This document shows positions 1 through 64,000 of a stretch of 64,000 bases of DNA, one piece after another. Position numbers and translations under genes: made by a program. This stretch comes from Bilabrum cf. latius. Its lineage: Eukaryota. Under the pieces are notes generated by a model. That model had not been told where the DNA came from. It did no database searches and worked only from the letters and a program-made list of their open reading frames with translations. The DNA is taken from assembly GCA_965178125.1 (NCBI GenBank), contig OZ237759.1, positions 682,001 through 746,000 on the forward strand. Direction: 5' to 3'. How positions within the stretch are numbered: the stretch's first letter is position 1; each line of letters opens with the position of its first letter.

Positions 1-1560
1 CGCATTATCGCCAATCACATTCTGCCGAAGTGGGTGTCCGAGCAGTCGGCCATCTTGCAAGATGCCAGCGCCCCAGTGGAGAAATTCATCAGGAGACTCA
101 TTCGGAAAGGCCGCCCAGCCGGGCCGCTGCTCGCGTACCTCATGCGGCCCAGTGCGCATGCGCTCGAGGATGCAATTTTTGTTCGACTCCACGAAAAAAT
201 GCCGTAGCTCAACAGTGAGCCGCCGTTTGATATGAGTGGTGATGGACACCAGGTCATGGGGAAAAAAGAGAAACTTTGTGCGGACTGGATTCGACAACAC
301 TGTTGCAGGGCCGACGCGAGTTCCCGTGCATGGCTAGAGCAAACTTTGACTGCGGTGAGGACTTTAATGTGTCAGCTTCAACTGTGCGGTCAGATGCCCT
401 CTGCTGCCCTGGATTTCATATGCGAGCCTTTCCCTGACAGTGGGCTGCTGAAGAATGCTCGCACGATTGCATAGGAATGGATTCACCGCGGGACAACTGG
501 ATTCCTCGGAGCCAACCAGGACCAACGCGCCGGTTCGTCTCTGAATGTAGAAGAGTCGAGATCAGAAGTGCCAGCGCTATCCTCATCACTAACACCCGCA
601 TCTGCGCCAGCTCTGAACGTGCCGACTCGTCACATGCGGAGTGAAACGCAGTCAATCATGCCACGCCGGCTTCCATTGAGGCGCAGAGCAACCGGAGCAC
701 CCAGCTCCACGGCCCATGGTGCGCGTACAAAAGTAGCTGTAGCCTGTCAATCTGCGCAAAGTGCTGCCCAAACGCTGGAATGTGCCGGATTTCAGGCTAA
801 TACCGATGATACTAGAGCAAGACGTCAACGATCGGCCACGTCCTGTGCGGACACCGCAAGACATCAAGGATCAGCCACGTCCAGTGGGGACAGTGCAAGA
901 CGTCACGGATCGGCCATGTCCAGTGGGGACAGTGCAAGACGTCAAGGATCGGCCACGTCCAGTGGGGACAGCGCAAGACGTCAAGGATCGGCCATGTCCA
1001 GTGGGGAAGTAGTTGAACCGCATAGCACCGTAATAATAAGCCGGATACCCATATTCAGGCGGGGCTCTGCGTAGGCGCTACCCGCTGCACGGCTTGTCGA
1101 CGAGATGGAACTGCACAAGGCAGCCCAGGGGTGCGTGGATCGGGATCAGGATGCGGATCCGGATCCGGATAGGCTTAAGTTTTGTCAGTAGTACCGCAGT
1201 AAGTTGGGGGCCCTTCCTTTGAACCGGGACGGTGAGAAGTCTGCTGCAGCTCCGGTCAAGGGAGTGAGCATGCAAGGAGTTGGAGATGCAAGATGGCGAG
1301 CTGGTGCAGTGCAGGGTCAATGCAGTGCCTGTGCAGGCAGCAGAGCCGAGCTTGAAGTGCAAAGGAACGCAATGGGGCACAGTGCAGCTGCCAAGATGAT
1401 TGCTGGAAATAATGCTCCCACAGACATGCAGCTTGCCACGTTCGACACGCGTGCGGTGTTAGCTGCAAGGGCAGCTGGGCACGGGGCCAACGTGCATGGA
1501 CCACGCGATGCTCAAAAGGCGATCGAAATGATAATTGCTGGTTTGGATGGAATCAATTGA
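1..1560 (+). CDS. Hypothetical protein, 5'-truncated by the window edge (TAG read as Gln)
   Basis: Frame 1 is open from base 1 to TGA 1558-1560 apart from four TAGs (205, 472, 1072, 1189). It joins track ORFs 232-474, 568-1074 and 1204-1560. No recognisable domain. Confidence 0.7.
817..1007 (+). repeat. 39-bp tandem repeat, ~5 copies, coding (13-aa unit ARRQGSA[TM]SSGDS)
   Basis: Unit GCAAGACGTCAAGGATCGGCCACGTCCAGTGGGGACAGT with a few substitutions; copies start at 817, 856, 895, 934 and 973. Confidence 0.92.
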
Positions 1561-2016
1561 TGTATACTCGTGTATATTTAGACGCTTTGCTTGGTCAATC
1601 GGCCCGGCCTATTCCCCCTTTCTATGGATAGCTATTCTGGATCCCCTGTGTGGGTATCGGGCAGATGACCCGGCTGACCAGCTCATCCCACCGGTCCTCC
1701 ACCCAGCTAATGAGCTTTCGCTTGTTTCCTCCTCCACCCCTAGTGCCTTGCTTGACCTGTCCCCGACCTTTTCCTCCTTAGCTTCACTTCATCGCATCCG
1801 ACCCTGCACATTTAAGGGGGGCTGCGTCCAGCGCGTGACCTCGATCTTAGAGACCGTATTGGCTTCACCGAGTAGCCTTCACGCAGCTGGCGGTCACTAT
1901 CCTTTTGGATACTGCTTCCGCTTTCGTAGCGCGGTATCAAGACCTCCTTGAATCATGCTCTTAAATTGGGGTTTCCCCCTTCACAAACACACCAAACCGG
2001 CCACCCGCGCACGGCG

Positions 2017-5000
2017 TCACGTGAACTTCACATGTTCGGACTCGTTGGAGCGAGAGCTCGGTTCCTCTCTTGGGTGGCTTCCGGGACCGGGGCCCTCGTG
2101 CGCCTACAAGGGAAGGTAGCCGTACGGGTTTATCGCATATTGTGCGGCCTGTAGGTGCCCCCCGTCCGTATTGAGACCGTGATCCGCTCGAGTACCGTAA
2201 ATACCCACCGGCTCAGGTACTGATGGAGCCGCTGCCGTTGGAGGTGCAGGTCGAATGGGACCCGCCGCCCCGCTCCACTGGAACTGCCCATCACCATGGC
2301 GACCGTGCTCCGCTTGAAAGCCGTTAATACCCACCGGCGCAACTACCAATGGAGGCTGGTATGACCCACCTCCGTGCGGAAGTGCTGGCGGATCGACCAC
2401 TACAGCTGGCGGGGCCGTCGGGTCGCCCTCACGAACCGCCTCAGCACCTTCCGCGGGAGGGTCTCCTGCTTGCCCTTGCTGCGCTTGGTGTACGGCCACG
2501 CCACAGCAACGTAAGCATCCTATCCAGACGCACGCTGCGCCCAAGGTACAAGCCACCACCAATCCGCCGACGAATGCACCAGCAGCAATCTCGATCACCT
2601 CTCGCAGAGGCATATCATGCTTGCCCACAGGAGAGGCACACGGGGATGGCTGGTAAACAGGGGAAGGTGATGGAGATGCAGATGGTATGGGTGCTCTTGA
2701 TGGCGACGGGGATGGTGACGGCGAAGGGGTGGGTGACGGGGTCGGGGTGCTCCGCCAGGCGGTCGCCACCACGTGGATCTCCTGCGCGTGTGGCCCCTGT
2801 GCCATCACGCCAATCACATTGACTTGCTGCGACCCGACAGACAACGTGGTTAGATTGACAAGGGGTACCCCCGGCACAGGAAACACATTCGTGTATAGTT
2901 TCCCGTTCACAGTGACGGCGTCGGATGGCCGGAATACTCCCATGCTGCTGGCGCAGGACTGCATCCCCGCATATATAGTGCCGCCTTGGCACACGACAGC
3001 TCGCACCGGAGCGGTTGGTCCCCATTGGCAGCCCCAGTGTGGCCGGACCCTCCACGGCATTTCTACCACGGATCCATCGTCCAACACAGAGGTACCCCAC
3101 ACCGAAGGAGGGTCGGCACCGACGGAGTACAGCGCCATCAATGTGTAGGCCACGCCACCGCTTATACCCTGCATCCCCAATGGTCCAACGTTCCCAGCAG
3201 CTATCATGGTGGTCCCCTTGAAGAAGGCACTAGCATCTTCACCGTACTGTTGCGATGAATGATCTCCCGTGCCGGCAATGCCTGCCTCCAAGCTACGCGA
3301 CCGTTGCAGCGCCCCTGGCAGGACCCCTCCGTCCGCGACTACGTCAAACGACGATACGAAGCTCTTGGCCTCGTAGGAGCCGCGCATCAGCTGCAGCTAG
3401 CCCGAGGCCAGCAAACCCGGGGTGGAAGTCGCTGGATCACCAGGCCCGTATGCTTGCTGCATTGCTACAAATGCATCTTTCTGACAGGACAGCCCTCCCA
3501 TTACAGCACGCATCTAGCTCGGAAGCTTCCAAACTGTGCTGTTTGTCCGGATGTCAATGGCCCCAATGGTAGGGCACACCACTTCGAGCTCCGAATCGTT
3601 CGGAGAAGTAGACAGGCACTGCGCAGGGTGTCCGTGAGGTCCCTCGGATGCCGCATCGTCGGTGTTGGAATGCGTGACGGTAGGCACGTACATCGTGGCA
3701 AGCAGCGAGTCCCCACACAAAGCAATGGGAGAAGCAGGATCAAACAGGACATAAGGCACACCTGAGGCCCAATGGATCCGTTCTGGAGGTCGCACATGAG
3801 GTTGCCACACATCCATGACATACAACCCACCAAAACCGTTGGTGTACGGTGCGCCTGCATCGGCGACCAGCATGTACATTGGGCAGGTGCCTGCGGCTAT
3901 GCTGCACTAGCCAATGACTGCCTACATGACCCTGAATCCTCCCTGCTGCGAATAGACTTTCCGCATCGCGAGGTTGCCCTCAGCATCCACAATGACGATG
4001 GACAAGTCGGCACTGCTGATGGCAGGCAGCAGCAAAATAACCCGCTGGTACTGCTCTGCCCCTGCCGGGCTTGCCGGCGCCAGAAGCAGCTGCGGAGGAC
4101 TGGGAGGGAAAGGGTTCCAGTTCTCGACGCTGGCGAGCTCTCCCACCGTGAAGAACTTCATGCTATAGGAGCGTCTGGCAAATAGCATGTACCTGAACCC
4201 TGGCGGTGCCCCGATTCCTTGGACATACACGACGTACTGCGTCCCCTTGGGATCGATAACAAGGTTGGAAGGGGTGTACACGCTTGCCCAATCGAAGCCG
4301 CTTACCAGGTGTGTCGCTGCGGACAACCGTGCGGTGGCGTTTATGGGGCCGGGCGCTGCAGGATTGGTGCCACTCCGCCCGCTCCCACCTCCAGCCATCC
4401 CCCAAATTTCCATGCTAGTGTTGGGCGGGTTGGGTGTGGGCAGTGGTGGCGGTGACGGCACGACCTAGCTGCTGGCCTTGGCTTGCACCAGGGTAAACTT
4501 GGTCCCAGTCCCTTGCAGCATCGTGAGATGCACCGCGTTCATTCCCAGCGCGAGACCGGAGAACCACCATCCCTTGGATGCCCCCGGCGAGTATATGACA
4601 CGCCCTTCGATCACCGGCCCCGTTGGACCAACCGATGCAGTCAGGGCTTCAAGCGGCCTAAATACAACGATGGCGTCGCTCTCCTGAGTGCCACTACTCC
4701 CAGTCGAGGCCTGAGGGACGGCAGCAGCAGCGGCGTACACGATCCCATCTGGCTGCATGGCCAGGCACGACATGAGCCGCAGCTGAAATTGATTCAGGGT
4801 TGGGACGTCGAGCTTCACGTAGGCCTGGTTGGAGATTTGTACGGGATCGTACCCGGCTTCGGCGCTAGTCTGGAACTTGGGCAGGCCCACAAACACGTAG
4901 TGGCTGTACCGAGGGAGCTGTCGTACTTCGTGTTCCCTCGCCGTGATGAGAACCGCAGCTTCCTGGCACTTTGGTGTAATCTTTGTTGAGCAGAACTGGG

Positions 5001-6275
5001 CCAGGAGAGGCGCAGCGGTGATGGCCTCGTCGAAATGGTCGTCGTCCCAGTGCTTGTAGGACGACGAGTCGTCGTGGTCGTCGTCGTGCCACTGCCACGA
5101 CCCAGCGTACGGCAAGTATGTGGTCAGGGGGGGATACTTTCTCACGTCGTCCCACACCATGTAATGCAGGTTGTCGGCATGATATCCCGTCGAGTTGAGC
5201 TGCACCAGCCCTGCCATCCACGTCCCCTGGCACGCGACCCCCGAGGAGTGAAACTCCGAATGCTACGGCATGCTCCAGAGCACCTATCCGGTCCACCTGT
5301 CGATCCCCTGAAGCACAGTGCACTTGTAGTAGGGCTCCTGGCAGTGTTTAGGAGCCTCTCCGTTCATCCATCCGCTGACCACCACGACCTCTCCGCACAG
5401 CACAGCCTGGTCCTGCACGCCGATGAATTCGACGACCTTCGTAGCGGGGTGGCTCGGGTTCCAGGCATCCATTACCATTAGCGTGCCGGGGTACTGGTGG
5501 GACACCTGGCTAATGTAGTGGATGGGGCACCGGCTGGAGGTGGGCGAGCAGGGGCCTGTCACGGCCGTCAGCGGCACGGCAGCAGCAGCGTTCCACCACT
5601 CTATCGAGCGGTTGGACGCGTTGATAATCATGTAGCTCGCTCCTCCAAGCAGGATTCTCGTATCATCGGATACTTGCCGCTTGGGAAGCATCAGGGTGTG
5701 CGTGTACTGGCACTCCCAGGCGGAACGGTCGTCTCTCAGGCTGTAGGACTGGACTGCTGCCGAAGGAGACTGGCGCACGATCAGGGTAACCGTATTTCCC
5801 TGGCAGGTTACAACGTAGAGAACCCCTTCGTTGTCGATGAGTACGTTCGACCATGGAAACTGCTGCAGGTTAGTCTCGGTAGATTCCAGCGCCTGGTCGT
5901 GCGGGGGCAGCTCCTGCAGAGGGCCCCAAGCCAGTAGCTGCATCCGCGAATTTCCGGAATTTCCATTGGGGCTCGACCATACTAGTGGATCAGCCACTAC
6001 TGTGCTCCTGTTCTAGTAGCGCCGGCTGCTACGGCCTATGTCCAGCCGTCGAAGCTGCCTTCCCTGCTCCCCCCGTGATATCTGTCCCACAGATGGCCTG
6101 CTTTACGGCAGCAATAAGAAATATATATTTAATTGAAATTGCTACGGTGTCATACTGAGCAAATCATTCTAAAATGGCCTCACCATACTCCGTGGAGAAT
6201 CGCGAGAAATCCAACCACCGACATGCAAAGCAACAGCGCAGCTTGCACCGTACACCACCGACGTCCCGATATCAT
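2017..6275 (-). CDS. Type I membrane protein (~1,390 aa) with a duplicated beta-rich ectodomain, Pro/Ser stalk and one TM helix; 2 exons (6275-6184, 6097-2017)
   Basis: Track ORFs 5284-5997, 4465-5217, 3922-4461, 3514-3879 and 2104-3387 share one frame and are separated only by TAG (9 TAGs); stop is TGA at 2019-2017. Exon 1 encodes a signal-like MISGRRWCTVQAALLLCMSVVGFLAILHGVW. A GTGAG...CAG intron at 6183-6098 restores the frame. TM segment IAAGAFVGGLVVACTLGAACVWIGC follows (PS)n. Confidence 0.8.
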
Positions 6276-6880
6276 CGGTATGATAATTATGTTGACGTGT
6301 ACAAAATCAAAGCAGGCATGCCTCTGTGAGCCGTGGTCGGGCAGCTTCAGCGTTCACTGGCATTCCGAGTCGTCGATTGTGCCGGTACAGGAAAATTCAA
6401 TTAAAGTCTAGACACGATTGCTATCGCTGGTCAACGAGGCTGTCTATCACGGTTTACTACAGGTATCGCTTTGACGAATGCAGGCGGTCATCATGGGTGG
6501 CCGGGTGTGTGCGGTGTGAGACCGACCTGAGCCAAGACATGGAGAGAAGGGAGGTCACCCAGGAGCGAGGAGAGCATACGTTCCACGGTTGCATGCGACG
6601 GATGCCCTGCCGGTGGATGCTGGAGGACGGTAACTTGCCTGCTGGTGGTCACGGCACATGTGCTGGCAGCTAGTCAAGGGGAGCACGTCCCTCAGCGGCA
6701 GACGAACCATACTACAAACGCTAGCACTTGTCGTTGACTCTACCTGTACCTCGGTTGCAATGCTAACGGAAAGTTTCGTCCTGAACCGCGCGCTGCCAGG
6801 TGGGCCAGGCAGTGCCTGATCTATTGAGGTTCCGCCATCGTTGCGCGGCGATCTCGGCAAGTTCAGATAGACACTCTGAC

Positions 6881-7717
6881 ATGGCAGCTGTGAGTGGTAC
6901 GTCAGGTACCGATGCCGATGAGGAGATAATATGCTCTGCTGAGTCATCGGGCGAGGATGGTCAGTTCGACGCAGCAGTTGGTGTGCTGGAGGAGGCCCTA
7001 GTGTCCCCAGAATTCAAGAATCGACACGATAGCTGGTGCAGGAAGAACTGTTCCAGAATAGAGCCCCCTGCAGAACATAGCAAAGGAGGACTGTCCGAAG
7101 GAGAGTTCTCACTGGAAGCACATGCTGCATTCTAGGAGTACACCCACATGATTGGTGAGACGCAAACGGCGTCTGTTGCCCTCTGCAGCTAGACCGTGTC
7201 ATAGTTACGTATTATTGTGTCCCAGCACTTTGGCCTACCTTTCTATGCAGAACATCACCTTGAGTCAAGCCTCAGCCGAGCGATTGAATCGGCCAAGTCA
7301 GGTGAAGGTTCCGACGGCGCTGCGCCAATGTCCATGGAGGAGCTCGGCGCCGCCCTCGCAGCGAGGGCAGAAGCAGGAGACGAGCCAATGGACAGCGAAG
7401 TATTCGACCTTTTATTTTCACTCGGCGATTTCGGGGAGTTCGCGTCCCTGATGCTGAGCTGGAGGGAGCAGGTCGAGGCGGAGGCCGCCGGGGATGGTGG
7501 GTCCGGCCAAGGGTTCGGTATTTCGGTGACTTCGGCGGCCCCCAATGCCAGCGAAGGCCCTGCAGCCACGATGGGAATTTAGGGTCTGACAATTACCAGC
7601 AGTGGAGCCTCGGTGGGTGGTATTGCAGGAGGTTTGCTCTCGGCCTCCCCCATCGATCTAGGTGGGGGCGGCGCTGCCGACGGCTTAGAGGGTAGGTCGA
7701 GGGGCGGTTTAGATTGA
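6881..7717 (+). CDS. BART-domain (ARL2-binding protein-like) protein, ~246 aa; exons 6881-7154 and 7251-7717
   Basis: FDAAVGVLEEALVSPEF...FSLEAHAAF(TAG)EYTHMIEHHLE...EVFDLLFSLGDFGEFASLMLSWR fits the BART/ARL2BP pattern. The 96-nt GTGAG...GCAG intron joins in frame. TAG at 7133 and 7580; TGA at 7715-7717. Confidence 0.8.
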
Positions 7718-8087
7718 TATTAGCAAATAGTAGTATCGGTGTGATCAATTGCATCAATTGGATTGATGGTATCCCCAGGATCTAGTTGCGCTAGGTTGCG
7801 CGGCGCCAATGCCAGTTCCGCCGGCGCTGACGATCTCGGCAAATGGATTCGTTTCGTGGCAGGCAGCATACCACACAAACAAGGTGCCGAAACGCGATAA
7901 GCTGGATCCCTGCGCATATAAATACATTATATTTGTAACCACACGGGTTATTAGCTCAACAAGACAGTTAGTGGCGGGGTTGTAGCTCGCTCCTTTTGTG
8001 ATGACGCTCGCCATCACGATAGAGTGACTTGCGCACAATCTGCACATTTGGGCTCCCAGCCGTAGCTGACGGATGCTTTAAGCAGAA

Positions 8088-11000
8088 ATGGCTCATAGAA
8101 GCGGTTCCGGCAGTGTAGCTAAGCGTATTGTGCGTACGATGTCAGTGGCTGAAAAGCAGCCAACTGTTGCAAGCGTTGCCTCGGTATATGATCCCTACTA
8201 TGTATAGGTATGCCATTCACTCGTCACAATATTATTTGCTTTAACGCTTGTATAGTTCGTTGCCGTGCCTCGGTGGCGTGCAGCGGGTGATGCTCCCGTT
8301 GTCGTTGTTCAAAGGCAGACTGACCCAGTCGCCGTGGTGTGCATAGCACTATCGATACTTCTAGGTTCTGCAATCAGTTCCGTTGCAATGGATTACTGGT
8401 ACGTGCACAAACGCGGCTAGTCTGTACATTTGTCGGCCGACAGCGATGCGAGGCATGCGAATGGTGAGGTCGCAGAGGATGCCGTTTAGCCCAACTCCCA
8501 TGGTCGCAGTGTTTCACCGATTCCGAGCCCATACTTTGCTTTTCACTGTATCACAGGTATTCGCTGTGTGTGGTGCTGCGCACATGGCAACCGTGCGTAG
8601 GACGGATCGAGTGAGCAAGCAGCCGGGCACTCTGAGCCGGCTTTGGCCCACAGCGGCAACCGCGGAGCAGACCCAGTGGAATCCAGGTTTATTTGGTGCG
8701 CGCTAGCATGCGTGCGCATCATGCGGGGCGCGCTTGTTGGGGGAAGCACAGGCGGTAGCTGCCTGCTCGGTTGCTGCTTGTGCGCGCGTCGGTCCAGCAC
8801 CGGCCATCAGCCTCACCAAGCCACCGGCAATAGCCAGTAGCCCCGGCCCGACATGCATCACGCAGTGCAGCACCACGCTCCATTGAACTCACGCTGGGTA
8901 GATTTGCTTGAGGCTCAGCTGGAGGAAGCGGCAGGCATCTGCAGCCAAGCAAGTGCTTAGGCTGCCGCTGACCGAGCACTTCCGGAATTGGTCGCACCCA
9001 TGCCCCTCACGCGCGGCGGGCATTCATAGATTAGCAGCCAGCAAGACGACCCAACCAATGCACGAGGTCTCGCATCAATTTCTCGCAGTAGCGAAAACGG
9101 CGACGGAAATGCTTCAGATGCAGATCGAATGCCTTCGGCGGCTGCCCCCCACACCGAGTACGCTGGTGGTGGGAGCAGCTCCACTGGCAGCGAGGATCGA
9201 TTCGTGACATCCGGGCGCCCGTCCTCCACGCAGCATATGCATGGAAACGATCCATCCCTAGCGATGTCACAGGCACCGGCAGCCAGGCAAATGGTCACGG
9301 AAGCGTCTGCACAGGCAGCCCGATTCATCGCACAGGTCGCCATTCCGCTATGGGCTCTGCTGCTGCTCACCATTTTCTCGATGGTGGAAGACTTCTGGTC
9401 CGGCGCGGGAAGGGGCGCCAGGAAAGTGTTGGCGATGTGGGTGTTTTGGCCCGTTCTCGCCCCTCTGGACTACGACAGGGCAGCGGTGCCGTGGGTCACC
9501 ATGCAGCTGGCGTACCTCGCGTGGACTTGTGGGCTTTATGCCGCCATCGGGGAGACCAAATCGGACTGGCCGTTCGGACGGCAGGACATTGATTTGCTCC
9601 CAGAAAGTACACGCTACAGTTAGACGAGCCCGCTCGGAATTAACGGAGTGGGGCAGTCCCTCTCCTTGCTGGTGGTGCTGTCGGCCTCGGCTCTCCTCGT
9701 GCCGGTTGCAACCTACATCGATCGGGCGGTGCTGCGGTGGCGGCTGGAGCGATCCAAGCAGCAGCTGCGGAACTTGGCGCGCGGCGCCCAGCACCAGCGC
9801 GACGCCATCACGCAGGCTGTCCGTGACTCTGTGCCTCCTTTCGCCCAGGAGTGCATGGAGGTTGGAGTGGCCGCGTTTGAGAGCACCCCGGTGGTGATTG
9901 CCGCCAACATCGTGCTGCCAACCACGGTTGCCCGGCTTCGTGGAGAGACAGTCGCACCGCGCTAGAACAACGCACTCACTCAAATGCAGCGCATTGCAGA
10001 CCCCGGGGTACCTCTCGTTGGCTCGTACTAGAGCGCTCATGCAGAATTCCCGAGTAGCGAGGATGCGGGTGTGACGAGTGGTCATGGTGGTCGGACGAAT
10101 GAAGAAGAGAACGCAACGAGCGGATCACAGGCGGGCCGGGTACCCCGCCCCGGCATCGTCACAGGGCGAATAGGAGCGAGCGGGCGCGGTGCCGGGGCTG
10201 CTGCTGGAAGTGAGAGCGACGCCCAGCCGCCCGGTGACTCGATAGGCAGTTTCCAGTCAGGCTCCATCTTGCAGATCGGATCAAGAACGGAGAGGGCGAC
10301 GAGCCGGGCGACCTCAGCGTCTGGCACCTCATAGAACGGGGAGGGGCCGGTGAGGGAAGGCATCCTGACGGGGGGGCGGTCCTCCACGGTCGCGATCGCA
10401 TTCGCTGGGGGTGCCCCCACCACTATCCCTAGCAGCAATCACCGCGGCGGTGGCTCCGGCGGCAAAGCGAGCGCCTCTCGAGCTGCGCACATCGGTTCCG
10501 CTGGTCCGAGTCGTATGGCGGTACCGTCTGTGGCGGTTCCACCTGTTGTTCCCCCGGTGATCTTGGCTGCAGCGCGCCTCGCAAGCGTGCTGGACGGAGA
10601 CGTCGGAAACGTGACCGGTCACCGCGTGCACGCTGCCATCTTGCAGCACGTGTTCAGAGACAGGCAAAGATCCAGCATTCCGCAGACAGGGTTAGCTTCG
10701 TAGCAAGAAGGGGCAGGCAGTGGCCGAATCCGTGTTAGGTAGCCGCAAGACCTCCTCATGGCAGACGCGCCAAGAGGGGGCATATTCGGTTTAGGGACTG
10801 ACGAGGCGACCGGCAGCGGTACCAATGAGCGGGCAGCACCGTATGCCGAGTCGAGCACCCTGCCTAGCGAGCTGGACATGGTGGGGCTGGTGCACCGCGT
10901 TTGCGCCAACCGCAAGAAGGCGGCTGCATCGGTGAGGCAGCACAGGAGGAAGCTCGGCAGGATGGCAGTAGATCAAGACCTGGCATCTTCGTCCCTTGGC

Positions 11001-14000
11001 GTGCTGACCCGCAATGCAATGCAGCACCTGGACTGGCTTGCGGGGTTTCCGTGGGGCATGGCCGCGGGCGCTGCCAACATCGACAAGGTCGCGCAGGGCG
11101 CGGCCAGCGACCTCATTGGAAGTTCCGCAAAAGTGCGCGGCGCCGCCCGCCGCCCGCGCTAGCGAGAAGGTGCGCGCAAGCCAGAGCTATCTAACGGTGA
11201 CAGCGACGCCGTGTGGCTCGCAACGGTCGGGATGCTGACGCCCGCCAGGCAGAGCGAGTCCTCGGATCACGCGGTCAGGAAGGATCTGGAGGTGGTGAGC
11301 GTGCTACGCGCTGTGCTCGCTGCCTGCAACGCGGCGCAGCAAATCGTAGACCAGAGGGAAGAGGAGAGCCGGCGAGAGCGAGATCGTGACATGCAGCACC
11401 AATCCAGGCAAGGGACGGATGGGACTACCAGAGGCAGAGAAGGGCAACAGCACGACGATCCACCGGTGGAGCACGGCTGCCTGTGTATGGGAATTTTTGT
11501 TCCCTCGTCCTCGAGTCCGCCCATGACCATAGGATTGCTGGGGACGCGACAGCAGCCGCAGGAGTGGCGTGCGGTAGGCGGGGGCTAGGAGGAGTCACAT
11601 GCCCTCGCGATCGCAGCAAGGTCACAGCTGGCGGATGCGATCGAGACGTACAGCAAGCCGACGGGCGCCCTATCAGCAGCAGCGCAGCGTGCTGCCAGCG
11701 GTCCCGCTAGACAAGCATCCTAGGGATCGTCTTTAGCTCTCGGTGGAAATAATACGAACTTTCCGTCTGCTGGGAAAGCTGGTGCCGGACCCGCCGCTGC
11801 CAACGGGGCCAACAACAGCGTGACCGCGGATCAATCCGACCGTGCTGATGAGAGTGACGGGCAGGTGGATACGGCGGAAGCAGCATTGAGAGCCGCGGCC
11901 CCGGGTAACAACACCAAGAGAAACCCACGAGATGGATCCGCAAGGAGAAGCGTCCGCATGTAGGAGCGGTCTTCGGAACTGCCAGCCAGGGGGGAAGGCG
12001 GAGCCACGGTGGTACGTGGGTTACCAGATAGTGCACGCAACAAAAACCAAGTGACCGAGGCCAGGAAGAAGCGCCTGCTGGTGCCATCGGGGGTGCTGTG
12101 CATGAACCGCAAGACCCAGCACAGAATCCTTGCGATCCTAAAGGTCCTGGAGCACGGCATCCAGGCGGCCACACAGTGGTACCTTGCCGTGGTGAGCGGG
12201 GCCGACGCGGAGCGGCGACAGCGTGCGCAATGGAACTAGGGCGGGCTGTTCCGCGTGGACGCAATGGGAAGCCGTTCCTTCAACCATGGCAGTGCCACTG
12301 GCTTGGAGTCAGACGATGGGTACGGGCCAAGCGGCAATACAGACATGTTCTCTGACCCTAGAATGCCCAGCGGCGACACGTCCGCACCTGGCCAGTATAC
12401 AGGGAGCAACAGCGCTGGCAATGACAACGAGAATCCGTTCGCATCGTCCTCGCAGGGTGACACTGCACCAGACCCGTACGCCGAGTACAGGCGCGACCTT
12501 GGCCTCCTGCAGACGGCCAAGGGGGCCGTAAAGCATGTCATCTACTGGTTTGAGAGTGGATCCACGCGGAAGAAGGATCTGCTGAGGCCCCCTTCACTGG
12601 CTCAGGGCTCCTTGCGGGGAGGGAGGGACCACTTCAGCTCCAGGAGGGGTCACAGGGGCGGCACAAAAGAGAGGGCAAGGCAATTATTGTCAGACAAGAT
12701 GTTCTTCCAGGTGCCCGTGGATCGGCCTGACGCGCCCTCGCAGTACTACCATCACTGGGACAGTGGCCTGGTCCTGCCAGAGGCACTGCAGCACGTGCTG
12801 CACGCGCTCGTGAGACCAAGCCAAGCTAGGGTACTGGTCAACGGCGGAAAGGAACCTTCCCTCGCCCCCGTAGTGGGGGACGAACCCCAGCGGAACATGG
12901 ACTCGCCGCCGCCTCATGCAAACGCATCAGGTGCCCACCCTTCACGTGCAAACTCGCCCCGGCAGCTCAACCAAGACTGGGTGGAGCACATGCTCCAGGG
13001 TCAAATGTCTCCCAGGGGCACCGACGCAGCGGCTCGCAGTAGCCGTTCGGCCCAGCACTCCTCAACGCGCCCGATCCAAGCAGGCAAGGCAAGCGCTTTG
13101 CATCGCAGCACTACCATTGGAAATCGGCAGCATGGAATTCACTAGGCCACAATGGATGCAGATATTGACCCGCGAGTAGCTAAAAGCCCCGAGACCCTCG
13201 TGCGCCTCGGTGCCATCACGTCCATCCTGCTGCCGGGGCTAGAGACGGCCTATGCTCAGCTTGACGACGCAAGAGGTGGGATCGCTCGCGATAGTCTCAA
13301 AGGACTTTCCGAAGGTGCTTCCAGCAAGCCATGGTACACCAAGCATGGCAGCTCGCGTGCTGCTCGTGTCTCGGCGCTTCCGGAGCAGGGACTCATCCTC
13401 CACTCGGGCCTTGTCATGGCGCTTCTCGGCGTGGGCACGCTGATCCAGGCCGCGTTCAATTCGTATGTCGCGGTAGCAACTGAAGCTGCGGCCGACGGGG
13501 TGTCGCTGAATAGCGCCTTTGATCCGGCCTAGGTGCTTGCCGCTTTCCCGTTGATTGTCTGTGCTCTGGCCATGGTTTGGGTCGGACTTGCCACCCACTG
13601 CAAGGGGTAGATTGTGGCGACCGGCACTGCCGCGTGGAGCTACGGCACTTTGCTTACTGCCTTCGTTGTCTATACCTTCTGCTTCAGGTTTGAGGCATTT
13701 GCGGAGCTTTGTGCCGCGCGCCGATCTGTACCAGACAGGGGTGCCATCGTGGTGGCGACCCTGCTTCTTGGTACACTGATCATTCGATCGATGAACGCTT
13801 CGTTTTGGAGCATAGTGTTTGCGGTGCTGCTGACCAACGCGGCGTCGGCTGGGCTCGCAACAACCATTCGGAGTGCCTTGGGTGGCGACGTTGGCAGGAC
13901 GGATGAAGAGGCAAAGGAGGCATGCACGGCAGTATGGGGCGATGGCGATGGGGACGTGGCATCGGGTGGCCTGTTCGCGCGAATTCTTGACTCGCTTACG

Positions 14001-17000
14001 CCTGTCATGTTTCTGCTGTAGTACTTGCTCGTGCAGTATAGATCCAGCAGTTTCGTGCTGGTTGAGCTGCGGGCCCTGTCAGGCACATCCAGGGAGATAC
14101 AGGCTTTGCATGCCAAGGCATACCGGCGAATGCGACGGGCCGCCGCCCTTCTCATGCCGATGGCTGCCCTCCTTCGAGTCACTGGTTGGAAGGGTCGGCT
14201 GGACCGGCTTGCCGTCGGTGCGGGGATCCGTCGCGCAAGCCACCAGCTCCTACGAGGCAGCACCAAGGACACCAATGAGCTGAGAGACGCCATCGGCATA
14301 GCCAGGGAGCTGGGTGGCCATGACTCGGGCGCCTCCTCCTCGGGATCGAGATTCGATTCCGAGTCCAGATCAGGGCCACCTCGAGCGATGATGCGGATGG
14401 CCTCAGCCAGCGACTCCACCGCGGGGCATTACGCGGACCTCTCTAGCTTCCGTCTGAACGACCCGGTAGTCCTAGGCAGGTTGGTTGTCGTGTCGATTCA
14501 CCTAAGTGGTCTGAGCAGGGTATCCTCCCTTGTTGGTCCCCTCGCCTCTTTGGCCATCCAGAGGCGGATCGGCGCGGCGGCTGACGCAGTGTGCCAGCGG
14601 TACCGATGCCTGCGGCTGACTTCCTCCAGCAACGGCCTTCAGCTGGGATGGGTTGTGGCTGATTTTGTGGAGGGGATCGGCATGCATGGGCTTGGAGGTC
14701 CACGTGGCGATCATGATGACGCGGACCACGACTCGTCTCTCGGCTTTCGTCCAAACGCATCCTCATAGCGCGATGTAGAAGTGAATTTTGATCGACGCAA
14801 TCCTGTCTCTAGTGCGACTGTCGCAGTCCAGGCTGGGCACCATCGCTCTCGGCATGCTGTGCGGGCACTGGATCCCGAGCACGACATTGCCGCCGCGCTT
14901 GCCCTAAAGCACGCTATTGCAGGTGCTGCTGATCTGCTGTCTCGAGCCAACGGCCTCATGGTGCGCCTGCAGACGGGCATCCTTCCCAGGGTGGGACTCG
15001 CAATGGGGCCCCTCAGTGTGACGATCGTAGGAGAAAAGCCAATGACACTGCAGTATGCTGACAGTGCCTTGGAACGGGAAGACAGGCCGCTTGCGACAAG
15101 CAATGCGCTGGCGCAGCACCGTAATTTGGTGGATTCGGTAGATATAGTTGCCAGCTCACCGTTGCATCCCGTTGCTATTCTTCCAGGCAACGGTATCATA
15201 CGCATGTCCCGCAACTGCCACGAGTTTCTGCAAAGTAGGTCCTCGTCCTCGTCAGATCAACCGGACGTTGATCCGCGCTAGTACGGTGGTACCGGGTCAA
15301 ATGAAGCAAGGAGCGGTGCCCATTTACCGAGTTCGTACAGCAGCGATGCTGTGCTGCCTGCCGTGCCAGAGCATGCTCCACCGAGATCCCAGTTGTACCA
15401 CATTGTGGGAGTGTACAGCGCGTCGTCTAGGATGGAGCAGCACCTGCCGTCCAGCAGCGATTCCGTGGATAAAAAAATGATATCCCGGGCGGAGAGCAGG
15501 TTCAGCAGCACAAACAGCATGGGATCTACGCCGCAGCTGCTGACCGGCAACACTGGAGGCGGCATATCAGACGGGGCTGCGCCACGTGCTATTCCAAGTA
15601 GAAAACGGGTGATGGTAGCGACAGGCTCGCACCAATCTCGAGGGTCCAGCAGAGGAAGGGGTGCGGCGGCACCACGCAGTGGCGGCAGTCCCTAGTCACG
15701 TGGATCTAGGCGGCAGCAGCGTTTCTTGGCGCAGGAGTTTCAGTCCGGCGGTGCCTCCACAGGCCAGATGACCAGCATTGGGTCGGCTCGTGTGATGTCG
15801 TCGATGGGAACCGGTGCAATTGAGGCGGCTACTGGAGCTCATATAACTCGCGCATCCTCGCGGCAGCTTGTGCCAAATAGCGCGCAACGGTATCAGACCG
15901 GCCCGGACATCGGCACCATGCAGTTGCTGAGACCTCCACCGGCCCGGTGCTCCTCTATGGCGCAGTATAAGCTGCTCCGGGTCCTTGGCTCAGGCGGATT
16001 TGCAAGGGTTTATGTGGCTGAGTCGCTATTAAATGGCAAAACCGTCGCCGTAAAGGTCACTACAAAGCGAAAAGGGGACGTCTCGAGGAGGAAAAAGCAG
16101 GACACGAGTGGCGGAGGTGTGGCAAATGACCTGGGGATCGATGACTTGGTGGATGGCGCCGCGCAATTGGGTTCCGGAACCGACGTGCCCACCGGCGTTG
16201 GGACTCTCCACACGAGCGTGTGCCGCGATGAAATCATCGCACTGCAGCGCTGCAAGCTTGCCGGCGTCCCGGGCGTATGCGATCTTCATGGGGTTACTGT
16301 GGATCGCAGCAGCGTGGGACTGATCATGGAGCACATCCCTGGTGTGTCGCTGCGTGACGTGGCTCGTACTAATGACAAGCGGCACAGGATGTCAGAGGAG
16401 TCCGTGAGGGTGGTCGCGAGGCAGCTCGTCAGCACCCTGACGAAGATGCACGCCGCAGGGGTGCTGCACAGGGATATCAAACCGACGAACTGCATGGTGC
16501 AAAGCAGAACTGGCGCTGCGCGATTGATTGATTTCGGGCTTGCCACGGACGCAGGCAAAGACCCGAGTGTGCAACATGGTCGTGGTAAGCTTGATAGCGA
16601 CACGACGGCTCGAAATAAACGAACTGGTGGTGACACGCAGCCTCCAGCGACTGCTTCTGCAGAGTTGGCTGCTTCTGCTGCTGCCGGTGAACCTGATGAA
16701 GTTGCGGCCGGCAGATCTAGGAAGGGTCGCAGCGGGCCGGCCACAGCCAAGGCGAAACAGGCCTCTAACGCCAGAACCTTCAGTGGACAGTCCAATGGTG
16801 CCGGGGCTGGTGCTGGCGCCTGCAAGAGTTAGCAGCAACAACAGCAGCAGCTCTAGCAGCAGCGCGATATCTCGCGTGGTAAGCCTGATACAAATCAGGA
16901 AGACAGTGCAGTCGTGTGGCGCAGAGAGGTGCTCGATACCCATGACGAATTGCTTCTCACGCTGCCTGCCCTAGTACCGAGGGTTTCAAGAGCGTGGGGC

Positions 17001-20000
17001 CACGAACAGCGCGCGCCCGGGGCAGAGACTCGCTCCAAGGAACGACGCATCCAACAAAATGCAGCCGCCAGTCGTGGCGGTGCGGATGCAATGACAGCAG
17101 TAGGCGTGCCTACACCAATGATGAGCGTGGTTGGATCCCGCAAGCATTCAAGTGGTAGCAAAGGGCACTCGGGTTTCATGGCCGCAAACAGCTGGGAGGA
17201 GGTGAATGCCGGGCCCATACAAGCTTCAGCTGACGCGTCTCACAGGGATATGCCAGTCGCAGGCCAACGTGAGCGGTCAGACAATGCCAGTGGAGCAGCC
17301 AGTGGGGCGGCAAGCATGGGCGCGTCGGCTACTTCTTCCTGCGCATCGGCCGGCCAGTCCAGCAAGGTGATGATTGCGTAGGACAAGAGTGGCTCTGTGG
17401 ACCACTCGAGACAGTCGTAGCTGTCGCCCACTGAAAGCGACAGTCAGCGGTCCGCTTGGGCCATGGAGCTGCGCGCTGCGGTCAATCGCGCCGCGACCGC
17501 TGCGGCTGGGGCAGACGACGGCAGCTCCTATTCAGATCGAGCTCGCTTTAGCAGCATTGACGCACCACTGGCCGATGCATCGCGGTTTGGAGATGCGACC
17601 GGTGCAGATGTGGCCGTAGACGAGCCAGAGCTGCAAGTGCATCGTATTGCGGTGCTTATCGTGGCTTGCGAGTCCGAGCGTGCTGCGGGCAGGCGACCTC
17701 AGAAAGCTGCCGGCTTTGGTGCGGCAAAAAAGGTCGTGAAGCCCATGGAAGAGTTGAAACCTGCTGTGCAAAACGCGAAGAACGCCCAGCTGGGCGGCCG
17801 GATCACGCCACTACAGCAGATTTGCAGGGAGACTGCCAGCGGTGCTGCTGATACTCAGATTTAGCCGGGCGGCGTGTAGATGACTGGTACAGCTGCATCG
17901 GGAAAGCAGGCACAGGAGCATGGTAGCAAACCAAGCACAGCAAAAGAGTCAAGAGAGGTACCAAGTGGCATCGACAAGAGCAGCACTGCCGCGAAAGGCT
18001 AGAACGCACCAAGTGCACCAGTTGGGCGTCGAATTTTACCAGCAATCGTCGAGCAGTCGCGAGACAGCGACGTAGCGACCAATGCGACAGAGCCAACTGA
18101 TATTCGTGGCGGCCAGGTGCCTGCAGCAATCAACGCTGCGAAGCCTAAAGATCCAACGCCCGCCGAAGAAAACCAGGCTGTCGAATCCGGCCCGTCGGAC
18201 GTCGACTTTGCCCACCTTCTCGCAAAAGGGCTCCGCGAGGCATCAGCAGGTCAGATCTAGCCGACTATCGTACGGAAAGTCAAAACCTTGAAGCAGCTCA
18301 TGCACAGAGACCCTCTTCTGTTCGACGCCGTGCTTTGCGCTGGGACATTCTTCGAGGATGAGAAAGAGAAGCTGTCATTGGCTTGGGAGCAGGCGTCATC
18401 GGAAGAAGGCAGCAGTCCAGATGACCAAGGAGCCGGAAGTGCTGCGAAACAGCACGAGACCGCGTCGCTGCGCACGGTCAAGGGAGCCGACGGGGCCGCA
18501 GCCGGAGCCAGCAGCCAGACCCAGCAACCCGTGTCAGTTGGGAGCATGGAACAGCCCGCTGATGCATCTGGTCGCCCCTCCGGTGCCGCCAGCATCAGCA
18601 AGAGCACCCGTCACACCTATGCCATCCAGGGCGAGGATAGCAAGATCGAGTCTGAGTCAGAAGAGGCAAATGAGGGCGATTCGTCTGCCGCTGCTGGCGC
18701 CTCGTCTGGTGCTGGCTACAGCACTCACGGGAATAGTACGGACCAGTACCCGAAGAATTCCATCGAATCATCTGTGGTGCGTCTGTCACGCAGGCCAGCA
18801 AAGCAGCTGGCGCGGCGAGCAGCTGCCGTCGAGAGCCGGTATGTCCTGCGATCCACCCGTGGATTCGGAACTACGGGTGCGGCCGGTCAGATGCACCGGC
18901 AGCGGTCTTTCTCCATCAGCACGTCGATCAGCCAGGGGACCTTTGCCAATTCGGAGTCGCAATTCACTCAGCCCCTCAGCCGCGCCGTCAGGGTGTACGC
19001 GCTGCAACCAGGCCCCAGCTCCAGCTCCAGCCACATGATCTCAAGCGCAAGGAGCAAGTCGAGCTCGATCCGAAATATTGGGGCGCACGACGCGCCGCCT
19101 GCTGACCTGCCGCCGCACAGGCTCGCAGCAATCGCTGGTTCACGGGCCGCGCAACCTGTTCCCTGGGACCTGCTTGTTCCGGTTGTGTTCTCGTCCTCCC
19201 GCGTGCGGGGAATGCTGTAGAGGCATGGAAGTGGTGACTTGACCTCAGCCTCACCCTTGACACGAATGGGCAGCAAATCTGACGGACTCCTGTCTACGAA
19301 ACGCGGCTCTGGTCGCTCATCGCCGCTCTTGGGCGGTCGTTACAAAGGCGGAGCTGCTCTCGAGAGTGGCGGCGAAGATGTGGCTGGGGTAATTTCTGCG
19401 AGTCTGGGCTCCGCTCGCGCCGGAGCTGCTGAGACAGACAAAGCACAAGAGACAGACGCGAATTCCAGAGTCAAATCGCCCGAGTCGGACTGGTACGCTC
19501 GTCACACTGAGGGGATCCGCAGGCTTGCTGCACGCTTGCTCGAAGAAGGCTCGGCGAGAGCTGAGCTCTACCAGGAGCAGGCTGCCATCGCGAGCGGATG
19601 CAAGGCACCAAAGCTCGATCTGCGCGAGATCCCACGGCGCGGTAGCACGGTCAAGAGAGCATCTCGCCGGGCCATGCAGCAGCAAGGGGCAAGGCAGCGA
19701 GCTCGCTCGGCAGCAGTGCGCCCAACGGGCAAGCCGTGGATGCGGATCGAATCGTCATCGAGCGCTGCCTCCAAGGCGACTGCAGGCGCCGTGTCTCTCT
19801 CGTTGGAAACCGCTGGACACGGCGAAGAACACGCGAATGCAGGTGGCATGACCATGGGTGAGGCAAGGAATCACCGGTCCTATGCCAGTGGGGAGGCCGG
19901 TGGCAGTGGCAGCAGGCCGGAGGTCGGCTCCAGGGAGCACCACGATGCGCGCGCCCAGCGAAACCAGGGGTCCCGCTTGCGCAATACGGGGACTAGACTC

Positions 20001-22775
20001 CAGAGCATGCACGCTCGCCCTACAGGCGGAGTGCAGGTGCTTCCGGGTCTAAGTGAGCACTCTATTCATTCCGTGCAGAGGGGAAGATGCCTGAGTGAGG
20101 ACAAAGGCGTCGATGATTCGGTCGTTGCCCTGGCTGCCGCGGAGGGCGACGAGGAGGAGGCTGAAGCTTCAAACCGACAGATCCCAGCCGTATATTACGC
20201 GCCAAGGAATGGAATGCAAGCACGCTCCAGCACGGGGTCGAGCCAGCAGCGTGCTGCCGCTGCATTGCATGGTGGTGGCCACGGCTCGCTGGCGCCACAA
20301 GGCAGTGGGCTGGGCCGGTAGGAGTCGCAGTCCTCGGTGCAATCTCGCTCGTCACACCAGTCTCGCAACCAGGTGGTGCCAGCGGATGCCGCGCACTAGC
20401 CCATGATGGCTGGCCGGCTCGCTCGGCGCGCATAGACGGTCGCTGGAACGAGGGTTAGAGCCGAACGAGCTGGTGATCAGACGGACCCCGATCAATAGCC
20501 CGGGAGGGAAGACTCTCGAACTCGAATGAAGGAGAGGAAGTTGGAAGGCCTGCTTAAGCGCGGCGCAGATCCAGCCGTTGACGTGCCGTCCAAGCAGTAT
20601 GGGTTGGGCCTGGATTTGGGGATGCGGCCAGGCATTGAAGGGTCTACTACCCGGGGCAGTATGCTTGACGGGGCTACTCTGCAGCCGGGCCAGGCGCCCG
20701 GAAGCTTCTATGGGTCAACCGACTCTATGTTCGGGTTTGGGGGCGTTGTTGATAGAAATCATGGGGTCGGTATCGGGGCGCGCGCGCCCGAAGAGCCTCC
20801 TCTTGCTATGGTGTACCGCGAGAACCAGCCGTTCGTTGCAGGCGTCGTGGGAACTCCCATGTTCATGGCCCCAGAGCTATTCGAGCACCAGGGGCAGAGG
20901 GCCAGCGACTACTGGTCGTTGGGAGTGACGCTGTTCTGGCTGCTGGCTGGCAACCTGCCGTTCCTAGGGGCGAGCAGGGAGATTACGAAGAAGTCAGCCA
21001 GGCAAGGCCACGTGAGCTGGCGGCTGCTCCCGTCTGACCTAAGCCCTGAGTGCATCGACTTCCTCCGGGGACTGCTGGAGCCGCGTGCCAAGCACAGGTA
21101 TGATGCCGCCGTGCTTGCGGTGCATCCGTGGCTCATGCCTCAATCTCAGGCGGTCAAAGAACGACTCCGGACTAGAATGGGCTCGTCTAGATCTAGCAAG
21201 CTCGACCTATTGCCTACAGAGAGGCGGGGCCTGCTGGGAACCTAGGCCGGTACATCAGCCGATGCTGCGGGCGCTCAGCACAGCTCCCATTGGGCCCAAT
21301 AGAAGAGTCTTGCGGATGACGGCCACCCTGACGAGCTTCCATCCATCGATGCAATCATCGAGAGATGGGAGATCGATGATCCCTACGAGGACCCGGCAGG
21401 CCGCGGTGACCTCACCGGAACGGGTTGGGCCCATGGGCCAGAGAACACAAGTTCTACCACTGAGCAACACGTGGGCCTAATTAAGGAAGCGTCTGGGGCA
21501 AGCCGCACTGGTACAGCTGCGCCTGGAGGGGCAGCACCAGCAGTTCCTGTAGCTGGATCTGACGGCTCCGACTCGCTCGGTGTTGTTGCTAGGCGGCGGC
21601 AGCACACCGCTAGCATGCTGCGGCCCGCGCGCGTAGCACGAGTTTCCCCACTGGCTAAACCTGGCAGGCACAGGATCCCGTGGGACACGCCGGCCTCAAA
21701 CGCGCCTGGCCACCAGTGGATTGGTGGGCAGGCACCCCAGGCTCTGCCCCTGCCCAAGCGCCGCGGCAGTAGCAGAGATAGGGGCAGGGACAGATATACC
21801 GCCGAAGACCGAGCTTCTCGCACCAGGCAGTTGCAATCGCGTGCGGAGGCGCAGGCTATCGTGCACGTGTATGGGGCAAGGATCTAGTGCTTTCCGTCTG
21901 CGGTCGTATTGCGGTCCACCGGCGGGCAGGCCGCCATTGCCAAGAAATTCAGCGCGTATGCCGCTCACAAGGCGGCATTGCGAGACCTGCGAGAGATAGG
22001 CATGCCCATGAGCACCGCTGAGATCGTGCTGCTGCGAAAGAACAGGGAGGTGGCAAAAGCGGCGCAGGCCGCAGCGGCGGGTCACGAAGCGTCATCGATG
22101 TCGAGCGATCAGGGCGGGCTGATCGGGATCCACAGCATCCATCGGGACTCTTCCACGGGCCCTGACGCAGCAGATGGTGGGATAGATCGTGCCAGCGCCG
22201 CACAGCCCGCGCGTACCGGGAGAAGAGACCAGGCATCGCTCCGGCGGGCCATCCCAAGCCACAGCACGCCGTCAGAGCCGTCTGGCGGCTCACATGGGCC
22301 TGCTAGAAAGAACAAGGGTGCATCGGGGAACAGGAGCAGCAGCAGCAGGAGCTCAAGCTCCTCGAGCCACCGGCACCGGGCTCGCGCACCTGGAATCAAC
22401 GCGAGGAACAGACCCGGAATCGATATTCCCACGCGGGGGCGCGGCGAGGTGCCTCCTGTCCAAGCATCGACACAGCCGGCCACGGAAACGGAAACGGAAG
22501 CGGGTGCGTTTGCCGGCTAGCAACCTGGCGTGGCCAGATAGATTGAGAGTGCAGCTGCGCCAGGTGACGACGATGGCGGGTTACGGGCTGCGAGTGAGTC
22601 CAGCGGTTCCACCCTGCGCGTCCCAGCTCCCTTTGGGCTGGGCGGCGGAGGGCCCCAAGGTGGGGACAATGATTCCCCGGGGAACTGGGGGTCGGGGAGG
22701 GCAGATGACGACAACATGGACAGCTCCGACGGAATGGTCGATTCTCGCAATGCAGGCACGCCCATTCCGCGGTGA
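8088..22775 (+). CDS. Giant (~4,900 aa) multi-pass membrane protein with degenerate nucleotide-cyclase-like region(s) and a C-terminal Ser/Thr kinase domain split by a long insert
   Basis: More than 20 track ORFs from 8643 to 22520 lie in one frame. I translated the gaps and found only TAG (about 40), never TAA or TGA, until TGA 22773-22775; an in-frame TAA at 8079 precedes the ATG. Kinase motifs: LGSGGFARVY, VAVK, HRDIKPTN, DFG (16530), GTPMFMAPE (20850), DYWSLGV, HPWL. Possible frame-preserving introns near 8184/8208-8255 and 8464-8556. Confidence 0.85.
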
Positions 22776-22948
22776 GGCTTGAAGGTCAAGGGATCGGACG
22801 TACTGGGGCGTGTCCAGGAGGAATGGCACAGTGGCAGTGCCAGTGCTAATCCATGCAGGTGCATCGATTGATTTGAAGATTTGTAGAACAAACAGACTTT
22901 GTCCAATTCATCTTTTTTTTTGCCGAGCCACAAGCATGCCACACCTGG

Positions 22949-22996
22949 TCCGAACCGAACCGATCCGATCCGATCCGATCCGATCCGATCCGATCC
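22949..22996. repeat. Pentanucleotide microsatellite (CCGAA)2(CCGAT)n between convergent 3' ends
   Basis: Directly visible: ccgaaccgaaccgatccgatccgatccgatccgatccgatccgatcc. Confidence 0.9.
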
Positions 22997-23075
22997 CCGG
23001 TGTTGTTCAAGATGCGAAGCGGCTGCTAGGCAGTGCCAACCCACAGGCATCCCACATACCACTCGTCACACCCGC

Positions 23076-24256
23076 TCACTTGCCCAGCGCCACGGCCCTC
23101 TCCTCCAGCAGCTCCTTCTCGGACACCTTGAGCCTTTCCTGCACGGGGGCTGGGCTCACGTCCATGTCCGGCACGATGGTCCACTTGCCGCCCTCCTCGC
23201 ACACCACGGGAAACGAGTAGAAGATACCCTCGGCGATGCCGTAGGGGTTGCCCTCGCTCGCCACCGCCATGCTGACGGCCTTGCCCCCGCTCCCGCACAT
23301 CCAATCCCTGACGTGGTCGCAGATCGCCGCGGCGGCCGACGCGGCAGAGGACGCGCCCCTGGCCTCGATCACCGCCTTACCGCGCTTCTGGACCGTCTCC
23401 ACGAGCTCGCCCGCCATCCACTCGTCACACCCCTCGCCGAGCTTGGTGCGGGCAGATTCCCACGAGACGGCGCCGCCCTCTGGTGCCTTGGTGGCGACGG
23501 TCATGAAGCGAGCATCGGGGAACTGCGTGGCGGAGTGGTTTCCCCACACGATCGCGCCCTGGACGTCCCATGGCTTGCAGGCGGCGCGCTTGGCGACTTG
23601 ACCGATGAGCCTGTTGTGGTCGAGACGGGTGAGCGCGGTGAAGTTCTCGCGCGGGATGCTTGGCGCGTTCTCGGCGGCAAGCAAGCAGTTGGTGTTCGCG
23701 GGATTCCCGACAACGAGGATCTTGCAGTCCTTGGAGGCGTGCTTCTCGAGTGCCTCGCCCTGTCCCTTGAAAATCCCGGCATTCTTCTCCAGGAGATCCT
23801 TGCGCTCCATGCCCTTGCCGCGGGGCATGGCACCCACCAGGAGAGCGATATCAACTCCATCAAATGCTTCGGCGTAGTCAGTAGTGGCAACGACCCCAGC
23901 GACGACGGGGCTGGCGATGTCTTCGAGTTCCATCGCCACGGCATCAAGGCGGGACTTTGCAGGCGGGATATCGAGCAGATGAAGAACCACCTTCTGGTCT
24001 TTGCCGAGCATTTCGCCGCGAGCAATCATGAAAATCAGACTGCGCGGTCGAGTTAGCATGAGCAGGTCGTCTTTGGAGCAGAATTGATGGAGATGCACAG
24101 GTGCAACTCATCGTCGAAACCGCATCAGCTGCACATCGATTCAAGTTAGCGAGCTCACCTGTAAGCGATCTGACCCGCAGCTCCAGTCACAAGAATTCTC
24201 TTGGCATCTCCTGAAGAACTCAAACTAGATCCAGCTGAACCTGCTACCGCGGCCAT
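23076..24256 (-). CDS. MDH1: Cytosolic-type NAD-dependent malate dehydrogenase, ~353 aa; exons 24256-24159 and 24039-23076
   Basis: [76 protein letters not shown]. The 119-nt GTGAG...CTAAC...GCAG intron falls in the Ser codon. TGA stop. Confidence 0.96.
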
Positions 24257-24491
24257 CTTGTTGGGCTTCGAATGATCCGTCATTCGCGGCGAATAGAATT
24301 CCTAATTATTGGATTAATGCTACGTTACAATGAACATCCGGAGCTGAAAACATCTCTTGCAAGGACTCGATATGCGAGCATTTCAAGGCTTGCCGAGGTC
24401 ATACATCCAGTAGTTATCCTTTTGGCACCTTGTAATAGTTGTTGTCTAGGCCAAACGTTAACTTTGCATAGATTTCTGCTGTATTGCATCC

Positions 24492-27400
24492 ATGACGACG
24501 GTACAGATCCACGTTGCGGCTCTCGTTGCGCTATCTTTGCTATGTTTCGAAGTCCAAGTCAGTGGGGCCTCGTGAGAAGAATAATTAATAGTTATTGTCC
24601 ACCGATCCTGATTATGACCACTTATGGCGGGTTTTATTGAATCGTACACGGAGACTTGATAGTTGCCGTTCACCATGCATTGCATGTGTTGTCCGGTTGA
24701 ACCTCCGATTCGCAGGTTAGGAGGGTCTTGGTTTGGGTCAGGTACACATAATAAAATCCGGGACGAAGGGGGCGATAGCGCCGACCCTCCCCGCTCACCT
24801 GCATCAACCAAAGCGAGCGCATCGACTGGGACCGAATACTCTCTCGCGTTCGTGCTGGAGCGATCCCGCCCAGTGGCCGCCGCGGGTGCGCGAACCTTGT
24901 ACCGCTCACAGGCAATCGCAAGGCAGGAACACCTCGACCGGCGCGAGAAACTCGCCGCAAGAGAGCGAGCAAGGCAGCAGGACATGGACATGAGGAGGAA
25001 GACAGCCCCGCCCCCGTCAGGCGCTGCCCTGGATCCCAATTCCTGGCTCCCGGAGTCCGTTCCACAGGGACTCGGAATCGATGCATTAGGAAACGATCCG
25101 TCCGGAGGCGGCGCGTCTAGGTCCGATGCTGCCGCCCAGCAGCAGCAGCATCAGCAGCCGCAGCCGCTGCTGGACGAGGACGGACGGCCGCTGCCCTCGC
25201 TGCCCCCCGTGCCCAATCCACCGGTGGACGCACCACCCCTCCGGGAGGACCCAGCTGGCGGCGCCGCACAAGATGTTCCGCAATCGGGGTCTGCACGGCT
25301 CCCGCCCGGTTCCGTTGTTCCACAGCACCACGGGCCCTTCGCAGAGGAGGCCGCAGCCATCGACCGGATCGGCGGGGACGCCGGCGCCGCGCGCGCCTGG
25401 CCGCTGTTGCGGAACCTTCGCAGCGCCATGAAGCAGGGTGAGCTAAGCGCGGGCGCGGCCACGGGCAGGGTGCAGCTGAGAGAAGGTTCCTCGCCGGGTT
25501 CGTCCGCAGTCGCCGTGGTCGGTCAGGCCCCCACACCGCCCAGGGGGGCCCGTGTGGACCCCCGAAAGCAGACGGTGCTGGAGGAGGTGCAGGATCCGCT
25601 GCTAGACTACGAAGTGGTTGCAACCTCTGGCGTATCAGTTCCGGTTTTAGAGGGCAACGTCACGCGTGCGTACAAGCAGGACGCTGCGGCGAAGAAACAG
25701 TGGAACGCGCTGCAAGAGGGCCTCAAGATCGGATCAGAGATCGGATCAGGGGACGGTTGCGGCGCGGACGCGGCTAGCTAGGGCGTGTGGGGCGGGGGGG
25801 CGGTCCCAATGTACGAGAGCAGCAGCAGCAGCATGACTCGCCTCCGTCCCCTAACCAGCGAGGATCACAAGCAGGACGATGACGAGGACGAGGACGAGGA
25901 AGAGGAGAGGCAGGATCTCGAGAGGCTGATGGCGATGGGGGCGGGCTCAGATAAGGATGAATCCACCGTCCCTGCATCCCGGAACTAGGCCTCCAATGCC
26001 GAGTCCGGCTCCTGGTCATCCTCGCAGTCATCGCGAAGCCTCCACAGTGGTCAGGGTCAGGTGTACAACGAGAGGGGGAGTCGATCGACAGCAAGCCGGC
26101 AGTCTGAAGCGCCCGGCGCACGAGCGGCGATTCAGCCGTCGATGTGCAGGGCCGGCCGTGTCGGGCGAAGGTTCGCTGACCTGGCAGCGAAACCGGGCTG
26201 GACGCTTCTGCCCTCGGAGAGGCGCATGGCAGCCGGCACGCTTCCCCGGCACTGGGACCCGGAATCGGATGTCGACGGGGTTCGTTCCCTGCGTGGGGTC
26301 AAGACCGACTCCAGGTTCGAGCGGGCGAGTCCCGAGAGTGTTCTCCGACTGTGGCACGCGGAACGTTCGCGAGCTTACGGGAGCGCCGTGGCATACGAGG
26401 CCGCAGTGAGGGCGGCTGCTGCAGCAGTGGACGCTGCGGGGGGCCAGGTGCCCGGCAGTGTGGTCGCAACTCTGCTGGGAGGTAATAGGGGAGAGGGTGG
26501 ACAAAGTGGCGAGTGCGGCGATGACCGTAGTGACGGGCCGTCCGGAACGACGCCGGTCCCAGGATCGATTCCCACAGGATACGCGTGGTTCGGCAGCTCC
26601 GGGACGACGACGGCGGCCGCCGGCAGCAGCACCTGTCCGGCCGTAGGATCGGATCAAACTGAAGCTAGACCGGATCAGCTATCGGCGGGCCCACCCCCGT
26701 TCTTCCTGCACGGCATGCATCGGCTTGAAACCGGAAAAGCGCCGGTGCTGGTGCTGGGGGCGGGGCAGGGGCACCTCGCGACCAGGGCTGCGGAGAAACT
26801 CAACGGATCTCTTGTTGTCTCGGTCGCATGGCCGGTGCCAGGTGCGGCTAGCTCGGCCTTTGGTGTGACGAGCGAGGGGAGCGCAGCTGCAGGCGAAGCG
26901 GTTCCGCTCGCGGCGCCGGCTCCCGGCCAGAGCGGCGGCTCGCCCTCCTCCAGGCACACAGGCAGTGTGACGAGCGCAGGCCCTGCGGGCGTGACGAGTC
27001 CGGTGCAGCTGCACTCTCGGCTCCGCGCTTCGCTGGGCCTCGAGAACGCGGCGCTGTGCGAGGCGCCGCTGACGGAGCAGCTGCTCCAGACCGTGCTCGC
27101 TTCAATGGGGAGGGACCGGGATGACGTCATCGCGCGCGCCGCGCGGCTGCTGCCTGCGGAACCTACGATGCGCGGCGCCGATGGTGGGTCGTGTGGGTCG
27201 CAGCTGCAGGGAGCGGGCTCCCTGGGACTGGGGTGGGGTTCGAGATCGGATCAGGGGCCGTCCACCCCCGAGGTGGGGGCACCAAGGGATATCCCCCCGG
27301 GGTCCCTGTAGGCACTGGGGCACCGCGCCATCGCTCTGTCGAGGGGCTCCCCCGCCGTGGGGACACCCGCCAGGTGGGGCCTGCTGGTGCTGCAGGACCT

Positions 27401-28798
27401 GGCCTCTTTGCAGGGTGACTTCCTGCCCCGCGAGTTTGAGACCCTGCTTGGCGCCTTCCTGTCGGTCGCGCGGTACACGGCGGTGCCTGCCTCGCTGCCG
27501 GAGGGCCGTCTCTTCTCGTCGTGGGGCAGCACCGAGGAGCTGATCCGATCCTCATGCGGCGCCGCGCGGTTGGTTCCGCAGTTGAGGACCGTGGGTGAGG
27601 GCGAGGGCGCCATGATCGTGGTCGGCGTGCAGACACCGGAGGAGGCAGAAACGGAGCAGGAAGCAACGGCTTGGGCCGAAGTGGTCGCAAACTCAGTCAA
27701 CGCCGCACGCGGGTATGCAGACCACAGCGACGAAGACACCGGTGAATCGCAGGACGATGACGACAATGCGAAGGCTGGCAGCAGCGGAGGTAGCAGCAGC
27801 GGTACGGGCAGCGGTTCGTCCTCGTCCTCGTCTTCCTCCTCCTCCTCGTCCTCCTCCTCCTCCTCCTCTTGGCAATCCCCTTGGTCTGCATCTTCATCTT
27901 CACCGTCCACATCGCCATCTACCGCGAAATCCGGTAGCGACATAGGCAGCAGCAGCAGCGGAAATTCAAGAGGTGAGAGCAAAGGCAAGGGCAAGGGCAA
28001 GGGCAAGGGCAACGAGCAGTCCGACGAGGACTGGAGGAAGGGCAAACTGGCGGCTGCCGCCAAGGACGGGAAGAACCCAACGGCTATATGCGGGGAGCAA
28101 CCCCTACTTGACGTCCTATCTGCGACCAAGGACGCCTGTCTCGTGCTTCTCGAAGCATCTGCTCAGGCGCAGCGCTGGTCGCAGAGAAATGCTCGCCTGC
28201 AGCAGGCCGAGCAGATGCTCCGCGGCGGCAATTTCACAGAGCGCGAGAAGATGCTCGCCTGGGCCAGGCTGCCAGAGGTTCCGCAGCGCGCGGCGCCTAC
28301 ACTGCGGCAGGCGGAAGAGCTGGCGATCGACGCGCTCCGATCGACGGGCTTGATGTCTCGGGGGAGAACGTTCCCTGCGGTTCTTCCCAACGACGCGTGG
28401 TCTTCGCCGCTGTCGCCGGCCCCTAGGGGCATCGCACTGCAGCACCTCGTGGCCATGGGTCTCAGTGGAACCGACCGGCGCCGCGCGTTCCGGAACTTCC
28501 TGTCGGTGGGCGCCCCCGGGGCAGGTTCCGCAAACGTGCCGAGCCGCGGCGCCGCGCTTTCTCCCGAGGGCGGCCTCGTGTTCCCTGAGCCGGTCCCGAC
28601 CGCGCTGCCGTACGGTGTGACGAGTGGTCCCTTGTCCCTGCCCCCGCTCCCGTCTCCCTCGGCGCTGCCATCCCCCTCCCCCTCCCCCTCCAGCAAGCCC
28701 ATCGCTTAGGCGTCGGACTCTGCGCTGATGCCTGGCAGCAGCCTGGGCAGCAGCACGGGCGCGAGTGGCAGCGCCATCCGCGGCGATGTATGGGACGG

Positions 28799-28830
<32 letters not shown>

Positions 28831-31800
28831 CTGGGGGGTCGAGCTCGGCTAGCAGGTGGAACGGCTTGGAGTACGTCGCTGGCGATGACGGCGATGCGGA
28901 ATCAGCCGAGCCAGGGCCTGCGTCCACTCGTCACACGGACGCCGCCCCCTCATCCAGACACGCTGCGCACGCCGCCAAGTCTTCTCCAGCAGGCGGCTCG
29001 ATCTAGCGGGAGGAGGAAGAGGATGATGATGATGATGGGTCCAAGTTCTTTCCGGCGGGATTCGCCGGTGGTAGCGCAGGAGTTGAGGCATCGGCCGCCA
29101 GCACCGGCACTTCAAGCAAGTCCAGCACCGGCACTTCAAGCAAGTCCACAGGCAGCAGCAGCATCATGGGCGCTGGAGGTGTTCCGCAGTCGGCATTGCG
29201 CGGCGCCGCAAATTCTGGAGGCTCCGCAAGCATCTCTCGGGACATTCTGAGAAGGCAGCAGGAGCAGGAGATCAAGGAACTGACGTCACACTTCCCGGGG
29301 TTAACGCCATCGAAATCAGTTCCATCCACCACGGGTGGGTTGCCGCCGCCGTCGCCGCTCATGCCTCCGGTGCCCTCACCTGGCTCCAACGACGCGATCC
29401 CGCCTGCCGATACAACCAAATCGCGCGGCGCCGGTTCCGCAAGCAGCACTACTACTTCGACTTCGACTTCGACAGGGTCTGCGAGCAGCCCAGCCCCGAG
29501 CACACCGGGGAACAGGGACGGTGTGACGACGAGCGCAAGGGAGGCCGCCATCAAGAGCAAGGGCGCCCCCGCCAATCGAGGGGTTCTCAGGGGGGGTGAT
29601 ACGAAGTCCGGCATGAAGGGCTCAACTTAGGCATCCCCATCGGTGACAGAAACCACGGGAGGAGCAGGCGGCGAGCGCAATACACAGGGCGACCCAGCAG
29701 CAGGCCCACCGGCTGCCTCTCAACACTCGTCACACTCCCCGGGCTCCCGCAGGCTCCTCGGCCTGATGCTCCCCGAGGAGAGTGAAGGTCGGCACGCCCT
29801 GCTCGGGGAGGCCTACAGGCGATACCAGAGCCCGCACGCGCTGGCGTTCCCGCAAGACGACGCGCGGGGGGCCGGCGGTGCTGGCAGTAGTGGTGGGGAT
29901 GCAGCGGGCCTGTCGCTGCTCGGTGGACAGGCTGCCTCGGATCACTCGTCACACGTGGACCGGCCGTTGCCAGCCCTCTCTAGCTCACGATTCGGCGGCT
30001 CCGGGGCAGCAAGGCCTTCCTCCGTGTCTTCCTCCGGGGGAAGCAGCACTTCGTCTTCGTTCTCTTCGTCTCCGTGGTCATCTACTGGCGGAAGCGGATT
30101 CAGCAGCAGCACCCCAAGTTCTAGTTCCGGGAAGGCGAGCTCGGCAGGCGAGCGCAGGTAGCTGCTCGACTTGGGGTCGCAACTGGTCGCAAGCTGGCCG
30201 AGGCTTCGCAGGGAACTTTCCCTGGGGAACACCGAACAGGCCAATGACTTCACTGCGATCGTGTACGGAACCGCGGGCGCCGCGCTCGCGACCAGAATCG
30301 CCCGCGCGTTCCCGCTCGCTACAGTGGCATCAACCCACGACGATGCTCGCCTCACCGGCGCCCACACCGACCTGCTGGCCACCCTCGGGCTGCGCAACGT
30401 GGCGGTCTGCCGCTCCACGCTGACGCCCGCTCGCGCGGAGTCACTTTTGGCGGCGCAGGACCCCGTCAGGTACCAGTTTCTCGGGACTGACACCGCCACC
30501 GGCCTGCTCGCCTCCTCGTCGCAGCTGAGCGCATTCGAGGAAGCCCTCGGTTCCGTATTGCGCGGCGCCGCTACCACGTTCCTCGAGGTTCCGCAGCTGG
30601 ACCGGATCATGGCGGGGCTTTCGGCGGTGCGCGGCGCCGAGGAAGCCGCAGCGCTCGCCACGTCAGCGGGTCACCATGCGGAGGTTGCCTTCCTGCCCGT
30701 GTTCGCGCGGACCGCTCTCTCCACCCTCGCTGCGACCACGGAGATCGGATCAGAGATCGGATCACCCACGGTGGGCGTGCGTCTCGGAGCACTGGGTCCC
30801 GACGGGTCGAGCGGGCTGGAGGCCGGGGCTGGGGCGTCTGGCGCCGGGGCCGGGGCCAGGGCCGGGGTCAGCGGAACCGGGGGCGCCGCGCAAGATGCGC
30901 CTCTCAGTGCACTTACGGCCAATGAGGGGGGCATTAGCGGAACCAGCGGCGCCGCGCAGGACGCGTCGTCCTTCGTGTCGTCCCGCCACGCCGCCGCGGC
31001 CGCTGGCGGAGTGGGCACTGGGCACCTCGACCCGCGTGGCGCCGCGCATTTCGCTGCGGAACGCATGCTCCAGGTGCCCCCGTCGTCCGCAGCGGAACTC
31101 AAGGGGTTAGAGTCTCGCTACGGCAGCGAAGGCTCGGTCGGGTTCCTCAAGCGCGTGGTGGCACGGGCGGCCGTGGCGGCTGGCCTGCAAGCGGCCTCCG
31201 TGAAACTGGTCGGTTCCAGCGGAACCTCGATCGGAGGCGCCGCGCGGTCCGTGCTTCTCCGAGTGGACGCAGCCCCGTGGGCAAGGCAGCCGCCGGCCGG
31301 AGAGGCCCCCGCGGCGCCGCCGGCGGTTCCGCAAGTGGGCGAGGAGCACGTCGGTCCCGACGCGGCGCTGCCCAGGGCCGGCCTATCCCTCCATACCCTC
31401 CTGGTCCTAGGCCTGATTCCCGATGCGCGGGCCGAGCTGTTCCGGGCCTACCTCACGCTGCCGCTGCCGGAGATGGCGGCGGCAGGAAGGGCGCTGGGCC
31501 TGAAATCAGACGGGCTGATGCTCGGTCCGTGGCAGGTGCGAGCGCTCGCGGAGAGGCCGGCGCCGCGCATTGGAGCAGCGGAACCGGTCGAGGGTGCTGT
31601 TGAGTCCATGGTTCGCACCACACTGGTCGCAACCATTGGAAAGCGCGGCGCCGCGATCGGCCGCCGGTTCCGCAGCGCAGACCCAGGGACGTACTCTGAC
31701 GCCACCGCGGGCCGCGCACTCGGCGCCATCTTGCCGCAGATGACCCTTGCAGACACGGCGAGCGGGGGCGCTCCCGGCCGCTTCAGCTTTCTTGAACTCA

Positions 31801-33662
31801 TGAGTGGGGCGGGCGGGCTCAGCACGGAACTTGCAGCGAAGTTTCCCCAGGCCACCGTCATCTCGGTCGAGCCGTCCAAGAAGCTCGCCACGGCGCACTT
31901 GGCCAGGGCACAGCGACGCAACGTGACGAACGCAGCGGTGTGCCAGAGGGACGTCGACTATAGGATGGTGCGTTCTTTGTACAAATCGCCCGAAATGCTG
32001 AGGTACATGACCCTGTCCGCTGACCTGCTGGAGCTGGCAGCCGACAGGGGCGTCGACGAGGCGGGCAAGCTCGTTGGATTCGGAATCGCAACCGCGATGA
32101 CGTCATTCCTCCGCGTGCCGCCCGCCTCGCTGCTGTCCCTGGCCGTAACCACCTTCCACCACACCTACCCGGACCCGAGGTGGCTGGCACCTCCGTCGTG
32201 GGCCGCAAACAGCGGGGAAGCAGCGGGCTCCACCGCAGGTGGCAGCGGAACCGGCGCCGCGCTTCGCGCCTCGTCCGGGCACCAGCTCCCCGGCGTGGGT
32301 GACTCGGCCGCATTCGCCACCCTTGGCGGCAGCGGCGGATCCCAGCCGCTGGCTCCCCTGCAGGGTCACAGGTTCGCACTTCGGTACCACCCCCGTCCCC
32401 TCTTCCGGCAGGCGGAAGCGAGGATCATCGCGGAGCTGGCCAGGGGACCCGACGAGGCCGAGGTGGCGGTCACGCCGATCCTTGCGGTGCCTCGACTGGC
32501 TAGCCAGCCGGACGCAGCTGCCCTGTTGAGCGAGAGCGGCGGCGCGATGGGAAGCGGCTTGGTGCGCGTGGACGTGGTGGGGCTGGTTCGGAACGTCAAC
32601 CACCACTTCGAATCGGAGAAGGACGGTCACGAGCGCAAGTACACGCTGCGGGTGGGCGCCAACGCAACGGCCGTGCTGGCCCTTTCGGCGCTCTCGGGGA
32701 ACAATCAGGGAACAAGCGGGGGATCGGACCAAAAAGAGGTCGCGGCGCTCCACGCGCTCGAGGCGGCGGGGGGACCTGAGGGGGCACGGAGGGACGCGGC
32801 TGCTGCCGTGGCGCTGCTGCGGCTGCAGCCGTCCGACGCTAGCCAGGGCACTCCACCGGTGGATTCCAACGCGCAGCTGGCCCGCATGTACGGCCACTTG
32901 TCGCCGGGCAACCACCCGAGCGGCGGCGGCATCGTGTCTGTCAGGCTGACTCGGGATAAGGACGACTCGAAGATCCCTTACGTCACTGTGCAGGGCGTGA
33001 CTCTCATAACCGTCCTACGGTTGGGCCTGCTTGCACCCCTGAAGCTGCGAGCGTACCACGCTTTCGTCGGGCTGCCTCTCTTCGAGGACATGGCGCCTTG
33101 GAACATCGTGTTCCTCGGGCCCAGGCTTGACTACATCGACTTTGACACCAAGGACCACACGTACGACGCGTTCGTTCCCAAGACGTACGAGACCCTCGAG
33201 GCCCTGTTCAACTACAAGAGAACGCTCTAGGATTTCTCAAAGTGTCCCGGGAAGTCTCCGCTAGGAGGACCCTACGGATTCCTCCCCCTCATCTCAGATT
33301 GCGTGGCGTCCGATTTCGCGGGGCCATGCAAGGACGCGGACAAACCGGTCCCGTGCGGCGATGGCACCTGCCACAGCGATTTCCTATCGTGTCTCAAGGC
33401 CACTTCCGCGCTTGAGAAGATCAAGGGGCGGGCCAAAGACGCACAGGCGCTGGATGCGGCCCGCGAGGAGGCTGGCCTGAGGGGTGCCAGGGAACAAGGG
33501 AGGGGGCAGGCATGGCAGAGGATGGCGGGGATTGACCCCGATGTGGGGGCGGGGGCGGGGGCAGGGGACAGGGGCTGGCGCGGCGTGCCCATGGGCGTGG
33601 CCGGGCAGCCGTGGATGAGGGCGGGGTAGTGGACGTTTGGCGAGGCTGGGGCGCTGGAATGA
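24492..33662 (+). CDS. Large (~3,000 aa) secretory-pathway protein with three methyltransferase-like repeats and a C-terminal kinase-like motif set; exons 24492-24571 and 24716-33662
   Basis: Signal-like MTTVQIHVAALVALSLLCFEVQVSGAS, then a GTGAG...GCAG intron at 24572-24715. Nine same-frame track ORFs are linked by 9 TAGs; TGA at 33660-33662. Motifs FLELMSGAGGLSTELAAKFPQATVISVEP and EDMAPWNIVF...YIDFD. Confidence 0.8.
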
Positions 33663-33845
33663 CCTGAGAAGGGGCACTCCATTGGATTATTGGGTGCTTC
33701 TTGCCCTGGCGCTCATCGTGATGCACTTGCATCCAGTATGGATCACAAAATTATTACACTTTTTATTGGACTTCCACTTTCGATCGGAGGTCCATTCTGA
33801 GGCCTCTCGGTCGGCTAGCCGCATGTCACTCCCGTGATTTGAAGC

Positions 33846-36268
33846 TCACTGCGGTTTCCAGAAGGCCGCCATGGCCCACCGCCCCGCAGATTTGATGAGC
33901 ATGCTACCGCCCCTCGGGTTGGGAACAAGCTGCCTGGGCTTCTTCACTCCATCTACGTGCCATGCGTGGACCCCGTCGGGAGACCACTCTACCACGCGAC
34001 CCGAGCCGCTCAAGATCGCCAGCCGGGGAACAACAGTTGTGGATAGTCCCTGCTCCTCGCCATCATCCCCACCGTCACTCTTTTGCTCGATGTCCAGTTT
34101 CGGCCACCACCAGGCCGCGTCCCTCACCGGCTGCAGGCAAATGACCGCGCTTGTGATGCGCCGACCGTCGGCGTCGATCACGAACACCACTCGGGGGGTG
34201 CGTTCGTTGCGAACCGCAAGAAACCTTCCATCCGGGGACCATCGGAGCATCTCGGCCCCGTTCTTCTGCGGAACCGATTGCGCGGCGACCATCTCACCGA
34301 TGGGGTACAGTGGCTGTGGCAGTGGCACCAGATTGACCAGCGCGGGCTCATTGTGCTCCTCATCCTCGAGCAAGTGCCCGGGCAGCTGCTCCGCACTCGC
34401 CCGTGGGGTGCTCGGTTCCGCCGGGAGCGGGTCAAGCGGGTCCTTTGCGGAACCAAGAAGAGTGCGCGGCGCCAACCTCCGTGCGACGGTCGAAGGAGTT
34501 GCACCTGCCCCGCTGGAAGCAGCATCCGCCGGAGTTTGCACATCTCCTTTAGGCATGCCCTCGCTCGGCAGACCACGACTCTTTGTTCCAGTCAGACCGG
34601 CTACCCGTTTGCCCTTCGCCGTTCGTATGGTCCGCGGGGTCTTGACTGATCGGATGGTGACACCAACCTCATCCTCTTCATCCTCCTCGCGCTCCTCATC
34701 AGCTGCACCACCACTGGCAGAGCCTGCCGGCCCCGCTTTGCCCTATGCTGGACCTTCTCCTCGCCTTGGTACCGCATCATGGTCTGCTTCAGTCGCTGAC
34801 CCCTCCACTCGCTTCGATGCTGCAGTGCGATGCAGCTATGCTGGATCACCGGCAGCCGCGCCACCGCCGTCACCCCCCTCGCTAGGCAATGCAATGCAAT
34901 GCGCTGCCTCTTCCTCCGACACTTCCACGCAGCACTACGGCCCGCCCAGCTCTACGGGCATTTCAGCGTGTGAAGAGTGCGATGGGGCCGCGCATGCGGT
35001 GGTCAGGGAGGCGATGGGCAAGTCGATCTCGAAGGCCAATCCACCGGTGGCCGCGCTGAGGAACAGCAGCCTGTGATCGTAGGTTGCAACCGCCGACAGG
35101 TGTCCCAGCGGGCCTGGTTGCGCAGCCGCGGCCCTGGCCCCAAGTGTCACCGCGTCCGGGTCATCACCACCGCCACCGCCATCGTGACCCGCGGCAAGGC
35201 TTGCGACCACTTTGCCGTCAATGCGAGCGATGCATGCCTCCAACCTCTGGGCTGATCCGATCACGGTGACGTGCCTGCGATGCAGTGGTGCGGTAAAATG
35301 AATGCGATGCGTATCATGCTAGAAAAGACCCTGCAGTACATATAGTGCATCAAGCACCAAGTCGCGACGATGCAGTTTGCGCATCATAGAAGCAAGAAGA
35401 GCAAGTAATGATGAATACAATCTCACGCGTATCCTGGCCCAGCAATGATCCGAAAAGGGTCTGAAAGAGGGAGTGGGGTGCTGCATGCTCGCTCCCAATT
35501 TGACGAAGCACCTGCTCCGCTCGCCTCCCTTGCTCGCGCTGTTCTGCGAGGCCCACTATCGGATCCCGACGTTTTCAAATACAATCGTTCGCTTTGCGTG
35601 TACACCTATAACTGTAGTGGCGCATCACCGCTTCCGCCACCGCTGCTGCTGCCGCTCGACTCTGTGGCCGCGCGAGCTGCAGGCCGGCTTCGGTTGGCTG
35701 CACGCGCACTCTGACGGTGCAGCAATGCAATGGCGCCTACACTGTGGCTTTGCAAGAATGCATCGTTCTAACTCAGCGTGTACGGCATTTTAGGCTCCGG
35801 TGTGGCTACCAAGCACAGGCCGCGCGTTGCATGAACAGGAGCCCCAATCGGAGTTCGATCCCCTGTGGCGGCATCCCAAATGCTTGCGCCCATCGACAGT
35901 CCCTGCACAGACAAGAGCGCATCACTGCCATTTATTGCACTCGCTCGCTCGATGCCGGCATGGCCATCGTGCAGCTCCGCCGCGTAGCCACTGTCCCCGT
36001 GGCTCCATACATTTGCGTATTCAAAACCTTCACCAACTGAGACCAATAGCGGCACTTCTTCAGACTAGTCTACGATTGAACCCCATTTCAGACTCTTGAC
36101 GGGGTGTTTTGATGTAAATTCAGTCAATACATTGAGTGTTGAAGCGTCAATAATTCGAATTGCTTTGCGGTATGCGGTGGCAAATTTGGACCCATCCGGC
36201 GCCCAAGCCAGAACGCTGGAAGATCCAATAGCGCCTTCGAGTGACACAAAACTGAGGGCCTCAGTCAT
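33846..36268 (-). CDS. WRAP73/WDR8-like WD40-repeat protein, ~756 aa; exons 36268-35427 and 35274-33846
   Basis: LAWAPDGSKFATAYRKAIRIIDASTLNVL, ELHDGHAGI, AVATYDHRL and LRWSPDGRFLAVRNERTPRVVFVID resemble WRAP73. The 152-nt GTGAG...GCAG intron is phase-compatible. Several internal TAGs; TGA stop. Start codon uncertain. Confidence 0.72.
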
Positions 36269-36368
36269 GCCTTTCTTTGGCTGCACTTCAGCCTAGTAGG
36301 TAGAGGATGGCTTGCTCCGGATCCAGTGCAAGATGCCGAAGAGCATGCGCGCCTCATAGCTTTGTGCC

Positions 36369-37856
36369 ATGATGTCAATCTTGCCCGTGTGTATTTGGGG
36401 CGTGTTTTTGCATTCAGCCTCTGCAAAGATGCTGCAAGGGACTGTGCGAGGCTGGAACAGCTGGGACGCGGTAGGTCTCAACGGCAACGAGTCCTTTGTG
36501 TACCAGGCCGCCGACTATCTGACCGAGTCTGGCCTCCAGTCCAAAGGATATACTTGGATCACTAACGATGCTGGATGGTACGGCGCCGGGGCTCCCATTG
36601 ATCCGCTGTCCGTATCTATCGACGAGTATGGTCGCCTTCGTCCTAGCAAGGAGCGCTTTCCTTCTCTAGGCGGCAGCTTCGCACCGCTATCTAGCAACCT
36701 TAAAAAGAAAGGCTTCAAGTTTGGGCACTGGCTCATTCGAGGCATTCCTGTGCGTGCCGTGGTGGATCGCACGCCGATCAAAGGCACCAACTACACCGCT
36801 GCAGACGTTGCGCGGTTCGACCGCAACTGCACGTGGTCCGGCCTGAACGTCGGCGTAAACGCTTCTCATCCCGCTGCATAGGCGTGGTACGATTCCGTGG
36901 TGGAGCTAGCCGCGGAGAGCGGCGTGGCGCTGCTCAAGTGGGACTGTCTCTTCGCCAAGGACCTCGTCGCAGACGAGCTGCAGCTCATCGCGCGCGCCGT
37001 CCGCCGCTCCGAAGCGAGCATAGTCCTGTCTCTGAGTCCGGGGCAGGAAGAAGTCCCTTCTCTCGGGAAGTGGGTCAACGACAACGAGCTGGCCACTTTC
37101 TACCGCGTGGATGGAGACTTCTGGGACGTGGGTCCGGGGATCAATCCCGGGTGGGGCCAGCTCTGGACGCACGTGCACACCGCCTGGGCCAACGCGAACG
37201 CGGGAGTGAGGAACAACGACCTCGACATGCTCCCGATCGGGGCCATTGGCTGCGGCAGCGCCGTGCCGCCGTGCCGTCAGTCCCGTTTCCCCCTCGAGCA
37301 GCAACGCACGATCATGGCCCTGTGGGGCATCACAGGCAGCCCCCTCATCTGGGGAGGGGTACCCGAGGCGGTTGCAACCTCAAACGAGACACTCGAGCTG
37401 CTGGGGAACGAGGAGCTGCTTAGGATGCACGAGGCCTCCGCTGGCGGCGAGGGGGGTCTCCTGGCCCTCGCCTTTCCGGAGCAAGTGCTCTAGGCTGGTG
37501 AGCAGGCGAGCCCTGTGATCGTCGGCAACGGGCACTACTCGCTAAAGGCAGTCAACGTTACGGTGACCGGATCGGATGGTGTGACGAGTGGCGATGAGGG
37601 CCGTCAGGACACGGCCGCGTTCGTGCTGTTCGCCAGATCCTCCCAGCCGGCGTGGGTGCTGGTGAGCAGCGGCCGCGCTGGTGCTGTCGAGTATGAAGCC
37701 AGCTGGTCGCAGCTTGGCATTGAGGTTGCAACCGGTGCGTGCGCTAAGGTGTCGAGCATCTGGAGCGGGCATGCATCCAAGCGGCAATGCAGTAAGCTGA
37801 GCGGGACCGTGGCGCCCTACGCGAGCGCAGCTCTGCGGCTGGACTTGAAGGCATGA
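36369..37856 (+). CDS. Secreted glycoside hydrolase family 27 (alpha-galactosidase-like), ~495 aa
   Basis: Signal peptide; RGWNSWD, ITNDAGWY, DEYGRLRPSKERFPS, KFGHWLIRGIP, HPAA(TAG)AWYDS, LLKWDC, SIVLSLSPG, YRVDGDFWD, NDLDMLPIG, SPLIWGG. TAG at 36879 and 37491; TGA at 37854-37856. Confidence 0.93.
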
Positions 37857-38748
37857 TCCCCCATAGTCTTTCAGAGACTTCATATCTACACCTGATTCAT
37901 TGCACACGCATGAACCTAAAGAAAAATTCCTGCCCCCGGTCCCGCAGACCGACTGGGCTTCAACCCGAACGGTTTACCAGCCCACATGAATGCGGTATTC
38001 CTCTGATGCTACGAACGTGCACACCACTTTCTAACTGCACGTTGACTGGCCTCGCCGCTGCATGGCCTCCAGTCCCTGCTCCCCGCCCCGGGATCCGTGT
38101 GCTTTGCTCTATGCATGGCCACCTTGGTCCCATCCTCTCCTCCGATTGCACACACAGGTCCTGGCCGACCTACCGTGCGCCCCGTCCATCCACCCGCCTC
38201 GTGGCCTCATCTACGCGCTGCTGGCCATCCAAGGCACTATCGTCGCCTGTGCCGGTGTGTCCCTCTTCCTCTCCACCTCCTGTCCGTCTGTGACCGCCTC
38301 GACTTCTGGCTCATCTCTGCTCCCTGTCGCTTCAATCGCGATGTCCAAGTACGTTTATGAATTTGATGGATCTAGAGGCTGGGCCAGGCTCACTTCGTTG
38401 CTGCAGAGCATGGCGGTGACGGGAGCTCCACTCAGGCTGTGCCAGTGGTGTGGTCCGGGGTGGTAACGAGTGTGGGGAGAGGTGAGGGTTATTGTGAGAT
38501 TTCGACGACCTGAATTCACTCTGGATTCCCAACTCCCCCAAAGTCAATTCCTTCACTCGTCACGTATTTGCTTTTCACCCACACATGTAGTCTAGCTAGC
38601 TCCGCTGGTTCCGCTGCCAGAAGGTGCGCAAGCAGTAGGCTAATTTGGGCTTGAACCGATTTTCCTTTTCACACAGCAGAAAGGGTCGGTGCATCTGTAT
38701 TGTAGTATTTTGAATACTCCATTTTGCTGGTGCGTGTCCTGGTGGGAC

Positions 38749-41700
38749 ATGGTACCCGAACTTGAGACCGGACAAGAGCCTGACCAGCTGGCGACTAGCG
38801 GCAGAACGCATCAAGCATATAGCAGGATACAGGCAGCTTTGGTGGCAATTAGTGCCGCATCACTTGCTTATATTACGGTAACAGCTGTTTCGTTAGTGAA
38901 TTCTTCGACTGAGACAGATGCACCTCGCACAGAGAGCCAGCGGCACCTCCGCGGCGACAGCCTCGTGCAAGAGCTCAATGGCCCACTGGCAGAGGGATTT
39001 GGAGTGGAAGCAGCTGTACTTGATATGCTATCCTATGAGAATATGTCGATAGCAGGGTTCGCAGCTCGACGCTTGGCTGATCACTCGATCGCCGCGTCTT
39101 GCTCTGTGCTCGGGCGCGACCTCGGAACGTCTTTCTGGAGCGACGCTTTCCACGTCATCGCTGTTGTCGTGATATTTTTATGTGTTGTTACCGGATTGAC
39201 GCCCCAAATCTCCTAGCTTGGTGCGCATCTCCCCGGCAGTGATGCAGAAGCAGGCAATGCATAGCGTCGCACCAATGCTGCTGCTGGGTTATTAATGCTT
39301 TTAACGTTTTGCGGTGCCTTGGCTATTGGAGCGCTGCAACTATGCGAGCATATTTTGCATCTTTTACGGTACCATGACGCATCGAAAATTGTCTACGGTC
39401 TGCAGCTTCCCATCGGGTGGGTGACATTTGCTGGCTTCGGCTCGGCGTTCGTCTCAATCGTGCTCCAAGCGGCCGATACAAAAGCCGCGCCAATCGTGGC
39501 ATACTTCACGTACGGTGTATCGTGTTGCCTCTCTGGGTCCGCGATCGTCATTGATTTGATGTCGTCAGCCGATGACGTCAATCGGGCCACGATGGTTGCT
39601 TGGTTTCACTTCGCTGCAGTGCTCGCCCTGACAATCGGAGTGCTCGGGTTTGACATGGGGCGCAACGGCTGCAACAGATTGTACACCTCGTCGCGGGAGT
39701 GGAGGCTATGCTGCGGCATGAAAGGGCAGGCACCCCCACCGGTACTCGCAAGCGGCCCTGATGCCGCGCAGGATGGCCAAGACAAAGCGCGTGTAGTTTT
39801 GTCATCCGTGCAACAGCAGGACCTGGCTCGGGACATGGGGGTGCTGCTGGCCATTTTGCTTATCGGGCTGACCGTCGCGCTCGGTAACGACGTCATACTC
39901 GCGCACAAGGGGGCCGAGCACCGTTTGCAACCGTCTGGCGAGCTGATCCAGATGGTGCTCATCCGGTGGGTGCCTGTCGTAGCGTGCTCCTTTCTGCCCA
40001 TCGAGTTCATTGCCTCGGACACTTTTGAAGATGGCACTGGCAACGAGGGGATGAGGGCTAGCGCGAACGTTCGTGAAGTCTCCGCGGATGGAGCCAAGGA
40101 CAGCGGCGTGGCCTCGGCTGCTGCCCCCTCAGAAGCGCCTGCAGCAGATGCAACTCCAGAATCGCGAGGCGAGCGCGAGGGGGCGCGCAACACAAAACCG
40201 TGCTTGGCGCATTGCTGCAGCTGCTTGTTGAGCACTACAGAGCCCGTGGGCCTGTCCACCATCGTGCGATGCATCGCCTCAGTCTCGCGGTGGTGCAACG
40301 GCGAGCCAGCACCGGCGTGGATCGCACCCGTCCAGCTGTCCATGCACGCCTGGGTCAAAGGATACATCGTGGTGATATTCGCCAGCCTTCTTGTTGCCAG
40401 TGCCAGCGACTGCTGCATCGGGCCCATCGGGCACCTCTCAGGGTGGGCGGTCCTGGCGCGGGCCCCTGCACTGCCTCTGCAGGTGTGGCTGCCCGTTCTG
40501 CTGGCACTGGTTCGGCTGCACGCGTCGAGAAGGGCGCTCCGTTTCGAGCTGGGCGCGGCGCATTTGCTGCCACTTGACGATGCTGCCGAACTGCATCGCA
40601 CGGTGGCTTGGATTGGTTTTGTGCTGTTCGCTCTGCACATTATCGGGCATGTGGGGAACCTGGCGGTGTGGGCCGACGGGCCGGATTCTATGCCTGACGT
40701 GGTTGCTCTAGTGGGGGGCACGTATCCCAAGTTCTTCGACCTGATCGCAGGGCAGTCTGTCTGGGCCATCCTCTGGAACAATTTCGCGGTTGCAACCGGG
40801 ATCGTGCTGACAATTTCCTTCATGACGATGCTGATCCTCTCAGAGGAGAAGATCACCAGGCAGAGGTGCCCGACCTGGTGCTCGTGCTCGAGAAAGAAGG
40901 CATGCTGCGTGCATATGGACATGGTCAAGGACGAACGAACGGGAGCGACAAGCCCCGAGCTGACATACTGCCGGGTCATTGATTGCCTCGCCTGCGCGAG
41001 AATCACGCCTAGTACCAAACAGACGGTCGTCATGTGCTGCTGCGAGCAGGGGCCGGAGTTTGCAAGCCGCACGCAGCTGACCAAGGAGGCGGACCAGGCG
41101 CTGAATCGACTCGTGATTGCCATGCACCATGCCGAGAGCGACAGCGAGGCCGAAGCCGAAGGTGAAACAGTCGCTACACCAAGTGTCCGCGATGCAGGCC
41201 GCCCTGTCGGCCTTGGGAGCAGTGGTGTCAAATGCGATGGGGAAGGCGTGCCGGTCGTCGCACCCAACCCTTGCGACAAAGCGCGCAAGGTGACAAAACC
41301 AACGTCGTAGCGAACATCGGGAGACTAGCCGAGCGACGCAGCTGCAGGTACCCGATAGGATCGTCTAGTGCGCAGCATATCGGTCGGGACGCTCAATTAC
41401 ATGCAGTCGAAACTGACAGCCAACCAGGTCAGAGCCGCGGCAGGAATCGTAGATAAATACATGGCTGCGTCGAAGACCAAGACCACGACGAGCTACGGCT
41501 GCTTCCGGTTGGTGAAGCGGGCATGTAGCGTGGTGGGACTCGCAGCTTGGCTCATGCATGGGGCTAGCGGAGTCCTTGGAGACCCACTCGTGGGCAGCCT
41601 TACAGCCGGCGGGGTGATGGTTTTGACGTACATTGCCGCCGAGCTCCTCGATTTCTGGCTGGGTCAGGGAGGGTGCCTGTCCGCTTCACGGGTGCAGGTG

Positions 41701-44700
41701 ATTGCCCCGTCGGCGTACTCGGTTAGCGGCAGGATTCTAGAGGAAGCCGACGGCGTGCTGCCTGACGATGCTGCGACCGTTGCATTCCACGAGGCTTCAG
41801 AGCTGCTGCAGCGCAGCGCACATAGATCTAGCAGCGGATGCAGGCCTCCCGCTGAGTCCGGCCGCGATTCACCCCTCGATACCGAGAAACGTCGCGACTC
41901 AAGAGCTGACGGCAAGGACGGAAACGACAGTGACAGCGTTCTATCACAGTCTAGCGGCATGGAGTCGTCGAGCAGGGACTTGAGAGGGGCTCTGGAGCGC
42001 TGTCGCCGCCGCCTGCAGGCGAGCGTGCAGAGGTCCAGGGATGTCATCCTTGAGGAGATCACGTTTGCAGGCGATGATATCAAGCGCGGAAGAGCCGTTC
42101 CCAAGCGGTGGATGACCGTTTCGATCGACACTGCTGGGCCGCAGTGGGAGATGCAGCAGCTGGACGTGCTGCGTGCCATGGAGCCCACCGATGTAGTGGC
42201 GCATATTGGTGAGGGTATTCGTTTGCTGGACATGGCAGCACGAGACGAAGAGCGTGCTGCCGATGTGGATTTTGACGCGTTGCTGCGGTACATGAAGGCA
42301 GGGCACGGGCGGCTCTTGGCCATGCCTGGGATTGCGCTGACATCGCCGTTCACCAGGACCGGCATGTTGAAGCTGTGCCGGTCCGTGTACACTGAGCTGT
42401 TCTATGCCCGCGCGCGGGCGCTTGATTTACCATGCGGCTGGTGCCCCACCTACTAGCGGACGTGGTTCTTCACAGAAACTGCCGTTGAGCTCGGCCTGCA
42501 GATCCGTGCTCGGGCTGCCTGCGTGCACGCGGGCGAGTATGTCTACCTGGGCCTGTACGAAGCAAAGTGGTGGTCATCAGGGAACAGGGACCTCTAGGGC
42601 GGGGGCCACCAGCAGGGGACGGTCTCATGGCTCGGACAGCTTGCGGCCAAATCGGCGCTGCCTTTTGCCACCAGGCCGTTCACCGTCGCCGCGCAGCTGA
42701 TGGACACAGACGGCACGCCGAGCGGACTAGAGATGCACATCGACTGCGCAGGCAACGGAGAAGTGGAGCTGGGCGAGAGTGTGACGAGGAGCATGTACGA
42801 GATGATCATGCAGTCCATGCTGAGAAGCAGGATCAACAAGATCCGATGGGCTACCGGAGCTGGATCCAGGGCTGGTCACAGCGGCATGCAGTGGGAAAAG
42901 GAGGGCGCCCAGCTCCCCACGCTGCTGCTTCACGGCCCGTGCCCTGCCCCCGCGGTGAGGCCAGCTTCCGGCAGGGTCAACCACGTGCTCGCGTTCGCTT
43001 CGGGATTCGGAATCACTAATTCCATGGCCCTGATGACTCATTACCTATGGAAATTTGGCAGAGGGCTGCATCGTGGGGCGGGGAATGCAATAGTGAGGGG
43101 TGCATCCGGGACTCTGCCGAACACCGGCGAGGTCTCGTCATCGAATGCTCTGGTGCTTGAGGGTGCCCTGGGTCAGCTTCGCAAGGGTGGGGCCACAAGC
43201 GCAGAGCAGTTTGATGTGCTGACTACCCACGGGCACAGCATGGTGCTTGGGTGGGTCACGAACGACCTGGGTCACGCCAAGCGAGTCATAGCGGAGCTGG
43301 GCACAGCGATGATTGTAGCCACAGCGGGTGTTCCCAGGCGCGTCGCGCAGCTGGTTCTCAATCGTGTGTGGTCGAGACTTCTTGGGCGACCTATTCCCGG
43401 CATGGACTCCCTGTTCCCCACAGCTGCCAGCCTCCACACCATCGGGCTTGGCCAGCTGCACGAACACGAAGTGGAAGTGGGCGGATCAGGGGGATCTGGC
43501 GTTGGAGGTGCTGCTAATCAAGGTGGATTTAATGACCTGTGGGCGCAGGACAAGAGCGCGAGCGCGCCCAATCTAGGCAGCGCAGCAGCCGCGAAGAGCA
43601 TGCGGCTGCTGCTGGGATCCGCTCAAGCTCGGCACATCGAGTGCATCCCGAATGACGCAGCCACGTCTGCCATGGAAAAGCAGGACTCATTGCGAGTGTC
43701 AGCTCTCAACCATGCCGAGGCCTGCTTGGAGAAGCAGAGGAAGAGGATCCTACTTGAGTTGGAGATGGGCGATTGGGAGGTGCCCGAAAGGCTGAGGACA
43801 CGCACAGAGGCGATCATCGAAAAGCAGAAGGAAGCGAGCAAATTGGCCAAAAGCAGGTGGTCGAAAGCGGCTGGTACGGCTGCAGTACCAAGAAGCAGAT
43901 CGGCTTCCGATGCCGACGTTGCTTCAAACGGCATACAGAGGGCAAGGGCAGCCACTGGAGAAGGTGCGATAGCTTCATGGGCAGCGGTGGCTGCCCGAGG
44001 TGTCGGAATCGCGGCTGGTGTGCGAGGCATGCGGCAGGCCAAGTCACGGGCTGGTGGGCTGCTTGCGCGTCTCCGAAGCGCTGGTTTGACCAATACCCCC
44101 GGGACTTCCACCAGCACAGGCACGGATACGCAGGGGGTAGCAGCACCGCCAATCGCTCCTACATCGAGCAAGAGAGAGTCGTTTGAGGCGGATGAGGGGC
44201 AAGGCTCGCCTGCTGGGCACAAGGAGGGCTCATCTACTGAGCACAAGGAGGGCTTGCACCCGAGCATGGAGGAGCAGGACCAGCAGGACAAAATCACATA
44301 GTCAAAGGAGATTACAGTAACATTTGACGAAGATGACATCACTACTGATGCCATCAAGCACATCAGTATTGGCCACGGAGCTGCAGGAACAGAAGGCCCA
44401 TCGTCAGTTTCAAACTCGCGTCCCTCGCCCGAGGGACCAGCCAGCAGACCCCTAAATGCGCTACCCTCCAATGAGCATGGTAACGATGCCGATCACGTGG
44501 CAGCTGAGGCACCCAGTAACGATGCCGATCATGTGGCAGCTGAGGCTCCCATGTCACGCCCAATGAATGAAGCAGGCCTCGGCAGCGGTGACGGCAAGCC
44601 CCGGGTGCAATCATCCGTCGGTGCATTTGCTAGCGTGTTCCTGTCTGTTGATGGGGGCAGAGGCTCCAAACCAGGGCGCAGCATGCTTCAGAGCCTTCAC

Positions 44701-45105
44701 ACGTGGCTCCCTCGGCTGGGTCACGGCAAGCTTCGCGGCTTCGACGCAAAGGTCTACCTGTCCGCCAGTCCGTTCGGGAGGGAAAGGCACGTGGGCAAAC
44801 TGGCGAGCATGAGGAAGGAGACGGATCTGTTGTTCCGGTTTTCGGCTCTTTTGGGAGTGAAGGTCGTCCTGTACGACCGCAAGGACAGAGGTGTGCCGCC
44901 TCCGACCAAGGAGCGGGTCATGACCCTGGCCAATCGCATGAATATCGCTGGGGACAGGGAGCGCGCAGCCTTCGGGAACCGCATTCGCACGGGGGAGTGC
45001 GTATACTGCGGCGCTTCGATGCCGATCGTGAAGCAGCTGCGAGCGGCCGCCAGCCAGGTGGGCAAGGGGAACGTGGTGGAGGTGTCGCACGAGGTATTTG
45101 CATGA
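38749..45105 (+). CDS. Expanded NADPH oxidase / ferric reductase-like flavocytochrome, ~2,118 aa
   Basis: Five same-frame ORFs joined across TAGs. Motifs occur in canonical order: LLPLDDAAELHRTVAW...LHIIGHVGN, AWLMHG, AGEYVYL, RPFTVA, LHGPCPAPA, VLAFASGFGIT, LGWV, VYCGAS...EVSHEVFA-TGA. Confidence 0.8.
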
Positions 45106-45555
45106 CTACTGGAGCTCTCGTGTCACCGTGTTGGGCTCTTTGCCAACGATCCACGGACTAGGCCTGGCACCATGCGCACTGCAAGTCTTGAATTTCGGGT
45201 GACACACTTATGTCTTTGCACAAGCGCGCGTATCCGTACAATATTCCAATCAATATCAGACCCCACAAGTCGAGCAATGCTGTCAACAGAGATCACAAAC
45301 TGTACATTGCACTTCTAGTCGTATCCCCGAGTCCATATCTCGGAAACACTCCCGGCACTGACCGCGAGCTGGCTAGGTTATTAGGGTTCTCCTACGGACC
45401 ATTGTCGAAAATGCAGCACTGTTTCCATGCAAGCCATTTACTTCGCGAACCAGCGATCGAAGATTGGTGGTGGTCGAAAATCACTGCACTGTAATGCAAG
45501 TGGTGCCGAAATAATGTTCCGCGGGTCGAATAGAACGATCTCGATACACCTTAAT

Positions 45556-46905
45556 ATGGCGGATAGCGCCTCTGCTGAATGCGGTGCATGCGTTATAGTA
45601 TCAACTGCCTGCCTTTTCGGGTGGTATTTCGTCTCAGCAGTACTTCTGCTGCCGTATAGCCTTGATGGTGTTGATATTGCAGACAGTCTCGATTTGTCCT
45701 GTGTTGTGGGAGGCATATACTCGCTATAGAACGAATAGAACAATGATTTGTATCCTGCACGATTGAGAACGCGAGATGACGCAGGGCTTCTATACGCATA
45801 GCAGCTTGTCGGGCCGTTTGCGGCGGATGGCGCAGCACAGGAGTATATCCAATCGCAGAGCACCACCCTTGGGAACTGGACCTTACAAGTGTCCAATAAT
45901 TAGCTGCAGATCGGCGATCTATTCCGGCAGGTCCCGGTGTGGGAGTACCCTATCGGAATGTAGAACGGACGTCGCATCGCAGTGTCTGGGCCGCTCCCAG
46001 ACGGTGCAATGGGACAAGGCCCCAACGCCAGCACAGTGCATCTAGAACAGATAGGAACAGACTTTTGTGACACGGAGGCTGCTAGAGGTAACGTCTGGTA
46101 CGAAGTGCGAGACTGGTTTCCGCAAGCGGCTCTGCACCTGGCCGCTGCGGGGTGCAGCTTGACAATCCCAGTGATTCTGGCTTTGATTGCGATATTTTCT
46201 TGCAACCAGTGCTTTACTGTCTCCGACAAGATTATGGGTACGTTGCTGTTGCTTTGCTTCGTTCTGATCGCCGGCCCATTCGCGGCTTCTCTTGCACTCG
46301 GGGCTCCGGCATTCGCCGACTTCACCAGGGGCGGGCGCGAGTCCACGGACTGGCAGATGCACGTCCTGAAGGAGAGCCCGCAGACCGGACTCGAGTACTC
46401 GCTGGCCAATAACTGCGCCTGGTCGTTCATCGTGTTCAGCGCAGTTTTCGGAATCATTTACTGCGTCGGGTGTCCCTTCGCCCTGCCGTACGTGGTTCTC
46501 TCCAGCGTGGAGATTATTCGAGAGAGGAGGAGAGCGAGGAGAATCAGGGCGCCGGCTGAGAATGGAGCCGATGGGATGGAACGGTAGCAAGGCGGCGAGC
46601 AGCAGGGGCAGCAGCGTGTAGGGGAGTTGCCGCCAGCAGCTGTGGCGCAAGGCCACTCGAATGGCGGTGGCAATGCGACGGGTGCTGCTGCTGGGAATCG
46701 CGCCATTGATTCGGGAGCTAGTGCTGTCCACACAGCCCCAGCACGACCAGGCTTGGAGGCCATGAGAGTGTTCGTTGCTTCGCGTAACACTGGGGATGCG
46801 CAGCGTGACCGTGAAGGCGGTGTGGATGGTTTGGTCGGGGCGCAGGGGGTGGCTTCTGCGGTAGCACCGGGGGCCGGCGCGGAGCACAAAGCAGTCCCTA
46901 TCTAA
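45556..46905 (+). CDS. Multi-pass membrane protein of unknown function, paralog A (~449 aa)
   Basis: Frame is open apart from 6 TAGs and ends at TAA 46903-46905. Shares ARLRTR.D.GLLYA, STTL.NWT, PVW.YP and CDT..ARGNVW.EVR.WFP with 52099-53184. Confidence 0.82.
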
Positions 46906-46994
46906 ATCCACTCACAGAAGCAAACGCTTTTGTGGAAGAGGAAGGGAAGGCGAATCGAGCGTGTCGATGCCAGCAGGATAGAGCAAGGGTTGCA

Positions 46995-47387
46995 GTGGCA
47001 ACTTGGCCATTTCGAATCCTGAATGAGCGTGTCGACCGATGTCAGCAGGGAGGAGTGGGTGGACTGCCGTGGTGACTTGACCATTTCGAATCCTGAATCG
47101 AGCGTGTCGACCGATGTCAGCAGGGAGGAGTGGGTGGACTGCCGTGGTGACTTGACCATTTCGAATCCTGAATCGAGCGTGTCGACCGATGTCAGCAGGG
47201 AGGAGTGGGTGGGCTGCCGTGGTGACTTGACCATTTCGAATCCTGAATCGAGCGTGTCGACCGATGTCAGCAGGGAGGAGTGGGTGGACTGCCGTGGTGA
47301 CTTGACCATTTCGAATCCTGAATCGAGCGTGTCGACCGATGTCAGCAGGGAGGAGTGGGTGGGCTGCCGTGGCAACTTGGCCATTTC
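46995..47387. repeat. 75-bp minisatellite, ~5 near-identical copies, with a degenerate copy from ~46952
   Basis: Unit CCATTTCGAATCCTGAATCGAGCGTGTCGACCGATGTCAGCAGGGAGGAGTGGGTGG[A/G]CTGCCGTGGTGACTTGA, head to tail with no spacers. Confidence 0.93.
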
Positions 47388-48105
47388 AACCCCATTGTGG
47401 ATGCTGGGACCCAACCACCTGGCTGTGCCACTGCCGCGAGAGTCATCGCCCCCATCCGTACCAGTCGCTGTGGCGTGGCTATCCCCTAAGACTGCTACTG
47501 AATACGGGGTGCGGGGCAGGACAAGATCAGTGGTGGGGTGCAGGGCAGGGCTGAACAAGTCGAATTGCGCTGCTGTAAACGGCAGGCCCATGGAGCTGGC
47601 CAAGCGGCTGAGGCTGGGGCACCTGGCGGGTGGGCTGGAGCGGCAGGTTCGATCATCGGGTGCCAGCCTGAGTGGGCAGCTGGTGAGTCCGCTGGGAGCA
47701 GCTCTGCACGCAGCAGGGACGGAGATGGAGAAGCTTGAAAAGGAGCTTTTCCAGGCAGGGACGCCTCGGTTTGCGCGTCACAAGGAAGGCTCCACACAAG
47801 TTCGCTACAGACGCTGAACTGCGCACGTTCATGGCCACTGGCAGCACCGCCCTGTCCTGGGCGGGGTCGAACTGCCCGAGGCACAGTTAGCACCTGGTCC
47901 CGATCCGTACGGGGGCGAGTAGTACTAGTAAGCCGATGCGATCGAAAAATCTGAGTGACATCTTGCAAATGGCATTTCTTGTCAATTTTCCCGGTGCGAC
48001 GGATGCAGTGCAGCCTGAGACTCTCGGATACATTCGTTCTCTCTTTCAACGTGTAGCCGCCGCTTCTTTTTTTGTGCAACAAGAAATATCAAGCTGAAGA
48101 GATAC

Positions 48106-48141
48106 GCGGCACTTGTTTTTGGTGCGGCACTTGTTTTTGGT
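48106..48141 (+). repeat. Perfect 18-bp direct repeat (GCGGCACTTGTTTTTGGT)x2 just upstream of ATG 48148
   Basis: Seen directly; ends 6 bp before the start codon. Confidence 0.8.
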
Positions 48142-48147
48142 TTATCG

Positions 48148-51100
48148 ATGTCATCATGGTGCCCACCTGGATACTTCCGTGACAGCCATGGACGGCTGTG
48201 CAAGCTGCCTCCTCCTGGCGATGCTGCTGCAGCGAAACACGCAGCTGAGCGAACTGTAGCACAATCAGCGACTGATCGAGGACCAAAATCTAAAAAGAAA
48301 CAGCCAAAATACTCTCGAAGGGGTAGCTTGTCCCCTTACACTCGAAAGGGTGCCTCGAAGCGTGTCTCGAGAAAGCGGGCCAAGACCTCGTCGCCGATCG
48401 TCGGTGGCTTCAAGGACTACACCAGATTCATGTGGCCCCACCAACTCCGAAAACTTGGCATGTCTTGCGGGATGGCAGTGCCCCGATCGGGTACGAGGCA
48501 CCTGCCTCTGCACGGTGCCGTTTGCCTGGCGGCACACAAGCGCGTGTGGCTTACAAGCGACAACAGACGTGGCGTGCAGGGAACCGCCGGCCAGAGCCGT
48601 CGATCAATAGCCACGTATCATGAACGATGTATGGATACGATGATCGAATCGGCGTGGCTAGACAGTGGCATTCGTCAGTGCGACTCCCTTGAGTCCGTGG
48701 GTGGCCGCAACTCCGGCACTGATGATGCCTCCGGCCAGCGAATCTCAACTCAAGAGAACCCCACGAGAATTGCAGAAGGATCCATCTGTACCGCCGTGGC
48801 GCTCTGGCTTCCGCCAAGGTCGGATCGCAGCAGCAGCAGCAGCAGCAGCAGCGGCGGCCTGCAGCAGCAGCCACATCGGGCGCTGGATCTCCCATAGTCC
48901 CATCGAGGCACGAGTTCGGAAGCCCGAGCCGGCCCACACGCAGTCACGCGCGCTTACAGGCGCCGCAGAGCCCAAGCCGATTCCCTGAGGCGGAGCAGAG
49001 CTCCCATCAGGGCGCGCATTGCGCGCTGTACCCGTCTGCAGGGGCCATCAGGTGCCTATAGCACAACCACATGGCAGTTCACAGGCGCTGAAGTCCTCGA
49101 TAGGAACTTCTTAATGAACAGTGTGGATGGTAGGACTGGATATCGGTCTTAGTAGCATGTATCCGAAGCCATTCCGCAGCCAGCGTCCGGACCCGGACGG
49201 CAGCGAGCAGTGCGTGGCGTCGGACTGTTCCTAGCACCGCCGTCCTCCTTGCGCAGATCTTCCTCCTCAAGGCACGGCAGGCGGATCTGGCCCGAGTCCA
49301 GCTCTTGGCCGAGGGCAGTTGCTTGCCAGGCCAGCTGGGTGACAGAGATGGGTTTCAGCGATTTCAGCTACCCAAATGAACGTGTGATGCAGATGCCGTT
49401 GGCTGGAGTGTGTAGATCTAGTGACGGTGCCGTGGACGCAGCAATTTCGGGTGCCAGTGCTGGTCAGAGTCGTGCTGCAGCCTTTGTAGCTAGAATTAGC
49501 AGCGTCGTTGGCGCAAACACGGACAGGCAGACCGGCCAGCTGTCCGGATCAATGATCGGCCAATGGATCTGTCTGCGCAACGCGGTGGCGACGTTCCAGG
49601 TCAGCGAACAAATTTGTTCACGTGAATTAGTGCTTGAATTGCTGTCCAGGCCCATCGTGTCGAACACCGCTGGAAGTGTCGCGTCCCCACTCACTGCGCA
49701 GAACCTAGATTTAGCCTCCTCCCAGGCGGGCAGGCAGCGCGAGAGAGAAACGAGTCAAGGCCACGGAACTGGCCCAAGCTCCGGCTCCGGCCCCGGCCCC
49801 AGCTCCAGCTCCATACACGGCTAGGCCGCGAGCACTGCACCTGGCGACGCGCAGCAAGCAGCGAGCAGCGGGGCACAGAGTGAAACAGGGGGAATCGAGG
49901 ACGATGCGAGCAGCGAGGCACAGAGTGAAACAGGGGGAATTGAGGTCGATGCAAGCAGCGAGGCACAGAGTGAAACAGGGGGAATCGAGGACGATGCGAG
50001 CAGCGAGGCACAGAGTGAAACAGGGGGAATCGAGGTCGATGCAAGCAGCGAGGCACAGAGTGAAACAGGGGGAATTGAGGTCGATGCAAGCAGCGAGGCA
50101 CAGAGTGAAACAGGGGGAATCGAGGACGATGCGAGCAGCGAGGCACAGAGTGAAACAGGGGGAATCGAGGACGATGCGAGCAGCGCCCGTGACGCGGACT
50201 ACTCTTCCGACGAGGAAAGCCCGCTATAGAATGGCTGGTGGCAGCCGTTGGCCAGCCCCATGGGAGTGATGCCGCCGATCTGCTGGACACGCCAGGCGCC
50301 GAAATACCAGCTCGAGCCAGCTGTTGCTGAGGAGCCCGCGATGTTCAAGAAATGCACGGTGCAAACTGTCTGGCCGCTATCCCCATTCGCGATGTTGTAT
50401 TGCACGGTAGAAGGCGCGTTCGTGCACTCGATGTGGCAAGGGAATCCAACCACGACAACAGTTGCGATCGAGCGAGAGCGCGTGAGCGTCGGCGACGACG
50501 AGCTGCGGTGCGCGGCGCCGCTGGTTCCGCTGGAGGACTACCGCAGCGTCGCTTGCGTGTAGGAGAGCGACATCCTGCTCTGGCGCCAGGAGCGCTTCCA
50601 CGAGGCACTCCGGACCCCCGATGTTGCGGTAGGTCTCAGGACGGGTCGGGTGATGATCCTGCCCGGAGCAGACAGTGGGACTTACAACACAATGTCTGTG
50701 AGTAGTTCCCAACCAAAGCCTGGACCGGCTGGCAAGTCAAAGTCGGGCGCAGCGCAAGCAGGCGCCGCCAGTGGGGCTCCCAGGACAGGGGAGGGCGAGG
50801 GAAAGACGAGCGAGAGCGAGAGTGCTCTGGATGTCAAGTCTGCAGTGCCATCAATAGTGTGGCAGAGCGATGCGCCGATCGCGATGGTACAGTCCGTCGC
50901 GTGTTCCATCCATCCAGCCTGCCACACGAGCGACCAAAGTGCTGTGCAGGCCGAATACCGCGGCAGGCATCGTGCCGTGCTCGTGGTCGCCGATCGCGGC
51001 AAGCGGGCTGGGCTGCTTCCCATCCGCCAGTGCAAGCGCGGGCAGTGGATGCGGGACGACGGCACTGCAGCCTCCCAACTGTCCGTTCAGTTTTAGGGCT

Positions 51101-51882
51101 ACTCCCATCGCACCCGGCCTGACTATGCCGTGGCCGCTGTTCTCAAAGGGAGCAGGTTCTTCTTGGGGCCGTACGAGCACGGGCTGGCAGTCCGTCAGAT
51201 ACTTGCAGAGGCAGATGAGAAGGAGAAGGAGTGTGTGCGGGCCGAGCACGGTGACCGTGACGGGGCCAGGGACGGAAAGGGGCAGCGCGGAGTGCGGAAA
51301 GGCAAGAGAAAGAGATCGAAGTCGAGCAGGGAGCGAGGTGCCGGTAGGGCGCCAGCTGCTGCTGGGCGTGCTGCCGCTGGCCACCACGCCCTGCAGCAGG
51401 GGCTCACAGCCGTGGCGCAAGAGGAAAGAAAGAAGCAGCCGGGCGTGGATGAGGCCCTTCCCGGACTGCTGGGCATCTGGCCACTGCGCGTGCTCGGCGG
51501 CAGATGTGAGGGTGGTGATGTAGGCAGACCCACGACCTGGGTCCCTCCCGTATGCGTGGTGACTCCTTTCCTGCAGGCAGTGCCGCGGTCCTTACACGCG
51601 GGTGCGCTGCATGCAGCTGCAGGGCATCCCTATGCTGACGCAATGCCCCGAGGTCGAGGTGGCCGCAACAGCCGGCGTGAAGTGCCGAGGCGGCGGGTGG
51701 TGACGAGCTTGGATTAGGTCGATTTGGCTCATCAGGTAGCGAAACACGTGCCGTTACATGCCGAGAGCATCAAAGAGGCGTTCGTGGGGATCGATGACCG
51801 CCGCTTGTTGCCTGAAGAGGAGGTGTCTGAAGAGCAGGTGACCGGGGCCTGCCTGCTGCCTGCACCGTCTGGCGTTGACTGA
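48148..51882 (+). CDS. Hypothetical protein (~1,244 aa), basic N-terminus and acidic internal repeat
   Basis: ORFs 48148-48897, 49210-49824, 50248-50562, 50650-51096 and 51130-51717 share a frame. The gaps contain only TAG, including a tandem TAG TAG near 49150. TGA at 51880-51882. Confidence 0.72.
49861..50184 (+). repeat. 45-bp tandem repeat x7, coding for (ASSEAQSETGGIE[DV]D)7
   Basis: Unit GC[GA]AGCAGCGAGGCACAGAGTGAAACAGGGGGAAT[CT]GAGG[AT]CGAT, read in the frame of the host CDS. Confidence 0.93.
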
Positions 51883-52098
51883 AATCTGGACACTCGGGTA
51901 ACTCCAGCGCTATCTGACCTACAGCGCGTTTGGAATTCGAGAAGTCATACAATGGGATTGATTTGTGACATGTTTGGGATAGCATCTATGTTTCTCTGCC
52001 AGTGCCGGCGATGACGGGTGGTTCCGGTTCCAGGCTTCCGGTCGCCCTCTCTCAGGCAAGTCACGTGTTCAATTTGTTGATAGCAAAGGTGCAAGGCA

Positions 52099-53184
52099 AT
52101 GGACAAAAAAGATGTTCCTGCATGTGTCACAGCAAGCGCAGGCATGTGTGTTTTCGTAGTCTATTTGGGCTTGTGCGCTGCCCTGCTACCCGCGAGCTCA
52201 ACGGGAGAGCAGCTTTCAGCAACCTTGGAACCCTCTTGCGTGGTAGGATTGAGGCACAAAGTTTCGAACCAAGACGGCAGTCTACAGTTGTCAGCACGCC
52301 TGCGCACCCGGGAGGATGGCGGGCTCCTGTATGCGGAATGGATCGCTGGTGATGGCGTCTCCGCTGCACGCGATCTTATCGATTCATAGAGCACGACCTT
52401 ACGCAATTGGACAAGGCTAGTTTCAAATGACCAACTAGATGTTGATGACTCCATTGCGTTCTTTCCAGTGTGGATGTACCCAGTGGATATGAAAGGAGGT
52501 GCAGCCGCAGGTCAAGGAAGCATTGCGGTCGCAGCTACTCTGCCGAACGAGGCGTACAGCATTCGTACGGGTGCTAGATTTGCAAACCAAGGCGCAGAGT
52601 ACTGCGATACTGCGGAAGCTCGAGGCAATGTCTGGTTTGAGGTGCGAGAATGGTTCCCGCTCGCTGGCGCGCGTCTAGGAAGGGCTGGGCTTGTCGTCAC
52701 CACAAGCGTAATTATTTCGACCATTCTCATCATTTCCGCGGGGCTATCATTCGACAAAGAAACCAGACTGCGGCTGCTCGTGACCGCCGGGCCCATTTGG
52801 TGGGTGGCAATGCTGGCTTTCGTGCTGGCCTTTCTTGTCCTCGGCGGTCTCGGTGCTTACGGACTTCGGGATGTCCTAAGCGACTACGAATCTGGACTGG
52901 CTGTTATGATTCGCGAGGCGCCTCAGTCACGAGGTGCTTTCATCCTCACGATGCTGTGCCTCGCCGGGTACATTTGCTTCGCGATCATCGTCACCGTGGG
53001 GCACCTGTTTATCGGCGCGCTTCTCGCCTCCGAGGTGTCGGACAGGATGAAGGAGTCCAAGGCTGCAGGTGAACAGAGGAGGCAAGCAGGAGGGGGGAAT
53101 GGGGGCCATGAAGGGGACGCTGACACTGCTCAGCTGAGGGGCGCCCAGGGTGTGACGACCTGGAATCCCACGCAGAGACTGTGA
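52099..53184 (+). CDS. Multi-pass membrane protein of unknown function, paralog B (~361 aa)
   Basis: ORFs 52099-52389 and 52468-53184 join across TAG 52387. Collinear similarity with 45556-46905. TGA stop. Confidence 0.85.
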
Positions 53185-53918
53185 CTCTGTGACTCGTGCA
53201 CCGTGCGAGTCGGTGACAGCAGATATGTCAATACGTCTGATTCAAGGCACGCACTATCCTGCTGCAACGGTAGCTCCGATTGGAGCTCGCGATGGACTCG
53301 TCGAGTGTGTCGGGTAGGCTGTATCGCATGCTGAATCCAGGCTGGCCATCCTCCCACTCCCGCATTGCTCACTGCATGCGAAGCTTGTTGCATGTGGAGG
53401 CTAAGCCTAACCGTTTATTCGTACTCCAGGATCATATTCAGCCTGCTTGGCCTAGGCTAGGTGTGACATGTCAGCCTAGATCTAGATCTTGACTGCAACT
53501 GCACCGCACTGCCAGTCACCGTGAGCGCCAGCCACCCCGACAGGATCAGCTCGCATCGGTGTCTACAGGGCATCCAAATGATCTCCTAAAACATGTTTCA
53601 GCCAGATGCGGGTTTTGAATTTTTTGTTTTTAAGCCCATTCTTTTGTGTTGGTGCGGCGTGTGATGTACAGGATCCAGTGAGTGGGCACCGTGTGATGCA
53701 GACGAACTAGGTTACTTGGAGAATTGCCATGCAGCTAACCTTAAGATCTCCATAATCAATCGTATCCATGCATGACATGGTCACGCTGCAGTGCCACCCA
53801 ACCGCAGACATTAAGCCTTTAGCTTGTGCTAGAACACCAAGTGCGAGTATATGTCCAACGCAATCTTTGCTGCAGCACGGCTGCCCCCCCAGGCGAATCG
53901 AGCAGCCAGCAGCCCCGG

Positions 53919-56378
53919 TCAGCAGCTCCCCACCTTGATCGCGACCCACTCCTGCTCGCTCAGCTGCAAAGTCCCTGGGATGGACTCAATGGCGCTGCCC
54001 GTGCGAAGGTCGCAGCCGACCTGGCCCACGGCGTCTGTGGGAGGCACAAAGACGAGAGTCCCCTTGCCGTCCTGAGGCAACCCGGTGTGCATGGCGAAGA
54101 TAAAGGGCCCGAACTGAACTGCCTGTATCTCGAGGAAGCCTCGCTGGGGGGAGTCAGTCAGCAGCGGGACGATGGCGATCCGATCCACCCGTGGAGTGGA
54201 GTGGTGCACCCGCGCCACGTCATTCAGGACCACATTGCTGATGACCCGCTTTGCCGGTTCGTTCGTGTTGAAGCCGTGCCTCCACTGTAATGCAATGAAC
54301 AGCCTCTCTCCGTTGTACTGCGCAGACACAAGCATGGCCGCAGGGTCGACCCACGCGAAGTTGTTGCTCGCAGACTCGAAGGGCAGGCGATATGACGTGC
54401 TCAGACCCTGGATCGACCTCCAGGCCGCCTGCAGCCGGACAGCGTCCGCGAGCAAAACCGGAAAATGCGGCGAGGACGCGTCCGAGTCCGTGTCGACTCG
54501 GAGCGAGAACACGTCGCCGTGCTCCATCCGCAGCTGCACCAGCCGAATCGCCGATGGGTTCTAGGCCACGAGCGCACCGTAAAAGCCAGCCCCGCCGCCG
54601 TAGCTCACCACGCCTGGATTCTTGTTGTGGCGCCACGTGATGGCAGATTCCAATCGCATGCAGCGGTACGTCACCAGCGGAACGTCACCCCCTGGATAAT
54701 GCGCGGCGCCGCTGGGGGCAGCCGCCAGATCTTGGCAGTTGTCCGGGTACCGGAGGTACGCCAGCGCACTCGTCACATTGATAGCGCGCTCCCCGATCTC
54801 GGGCGCTGCTTTGGCCAGTACCTCGGCCATCCGATCCGTTTGCCACGCGAGGTCACCGTATCCAGCCGAGAAGCCCCCGTTCAGCCTCCCGTTGGGCTCC
54901 ATCGAGATGCCCTGCGGCGAGATCCACGGTGTCTGGGGGTACAGGGGGGAGGGGGCAAGGCCCATGGCCTGCTTGGCGTACGGGACCATCTGCTCGTCCG
55001 TCCATGCCTGTGACGAGTGCATCCCCTGCAGCACCCTGTTCGAGAGTGCGGCCGCCAGGATGTCCGCGATGTCCTGGTTGGGCGCATGCCCCCTGCTCGT
55101 CACCAGAAAGTCCCGAGAGCCGGAGAACAACGCCTCGTAACCCGTGCGGCGGGTCACGTTGGGCGTGCTGCTGTTCCCATCGTCGTCGAACGTTCCTTGG
55201 AGGGCCTCCACGAACATCGGCGCAGTGGTCTTGTTCCCCAGCAGAAGCAGCACGGCTTCCGCGGGCCCCCTGTGCCCGTAGCCCTCCAGACACCCCGACG
55301 CGTTCTTCCGGTTTGGGCCCCCCAGCCACAGCAGGCCTTTCGGGGACCCGTCGAACCCTCCGTTGGCCCCCTGCGCGCGCCTCAGGAAATCGAGCCCCGC
55401 AATCACGCGGGTCACGTCCTGCGCCGCAGTGGCGCTCACGCTCCCCCTCGCGAGGGTGCCGCTTGCTGACTGCCCCACAGCTGAGGCAGCGAATGTCTCC
55501 AGCCCGGCGAACCAGTTGTTGTTGCTGCCATCGGAACCATCCGCCCATTCCCTCTCCCACTCAGTGGTGTTGCCAGGTGACGAGTGCACGAGCCTGGACC
55601 AGCCGCCGCGGAAGACAGCGCCCGTCATGATGGCCGGGGCGCTGCCGCTCGCGACTGCTGCGTCCCAGTCGGGCCCGAACGCCTGAAATATCCGCATGTG
55701 CTCGGTGCCAGCGGTCACTTGCATGTCCAGAAACTCCGGCTGGCTCGTTATGTGGGGCATGGTGTTGCCGTGCGTCCTTGGGCCGGCCGGCGCAGGCAGG
55801 CTTCCTGGTGGCACGAGGTTGAGATCCGGGTCGAACATGCTCGCTGATCCTTGGGAGCTATTTGTAAAGATCTAGTACATCGCTGGAGTACGTGTTGACC
55901 CTTGGGGAACGATCGAGAGGTTAAGCAATGGAGTTGCGTCACAATCCTTCGCGAGCGGGCCAAGGTCGAACGACATGATCTGGCTGCGGTTTGGCAGCAT
56001 TGTTCCGATGCAAGCATGGTCCAATCGATCTGTTAGACACATCTCTAGTTCTGCTGGGTAGCTGCAATCTGATACCTTTCCAGCAAAGTACTCGGGGACA
56101 ACGGCGATCATTTCTCCGTTCGGTTCGGTATCGTCTCCATTGAATTCAGCGATAAGCGTGCGGGAGCACGCTATCGTAAAGTTAACAACACCTCCATTAC
56201 TGACCGTCCGAAAGCTTCGGCCGCTGGCTGTACTACCAGTTTGGCTGTTGACGCTTTGCACGGAGTGCGCAGCTTCGCTTTGAGCGTTTCCAAAGATGAT
56301 CCTGTCTAGAACAGCGGGAGACGCCGATGTTAAGCAACCTAAGAGGAGCAGGGGGGCAATGCGTGACCTGAATAGCAT
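53919..56378 (-). CDS. Secreted protein of unknown function (~819 aa), possibly carbohydrate-active
   Basis: Signal peptide MLFRSRIAPLLLLGCLTSASPA. Three same-frame ORFs join across TAGs at 55872 and 54561; TGA stop. Globular, aromatic- and Gly-rich composition; no intron needed. Confidence 0.8.
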
Positions 56379-56696
56379 CAGAGATGCTTCAGCGGTAGCG
56401 ATTTTGTTGCGTCCTGCAATGAACAGCGTACCGCCACACGCTTGGCCCAATCTGGTTTACACAAACAGGGAAAATAGCTCCTTACAAATAATCAAGGAGC
56501 AGCTGCAAAAAACAGCACGCATCATGCGGTGGAACCAACACGTTTGCCTCGAACGACTACCGATGCAGTGGAACGTGTAAGCTCGTGGGTCCAGCCTGGA
56601 TGGCTCAAGGGCAACGCATCAGCACTATAGCGAGCCATCCATTCAGCCCGGCCACGCAAGACAGAGCAGAATGCCTTTCAATCCCGCTGCCAGATA

Positions 56697-59600
56697 TCAC
56701 GGCAGCACCTGAAGGGCGATATCCTGCTCCACCTCGAACGCCACGTCGCCCATCCCTAGCGTGGTGTTGAAGCCGCTGGGGAAGGGTGGCTGCGGCCCGT
56801 CAAGGTAAATGGGCGCCCCCCTCTGCCACGGGAGGATCTGCAGAAGAACATTCGTCGGCGAACCTTCACGAAGCGCTCCCATGTGGGCAAACCGGTTGAA
56901 TCCGATCGTCAGGGGTATCCCAGGGGCGTACTGCTGGTCGTACATGAACACGCCATTCATCGGCGCCCCGCTGCCAGGGCCGCTCCCGAAACCCAAGTAT
57001 TCCGGATCAAGAGAAGAAGGGTTCGTGTAGTAGGCGCGCACCACGTCGCCCCACCAGGGCAGCACCATGCGCACGTCTGTGCGGCAGCTACCCCCAGCGG
57101 GTCTCGATCCCGGGTCTGGGCCGTAGGAGCATGGGGTGCTGCCCGCTGGGGCCGCGTGCGGGTAGAAATCGATCTCGAACTCGGCTGAGACGTTGAAATC
57201 CGCATCACGAGGTTCCGCAGCGGCGCCTTTCGGGCCGATGGGGATGTGACGAGCGGGTCCTGCCCGACGGACAAGCCCGCTGTTCACGGTCACGTTGCGG
57301 ATGGCGGGTGCGGGAGATGACCCAATGAACGCAGTGAATGCGCCACGCTTCTCCTGCTCCATGTTCCCTGTGCCGGGCGGACAGCCGGCACCCTTAGGGT
57401 AATGACTGCCCTGCAATACACCCGGATTCGATGCACCGCCATGGGATGCACCAGGCGCGTCGGGCATGCACAGCCCAGTGGGGGCCGGCAGCATCAGGAT
57501 CTCTACGTCTGGCGCAGCGCCTCCTGCCTCGCCCGATGATGGCGACCCGGCGGATGGAAAACCGGAAGTGGCGTTGACCTGGATCCTGACCTGGTCACTG
57601 TCTCCCGCGGTCGCAATCACCGCACCTCGTGTGACGATTGCGGTGTCCACGCCGGCCACCCTCTCCCTGTAGGTGGCCAAACCCGTGGGCTCGTCCAGCA
57701 CGACAATGGCCACTTCGGCTCCGTCCGATGCGGCTTTGACCACGATGGCCTCCTCCAGCCCCGGGAGGAGGCCAGGGAACACGTAGTTCCCGCCCCGCCT
57801 CACAGGGGTCACGGTGGAAGACACCACGGAGCTGATGCCGTCCTGCTCCAGGCCGACCTCGATACCGAGCCCGCTGCCATCGCCGCCGTTCATATTCGCG
57901 CTCCCGTTGCTGTAGATCCCTTCGATAGCGGTCAGGAACACGGTCACCTTGTTCCCTGGGGAACACACAGCGAAGAGGGGCTGGGCCGTGGCGTGGCTCA
58001 CCACCACCCCCGCACCCAGTGGGCTACCTCCCGGGGAACAACTGGCCGTGGCACCAGCGCTGATCGAGTCCGTGTGTGTAGTTGCATCTCTCGCATGTCG
58101 GTCGCCCATCGTGGCCGATGGCGCCCTGCGCTTGGGCTGCTCCCACGCCGTGCGAATCGGGCTTGGATCGCTCTGCAGGTCGGCCACGTCCCAGCCCATT
58201 ATAAACTGGCCGTACGCCCCGGGAGCGATTGAGAGGGGCGCCGAGCCGTTGGGCGGGAACATGCGGGTCTCGTTCCCGGGAAGGTGGATCGTAAGCCGCA
58301 CGCCGTCGTGATGGGCGAAGGACTGTCCCCGCCCGTAGCTGTTGATACCAAGCAGCACCGGCTGCTGGCTGGCGGCGCCGCGCACGTAGGTTCCGCTAGC
58401 AGGGGCGGGGTTGGCACGCACCGCCCAGCGCAGCGTGGTGGTATCAGTTGTACCCGTCGGGCGGATCGTCGGCAGGTAGGTGGTCAAAGAGGCCAGCGCG
58501 GGCCCTGCCGAGTGCAGCAGCAGGTGCAGCCTCCTCATAGAGTGGTAGTGTTCCCTCACCTGATGGAAGGATCCCAGAGGGGCCTAGTAATCGTAGTCCA
58601 GCACGGGCATGTCGTTCGAGCCACCCGAGTACTGGGCCTCTTGCATGTAAGACAGCTTAGCGATCGGATTAACGCTGCCCTGGTAGATGTAGTATCCCCC
58701 CGAGGCAGTTCCGCTGAGCGACTAAACGGTTGCAACCGGCCCGATATCGGATGGGGGAACAACAACCCGTCTATGGTAGGCGGTGCTCATGCCGTCGCCC
58801 ACCTCTATCTCCAGCTGGGGGTAGGTGCCGTTTGGGTGGAACCCCGTGGTGGAGGGAAGGTACCCCCCTGATGGGGGGTCGGGTTGTGTGTTCCTCGGCC
58901 AGAATTGGGACACGTACACCCCCACGTTGGGGACGAGTTCCCCGTATGGGACACCCTGCATGGTGGGCCACTCCGTCTTTAGGAAGTAAGGGGCGTCAAT
59001 GCCCGCTTGTTGCAGGGCGATCTTCTTGAGGGCCAGGAGGTACTGAGGGTCGCAGCAGTACTCATTATCCACCTGCGAGGGAGGAAAGTGGAGGCAGGTA
59101 CGATGGAGAAGGAATGAAACATTGAGACGCACAGGATTCAATGCAATCGGTCAGGTTTGCATAGGTCACACTCGGTTGCCTCACCTGGAACGAGAACACG
59201 CCCCCACCGTCCTTCCACAGGTGACCCTGAATCTGCTCCCCCTCTTGCTGGTACAGAAGTGTGGCGAGTGCGAGGAACTTGGGGTCTGTGGACCTGAGCT
59301 TGACCTTGCCCTCGCTGGCCAGCGCCTGCAGCCAGTCGGGGAACCCGCCCCCCCTGGCCTCTCCGTGGGACCACGGGCCCCCGCGCATGAGAACTCCGAG
59401 TCCTAGCTCATCTGTTCGGTTCAAAAAACCGTCCAGGGACCGTCGCCCGTCCCAGCGCCACTTGTTCTGCTCCTCTTCGGAATGCAGCCAGAACTGGTAT
59501 GTCTGGATCGAGTCCAGGCCGCCGGCGCGCATGCGCAGCAAAGCTGTGCGCCATTCGTTGGCCGGAAGCCTCGCAAAATGGAGGGATCCATGGACTGGGA

Positions 59601-60075
59601 CCCACCTGGAGCTACCGAGGGTCCAGCTCAGCGAATCCATGCCAACCTTCACTCCGCCTTTGCTCGCGGGCGCTTTGCTCGTTCCCGCGGCCGGGATTCG
59701 CACTGGAGCTGGCGGCAAGTTTGTTGCATTCACCACAAATTCAGACCCCGGAGGCGGGTCTCGGGCAGCAGACACCCATCCATCCACGGACTTGCAGTAC
59801 TGAATGCTTGAGGCTGGACCGGCCCAGCAGCCCTTTGTTGCGCATGGAAGCGAAGAGTCGGGACACCATTGCCAAATATCACACAACGGATCACTGTCGC
59901 AGCATGCTTGACGACAGGAGTCAGCATCGGACGCGGAAGGCACGCCCGAGAGTCCCCAGCACTGGACGTTCGATTTGTCGACAGGAAACTAGTCCTTGCA
60001 TGGCTTTCCTTTGCAGCCGCTTGACACGGTATGACATGAAATGAACACTAACGCACTAGTTATGAGCGTTTGCAT
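56697..60075 (-). CDS. Secreted glycoside hydrolase family 35 beta-galactosidase with an N-terminal Cys-rich (PAN/apple-like) module, ~1,088 aa; exons 60075-59185 and 59072-56697
   Basis: GSLHFARLP..EW...L.RMRAGGLDSIQTYQFW..HSE, RGGPWSHGEARGGGFPDWL, GGGVFSFQ|VDNEY (the 112-nt GTGAG...GCAG intron rebuilds the acid/base motif), GYYIYQGSVNP, YDY(TAG)APLG. TGA stop. Confidence 0.92.
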
Positions 60076-60236
60076 CGCAGCGCGTGACGATCCTCACTCT
60101 TCATCGACCACAGCGATGTACTACCATTTTAGAAGATCAAGCAGCCTAAATGGAGCATAACAGAGAATACACAATACAACTTAGAATTGCAATCGCCCGA
60201 TTGACAGTGCATATTCTAGCATTCTTTTTTTTTTTG

Positions 60237-63200
60237 ATGAGCTGGTTCAGGCCAAGTGGCACGCGCACAACGCAGCCAGTTCAAAGGCAAACAGGCGGTG
60301 AATCAATCGGCCAAGCGAGCGAGCAAAGCAGCGACGTTGCTTCGATTGAAGCCGTGGCAAACACAGAGTAGTACGTAAAAGCAATACATGCCATTAAGGC
60401 ATTATCTGGGCCTGCTCTAGCCACCCTTAGTGCCGATCCGCTCGGTAAGAATGCATAGCAGCTGGAAGAGCACCTGCAGTTCGTCTCCACAGCTTTGTAC
60501 CGGCTGCCCCGGTCAGTATGGAACAGCTCCCCCATGCTGTTAAATTTGTTTGATACTGAACAAAGCAGCAGTATTGTGAAGGAGGTCTGTCAGGTCCTGA
60601 ACAGCCGCGGACTTCCGGCAACGCTGCTGGCAGAGGCAGCCAAGCTTGCGCACTCGCTGTCTCGTCCGAATTCGTCCCAGCGCCACTTTGCGGGGAATGA
60701 AATTGGGCTCAGTGCAGCGATGCTATTGCGCGACAATGCTGATAGCAAAGCGCTAGTCGTGCCATTGACGGCTGTGCTGTTCAACGTTTTGAGCGAGCCT
60801 TCAATCGGGAAGGAGTTTGTGGAAGCCGGGGGCATGGAGAGTGCGGGTCTCGCGTGGAGGAAGCACATGGACAGCAACTTTGTGTGCAGCAACATGCTGG
60901 GGCTGGTGACGAGCCTGATGTCGTAGTTTTTGGCAGGCGAGCACGGGGATGGTCTTGTGCACGCGGACTTCGCCGAGCAGCTAGTGTGGCTGTGCTCCGT
61001 GTGCGTGCGGCAGGGCGGCGTGAATCGTTAGCACCGCGAGTCGTTTGATATCGCCAGAAAGTGCATGCGTGTTGCGACTATCGCTTCATCTGTGTCTAGC
61101 CGAAGCGGGGACAGCCGGTAGTTGTGGCTTGATGCGGTGCTTGGCGTGGATGGCGCGCATGGCATGAGTCAGTCGTGGAGCCCCTCCGATCTGGCGTTAG
61201 GGAACAAACGCAAAGGAAACGGCGCTGCGGGACCGGGGAAATAGTCTGTGATCCGTCCGTGCTGTCTGCCAGCTCTGCTGGTGAGTGAGCTGGCGCCGAG
61301 GGTGGAGCGACTGGCAACGGGTGGATCTGTGACCGGGCCCGGCGGGCTGCTGTCGGGGGAACACACTGGGCTGCGGGACGATGCACAGCGGATGCTGCAC
61401 TGTGTGTGCCAGCGGGCAGGGGCATGGGGCCAATAGCTGCAGGGGCGAATGGCCTCGGGTTTCTCTGGTCTCGGGGGGGCGATTCAGGGGGCGGTGCGCC
61501 TGAGCTCGGTGGCTCGCCGTGTGGGAGTGGGCTGTCGGGAGGGGAGTAAGGGCGTGGGGGCTGTGGTGCTGGATCTGGTGAGTCGGGTGAGCGTATCTGA
61601 CATGCAGGAGACGATGGGCGGCTAGGTGGAGGGGGGTGGGGCTGCGTCTGCCACCCTATCGCGCGAGTCGGGATCGGGGGCAACGGCGGTGCCGATGTCG
61701 CAACGCCGTGTAGATACCAATTGTAAGAAGGATGTGGGTCGTCGGGAGGTGCTTGCGGCAGCAATGCAGTGCGCATGGGAGAAGAAGGGAGGCCCGAGCG
61801 TGGGAGGCACCGGGGGCGGGGAGGGTGTATCCTGGGACAGCCAGACCGAGGAGGCTGCGGGTGAGCTAGTGGAGCTGGCTGGCAGCTTGGTGGGGGTGGA
61901 TGGCGTGCTCGCCGTGGTGCGATCATAGGGCATGGGGCAGCGGTCGCTGGTGCTGCGGGCGGCGGAGTATGTGCTGGCCGTGACGACGTCTGGTCGCGCT
62001 GGCGGATCGCTTGCTGGCGTTGTGGATTTCGCAGAGGCGGCGCTGGAGGCATTCGGCACATCGGACGGTCCCATCGCAGAGACGGTGCTGGAGAGTCTGT
62101 ACTTCGCGTGCTTCCGTCAGGGGGTGCGGGAGCGACTGGTGGGGGGCAAGGGGTACGAGCTGTGTCGCAGCGCTGGTTCGCGTTGGGACGGAGGTGGAGC
62201 TCATAGTCGTGTCCATGATTTCACTCGCGGCGTGCAGGTGCTGTGCGAAAAAGAGCTTCGGAATGCGGCTAGGCTGCGGGCCCGGCAGGAGCAGCAGAGG
62301 CAGCAGCAGCAGCAGCAGGAGGCTGAGGCTCGAGCGGCATAGCAGGCCGCTGCAAGCGCTGATGGTGATCGGGATGGGGATCGGGATCGGGATGGGGATG
62401 GGGATGGGGACAGGGGACGCGAGGCTGGTGTTGCTAGTCCAGATGTCACGGGCGGCTTGCTAGATGGCATGCAGCAGATGGAGTAGATTCAGCAGCAGCT
62501 AGGACAGCTCGAGGGTCGCGTAAGATAGGTGGTGGGCGATCATGAGCTTGATTCTGCTGCCCATGAAGCCGTGGCTGGGAACCGGAGCAGCTTGGGCGAG
62601 CTAAGCGCTAGGGTAGCGCGGATGCAGGCCATGTTCGAGGCCGCGAGCCGCATCAGCGGCGGAGATGAGCAGCTGCGAAGTCGCGTACAGGTGGCTCACG
62701 GCTCTTCCCCTGCCAGTGGAAGCGAAGAGCCGGCATCGGGGGGCGTGGGGCGCTCTTCTAGCGGCGGAGCATGTGCAACCCTGGGAGAGTTGATGGCGGC
62801 GGCGATGGATGCTACGGGCAATGCAGATGGAGCTGCTCCCCTTGAGCATGAGGAGTATGGCAGGTATGAATTGTAGTCGGACGAGGAAGAGGAAGAGGAA
62901 GAGGAAGAAGAAGAGGAAGAAGAAGAGGAAGAGGAAGAGTAGGGTGGCGCAAGGGGGAGGGATTCCCCGCAGCACGGTATAGTCGCCCACCCTGCAGCTG
63001 CGTCTGCAGATTTGGACAGCTAGCAAGTCTTCGCTGGCATGCAAGCAATGGAAGAGTTCGCTGACTCGATATCAGCAAGTGCTGATTCCATGCCGAGCTG
63101 GGGCGCGCTGAGCGCGGGGGTGCAGGGAAGGCTGGAAGGGGCAGACCATGAGGGCGTCTGGGGGGACCTGCAGGAGGGGCACGCGGAGGAGGTGCAGCCC

Positions 63201-63347
63201 GAGGAGTAGGCAGGAGGAGGGCTAGTCGGTGGGTGGTAGCCAGGCAGTGGCAGTGGCAGGGGCAGTGGCAGTGGCAGTGGCAGGGGCAGTGGTCGTGGTC
63301 GTGGGCGCGGGGGTGATCGAAGGAGGCGGAGAAGCCGGGGTCGATGA
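60237..63347 (+). CDS. Alpha-helical (armadillo-like) protein, ~1,036 aa, with poly-Q, poly-E and a C-terminal (GS/GR)n tail
   Basis: Same-frame ORFs are linked only by TAGs up to TGA 63345-63347. Segments such as LTAVLFNVLSEPSIGKEFVEAGGMES and VRERLVGGKGYELC look ARM-like; the fold call is tentative. Confidence 0.7.
62883..62939 (+). repeat. (GAR)n purine tract coding poly-Glu
   Basis: gaggaagaggaagaggaagaggaagaagaagag... in frame within 60237-63347. Confidence 0.85.
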
Positions 63348-63495
63348 ATTGTGGGCTCTTAGACTGTTGCTATTCCGCGTCTTGATTGCCGCATATCAAG
63401 TATCTAAGCCTCTCAAAAGAAAGTACCCTCAACCGCCTCCGCATTAGTCGGTTCCGGTCTAGCTTGCTATCGCGCAACAGGATCCACTCGGGGGC

Positions 63496-64000
63496 ATGAG
63501 CAGGCTGCTTCGGGCGTCTTCGGCAATTGTCAGAGGCATTTCTCGGAATGTTACAGATGGGCTGCGTATTGAAGCTGGGGGAGCTTCAGTATCATTTCGG
63601 CAAGCACAGATGCAACACTTCGCCTACCAGGACAGCCTCCACACCCTTTTAAGTCATGGTGGTTCAACGGCCAGAATTTACGAGATTCCAGCCGATGATG
63701 ACATGCCAGATTGCTGTTTCGTCGAAGACACGGTCATAGTTCAGCCGGGGAGGCGCGCAATGATAACGCGACCTGGTGCTGCCGAGCGTCGGCTAGAGTT
63801 GCCGGCTATGCGAGAGTGCTTGGAGGGACTAGGTTGTGAAGTATCTAGCATCAATGATGCAACCCGCGCAACAATAGACGGAGGGGATGTTTTGTACACT
63901 GGAGACGCGTACTTTGTCGGGCTGTCTCGACGCACGAATGCGGCCGGCGCGGCGAAACTCAGAGTGGCCGCCGGGGGTATTCCAGTCGTGGAGGTGCCCA
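63496..64000 (+). CDS. DDAH: Dimethylarginine dimethylaminohydrolase (amidinotransferase superfamily), 3'-truncated
   Basis: Absent from the ORF track because it runs off the window. My translation gives AIVRGIS...AQMQHFAY...PDCCFVEDT...ITRPGAAERRLE...ATIDGGDVLYTG..YFVGLSRRTN. Confidence 0.92.
   Translation, partial: MSRLLRASSAIVRGISRNVTDGLRIEAGGASVSFRQAQMQHFAYQDSLHTLLSHGGSTARIYEIPADDDMPDCCFVEDTVIVQPGRRAMITRPGAAERRLELPAMRECLEGLGCEVSSINDATRATIDGGDVLYTGDAYFVGLSRRTNAAGAAKLRVAAGGIPVVEVP

Follow-up and report, generated by a model that had tools for sequence, protein, structure and literature searches.

The gene at 8088..22775 on the forward strand of the window, a 64,000-nucleotide stretch of contig OZ237759.1 from the unicellular eukaryote Bilabrum cf. 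latius, probably (at about 65%) belongs to a real and as yet unnamed family of receptor-like pseudo-cyclase kinases that carry a pseudo-receiver in the activation segment of the kinase, with functions that we infer. From the first ATG in frame, which we take as the start codon (the listed X5 pieces start at 7888), to a TGA it comprises 4,864 codons after removal of one intron, including 43 TAG read as Gln. The full open reading frame (8082–22775) has 4,897 codons and 44 TAG, of which the span noted earlier, 15960..21140, makes up about one third. The intron (8464..8556, forward strand, 93 nt) is in frame, has GT..AG ends that were checked, and is skipped in X5 contigs (255 letters on the short side) and in X6 (20 letters), but not in X1. 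In order, the protein appears to have membrane helices, a C1-like half, further membrane helices, a C2-like half and a Ser/Thr kinase, a layout that probably makes it a receptor-like membrane kinase. A first membrane region (8208..9722, forward strand) is indicated by hydropathy, with a pair of helices predicted close to the N-terminus and a cluster of helices (amino acids ~415–547) that is conserved, and shares 33–48% identity with 11 paralogues; a second helix cluster (13389..14036, forward strand) is predicted by hydropathy in the window protein and in paralogues. The earlier note had recognized the kinase and its long insert, which both stand, but not the membrane helices or the two cyclase-like halves N-terminal to the kinase.

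Kinase subdomains I–VII lie at 15960..16538, and the end of the activation segment (YRENQPF) with subdomains VIII–XI at 20814..21134, both on the forward strand. The profile search proposed earlier returned Pfam Pkinase in two stretches (E 3.8e-39). In the N-terminal half, a single forward frame contains the Gly loop (GSGGFARV, from 15987), VAVK (16044), the αC Glu in RDEIIAL (16224), HRDIKPTN (HRDIK at 16467) and DFG (16530). The C-terminal half, assigned by 58–73% identity to 12 paralogues and by alignment to a solved kinase, continues the same frame with GTPMFMAPE (20850, its VV from 20844), DYWSLGV, PF and HPWL (21123). The originally described spacing of 4,320 nt between DFG and subdomain VIII in one frame is thus confirmed, corresponding to 1,440 codons from DFG to GT, as is the presence of the VAVK Lys, HRD and DFG by a motif check. 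The catalytic set (Gly loop, β3 Lys, αC Glu, HRD..N, DFG, APE and the subdomain IX Asp) is intact, indicative of a Ser/Thr kinase that should be catalytically competent judging by its motifs. Structure prediction for the two lobes had also been proposed; when a close paralogue whose gap measures 372 residues is modelled with AlphaFold, both halves align to one kinase fold, that of phosphorylase kinase (Z 25.1, 3.0 Å, 256/277 residues), suggesting by way of this paralogue rather than the window copy itself that the two halves form a single fold. Four control kinase loci have gaps of only 18–29 residues at the DFG–APE site.

The insert (16539..20849, forward strand) comprises 1,437 residues. A 7,213-nt X5 contig (13701–20913) runs without difference or gap from the C2-like half through the N-terminal kinase half and the insert into subdomain VIII. 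It is apparently RNA-derived, from a run in which the 5′ intron of the gene is skipped; X5 is nevertheless classed as 'probably DNA', no run with the gene sequence is recorded as RNA, and contigs are no proof of one continuous transcript. The earlier note would have been refuted by a cDNA with the segment spliced out; this apparently RNA-derived contig runs through the insert unbroken. Reading the insert as an intron, or the halves as two genes or a pseudogene, with TAG as a genuine stop, is largely refuted already and almost certainly wrong: its 13 in-frame TAG, six GTRAG sites and an X6 joint skipping 16690–18486 would fit such a reading, but the joint has AC..GA ends and 24 letters of support with the intervening letters unresolved, no joint removing the whole insert was found in contigs of the examined runs, and the Prp8 and eRF1 genes are likewise read through at TAG, which acts as Gln. 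X7 covers 20 of 30 bins and X8 has next to none of the words. Under the standard code the kinase does fall into the two half-kinases that had been predicted, as separate ORFs of 378 aa (15696–16832) and 248 aa (20499–21245). Standard-code annotation cuts genes of this family into pieces, and 29 of the 30 database matches to such genes are shorter than 450 residues.

The organism reads UAG as Gln and keeps UAA and UGA as stops, a code of the NCBI table 15 type. Across the insert, the DFG-to-GT frame has zero TAA or TGA besides the 13 TAG, whereas the other five frames have 16–34 TGA each; an open run of 1,440 codons has a probability of about 1.7e-11 at the off-frame TAA/TGA rate (123/7,196 codons). 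Over 96 aligned positions the log-likelihood ratio of TAG was +59 for Gln, −56 for the next residue and −165 for Tyr, a pattern like that of CAA (Gln +63, n=97), and Gln is the residue in six of eight highly conserved columns bearing TAG. Among 52 long frames, 42 end in TGA and 10 in TAA; the eRF1 gene itself stops at TAA, and a count over the 2,663 codons of Prp8 gives only 3 TAG. A nuclear tRNA with a CUA anticodon is present on contig C23, one among 48 Rfam matches obtained by scoring 63 of 780 candidates, so that more CUA copies may exist. Its raw similarity is 50 to the genome's tRNA-Tyr, and 43 and 42 to tRNA-Gln. A pattern scan for CUA tRNAs gave 33 matches, below its reversed control (74), and ARAGORN recognized no tRNA among the 30 candidates examined from that scan. 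Decoding of TAG as Tyr, prompted by the acceptor stem of the CUA tRNA, was ruled out by the codon log-likelihoods given above. No comparable frames were obtained for read-through of TAA or TGA.

The window gene is one of at least 24 paralogues with a like order of parts. The gap at the DFG–APE site ranges from 372 to 1,440 residues in 23 measured members (372–1,296 in the 22 others), the window copy having the longest insert since most loops of this gene are expanded: structured segments are of the same length (142, 82 and 91 residues), and loops are 1.5- to 4.8-fold longer in the window copy, a comparison made without C5_1439122 and with some anchors missed by the two C7 rows (n = 6–11). The proposed phylogeny, here a tree limited to 30 kinases of the same genome, places the 23 members in one clade (support 93), with the window subfamily sister to C4d (support 100), in which the domain is complete; C35, whose APE motif is off pattern, enters neither the tree nor the gap table. 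Relatives with the same layout exist outside this genome, including P0019 (31% identity to L049) and L182 (610-residue gap, TAG read-through). Of 42 metagenomic loci, L181–L183 (64–68%) were read. A word-based homologue search with a paralogue C-terminal half among proteins of 1,438–4,578 residues gave none at 1e-10. The family provides a natural series, from 372 to 1,440 residues and from whole to half receiver, for testing regulation by activation-loop inserts.

Membrane class III cyclases of animals and alveolates have a TM–C1–TM–C2 layout, and in class III cyclases a metal-binding Asp pair and an Asn/Arg transition-state pair have the catalytic roles. The first cyclase-like half (9831..11636, forward strand) is split by low-complexity loops and lacks the catalytic residues. 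A direct profile test of this half was not significant (score 16.6 against a shuffled maximum of 19.7), and its link is through distant paralogues, in which one and the same stretch is matched by a C1 profile and by a profile built on the cyclases of this genome. The second half (14463..15236, forward strand) lacks the metal-binding Asp residues and the N-x-x-x-R motif; in profile–profile comparison it matches the genome's own cyclases with a probability of 71% (E 3.7e-5), scoring 38.5 where shuffled sequences reach at most 17.4. Pfam reported no cyclase in 13 of 13 second halves, a single-sequence search of the PDB and a PF00211 search within the genome with the cyclase-like half were negative or weak, and a PDB profile search gave guanylyl cyclases at E 0.4–0.8. 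Cyclase homology is supported for the second half by profile–profile comparison, and for the first half only via the distant paralogues. Neither the metal-binding Asp pair nor the Asn/Arg transition-state pair occurs where the alignment would place it, and both halves are, as far as their sequences tell, catalytically degenerate. The gene shares the order of membrane clusters and two halves with membrane class III nucleotidyl cyclases, but its halves are below Pfam detection, their catalytic residues are gone and a kinase with intact motifs follows. Receptor guanylyl cyclases, which combine a dead kinase-homology domain with a live cyclase, are in the opposite state.

The insert was first described as rich in Ser, Ala and Gly. 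The measured composition agrees (15% Ala, 12% Ser, 10.5% Gly), but the rest of the protein is close to it (13.6, 11.1 and 10.1%, respectively), so the bias is protein-wide and not special to the insert, which also has conserved motifs of a receiver-like fold. Four short tandem arrays were found in 8000–23100, none of which accounts for the insert length. On the forward strand, the insert contains a W-x-HDELxLxLP motif conserved in the close subfamily (16914..16967, alignment A2), a putative β1 of a receiver-like domain (17640..17669), recognized as an aligned column block with the strand assigned from paralogue models, and a candidate β2–α2–β3 segment (18261..18344) supported by comparison of close and distant subfamily profiles (E 1.4e-4 over 29 columns and 6.2e-4 over 31 columns). 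In the distant paralogue L051 the insert core is modelled as a (β/α)5 fold (core pLDDT 88–96). Its best structural match is a receiver domain (Z 11.0, 2.8 Å, 119/126 residues), and of the 50 best-ranked titles 33 are those of receivers, response regulators or CheY-like proteins; 128 chains reach Z ≥ 8 and a non-receiver flavodoxin-like chain scores Z 9.9. For distant paralogues, as distinct from the window copy, the predictions thus show an activation segment that contains a receiver-like fold. By sequence the core has no match in Pfam, including PF00072, or in the PDB, and scores 12.0 against the genome's own receiver domains (shuffled mean 12.4); Foldseek gave no match at E ≤ 0.001. In the window copy, only β1–β3 are detectable: domain profiles reach 4.0 and 0.1 bits on its insert, not above shuffles, and it has no β4-like motif, found in 7 of 14 relatives. 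Compared with REC/CheY-like domains, the fold agrees as modelled in the distant paralogue, but it lies in a kinase activation segment, has no PF00072 sequence match and is detectable in the window copy as a first half only. A literature search of partial coverage found no published receiver domain inside a kinase domain.

We propose that the kinase halves would fold as one normal domain, with the insert looped out after DFG and ahead of the P+1 loop, as it is in Greatwall, and that the insert may have begun as a receiver domain placed into the activation segment. Where intact, this domain would be a pseudo-receiver, a docking or allosteric module replacing activation-loop phosphorylation, as suggested by the residues directly before GTP, which include no Ser or Thr, and by an invariant Glu upstream. 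The dead cyclase pair could act as a conformational relay from the membrane part instead of making cyclic nucleotides. In the window copy the receiver would be cut to its first half and ringed by expanded, probably disordered Ser/Thr-rich loops. A kinase activation segment can apparently accommodate an entire folded signalling domain, and upwards of 1,400 residues, without loss of any catalytic motif. It is also conceivable, if rather unlikely, that the gene is real but the window insert is a tolerated spacer with a decayed receiver remnant, the loops of the family growing freely and the kinase needing no input from it. Consistent with this, loops are expanded across the gene and not in the insert alone, the insert resembles the rest of the protein in composition, only three strands are detectable, and three kinases outside the family have gaps of 683–1,053 residues with no insert domain. 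Three motif blocks and their order, however, are kept in 13 of 13 close paralogues and in metagenomic relatives, and AlphaFold still builds a βαβαβ unit in a close paralogue (pLDDT 60–72 with one dip).

Canonical receivers have an acceptor Asp after β3, a Thr/Ser after β4 and a Lys after β5. In at least nine of ten rows of distant members β1 ends in an acid and β3 in an Asp, and no fewer than 51 matches to ordinary receivers occur in the genome, suggesting that the organism uses two-component parts. That intact members have a functional phospho-acceptor, with a His-Asp relay switching the kinase, nevertheless seems improbable, as neither the β4 Thr/Ser nor the β5 Lys is visible in the alignment of distant members and β3 of the window copy ends in AGT, with no acceptor Asp. 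Only as a speculative proposal do we mention a new class of eukaryotic receptor kinase in which a receiver grafted into the activation segment would put a Ser/Thr kinase under the direct control of two-component or ligand input, with a dead adenylyl-cyclase membrane sensor and an unreported UAG=Gln code served by a mixed Tyr/Gln tRNA. The pseudo-receiver of our preferred reading has counterparts in pseudo-receivers such as those of Ascomycete Rim15: the receiver fold is modelled in a paralogue, the acceptor Asp is missing in the window copy, and long loop insertions and acceptor-Asp loss are described for fungal receivers (PMC8510515).

The comparison with Greatwall/MASTL and Rim15 made earlier does not extend to orthology. 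The kinases of Greatwall, IRE, Cek1 and Rim15 are interrupted by several hundred residues between subdomains VII and VIII, ~500 in fly Greatwall (PMC2171981), and the receiver of Rim15 is C-terminal (PMC8510515). This shared insertion site would fit Greatwall/Rim15 orthology with a non-conserved middle of unusual length, as would the start of an AGC-type tail after HPFF/HPYF in distant members (read by eye) and long-gap AGC-like kinases as the family's sister (support 98 in the thinly sampled 30-kinase tree, which has no PKA/RSK/NDR references). We consider such orthology highly improbable because the genome's Greatwall-like kinase lies elsewhere, as the separate gene L048 (C37), whose first match is human Greatwall (E 2e-24). 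The AGC tail motif, which we take to be the pattern PF-x-P...D-T-x-x-F, is present in L048, absent in L046 and L053 and found in 0 of 24 family members, including the window protein with its C-terminal tail of about 550 residues (21135..22775, forward strand). In searches against solved kinases the window halves first match MELK, CIPK, CDPK and DRAK1, with no Greatwall above the thresholds used, whereas the search with L048 as control has Greatwall at the top. Nor does Greatwall have membrane or cyclase-like parts. Relative to Greatwall/MASTL, Rim15/Cek1 and IRE, the pseudo-receiver kinases share the site but differ in the 1,440 residues of the window copy and the folded receiver-like domain of the family insert, apparently extending the precedent from disordered spacer to domain insertion.

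UAG-only Gln codes with UAA and UGA as stops are listed for Iotanema spirale, Hartmannula sinica, Trochilia petrani and Protocruzia tuzeti in PMC11687900, and the code found here is of the same kind. Among the 120 Cox1 matches listed, the sole named neighbour is an oomycete (78%), and MDH is 50–59% identical to any named sequence. The Cox1 neighbour hints at a lineage other than the ciliates and fornicate of PMC11687900, though it does not place the organism. A literature search of partial coverage found no report of a UAG=Gln stramenopile. The organism contributes a further UAG=Gln code, together with a candidate tRNA, seemingly outside the groups named in PMC11687900, from whose code users it also differs in its genome, which is poor in introns and has 60% GC, and in a mitochondrial contig of 38 kb.

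Pfam recognises a single kinase in two stretches in the window protein (E 3.8e-39) and no domain there besides kinase and kinase-clan models. The kinase motifs lie at the places given in an earlier note. The first set comprises the Gly loop (15987), VAVK (16044), the αC Glu, HRDIK (16467) and DFG (16530); GTPMFMAPE (20850) comes 4,320 nt after DFG in the same frame, and then DYWSLGV and HPWL. The frame from DFG to GTPMFMAPE contains 13 TAG, no TAA and no TGA codons, and the other five frames contain 16–34 TGA each; an open run of that length is expected by chance with P ~1.7e-11. With TAG as sense the frame extends over 8082–22775 (4,897 codons), and the spliced gene comprises 4,864 codons, including 58 CAA, 160 CAG and 43 TAG. 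We put the probability that this is one single gene, with UAG read as glutamine, at about 95%.

No frame of 1,000–4,900 codons arises across the window unless TAG is treated as sense. The 96 TAG positions in alignments of 23 paralogues have a log-likelihood ratio of +59 for Gln, compared with −56 for the next-ranked residue and −165 for Tyr; the CAA control gave +63 for Gln over 97 positions, and each of eight further control codons recovered its own known residue. The 52 frames of at least 800 codons in the 574 kb of sequence examined stop at TGA (42) or TAA (10). The eRF1 gene, which has introns (L119:1870-3423, G000:C35, + strand), ends in TAA; its N domain contains in-frame TAG codons, and its stop-recognition motifs read TAVNIKS and YMCDSHF. 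A nuclear tRNA with a CUA anticodon (L121:1500-1574, − strand; G000:C23:907607-907679), the second-best of 48 Rfam matches, has a similarity score of 50 against the genome's tRNA-Tyr and of 43 and 42 against its two tRNA-Gln types; its D-arm is Gln/Glu-like by eye and its acceptor stem resembles that of tRNA-Tyr, though UAG clearly encodes Gln. UAG-only glutamine codes have been published for three ciliates and one fornicate (PMC11687900, in part), and the sole named neighbour of Cox1 among 120 matches listed is an oomycete (78%). Conserved genes seem to avoid TAG, since the cytosolic malate dehydrogenase gene (23076-24107, − strand, convergent with the kinase gene) has none and Prp8 has 3 in 2,663 codons. 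The mitochondrial contig (G000:C111, 38,401 bases; L166-L169) is AT-rich, reads UGA as Trp and encodes a tRNA with a UCA anticodon.

The possibility that the 4.3-kb segment is spliced out was checked with contigs of four sequencing runs aligned over 7500–23000, none of them registered as RNA and one (X5) flagged 'probably DNA'. A 93-nt GT..AG intron (8464–8556) is absent from the contigs of X5 and X6 and kept in X1, indicating that X5 and X6 contain spliced RNA. One 7,213-nt X5 contig spans 13701–20913 with no differing letters and no gaps, at a depth of 17.7, whereas the spliced 5' piece has a depth of 9.1. Across the four runs, none of the joints removes the insert, with the proviso that contigs cannot prove one transcript; a single skip within it occurs in X6 (16690–18486; AC..GA ends, support 24 letters).

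Searching the 48.6-Mb genome with the C-terminal half recovered 12 paralogues sharing 58–73% identity, followed by more distant ones; almost all are single frames of 2,600–5,300 residues (two members are split over two frames) with two membrane clusters N-terminal to the kinase. The DFG-to-GTP gap is 372–648 residues in all 12 close paralogues, 627–1,296 in ten distant members (excluding C35, an eleventh, which carries the same insert domain) and 18–29 in four control kinase loci. Structured segments of the window copy are unchanged in length (142, 82 and 91 residues) while its loops have grown, to 573 residues within the first cyclase-like half (median 255), 994 between the halves (versus 630), and 137, 459 and 844 in the three parts of the insert (medians 54, 96 and 371); the linker from the second half to the kinase is not enlarged (332 versus 333). 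The insert's record length thus belongs to an expansion of the gene as a whole. The split kinase emphasized in the earlier note is real and its anatomy richer than reported, but its length, which is typical of the family and has here been extended by growing loops, is less remarkable. Family members also form inverted pairs and tandem arrays (G000:C34 606267-625805, C5 1439122-1468149, C7 1046507-1063673, C8 1069565-1100053), and some pairs have near-identical kinase halves with unlike insert lengths (376 versus 601), suggesting gene conversion of conserved blocks. Two frames with HRD and DFG and without an APE motif (L028, G000:C8:1100628-1108000) adjoin a tandem array of three full members and may be copies that are truncated or split by an intron. 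The C-terminal tail has short blocks that look conserved (21330-21374 and 21855-22000, + strand; RW-x-x-D-D-P-F/Y and a predicted helical stretch) and are common to several close paralogues.

An insert-domain profile gave 30 matches among 1.84 billion proteins, with 24–99% identity to the loci compared (29 aligned); none of the ten checked for names was named. The family is common to related organisms, as a protein-database match (P0019) has a kinase N-terminal half followed by the insert domain (31% identity to L049), and one metagenome contains three close relatives with TAG read-through, among them L182, whose 610-residue gap carries the same motifs.

Three motif blocks in the insert are common to all 13 close members. 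When modelled with AlphaFold, the C7 paralogue shows a βαβαβ unit in the insert, and both of its kinase halves (pLDDT mostly 65–88) superpose on phosphorylase kinase (Z 25.1, 3.0 Å, 256/277 residues). The motifs extend to five strands in ten distant members, whose insert model, with L051 as first row, reaches a pLDDT of 88–96 in its core. Compared with 48,161 chains, this model matches a receiver domain best (Z 11.0, 2.8 Å, 119/126 residues), and 33 of the top 50 are titled receiver, response regulator or CheY-like. A non-receiver flavodoxin-like chain matches at Z 9.9, Foldseek returned nothing at E ≤ 0.001 for this model, and sequence profiles of the core found no receiver match in Pfam, the genome's own receiver domains or PDB. 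The insert core is likely to derive from a receiver. The window copy's putative tie to this domain rests on position, on the kinase tree, where its subfamily is sister to C4d, in which the domain is complete (support 100; 93 for the family clade), and on a β2–α2–β3 block linking the close and distant subfamilies (E 1.4e-4 and 6.2e-4). It appears to hold a degenerate half of the domain, since insert-domain profiles score its insert no higher than shuffles, its β3 lacks the terminal Asp, and no β4-like motif was found there (7 of 14 relatives have one).

When compared with a profile built from seven cyclases of this genome, the block after the second membrane cluster gives a match at 71% probability (E 3.7e-5, score 38.5; maximum 17.4 in 40 column shuffles); for the block after the first cluster the alignment falls on the right motifs, yet is not significant. 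In distant members the cyclase profile matches the two halves, most strongly in C5d (E 1.2e-7 and 1.3e-4), at positions that overlap those matched by the first-half profile. Class III cyclases use Asp to bind metal and also have roles for Asn and Arg; the halves lack these residues and are therefore pseudo-cyclases. The genome's two-component and cyclic-nucleotide inventory is unusually rich, with at least 51 receiver-domain and 26 cyclase-domain matches, many clustered (C42, C12).

An insertion of ~500 residues splits Greatwall at the corresponding site, and IRE, Cek1 and Rim15 are split there too (PMC2171981, in part). The window kinase probably resembles Greatwall in its split-kinase mode of working but is not classed as such, because its halves match MELK, CIPK, CDPK and DRAK1 first in PDB, the AGC tail motif is absent from all 24 family members, and a different locus matches Greatwall instead. 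This is L048 (L048:5327-9706, G000:C37, + strand), an AGC kinase with the tail motif, human Greatwall as best PDB match and a low-complexity insert of 683 residues. Gaps of 1,053 and 1,009 residues occur in two further AGC-like kinases (L046:4970-9730, + strand, and L053:687-4904, − strand, respectively), which group with L048 and have no receiver-like domain. Descent of the family from a long-gap AGC-like kinase is plausible, since distant members retain an apparent start of the AGC tail and such kinases are its sister in a thinly sampled tree. In Rim15 the receiver lies at the C-terminus, frequently without the Asp (PMC8510515, in part). Large inserts and separate receiver proteins are mentioned in the Dictyostelium kinome, with no mention of a receiver inside a kinase in the part of that account covered (PMC1420674), and no precedent for this arrangement was found in the part of the literature searched.

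A regulatory role for the insert is proposed only tentatively. The membrane part would sense an outside cue, which the dead cyclase pair would pass on to the kinase, whose halves would close with the insert looping out of the activation segment. A whole inserted pseudo-receiver could then be a docking or allosteric switch replacing activation-loop phosphorylation; in the window copy it appears reduced to a remnant amid long, probably disordered loops, which contain 246 Ser/Thr.

Elsewhere in the window, a 2,153-codon multi-pass membrane protein (38644-45105, + strand) with many low-complexity insertions and a weak ferric-reductase-like match (E 0.0017) is possibly a divergent NADPH oxidase-type protein. 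A 3,000-codon frame (24660-33662, + strand) contains three repeated blocks, of which the last weakly matches a methyltransferase (E 7e-4). A GH27 α-galactosidase-like gene (35835-37856, + strand), part of a GH35-like gene (56697-59150, − strand) and two small, related membrane proteins with an ARLRTR motif in common (45106-46905 and 52081-53184, + strand) are also present.

What the first reader, a model, noticed from the sequence alone, without database searches (positions are those of the whole stretch)
45856..52434. Internal reciprocal evidence for TAG=Gln from two paralogs
Seen: paralog A TCG CAG AGC ACC ACC (S-Q-S-T-T, CAG at 45856) aligns with paralog B TCA TAG AGC ACG ACC (TAG at 52387). 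Exactly 45 nt later in both genes, paralog A AAT AAT TAG CTG (TAG at 45901) aligns with paralog B AAT GAC CAA CTA (CAA at 52432). TAG swaps with CAG or CAA in both directions, as a synonymous codon would. No external database is needed for this.
Basis: seen in the sequence. Interest (0 to 1): 0.88.

Follow-up and report, generated by a model that had tools for sequence, protein, structure and literature searches.

The report
TAG read as glutamine, eukaryotic genome
This DNA comes from a GC-rich eukaryote that reads the stop codon TAG as an amino acid, most likely glutamine, while TGA and probably TAA still end genes; this is a rare but already described kind of genetic code.

Summary
CAG 45856 faces TAG 52387, and TAG 45901 faces CAA 52432, in two real paralogs (BLASTP E 3e-46). 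These are only 2 of the 6 aligned TAGs; the other four face S, D, E and K. The pair alone is suggestive (chance about 0.005-0.01).

Wider evidence supports the reading:
- Only freeing TAG opens giant ORFs (4,897, 3,000 and 2,153 aa).
- In 15,972 in-frame codons there are 106 TAG, 0 TAA and 0 TGA.
- A TAG in the GH27 glycosidase gene (36879) sits in a column that is Gln in 19 of 19 homologs and in the 3 solved-structure alignments printed. A 61%-identical environmental ortholog has TAG at the same place.
- B's TAG column is Gln in 7 of 9 family members.
- Five database fragments of relatives break off just before a Gln or TAG column.
- Two TAGs lie inside a CAG/CAA poly-Gln run.

TAA looks like a stop, not Gln: 0 seen against about 31 expected. 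The code is therefore UAG-only to Gln, not table 6. A GT..AG intron, absent from contigs in two runs, marks a eukaryote.

The tRNA, eRF1 and lineage could not be examined. This is a new member of a known kind. Confidence 0.85.

The parts
45556..46905 (+). Paralog A: 449-codon ORF from ATG to TAA, with six in-frame TAGs (45727, 45736, 45799, 45901, 45961, 46585). It is a membrane protein with no Pfam family.
52099..53184 (+). Paralog B: 361-codon ORF from ATG to TGA, with one in-frame TAG (52387). Four hydrophobic segments.
45856..45858 (+). CAG (Gln) of A, facing the TAG of B.
52387..52389 (+). TAG of B, in the S-Q-S-T-T block. The column is Gln in 7 of 9 other family members. Two database fragments (P0124, P0135) end just before it.
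45901..45903 (+). TAG of A, facing CAA of B. The column is variable in the family (2 Gln of 9).
52432..52434 (+). CAA (Gln) of B, facing the TAG of A.
36333..37856 (+). GH27 glycosidase gene, used as an outside yardstick. Three in-frame TAGs.
36879..36881 (+). TAG in P-A-A-[TAG]-A-W-Y-D. The column is Gln in 19 of 19 homologs and in the 3 solved-structure alignments printed. The environmental ortholog (L001/L002) also has TAG here.
16830..16856 (+). TAG CAG CAA CAA CAG CAG CAG CTC TAG: two TAGs embedded in a poly-Gln run of the 4,897-codon ORF.
8082..22775 (+). 4,897-codon ORF with a protein kinase domain. It has 44 in-frame TAGs, no TAA, and ends in TGA. It is open only if TAG is read through.
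59070..59181 (-). 112-nt GTGAG..CAG intron of the GH35 gene. It is absent from contigs of two runs and kept in a contig of run X2 (kind not on record). This marks a eukaryote.
46903..46905 (+). TAA, the likely stop of paralog A. It is the only TAA-terminated ORF among the 13 examined.

Best explanation
The window is nuclear DNA of a GC-rich (about 60%), intron-poor eukaryote. Its cytoplasmic translation reads UAG as a sense codon, most likely glutamine. UGA ends nearly every gene, and UAA is not used as a sense codon and probably still terminates. The two paralogs are intact genes for a lineage-restricted four-segment membrane protein. Their TAG/CAG and TAG/CAA swaps are synonymous changes between Gln codons.

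Inferred, not shown: decoding is by a tRNA-Gln with anticodon CUA, which pairs with UAG but not UAA, together with an eRF1 that no longer recognises UAG. This is the mechanism described for other UAG-only lineages.
For: TAG is sense:
- Longest stop-free frames are 1,022 aa with the standard stops. They are 4,897, 3,000, 2,153 and 1,361 aa with TAA+TGA as stops. Freeing TAA or TGA instead leaves the maximum at 1,022.
- In 15,972 in-frame codons of nine long ORFs there are 106 TAG, 0 TAA and 0 TGA. The two off-frames have TAG 112/113, TAA 44/49 and TGA 260/292.

TAG is Gln:
- TAG 36879 lies in a column that is Gln in 19 of 19 GH27 homologs and in 3 of 3 printed alignments to solved structures.
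- The 61%-identical ortholog on L001/L002 has TAG in the same column.
- B's TAG column is Q7 E1 R1 in the family.
- Five fragments from relatives (P0124, P0135, P0129, P0126, P0125) end just before a column where A or B has Gln or TAG.
- Two TAGs sit inside a CAG/CAA run.
- BLOSUM62 tally over 10 sites: Q 5.23, E 3.24, K 2.23, S 0.48, L -8.4 bits.

TAA is not sense:
- 0 TAA seen against about 31 expected from the CAA share of 0.226, P about 4e-14.
- 12 of 13 ORFs end in TGA.

The genes are not decayed:
- The B ortholog fragments are 86 of 96 and 198 of 226 identical and break at the same column.
- A's tail keeps a stop-free frame and a first-codon-position GC of 0.80.

Eukaryote, and TAG unedited:
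- A 112-nt GT..AG intron is missing from contigs of X6 and X7, which belong to two studies, and is kept in the X2 contig.
- Contigs of X6 cover both paralogs with 0 differences.
Against: - Only two conserved columns carry the amino-acid call. The eight variable sites alone rank E 1.18, K 1.17, Q 0.61 bits.
- The close A ortholog P0126 (73 of 100 identical) has E, E and P opposite three of A's TAGs.
- The relative's other reliably aligned TAGs face K, K and E in the window.
- The stop codons that end the database fragments were not seen as DNA, so that they are TAG is inferred.
- There is no tRNA gene in the window and no whole genome is held, so the tRNA and eRF1 steps are untested.
- The tool flags X6 as 'probably DNA', so the lack-of-editing and transcription evidence for the paralogs is weak.
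- TAA as a working terminator rests on one ORF.
Confidence: 0.85

Rival explanations
1. Both TAG and TAA encode Gln, as in NCBI table 6 (ciliates, Dasycladales, hexamitids, reported for Amoeboaphelidium). TAA is simply too rare to appear in this GC-rich window.
For: TAA is rare in every frame (48-76 per frame). Only one ORF (A) would end in TAA, so its use as a terminator is barely documented. Most known stop-to-Gln lineages change both codons (PMC5304391 abstract).
Against: There are 0 in-frame TAA in 15,972 codons, against 44 and 49 in the off-frames and about 31 expected if TAA:TAG followed CAA:CAG at 0.226. Other A-ending codons make up 13-44% of their pairs. TAA occurs only within the first codons of TGA-delimited frames, upstream of the likely starts.
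Confidence: 0.07
2. TAG is a sense codon but stands for Glu or Lys, or is decoded ambiguously, rather than Gln.
For: At variable sites TAG faces E four times and K three times in pairwise comparisons. The eight variable sites score E and K slightly above Q. UAG as Glu exists in some ciliates and in Blastocrithidia (abstracts of PMC10553269 and PMC12153298, seen in the listing).
Against: Both conserved columns are Gln: 19 of 19 and 7 of 9. No conserved Glu or Lys column holds a TAG. GAG, AAG, CAG and TCG are the single-base neighbours of TAG, so E, K, Q and S partners are what mutation would give at tolerant sites. TAGs sit within a poly-Gln run.
Confidence: 0.06
3. The paralogs, or the whole region, are decayed pseudogenes or misassembled DNA, and the in-frame TAGs are ordinary nonsense mutations.
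For: A has six in-frame TAGs. One database fragment (P0127) implies a frame difference in A's tail in another assembly.
Against: No TGA, TAA or frameshift interrupts frames of up to 4,897 codons. The same TAG column is kept in a relative whose fragment P0124 is 86 of 96 identical, and in a 61%-identical GH27 ortholog. Four runs from three studies reproduce the sequence with no differences.
Confidence: 0.01
4. UAG is corrected to CAG in the mRNA by U-to-C editing, or is bypassed by occasional readthrough, under a standard code.
For: None was found. The possibility stays open because the kind (RNA or DNA) of the runs laid is not on record.
Against: Contigs from runs that hold the spliced form of the GH35 gene, and so carry cDNA-derived sequence, show no base differences anywhere in 44001-64000. 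At 106 TAGs per 15,972 codons, low-efficiency readthrough would abolish nearly every long protein.
Confidence: 0.01

Closest known systems
UAG-only to Gln nuclear codes: Iotanema spirale (Fornicata), Protocruzia tuzeti, and the phyllopharyngean ciliates Hartmannula sinica and Trochilia petrani (PMC5304391 abstract and passages; PMC11687900 passages)
   Same: UAG is read as Gln while UAA is not reassigned. TAG is spread through most genes. A CUA-anticodon tRNA would explain why UAA is untouched (PMC11687900 passage).
   Different: Here the genome is GC-rich (about 0.60) and UGA, not UAA, is the terminator in 12 of 13 ORFs. In I. spirale UAA is the primary stop (PMC5304391 abstract). The 64-kb contig with multi-kb genes and a spliceosomal intron looks unlike what I recall of phyllopharyngean gene-sized chromosomes (recalled, not tested). 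The lineage of the window is unknown.
NCBI table 6 codes, UAA and UAG both read as Gln: many ciliates, Dasycladales, Cladophorales and Trentepohliales, hexamitid diplomonads, and reported for Amoeboaphelidium protococcarum (PMC2984419, PMC5304391, PMC6299283 passages)
   Same: A stop codon is read as Gln, and UGA is kept as a stop.
   Different: TAA is absent from 15,972 in-frame codons here, against about 31 expected.
Other UAG-only reassignments: to Leu in a rhizarian and in uncultured ciliates, and to Ser in Scotinosphaera (PMC5304391 abstract; PMC11687900 passages)
   Same: UAG is decoupled from UAA.
   Different: Leu scores -8.4 bits and Ser 0.48 bits, against 5.23 for Gln.
'Genetic code 15' in crAss-like phages (PMC9523058 abstract)
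   Same: TAG is read as Gln.
   Different: Those are phage genomes in bacterial hosts. This window has a GT..AG intron missing from contigs in two runs, and eukaryote-type genes such as ARL2-binding protein and eukaryote-type DDAH.

Membership tests
Nuclear code with UAG read as Gln and UAA/UGA as stops (table-15 type) | In-frame TAG in real coding genes at the density of a sense codon | tested here: met
   106 TAG in 15,972 in-frame codons, against 112 and 113 in the off-frames. One TAG lies inside a homology-supported GH27 domain.
Nuclear code with UAG read as Gln and UAA/UGA as stops (table-15 type) | TAG falls in columns where homologs conserve Gln | tested here: met
   19 of 19, 3 of 3 printed solved-structure alignments and 7 of 9. 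Only two conserved columns were available; the eight variable sites are uninformative.
Nuclear code with UAG read as Gln and UAA/UGA as stops (table-15 type) | TAA not used as a sense codon | tested here: met
   0 of 15,972 in-frame codons, against about 31 expected.
Nuclear code with UAG read as Gln and UAA/UGA as stops (table-15 type) | TAA works as a terminator | tested here: inconclusive
   Only paralog A would end in TAA, 1 of 13 ORFs.
Nuclear code with UAG read as Gln and UAA/UGA as stops (table-15 type) | A tRNA-Gln gene with anticodon CUA | not testable with these tools
   No tRNA gene in the window and no whole genome held.
Nuclear code with UAG read as Gln and UAA/UGA as stops (table-15 type) | eRF1 altered so that UAG is no longer recognised | not testable with these tools
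   eRF1 is not in the window and no genome is held.
NCBI table 6 (UAA and UAG both read as Gln) | In-frame TAA in coding genes | tested here: not met
   0 TAA in 15,972 codons. Freeing TAA lengthens none of the eight longest frames except the sixth, 465 to 528 aa.
UAG read as Leu, Ser or Glu | TAG falls in conserved Leu, Ser or Glu columns | tested here: not met
   L -8.4, S 0.48 and E 3.24 bits, against Q 5.23. One relative's TAG faces a column that is Ser in 16 of 20 sequences, but the nearest sequence (the window) has K there.
Pseudogene pair | Frameshifts, other stop codons, or no conservation in relatives | tested here: not met
   No TGA, TAA or frameshift in A or B. Ortholog fragments are 86 of 96 and 198 of 226 identical.
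Glycoside hydrolase family 27 (the yardstick gene at 36333-37856) | Significant match to GH27 profiles and to solved GH27 enzymes | tested here: met
   Pfam Melibiase_2, E 4.9e-09. Solved structure 4nx0, E 2.5e-50. 741 database homologs.

The most novel reading that the evidence does not exclude
The window belongs to a so far undescribed GC-rich, intron-poor eukaryotic lineage. At least one divergent environmental relative shares the trait (61% identity in GH27). This lineage would have reassigned UAG alone to Gln independently of ciliates and fornicates, with UGA as almost the only terminator. It would be the first such code in a GC-rich genome. GC pressure should favour TAG over TAA as a stop, so loss of the codon under compositional bias would be a poor explanation for the change.
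Probability: 0.35. Interest if true: 0.7.

Novelty: new member of a known kind. Interest (0 to 1): 0.55.

Why it matters
Nuclear codes in which UAG and UAA have different meanings are known from only a handful of lineages (PMC5304391, PMC11687900). Another case, in a GC-rich genome with UGA as the main stop, adds an independent data point on how the two codons are uncoupled.

There is also a practical consequence. Standard-code gene calling breaks this organism's genes apart. The public protein collections hold the paralog family almost only as fragments of 60-276 aa; 15 of the 16 hits are this short. Catalogues built from such samples therefore misrepresent this organism and its relatives.

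Tried and rejected
- No tRNA and no Rfam family in the window.
- Homology searches with the TAG-rich ORFs 60150-63344 and 2020-6102, shorter proteins, gave no hits. No tally came from their 17 and 9 TAGs.
- Solved-structure searches gave nothing usable for TAG columns. This covers the ARL2-binding protein and DDAH (TAGs lie outside the aligned parts), the second GH35 exon, the two WD40-like ORFs and 53919-56456.
With the A+B alignment it found no relative in the metagenome contigs.
- Of the eight loci, only L001 and L002 were used. L003-L008 are 31-36% identical to the query P0003 and were not read.
- The repeat-like 3' end of L001 (seven TAG columns in 'QGPxGxME' repeats) was dropped from the tally as unalignable.
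- Pfam found no family for A or B, and only a sub-threshold match (E 0.06-0.07) for the relatives P0131 and P0140.
- The AlphaFold model of the family member P0131 had mean pLDDT 55 and pTM 0.41. That is too low for a fold search, so none was run.
With the DDAH stretch it gave no useful lead on lineage.
- No listed holder of the stretch is on record as RNA.
- Lineage was not determined. Literature searches found no GC-rich eukaryote described with UAG-only to Gln. This does not show that none is in print: the library lacks most subscription journals, and supplements are closed.
- Pyrrolysine was considered and rejected, because TAG is used at general sense-codon density in a eukaryote.
Full report
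**1. The observation**

CAG at 45856 in paralog A faces TAG at 52387 in paralog B, inside the shared block S-Q-S-T-T-L. Forty-five nt on, TAG at 45901 in A faces CAA at 52432 in B.

The two ORFs are A (45556-46905, ending in TAA) and B (52099-53184, ending in TGA). They are real paralogs: BLASTP E 3e-46, 115 of 317 identical. They are the only such pair among 357 TGA-delimited ORFs of the window.

All six aligned TAGs face S, D, E, Q, Q and K.

- With TAG columns placed at random in the 312-column alignment, the reciprocal pattern has P = 0.005, and 2 or more of 6 facing Gln has P = 0.010.
- Ordinary Gln codons of A and B face Gln in only 1 of 13 and 1 of 8 columns.

So 2 of 6 is what a Gln codon would give here. 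On its own, though, it is two codons.

**2. TAG is a sense codon throughout the window**

- With the three standard stops the longest open frame is 1,022 aa.
- With TAA+TGA as stops the longest are 4,897, 3,000, 2,153, 1,361, 1,287 and 1,065 aa.
- Freeing TAA or TGA instead of TAG leaves the maximum at 1,022 aa.
- In 15,972 in-frame codons of nine long ORFs there are 106 TAG, 0 TAA and 0 TGA. The two other frames of the same DNA hold TAG 112/113, TAA 44/49 and TGA 260/292.

TAG is therefore not depleted in frame, while TAA and TGA are completely excluded. The ORFs carry real domains:

- a protein kinase;
- GH27 (Melibiase_2), GH35 and an ARL2-binding protein domain;
- a eukaryote-type dimethylarginine dimethylaminohydrolase (DDAH), E 7e-28 to human DDAH1.

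**3. Which amino acid**

In the GH27 gene (36333-37856), the codon at 36879-36881 is TAG, within CCC GCT GCA TAG GCG TGG TAC GAT.

- Its column is Gln in 19 of 19 aligned homologs, which are 30-54% identical and mostly bacterial.
- It is also Gln in the three alignments to solved structures that were printed, 4nx0, 4nxk and 3cc1.
- Two metagenome loci, L001 and L002, are identical over 1,064 overlapping bases and have GC 0.54. They encode an ortholog with 288 of 472 residues identical, and it has TAG in the same column. Its three other reliably aligned TAGs face AAG, AAA and GAG of the window.

An exhaustive profile search with A+B found 16 proteins among 1.84 billion representatives. Of these, 15 are 60-276 aa and one (P0131) is 456 aa.

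- In their alignment, B's TAG column is Q7 E1 R1.
- P0124 is the B ortholog (86 of 96 identical). It lies on a 2,027-base contig, as does P0123, which continues the gene. P0124 stops exactly before that column, and so does P0135.
- P0129 stops before the 'S-P-Q' column, which by my count from the alignment is Gln in 8 of 9.
- P0126 and P0125, the A ortholog fragments, each stop where A's next residue is a CAR Gln.
- In all, 5 of the 5 fragment ends that can be aligned with confidence precede a Gln or TAG column.
- Two further fragments (P0128, P0137) end inside the domain at non-Gln columns. Whether by a stop or by a contig end is unknown. The DNA of all these fragments could not be read.

Two TAGs lie inside a run TAG CAG CAA CAA CAG CAG CAG CTC TAG CAG CAG.

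A BLOSUM62 tally over ten alignable TAG sites, taking the mean per site, gives Q 5.23, E 3.24, K 2.23, S 0.48 and L -8.4 bits.

**4. Evidence against Gln**

- Without the two conserved columns, the eight variable sites rank E 1.18, K 1.17 and Q 0.61 bits.
- The close A ortholog P0126 (73 of 100 identical) has E, E and P opposite three of A's TAGs. In the same alignment, 5 of A's 8 CAR Gln codons face Gln.
- Counting pairwise, only 2 of 12 TAGs face a Gln codon.

I read this as TAG arising at tolerant sites from its single-base neighbours GAG, AAG, CAG and TCG. That is an inference. Glu or Lys keeps a small probability.

**5. TAA**

TAA is not a second Gln codon here. None occurs in 15,972 in-frame codons. 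About 31 are expected if TAA:TAG followed CAA:CAG, where the CAA share is 0.226; P is about 4e-14.

In TGA-delimited frames, TAA appears only near the 5' ends, upstream of the likely starts. Twelve of 13 ORFs end in TGA, and A ends in TAA.

A's 105-codon tail after its last TAG has no stop in frame, against 3 and 5 in the other frames. Its first-codon-position GC is 0.80, so translation seems to run through that TAG to the TAA.

**6. Not pseudogenes, not editing, and a eukaryote**

Contigs of four runs were laid on 44001-64000. They show no base differences or indels anywhere.

- Contigs of X6 and X7, from two studies, skip 59070-59181. This is a 112-nt GTGAG..CAG intron on the minus strand, and its removal joins ..SFQ to VDNEY.. 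of the GH35 gene.
- The contig of X2 (kind not on record) keeps the intron. X6 and X7 therefore hold cDNA-derived contigs.
- X6 contigs also cover 45542-46402 and 52072-52924 unchanged, which includes seven of the TAGs in question.
- The tool flags X6 as probably DNA, so this is weak evidence for transcription and against editing.

**7. What the paralogs are**

Each has an N-terminal hydrophobic segment and then a domain of about 170 aa. That domain carries conserved blocks: SCVVG, R-x-R-x-D-x-G-L-L-Y-A, S-Q-S-x-T-L-x-x-W, V-W-x-Y-P and C-D..N-V-W-x-E-x-R-x-W. Three more hydrophobic segments and a basic tail follow.

There is no Pfam match for A or B. The structure model was of low confidence, mean pLDDT 55. 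This looks like a rare, lineage-restricted membrane protein family. Its function is unknown and is not the point of the finding.

**8. Comparison with what is known**

- UAG-only to Gln with UAA kept as a stop is described for Iotanema spirale (PMC5304391, abstract and passages). It is also described for Protocruzia tuzeti, Hartmannula sinica and Trochilia petrani (PMC11687900, passages).
- UAG-only to Leu and to Ser also exist (same sources).
- The more common code changes both UAA and UAG to Gln (PMC2984419 and PMC5304391, passages).

The window fits the first type. It differs in being GC-rich and in using UGA as almost the only terminator; I. spirale mainly uses UAA.

A CUA-anticodon tRNA-Gln and an altered eRF1 are the mechanisms discussed in those papers. 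Neither could be examined here. My searches found no GC-rich eukaryote with this code. The lineage of the window is undetermined, so I cannot say that the organism is undescribed.

**9. Verdict**

One correction: the code is TAG-only, not TAA+TAG. One caution: the paralog pair alone would not have carried the claim. This is a new member of a known kind of variant code. Interest is moderate, and higher if the lineage proves new.

Noticed in passing
window 47001-47387, with loose ends at 47579-47618: A 75-base tandem repeat of 5.2 copies lies directly downstream of paralog A. Contigs of three runs break into several different sequences at 47579-47618. This suggests a multi-copy or variable element there.
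   Followed up: no
window 54777-55300: In runs X6, X7 and X9, single contigs leave the window sequence after 54777 and rejoin before 55300, each time with the same foreign letters. Other contigs of X6 and X2 run straight through. This could be a variant allele, a paralog or an alternative form inside ORF 53919-56456 (minus strand).
   Followed up: no
window 8082-22775: The protein kinase domain is split. The N-lobe and catalytic loop are at about residues 2717-2835, and the APE/C-lobe region is near residues 4270-4330. Roughly 1,400 low-complexity residues lie between them.
   Followed up: partly
window 36333-37856: Apart from two or three eukaryote-like relatives, the nearest homologs of the GH27 gene are bacterial. 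Some are named Terriglobales, at about 35% identity. The gene may have been acquired from bacteria.
   Followed up: no
window 46640-46700 and protein P0127: Database protein P0127 matches A's last 74 residues exactly, but it starts in another frame. This implies a one- or two-base length difference in A's tail in another assembly.
   Followed up: partly
window 49861-50185 and 817-1007: There are in-frame tandem repeats of 45 bases (7.2 copies) and 39 bases (4.9 copies). They encode repeated acidic or Ser-rich peptides inside long ORFs.
   Followed up: no
window 59062-60093 (minus strand): The first GH35 exon begins with a Cys-rich segment before the catalytic domain. It was not classified.
   Followed up: no
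L001 about 1750-1881: The 3' end of the relative's GH27 frame runs into a repeat that reads QGP-TAG-G-TAG-ME four times. This may be a contig-end artefact or a TAG-rich repeat.
   Followed up: no

Follow-up and report, generated by a model that had tools for sequence, protein, structure and literature searches.

UAG as a sense codon, most likely for glutamine, and the absence of in-frame UAA in a GC-rich 64-kb stretch of eukaryotic DNA

Genes of the window

The window considered here is a single stretch of DNA of 64 kb, with a GC content of 58-68% in 4-kb steps and of about 60% overall. Read with the standard stops, its longest open reading frame (ORF) has 1,019-1,023 codons and the ORFs of at least 300 codons sum to 9,795 codons. 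When TAG is taken as a sense codon, the longest ORF extends to 4,895-4,898 codons, the sum rises to 28,738 codons and about 16 long ORFs are obtained, distributed over both strands. Freeing TAA instead of TAG gives a sum of 10,678 codons for ORFs of at least 300 codons and a longest ORF of still 1,023 codons.

The longest gene (8088-22775, + strand) encodes a protein with a kinase domain and comprises 4,895 codons, among which there are 44 TAG, no TAA and no TGA. It is followed on the same strand by a gene of 2,995 codons (24675-33662, nine in-frame TAG), a membrane-protein gene of 2,118 codons (38749-45105, eight in-frame TAG), a gene of 1,244 codons (48148-51882, eight in-frame TAG) and a gene of 1,065 codons (60150-63347) whose 17 in-frame TAG represent the highest density of the window; on the - strand, a gene of 1,308 codons (2017-5943) carries eight. 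All of these genes end with TGA, as does a malate dehydrogenase gene of 327 codons (23076-24059, - strand) that has no TAG at all. A GH27 glycosidase gene (36369-37856, + strand) carries an in-frame TAG at 36879-36881. Profile searches also recognised a protein with an ARL2-binding BART domain and a GH35 beta-galactosidase, and a search against solved structures recognised a dimethylarginine dimethylaminohydrolase (DDAH) gene that is truncated by the window edge. Between the large genes of the + strand lies a smaller membrane-protein gene, the only one to end with TAA (CDS 45556-46902, 449 codons, six in-frame TAG); its ORF opens at 45172 and the alignment with a paralogue places the likely start at 45556. 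This paralogue (52099-53184, + strand, 36% identity) is terminated by TGA, and a single TAG stands in its frame, at 52387-52389.

The GH35 gene (- strand) is split by an intron of 112 nt with GT..AG borders (59073-59184), which is skipped by contigs of two sequencing runs, X6 and X7, and the removal of which joins F-Q to V-D-N-E-Y. Positions 8-146 of the Pfam GH35 profile are found in exon 1 and positions 148-316 in exon 2, and the true end of the gene is the TGA at 56697. An intron of spliceosomal type, with a profile that continues across the junction, indicates that the window derives from the cellular genome of a eukaryote, with densely packed genes and few introns; its malate dehydrogenase gene and its very long low-complexity proteins likewise point to cellular DNA.

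Relatives of the malate dehydrogenase were found at 98% and 79% identity (the latter being P0004), and the named proteins among the matches listed, the best from Balamuthia and Naegleria, reach at most 54-55%. A metagenome scan with this protein kept 80 loci, all 47-54% identical, and did not recover P0004, and a protein-atlas search with the same TAG-free sequence gave family-level matches only. A word-based protein search with the protein of the 17-TAG gene, at shorter lengths, gave no match; low-complexity words probably swamped it.

In-frame TAG and TAA

Codons were counted in a refined set of 14 gene models (17,961 codons), in which the GH35 gene was spliced, the GH27 gene and the TAA-ended gene were taken from their likely ATG, and two doubtful ORFs (33846-35486 on the - strand and 47023-47817) were left out. 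This set contains 116 TAG, no TAA, no TGA, 551 CAG and 181 CAA, so that TAG makes up 13.7% of the presumed glutamine codons, and TAG is present in 13 of the 14 models. In the larger, ORF-based set (18,473 codons), the counts in frames 1, 2 and 3 are 127, 137 and 127 for TAG, 0, 55 and 60 for TAA, and 0, 308 and 349 for TGA. The 55 and 60 off-frame TAA establish that this trinucleotide is not merely missing from the DNA. TAG is densest in long, low-complexity proteins, with a maximum of 17 per 1,065 codons; malate dehydrogenase has none, nor do the kinase and DDAH in their conserved parts. Protein domains were recognised inside TAG-containing genes.

Codons ending in A are used at a fraction of the frequency of their G-ending partners (in the refined set, CAA/CAG 0.33, GAA/GAG 0.44 and AAA/AAG 0.43). 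At the CAA:CAG ratio of 0.33, about 38 in-frame TAA would be expected for the TAG observed, and none is seen (Poisson P(0) ~3e-17). The count of zero is not circular, because ORFs bounded by TGA only are still devoid of TAA past their first ATG, gene ends aside. These ORFs hold nine TAA in total: seven lie in the 726 codons found 5' of the first ATG, and of the two others, one closes the gene that ends at 46903 and the other, at 59065, is a false end that is described below. The four upstream stretches that were scored, holding five of the seven, have a coding score (a codon-usage score trained on the window's other genes) of -0.053 to 0.013 per codon. With TGA-only bounds the longest gene measures 4,901 codons versus 4,896, and has no internal TAA and 44 TAG.

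In this window, UAG is thus a sense codon and UAA is barred from the reading frames, the in-frame counts showing the one and not the other: the two codons are decoupled. The initial annotation had proposed this decoupling on the grounds that no TAA occurred inside its reconstructed genes and that CAA and TAG were both common, and each of these observations is borne out by the fuller count, CAA and TAG standing at 10.0 and 6.8 per 1000 codons.

Contigs from four of the ten listed sequencing runs, none of the runs being listed as RNA, were compared with the window. In run X6, a contig of 4,852 bases without the GH35 intron shows no difference over 56514-61477 and includes ten in-frame TAG, seven of them among the 17 of the gene at 60150-63347. 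Run X7 provides an intron-less contig as well, together with other contigs that match exactly and extend the coverage to additional TAG and to the TAA at 46903. None of the 40 variants listed, out of 133, falls on a TAG or on this TAA. The intron-less contigs of X6 and X7 are probably derived from RNA, because of the intron-less joint and of their uneven depth (as opposed to the flat depth of run X1); the kind of run is a guess, X6 having been automatically marked 'RNA? (probably DNA)'. If these contigs do represent RNA, the unchanged in-frame TAG that they contain argue against editing. Pseudogenes, sequencing errors and introns were also considered as sources of in-frame TAG and rejected, in view of the 44 TAG in one ORF of 4,895 codons without TAA or TGA and of the identity of the contigs of four runs with the window.

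The amino acid read at TAG was approached through conserved positions. In the GH27 gene, the position of the TAG (36879-36881, + strand) is occupied by Q in each of the two solved bacterial relatives that were aligned (4nx0/4nxk, 'egaQayyds', and 3cc1, 'egaQsyyns'). For exon 2 of the GH35 gene, a HMMER search returned 755 relatives at E <=0.001, of which the best 150 (203 rows) were used for a local alignment; at the TAG of 58584-58586 (- strand), in the motif Y-D-Y-x-A-P-L, 99 of the 149 rows without a gap have Q, and at the TAG of 58722-58724 (- strand), which does not indicate glutamine, 89 of 145 rows have K, 12 have Q and nine have R. Of three TAG situated in conserved domains, two therefore support glutamine. 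Between the TAA-ended gene and its paralogue, the TAG at 45901-45903 lies opposite a CAA of the paralogue (52432-52434) and, reciprocally, the paralogue's TAG at 52387-52389 lies opposite a CAG of the TAA-ended gene (45856). These are two of six paralogue-aligned TAG, and the other four face S, D, E and K, two of these being placed differently by BLASTP. With five informative matches to Q and one conserved site to the contrary, glutamine is the best reading of these alignments and most likely the amino acid inserted at UAG.

Other comparisons gave no further positions. When internal repeats were used for a TAG-versus-CAG test, no repeat copy aligned across any of the 127 TAG. In the solved-structure search, the kinase core and DDAH had no TAG in their aligned parts and exon 2 of the GH35 gene had no match, and in the structure alignment of the ARL2-binding protein (ARL2BP) the TAG sites fall outside the aligned part.

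Gene ends and the single terminal TAA

Sixteen ORFs end within the window, two of which are doubtful as genes, and 15 of these ends are TGA and one is TAA (46903-46905, + strand). The initial annotation had counted 14 TGA and one TAA; its single TAA stands, and the recount adds one TGA to bring the total to 16. Over the whole window TGA and TAA occur in a ratio of 808:176, and at this ratio the probability of at most one TAA among 16 ends is 0.19, so base composition suffices to account for the surplus of TGA ends. A second apparent TAA end closes an ORF at 59065-60075 (- strand). This TAA (59065-59067) proved to be false, being out of frame in exon 2 of the GH35 gene, where the frame reads GAT AAT GAG, behind the 112-nt intron. 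A single gene is thus left as evidence for TAA as a working stop, a caveat that the initial annotation had already given.

The TAA in question closes the small membrane-protein gene and shows no difference in contigs of runs X1, X2 and X7. Read-through would add, as the initial annotation had stated, only about 38 codons: the segment at 46906-47022 consists of 38 codons and a TGA (47020-47022), and it runs into a tandem repeat of 75-bp units, the first of which is diverged. The coding score of the gene is 0.163 per codon as a whole and 0.222 for the 38 codons that precede the TAA, versus -0.039 for the 38 that follow it. Reference chunks of the same size score 0.209 +/- 0.134 in frame and -0.169 +/- 0.147 off frame, and 3.7% of 433 in-frame chunks score <=-0.05. 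This drop modestly favours termination at the 46903 TAA, with a likelihood ratio of ~3 as estimated from the chunk distributions.

A search with the paralogue family found a single relative, P0001, which is 85% identical to the paralogue at 52099-53184 and has the same C-terminal residues at its end; prokaryote genome contigs, scanned with the same family, yielded no relative. The last 100 residues of the TAA-ended protein form a tail of low complexity without alignment to the paralogue. As this tail is unaligned and the sole database relative belongs to the other paralogue, the C-terminus of the TAA-ended gene is not fixable by homology. In three runs the contigs break off at 47054, within the 75-bp repeat, and are uninformative on the 3' end of this gene.

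These observations leave room for a reading in which UGA is the sole working terminator, UAG encodes glutamine and UAA is unassigned or terminates poorly and is kept out of gene interiors and gene ends alike, the TAA at 46903 being misannotated, tolerated or inefficient; the window would then represent a step on the way from the standard code to a full UAR=Gln code. The absence of in-frame TAA is expected equally for an unassigned codon and for a stop, TAA closes only one of 16 ORFs, at an end that lies beyond the homology check, and the TGA found in frame 38 codons downstream is followed in the same frame by an ATG-started ORF (47023-47817) with a coding-like score of 0.172. Against this, one TAA in 16 ends fits the background ratio (P=0.19) and does not suggest that TAA is avoided there, the coding signal falls directly after the TAA at 46903, and UAA is still a terminator in the published UAG-only cases compared (PMC5304391; PMC11687900). 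We therefore regard a UAA that has lost its function as unlikely, and retain UAA as a probable second stop.

A dual role for UAG, as a sense codon within genes and as a terminator at some of their ends, comparable to what is known from Condylostoma and Blastocrithidia, would escape a tally of this kind, since the ORFs were defined with TAG as sense and a TAG gene end could not appear among them; moreover, some TAG lie near a terminal TGA, for example ten codons before the end of the gene at 24675-33662. However, TAG is not avoided in frame (127, versus 137 and 127 off frame), recognisable protein continues past TAG in the GH27 and GH35 genes, and no gene of the window needs a TAG end, which makes this dual role quite improbable.

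The proposed code and its relation to known codes

Taken together, the window is probably nuclear DNA of a GC-rich (~60%), gene-dense and intron-poor eukaryote in which UAG is fully reassigned to glutamine and neither UAA nor UGA is translated. [quoted passage not shown] Abundant in-frame TAG without TAA would accordingly point to a glutamine tRNA with the anticodon CUA, which would read UAG without pairing with UAA, to the lack of a partner with the anticodon UUA, and to an eRF1 blind to UAG that would have kept the recognition of UGA and probably that of UAA. UGA would then be the usual terminator simply through the GC-richness of the genome and the unavailability of TAG. We consider this mechanism a reasonable one. 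The window itself contains no tRNA gene according to ARAGORN and no Rfam match at the gathering score, and no eRF1 gene was found among its ORFs with Pfam.

The reassignment of UAG alone from stop to glutamine is the pattern of NCBI table 15. The closest published parallel is the nuclear code of the fornicate Iotanema spirale, in which UAG encodes glutamine and UAA and UGA are stops that are never in frame, and for which a tRNA-Gln(CUA) and an altered eRF1 were predicted; the same argument on the CUA tRNA and eRF1 was made in print for the rhizarian exLh (PMC5304391). A GTS-to-GGS change is reported for the eRF1 of Iotanema (PMC9161772). As in that organism, the window has many in-frame UAG, UAG at glutamine positions (in a small sample) and both UAA and UGA outside the reading frames, only UAG being reassigned in the two systems as far as the Iotanema code is described there. 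They differ in their stops: UAA is the main one in Iotanema, with 104 UAA versus 15 UGA among 119 complete transcript ends (56 versus 15 in exLh; PMC5304391), whereas the window has one TAA versus 15 TGA at ~60% GC.

The initial annotation implied that a decoupling of UAG from UAA was new, which does not hold, since nuclear codes of this kind have been in print since 2017, when they were first shown for Iotanema (Gln) and exLh (Leu) (PMC5304391). Decoupled nuclear codes are, in the account of PMC11687900, those of a handful of lineages, the later cases being Scotinosphaera (Ser), Protocruzia and three lineages of phyllopharyngeans (one with Leu, two with Gln). Among these, Hartmannula sinica, Trochilia petrani and Protocruzia tuzeti have UAG as glutamine and keep UAA (PMC11687900; PMC10089648), and resemble the window in that UAG alone is assigned to glutamine and is widely used as sense. 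The phyllopharyngean ciliates, for which it is reported that 86.9-98.3% of genes end with UAA, that UGA is the rarest stop and that GC is 27-54% (PMC11687900), differ from it in their UAA ends, the window having TGA at nearly all gene ends and ~16 genes per 64 kb at ~60% GC. With exLh (UAG = Leu) and Scotinosphaera (UAG = Ser), as described in these sources, the window shares the separation of UAG from UAA and probably the retention of UAA as a stop, but not the amino acid, its aligned positions favouring glutamine.

Two further groups of codes share the reading of UAG. In Amoeboaphelidium, TAG and TAA are both glutamine (PMC6299283), and in Amoebophrya sp. ex Karlodinium veneficum all three stops are translated (PMC12005148). 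The window resembles the members of both groups in having UAG as glutamine, and those with table 6 also in terminating with UGA. Table 6, where UAR is glutamine and UGA is the terminator, is used by many ciliates, hexamitin diplomonads, some ulvophytes and Amoeboaphelidium; Blastocrithidia and Condylostoma have ambiguous codes, in which UAA, UAG and UGA are all translated. By contrast with table 6, which translates UAA, the window has no in-frame TAA where ~38 are expected, and by contrast with the ambiguous codes of Blastocrithidia, Condylostoma and Amoebophrya it has neither TAA nor TGA in 17,961 codons; with neither codon in frame, it therefore belongs to neither group. That UAA might also be sense here (for glutamine or another amino acid, under table 6 or an ambiguous code) and be too rare in 64 kb or too dependent on context to be seen is very improbable, even if UAA and UAG have changed together in most variant nuclear codes (PMC5304391; PMC11687900) and A-ending codons are a minority in the window, because A-ending partners are not rare enough (0.33-0.44) to reduce the predicted ~38 TAA to none, TAA occurs 55-60 times in each off-frame, and all seven TAA inside TGA-bounded ORFs precede the first ATG, in stretches that, where scored (five of the seven), are near zero.

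The decoupled code itself is therefore of an already described type, and it is the use of TGA at nearly all gene ends that sets the window apart. UAA is the dominant stop in exLh, Iotanema and the phyllopharyngeans, as far as these are documented in the papers cited above, and the window, at ~60% GC, leans on UGA instead. A full-text literature search of incomplete coverage found no GC-rich eukaryote that terminates with UGA and reads UAG as glutamine, and such a case may already be published. A genome at ~60% GC with UGA as the terminator of nearly all genes would demonstrate that the capture of UAG does not require AT pressure, and would offer a natural system in which eRF1 tells UAG from UAA although UAA is almost unused, with a bearing on how full UAR reassignment begins. 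Particular interest attaches to whether UAA continues to function as a stop in the source organism. It is possible, though rather unlikely on the present evidence, that the window comes from an undescribed lineage with a GC-rich genome that took over UAG for glutamine, in which UAA fell nearly or wholly into disuse and termination depends essentially on UGA alone; this lineage would exemplify, in a living organism, the transition from the standard code to the UGA-only UAR=Gln codes. Annotation of the genome under the standard code would break most of its long genes, TAG being present in 13 of the 14 models.

Density of in-frame TAG among genes

The density of in-frame TAG codons differs between genes across the window, from none in the 327 codons of the malate dehydrogenase gene (23076-24059, reverse strand), the window minimum, to 17 in the 1,065 codons of the gene at 60150-63347 (forward strand), the maximum. 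Conserved enzymes have the fewest TAG for their length and long low-complexity proteins the most, a pattern that would fit a recent origin of TAG from CAG at tolerant positions.

Carbohydrate-active proteins and overlapping gene models

Three genes probably encode secreted, carbohydrate-active proteins: a GH27 (36369-37856, forward strand), a GH35 (56697-60075, reverse strand) and an 819-residue protein without assigned family (53919-56378, reverse strand). As the solved structures nearest to the GH27 are bacterial (Geobacillus Abp, E 2e-49), they may hint at an origin of this gene by transfer from bacteria.

Two ORFs with WD-repeat-like sequence, at 35423-36745 and 33846-35486 (both reverse strand), share 64 bases in different frames, and they are probably a single gene split by an unrecognised intron. 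The upstream end of this pair (33846-36745) overlaps a 5' extension of the GH27 ORF, the true start of which is likely to be 36369, at a signal-peptide-like stretch. Another overlap, also in a different frame, is found between the tail of the gene at 60150-63347 and the ORF of a dimethylarginine dimethylaminohydrolase (63493-63999, forward strand; E 1e-27 to human DDAH1), a gene cut by the window end, so that only its N-terminal half is included.

Diverged second copies in public runs

The public sequencing runs hold second copies with 85-98% protein identity (window positions 44000-63999; proteins P0001 and P0003), and many aligned contigs are only 85-95% alike to the window, the split by likeness class in run X1 being 39/17/54/53. 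Together these suggest that the same material contains either diverged alleles or homeologues, or else a closely related organism.

Region downstream of the TAA-ended gene

The TAA-ended membrane-protein gene (45556-46905, forward strand) is closely followed by a 75-bp tandem repeat (47001-47387, forward strand; 5.2 copies, 97% matches), which lies within an ATG-started ORF of 264 codons ending in TGA (47023-47817, forward strand). This ORF starts directly behind the TGA at 47020, in the frame of the upstream gene, and its codon-usage score of 0.172 is coding-like; it may be a gene in its own right, or else a 3' region that carries the repeat.

A short element at 47579-47640 has many copies in the source genome: depth in its bin is 235-270, against about 16-26 in the surroundings (runs X1 and X6), and many contigs break there in all four runs, with semi-conserved flanks.
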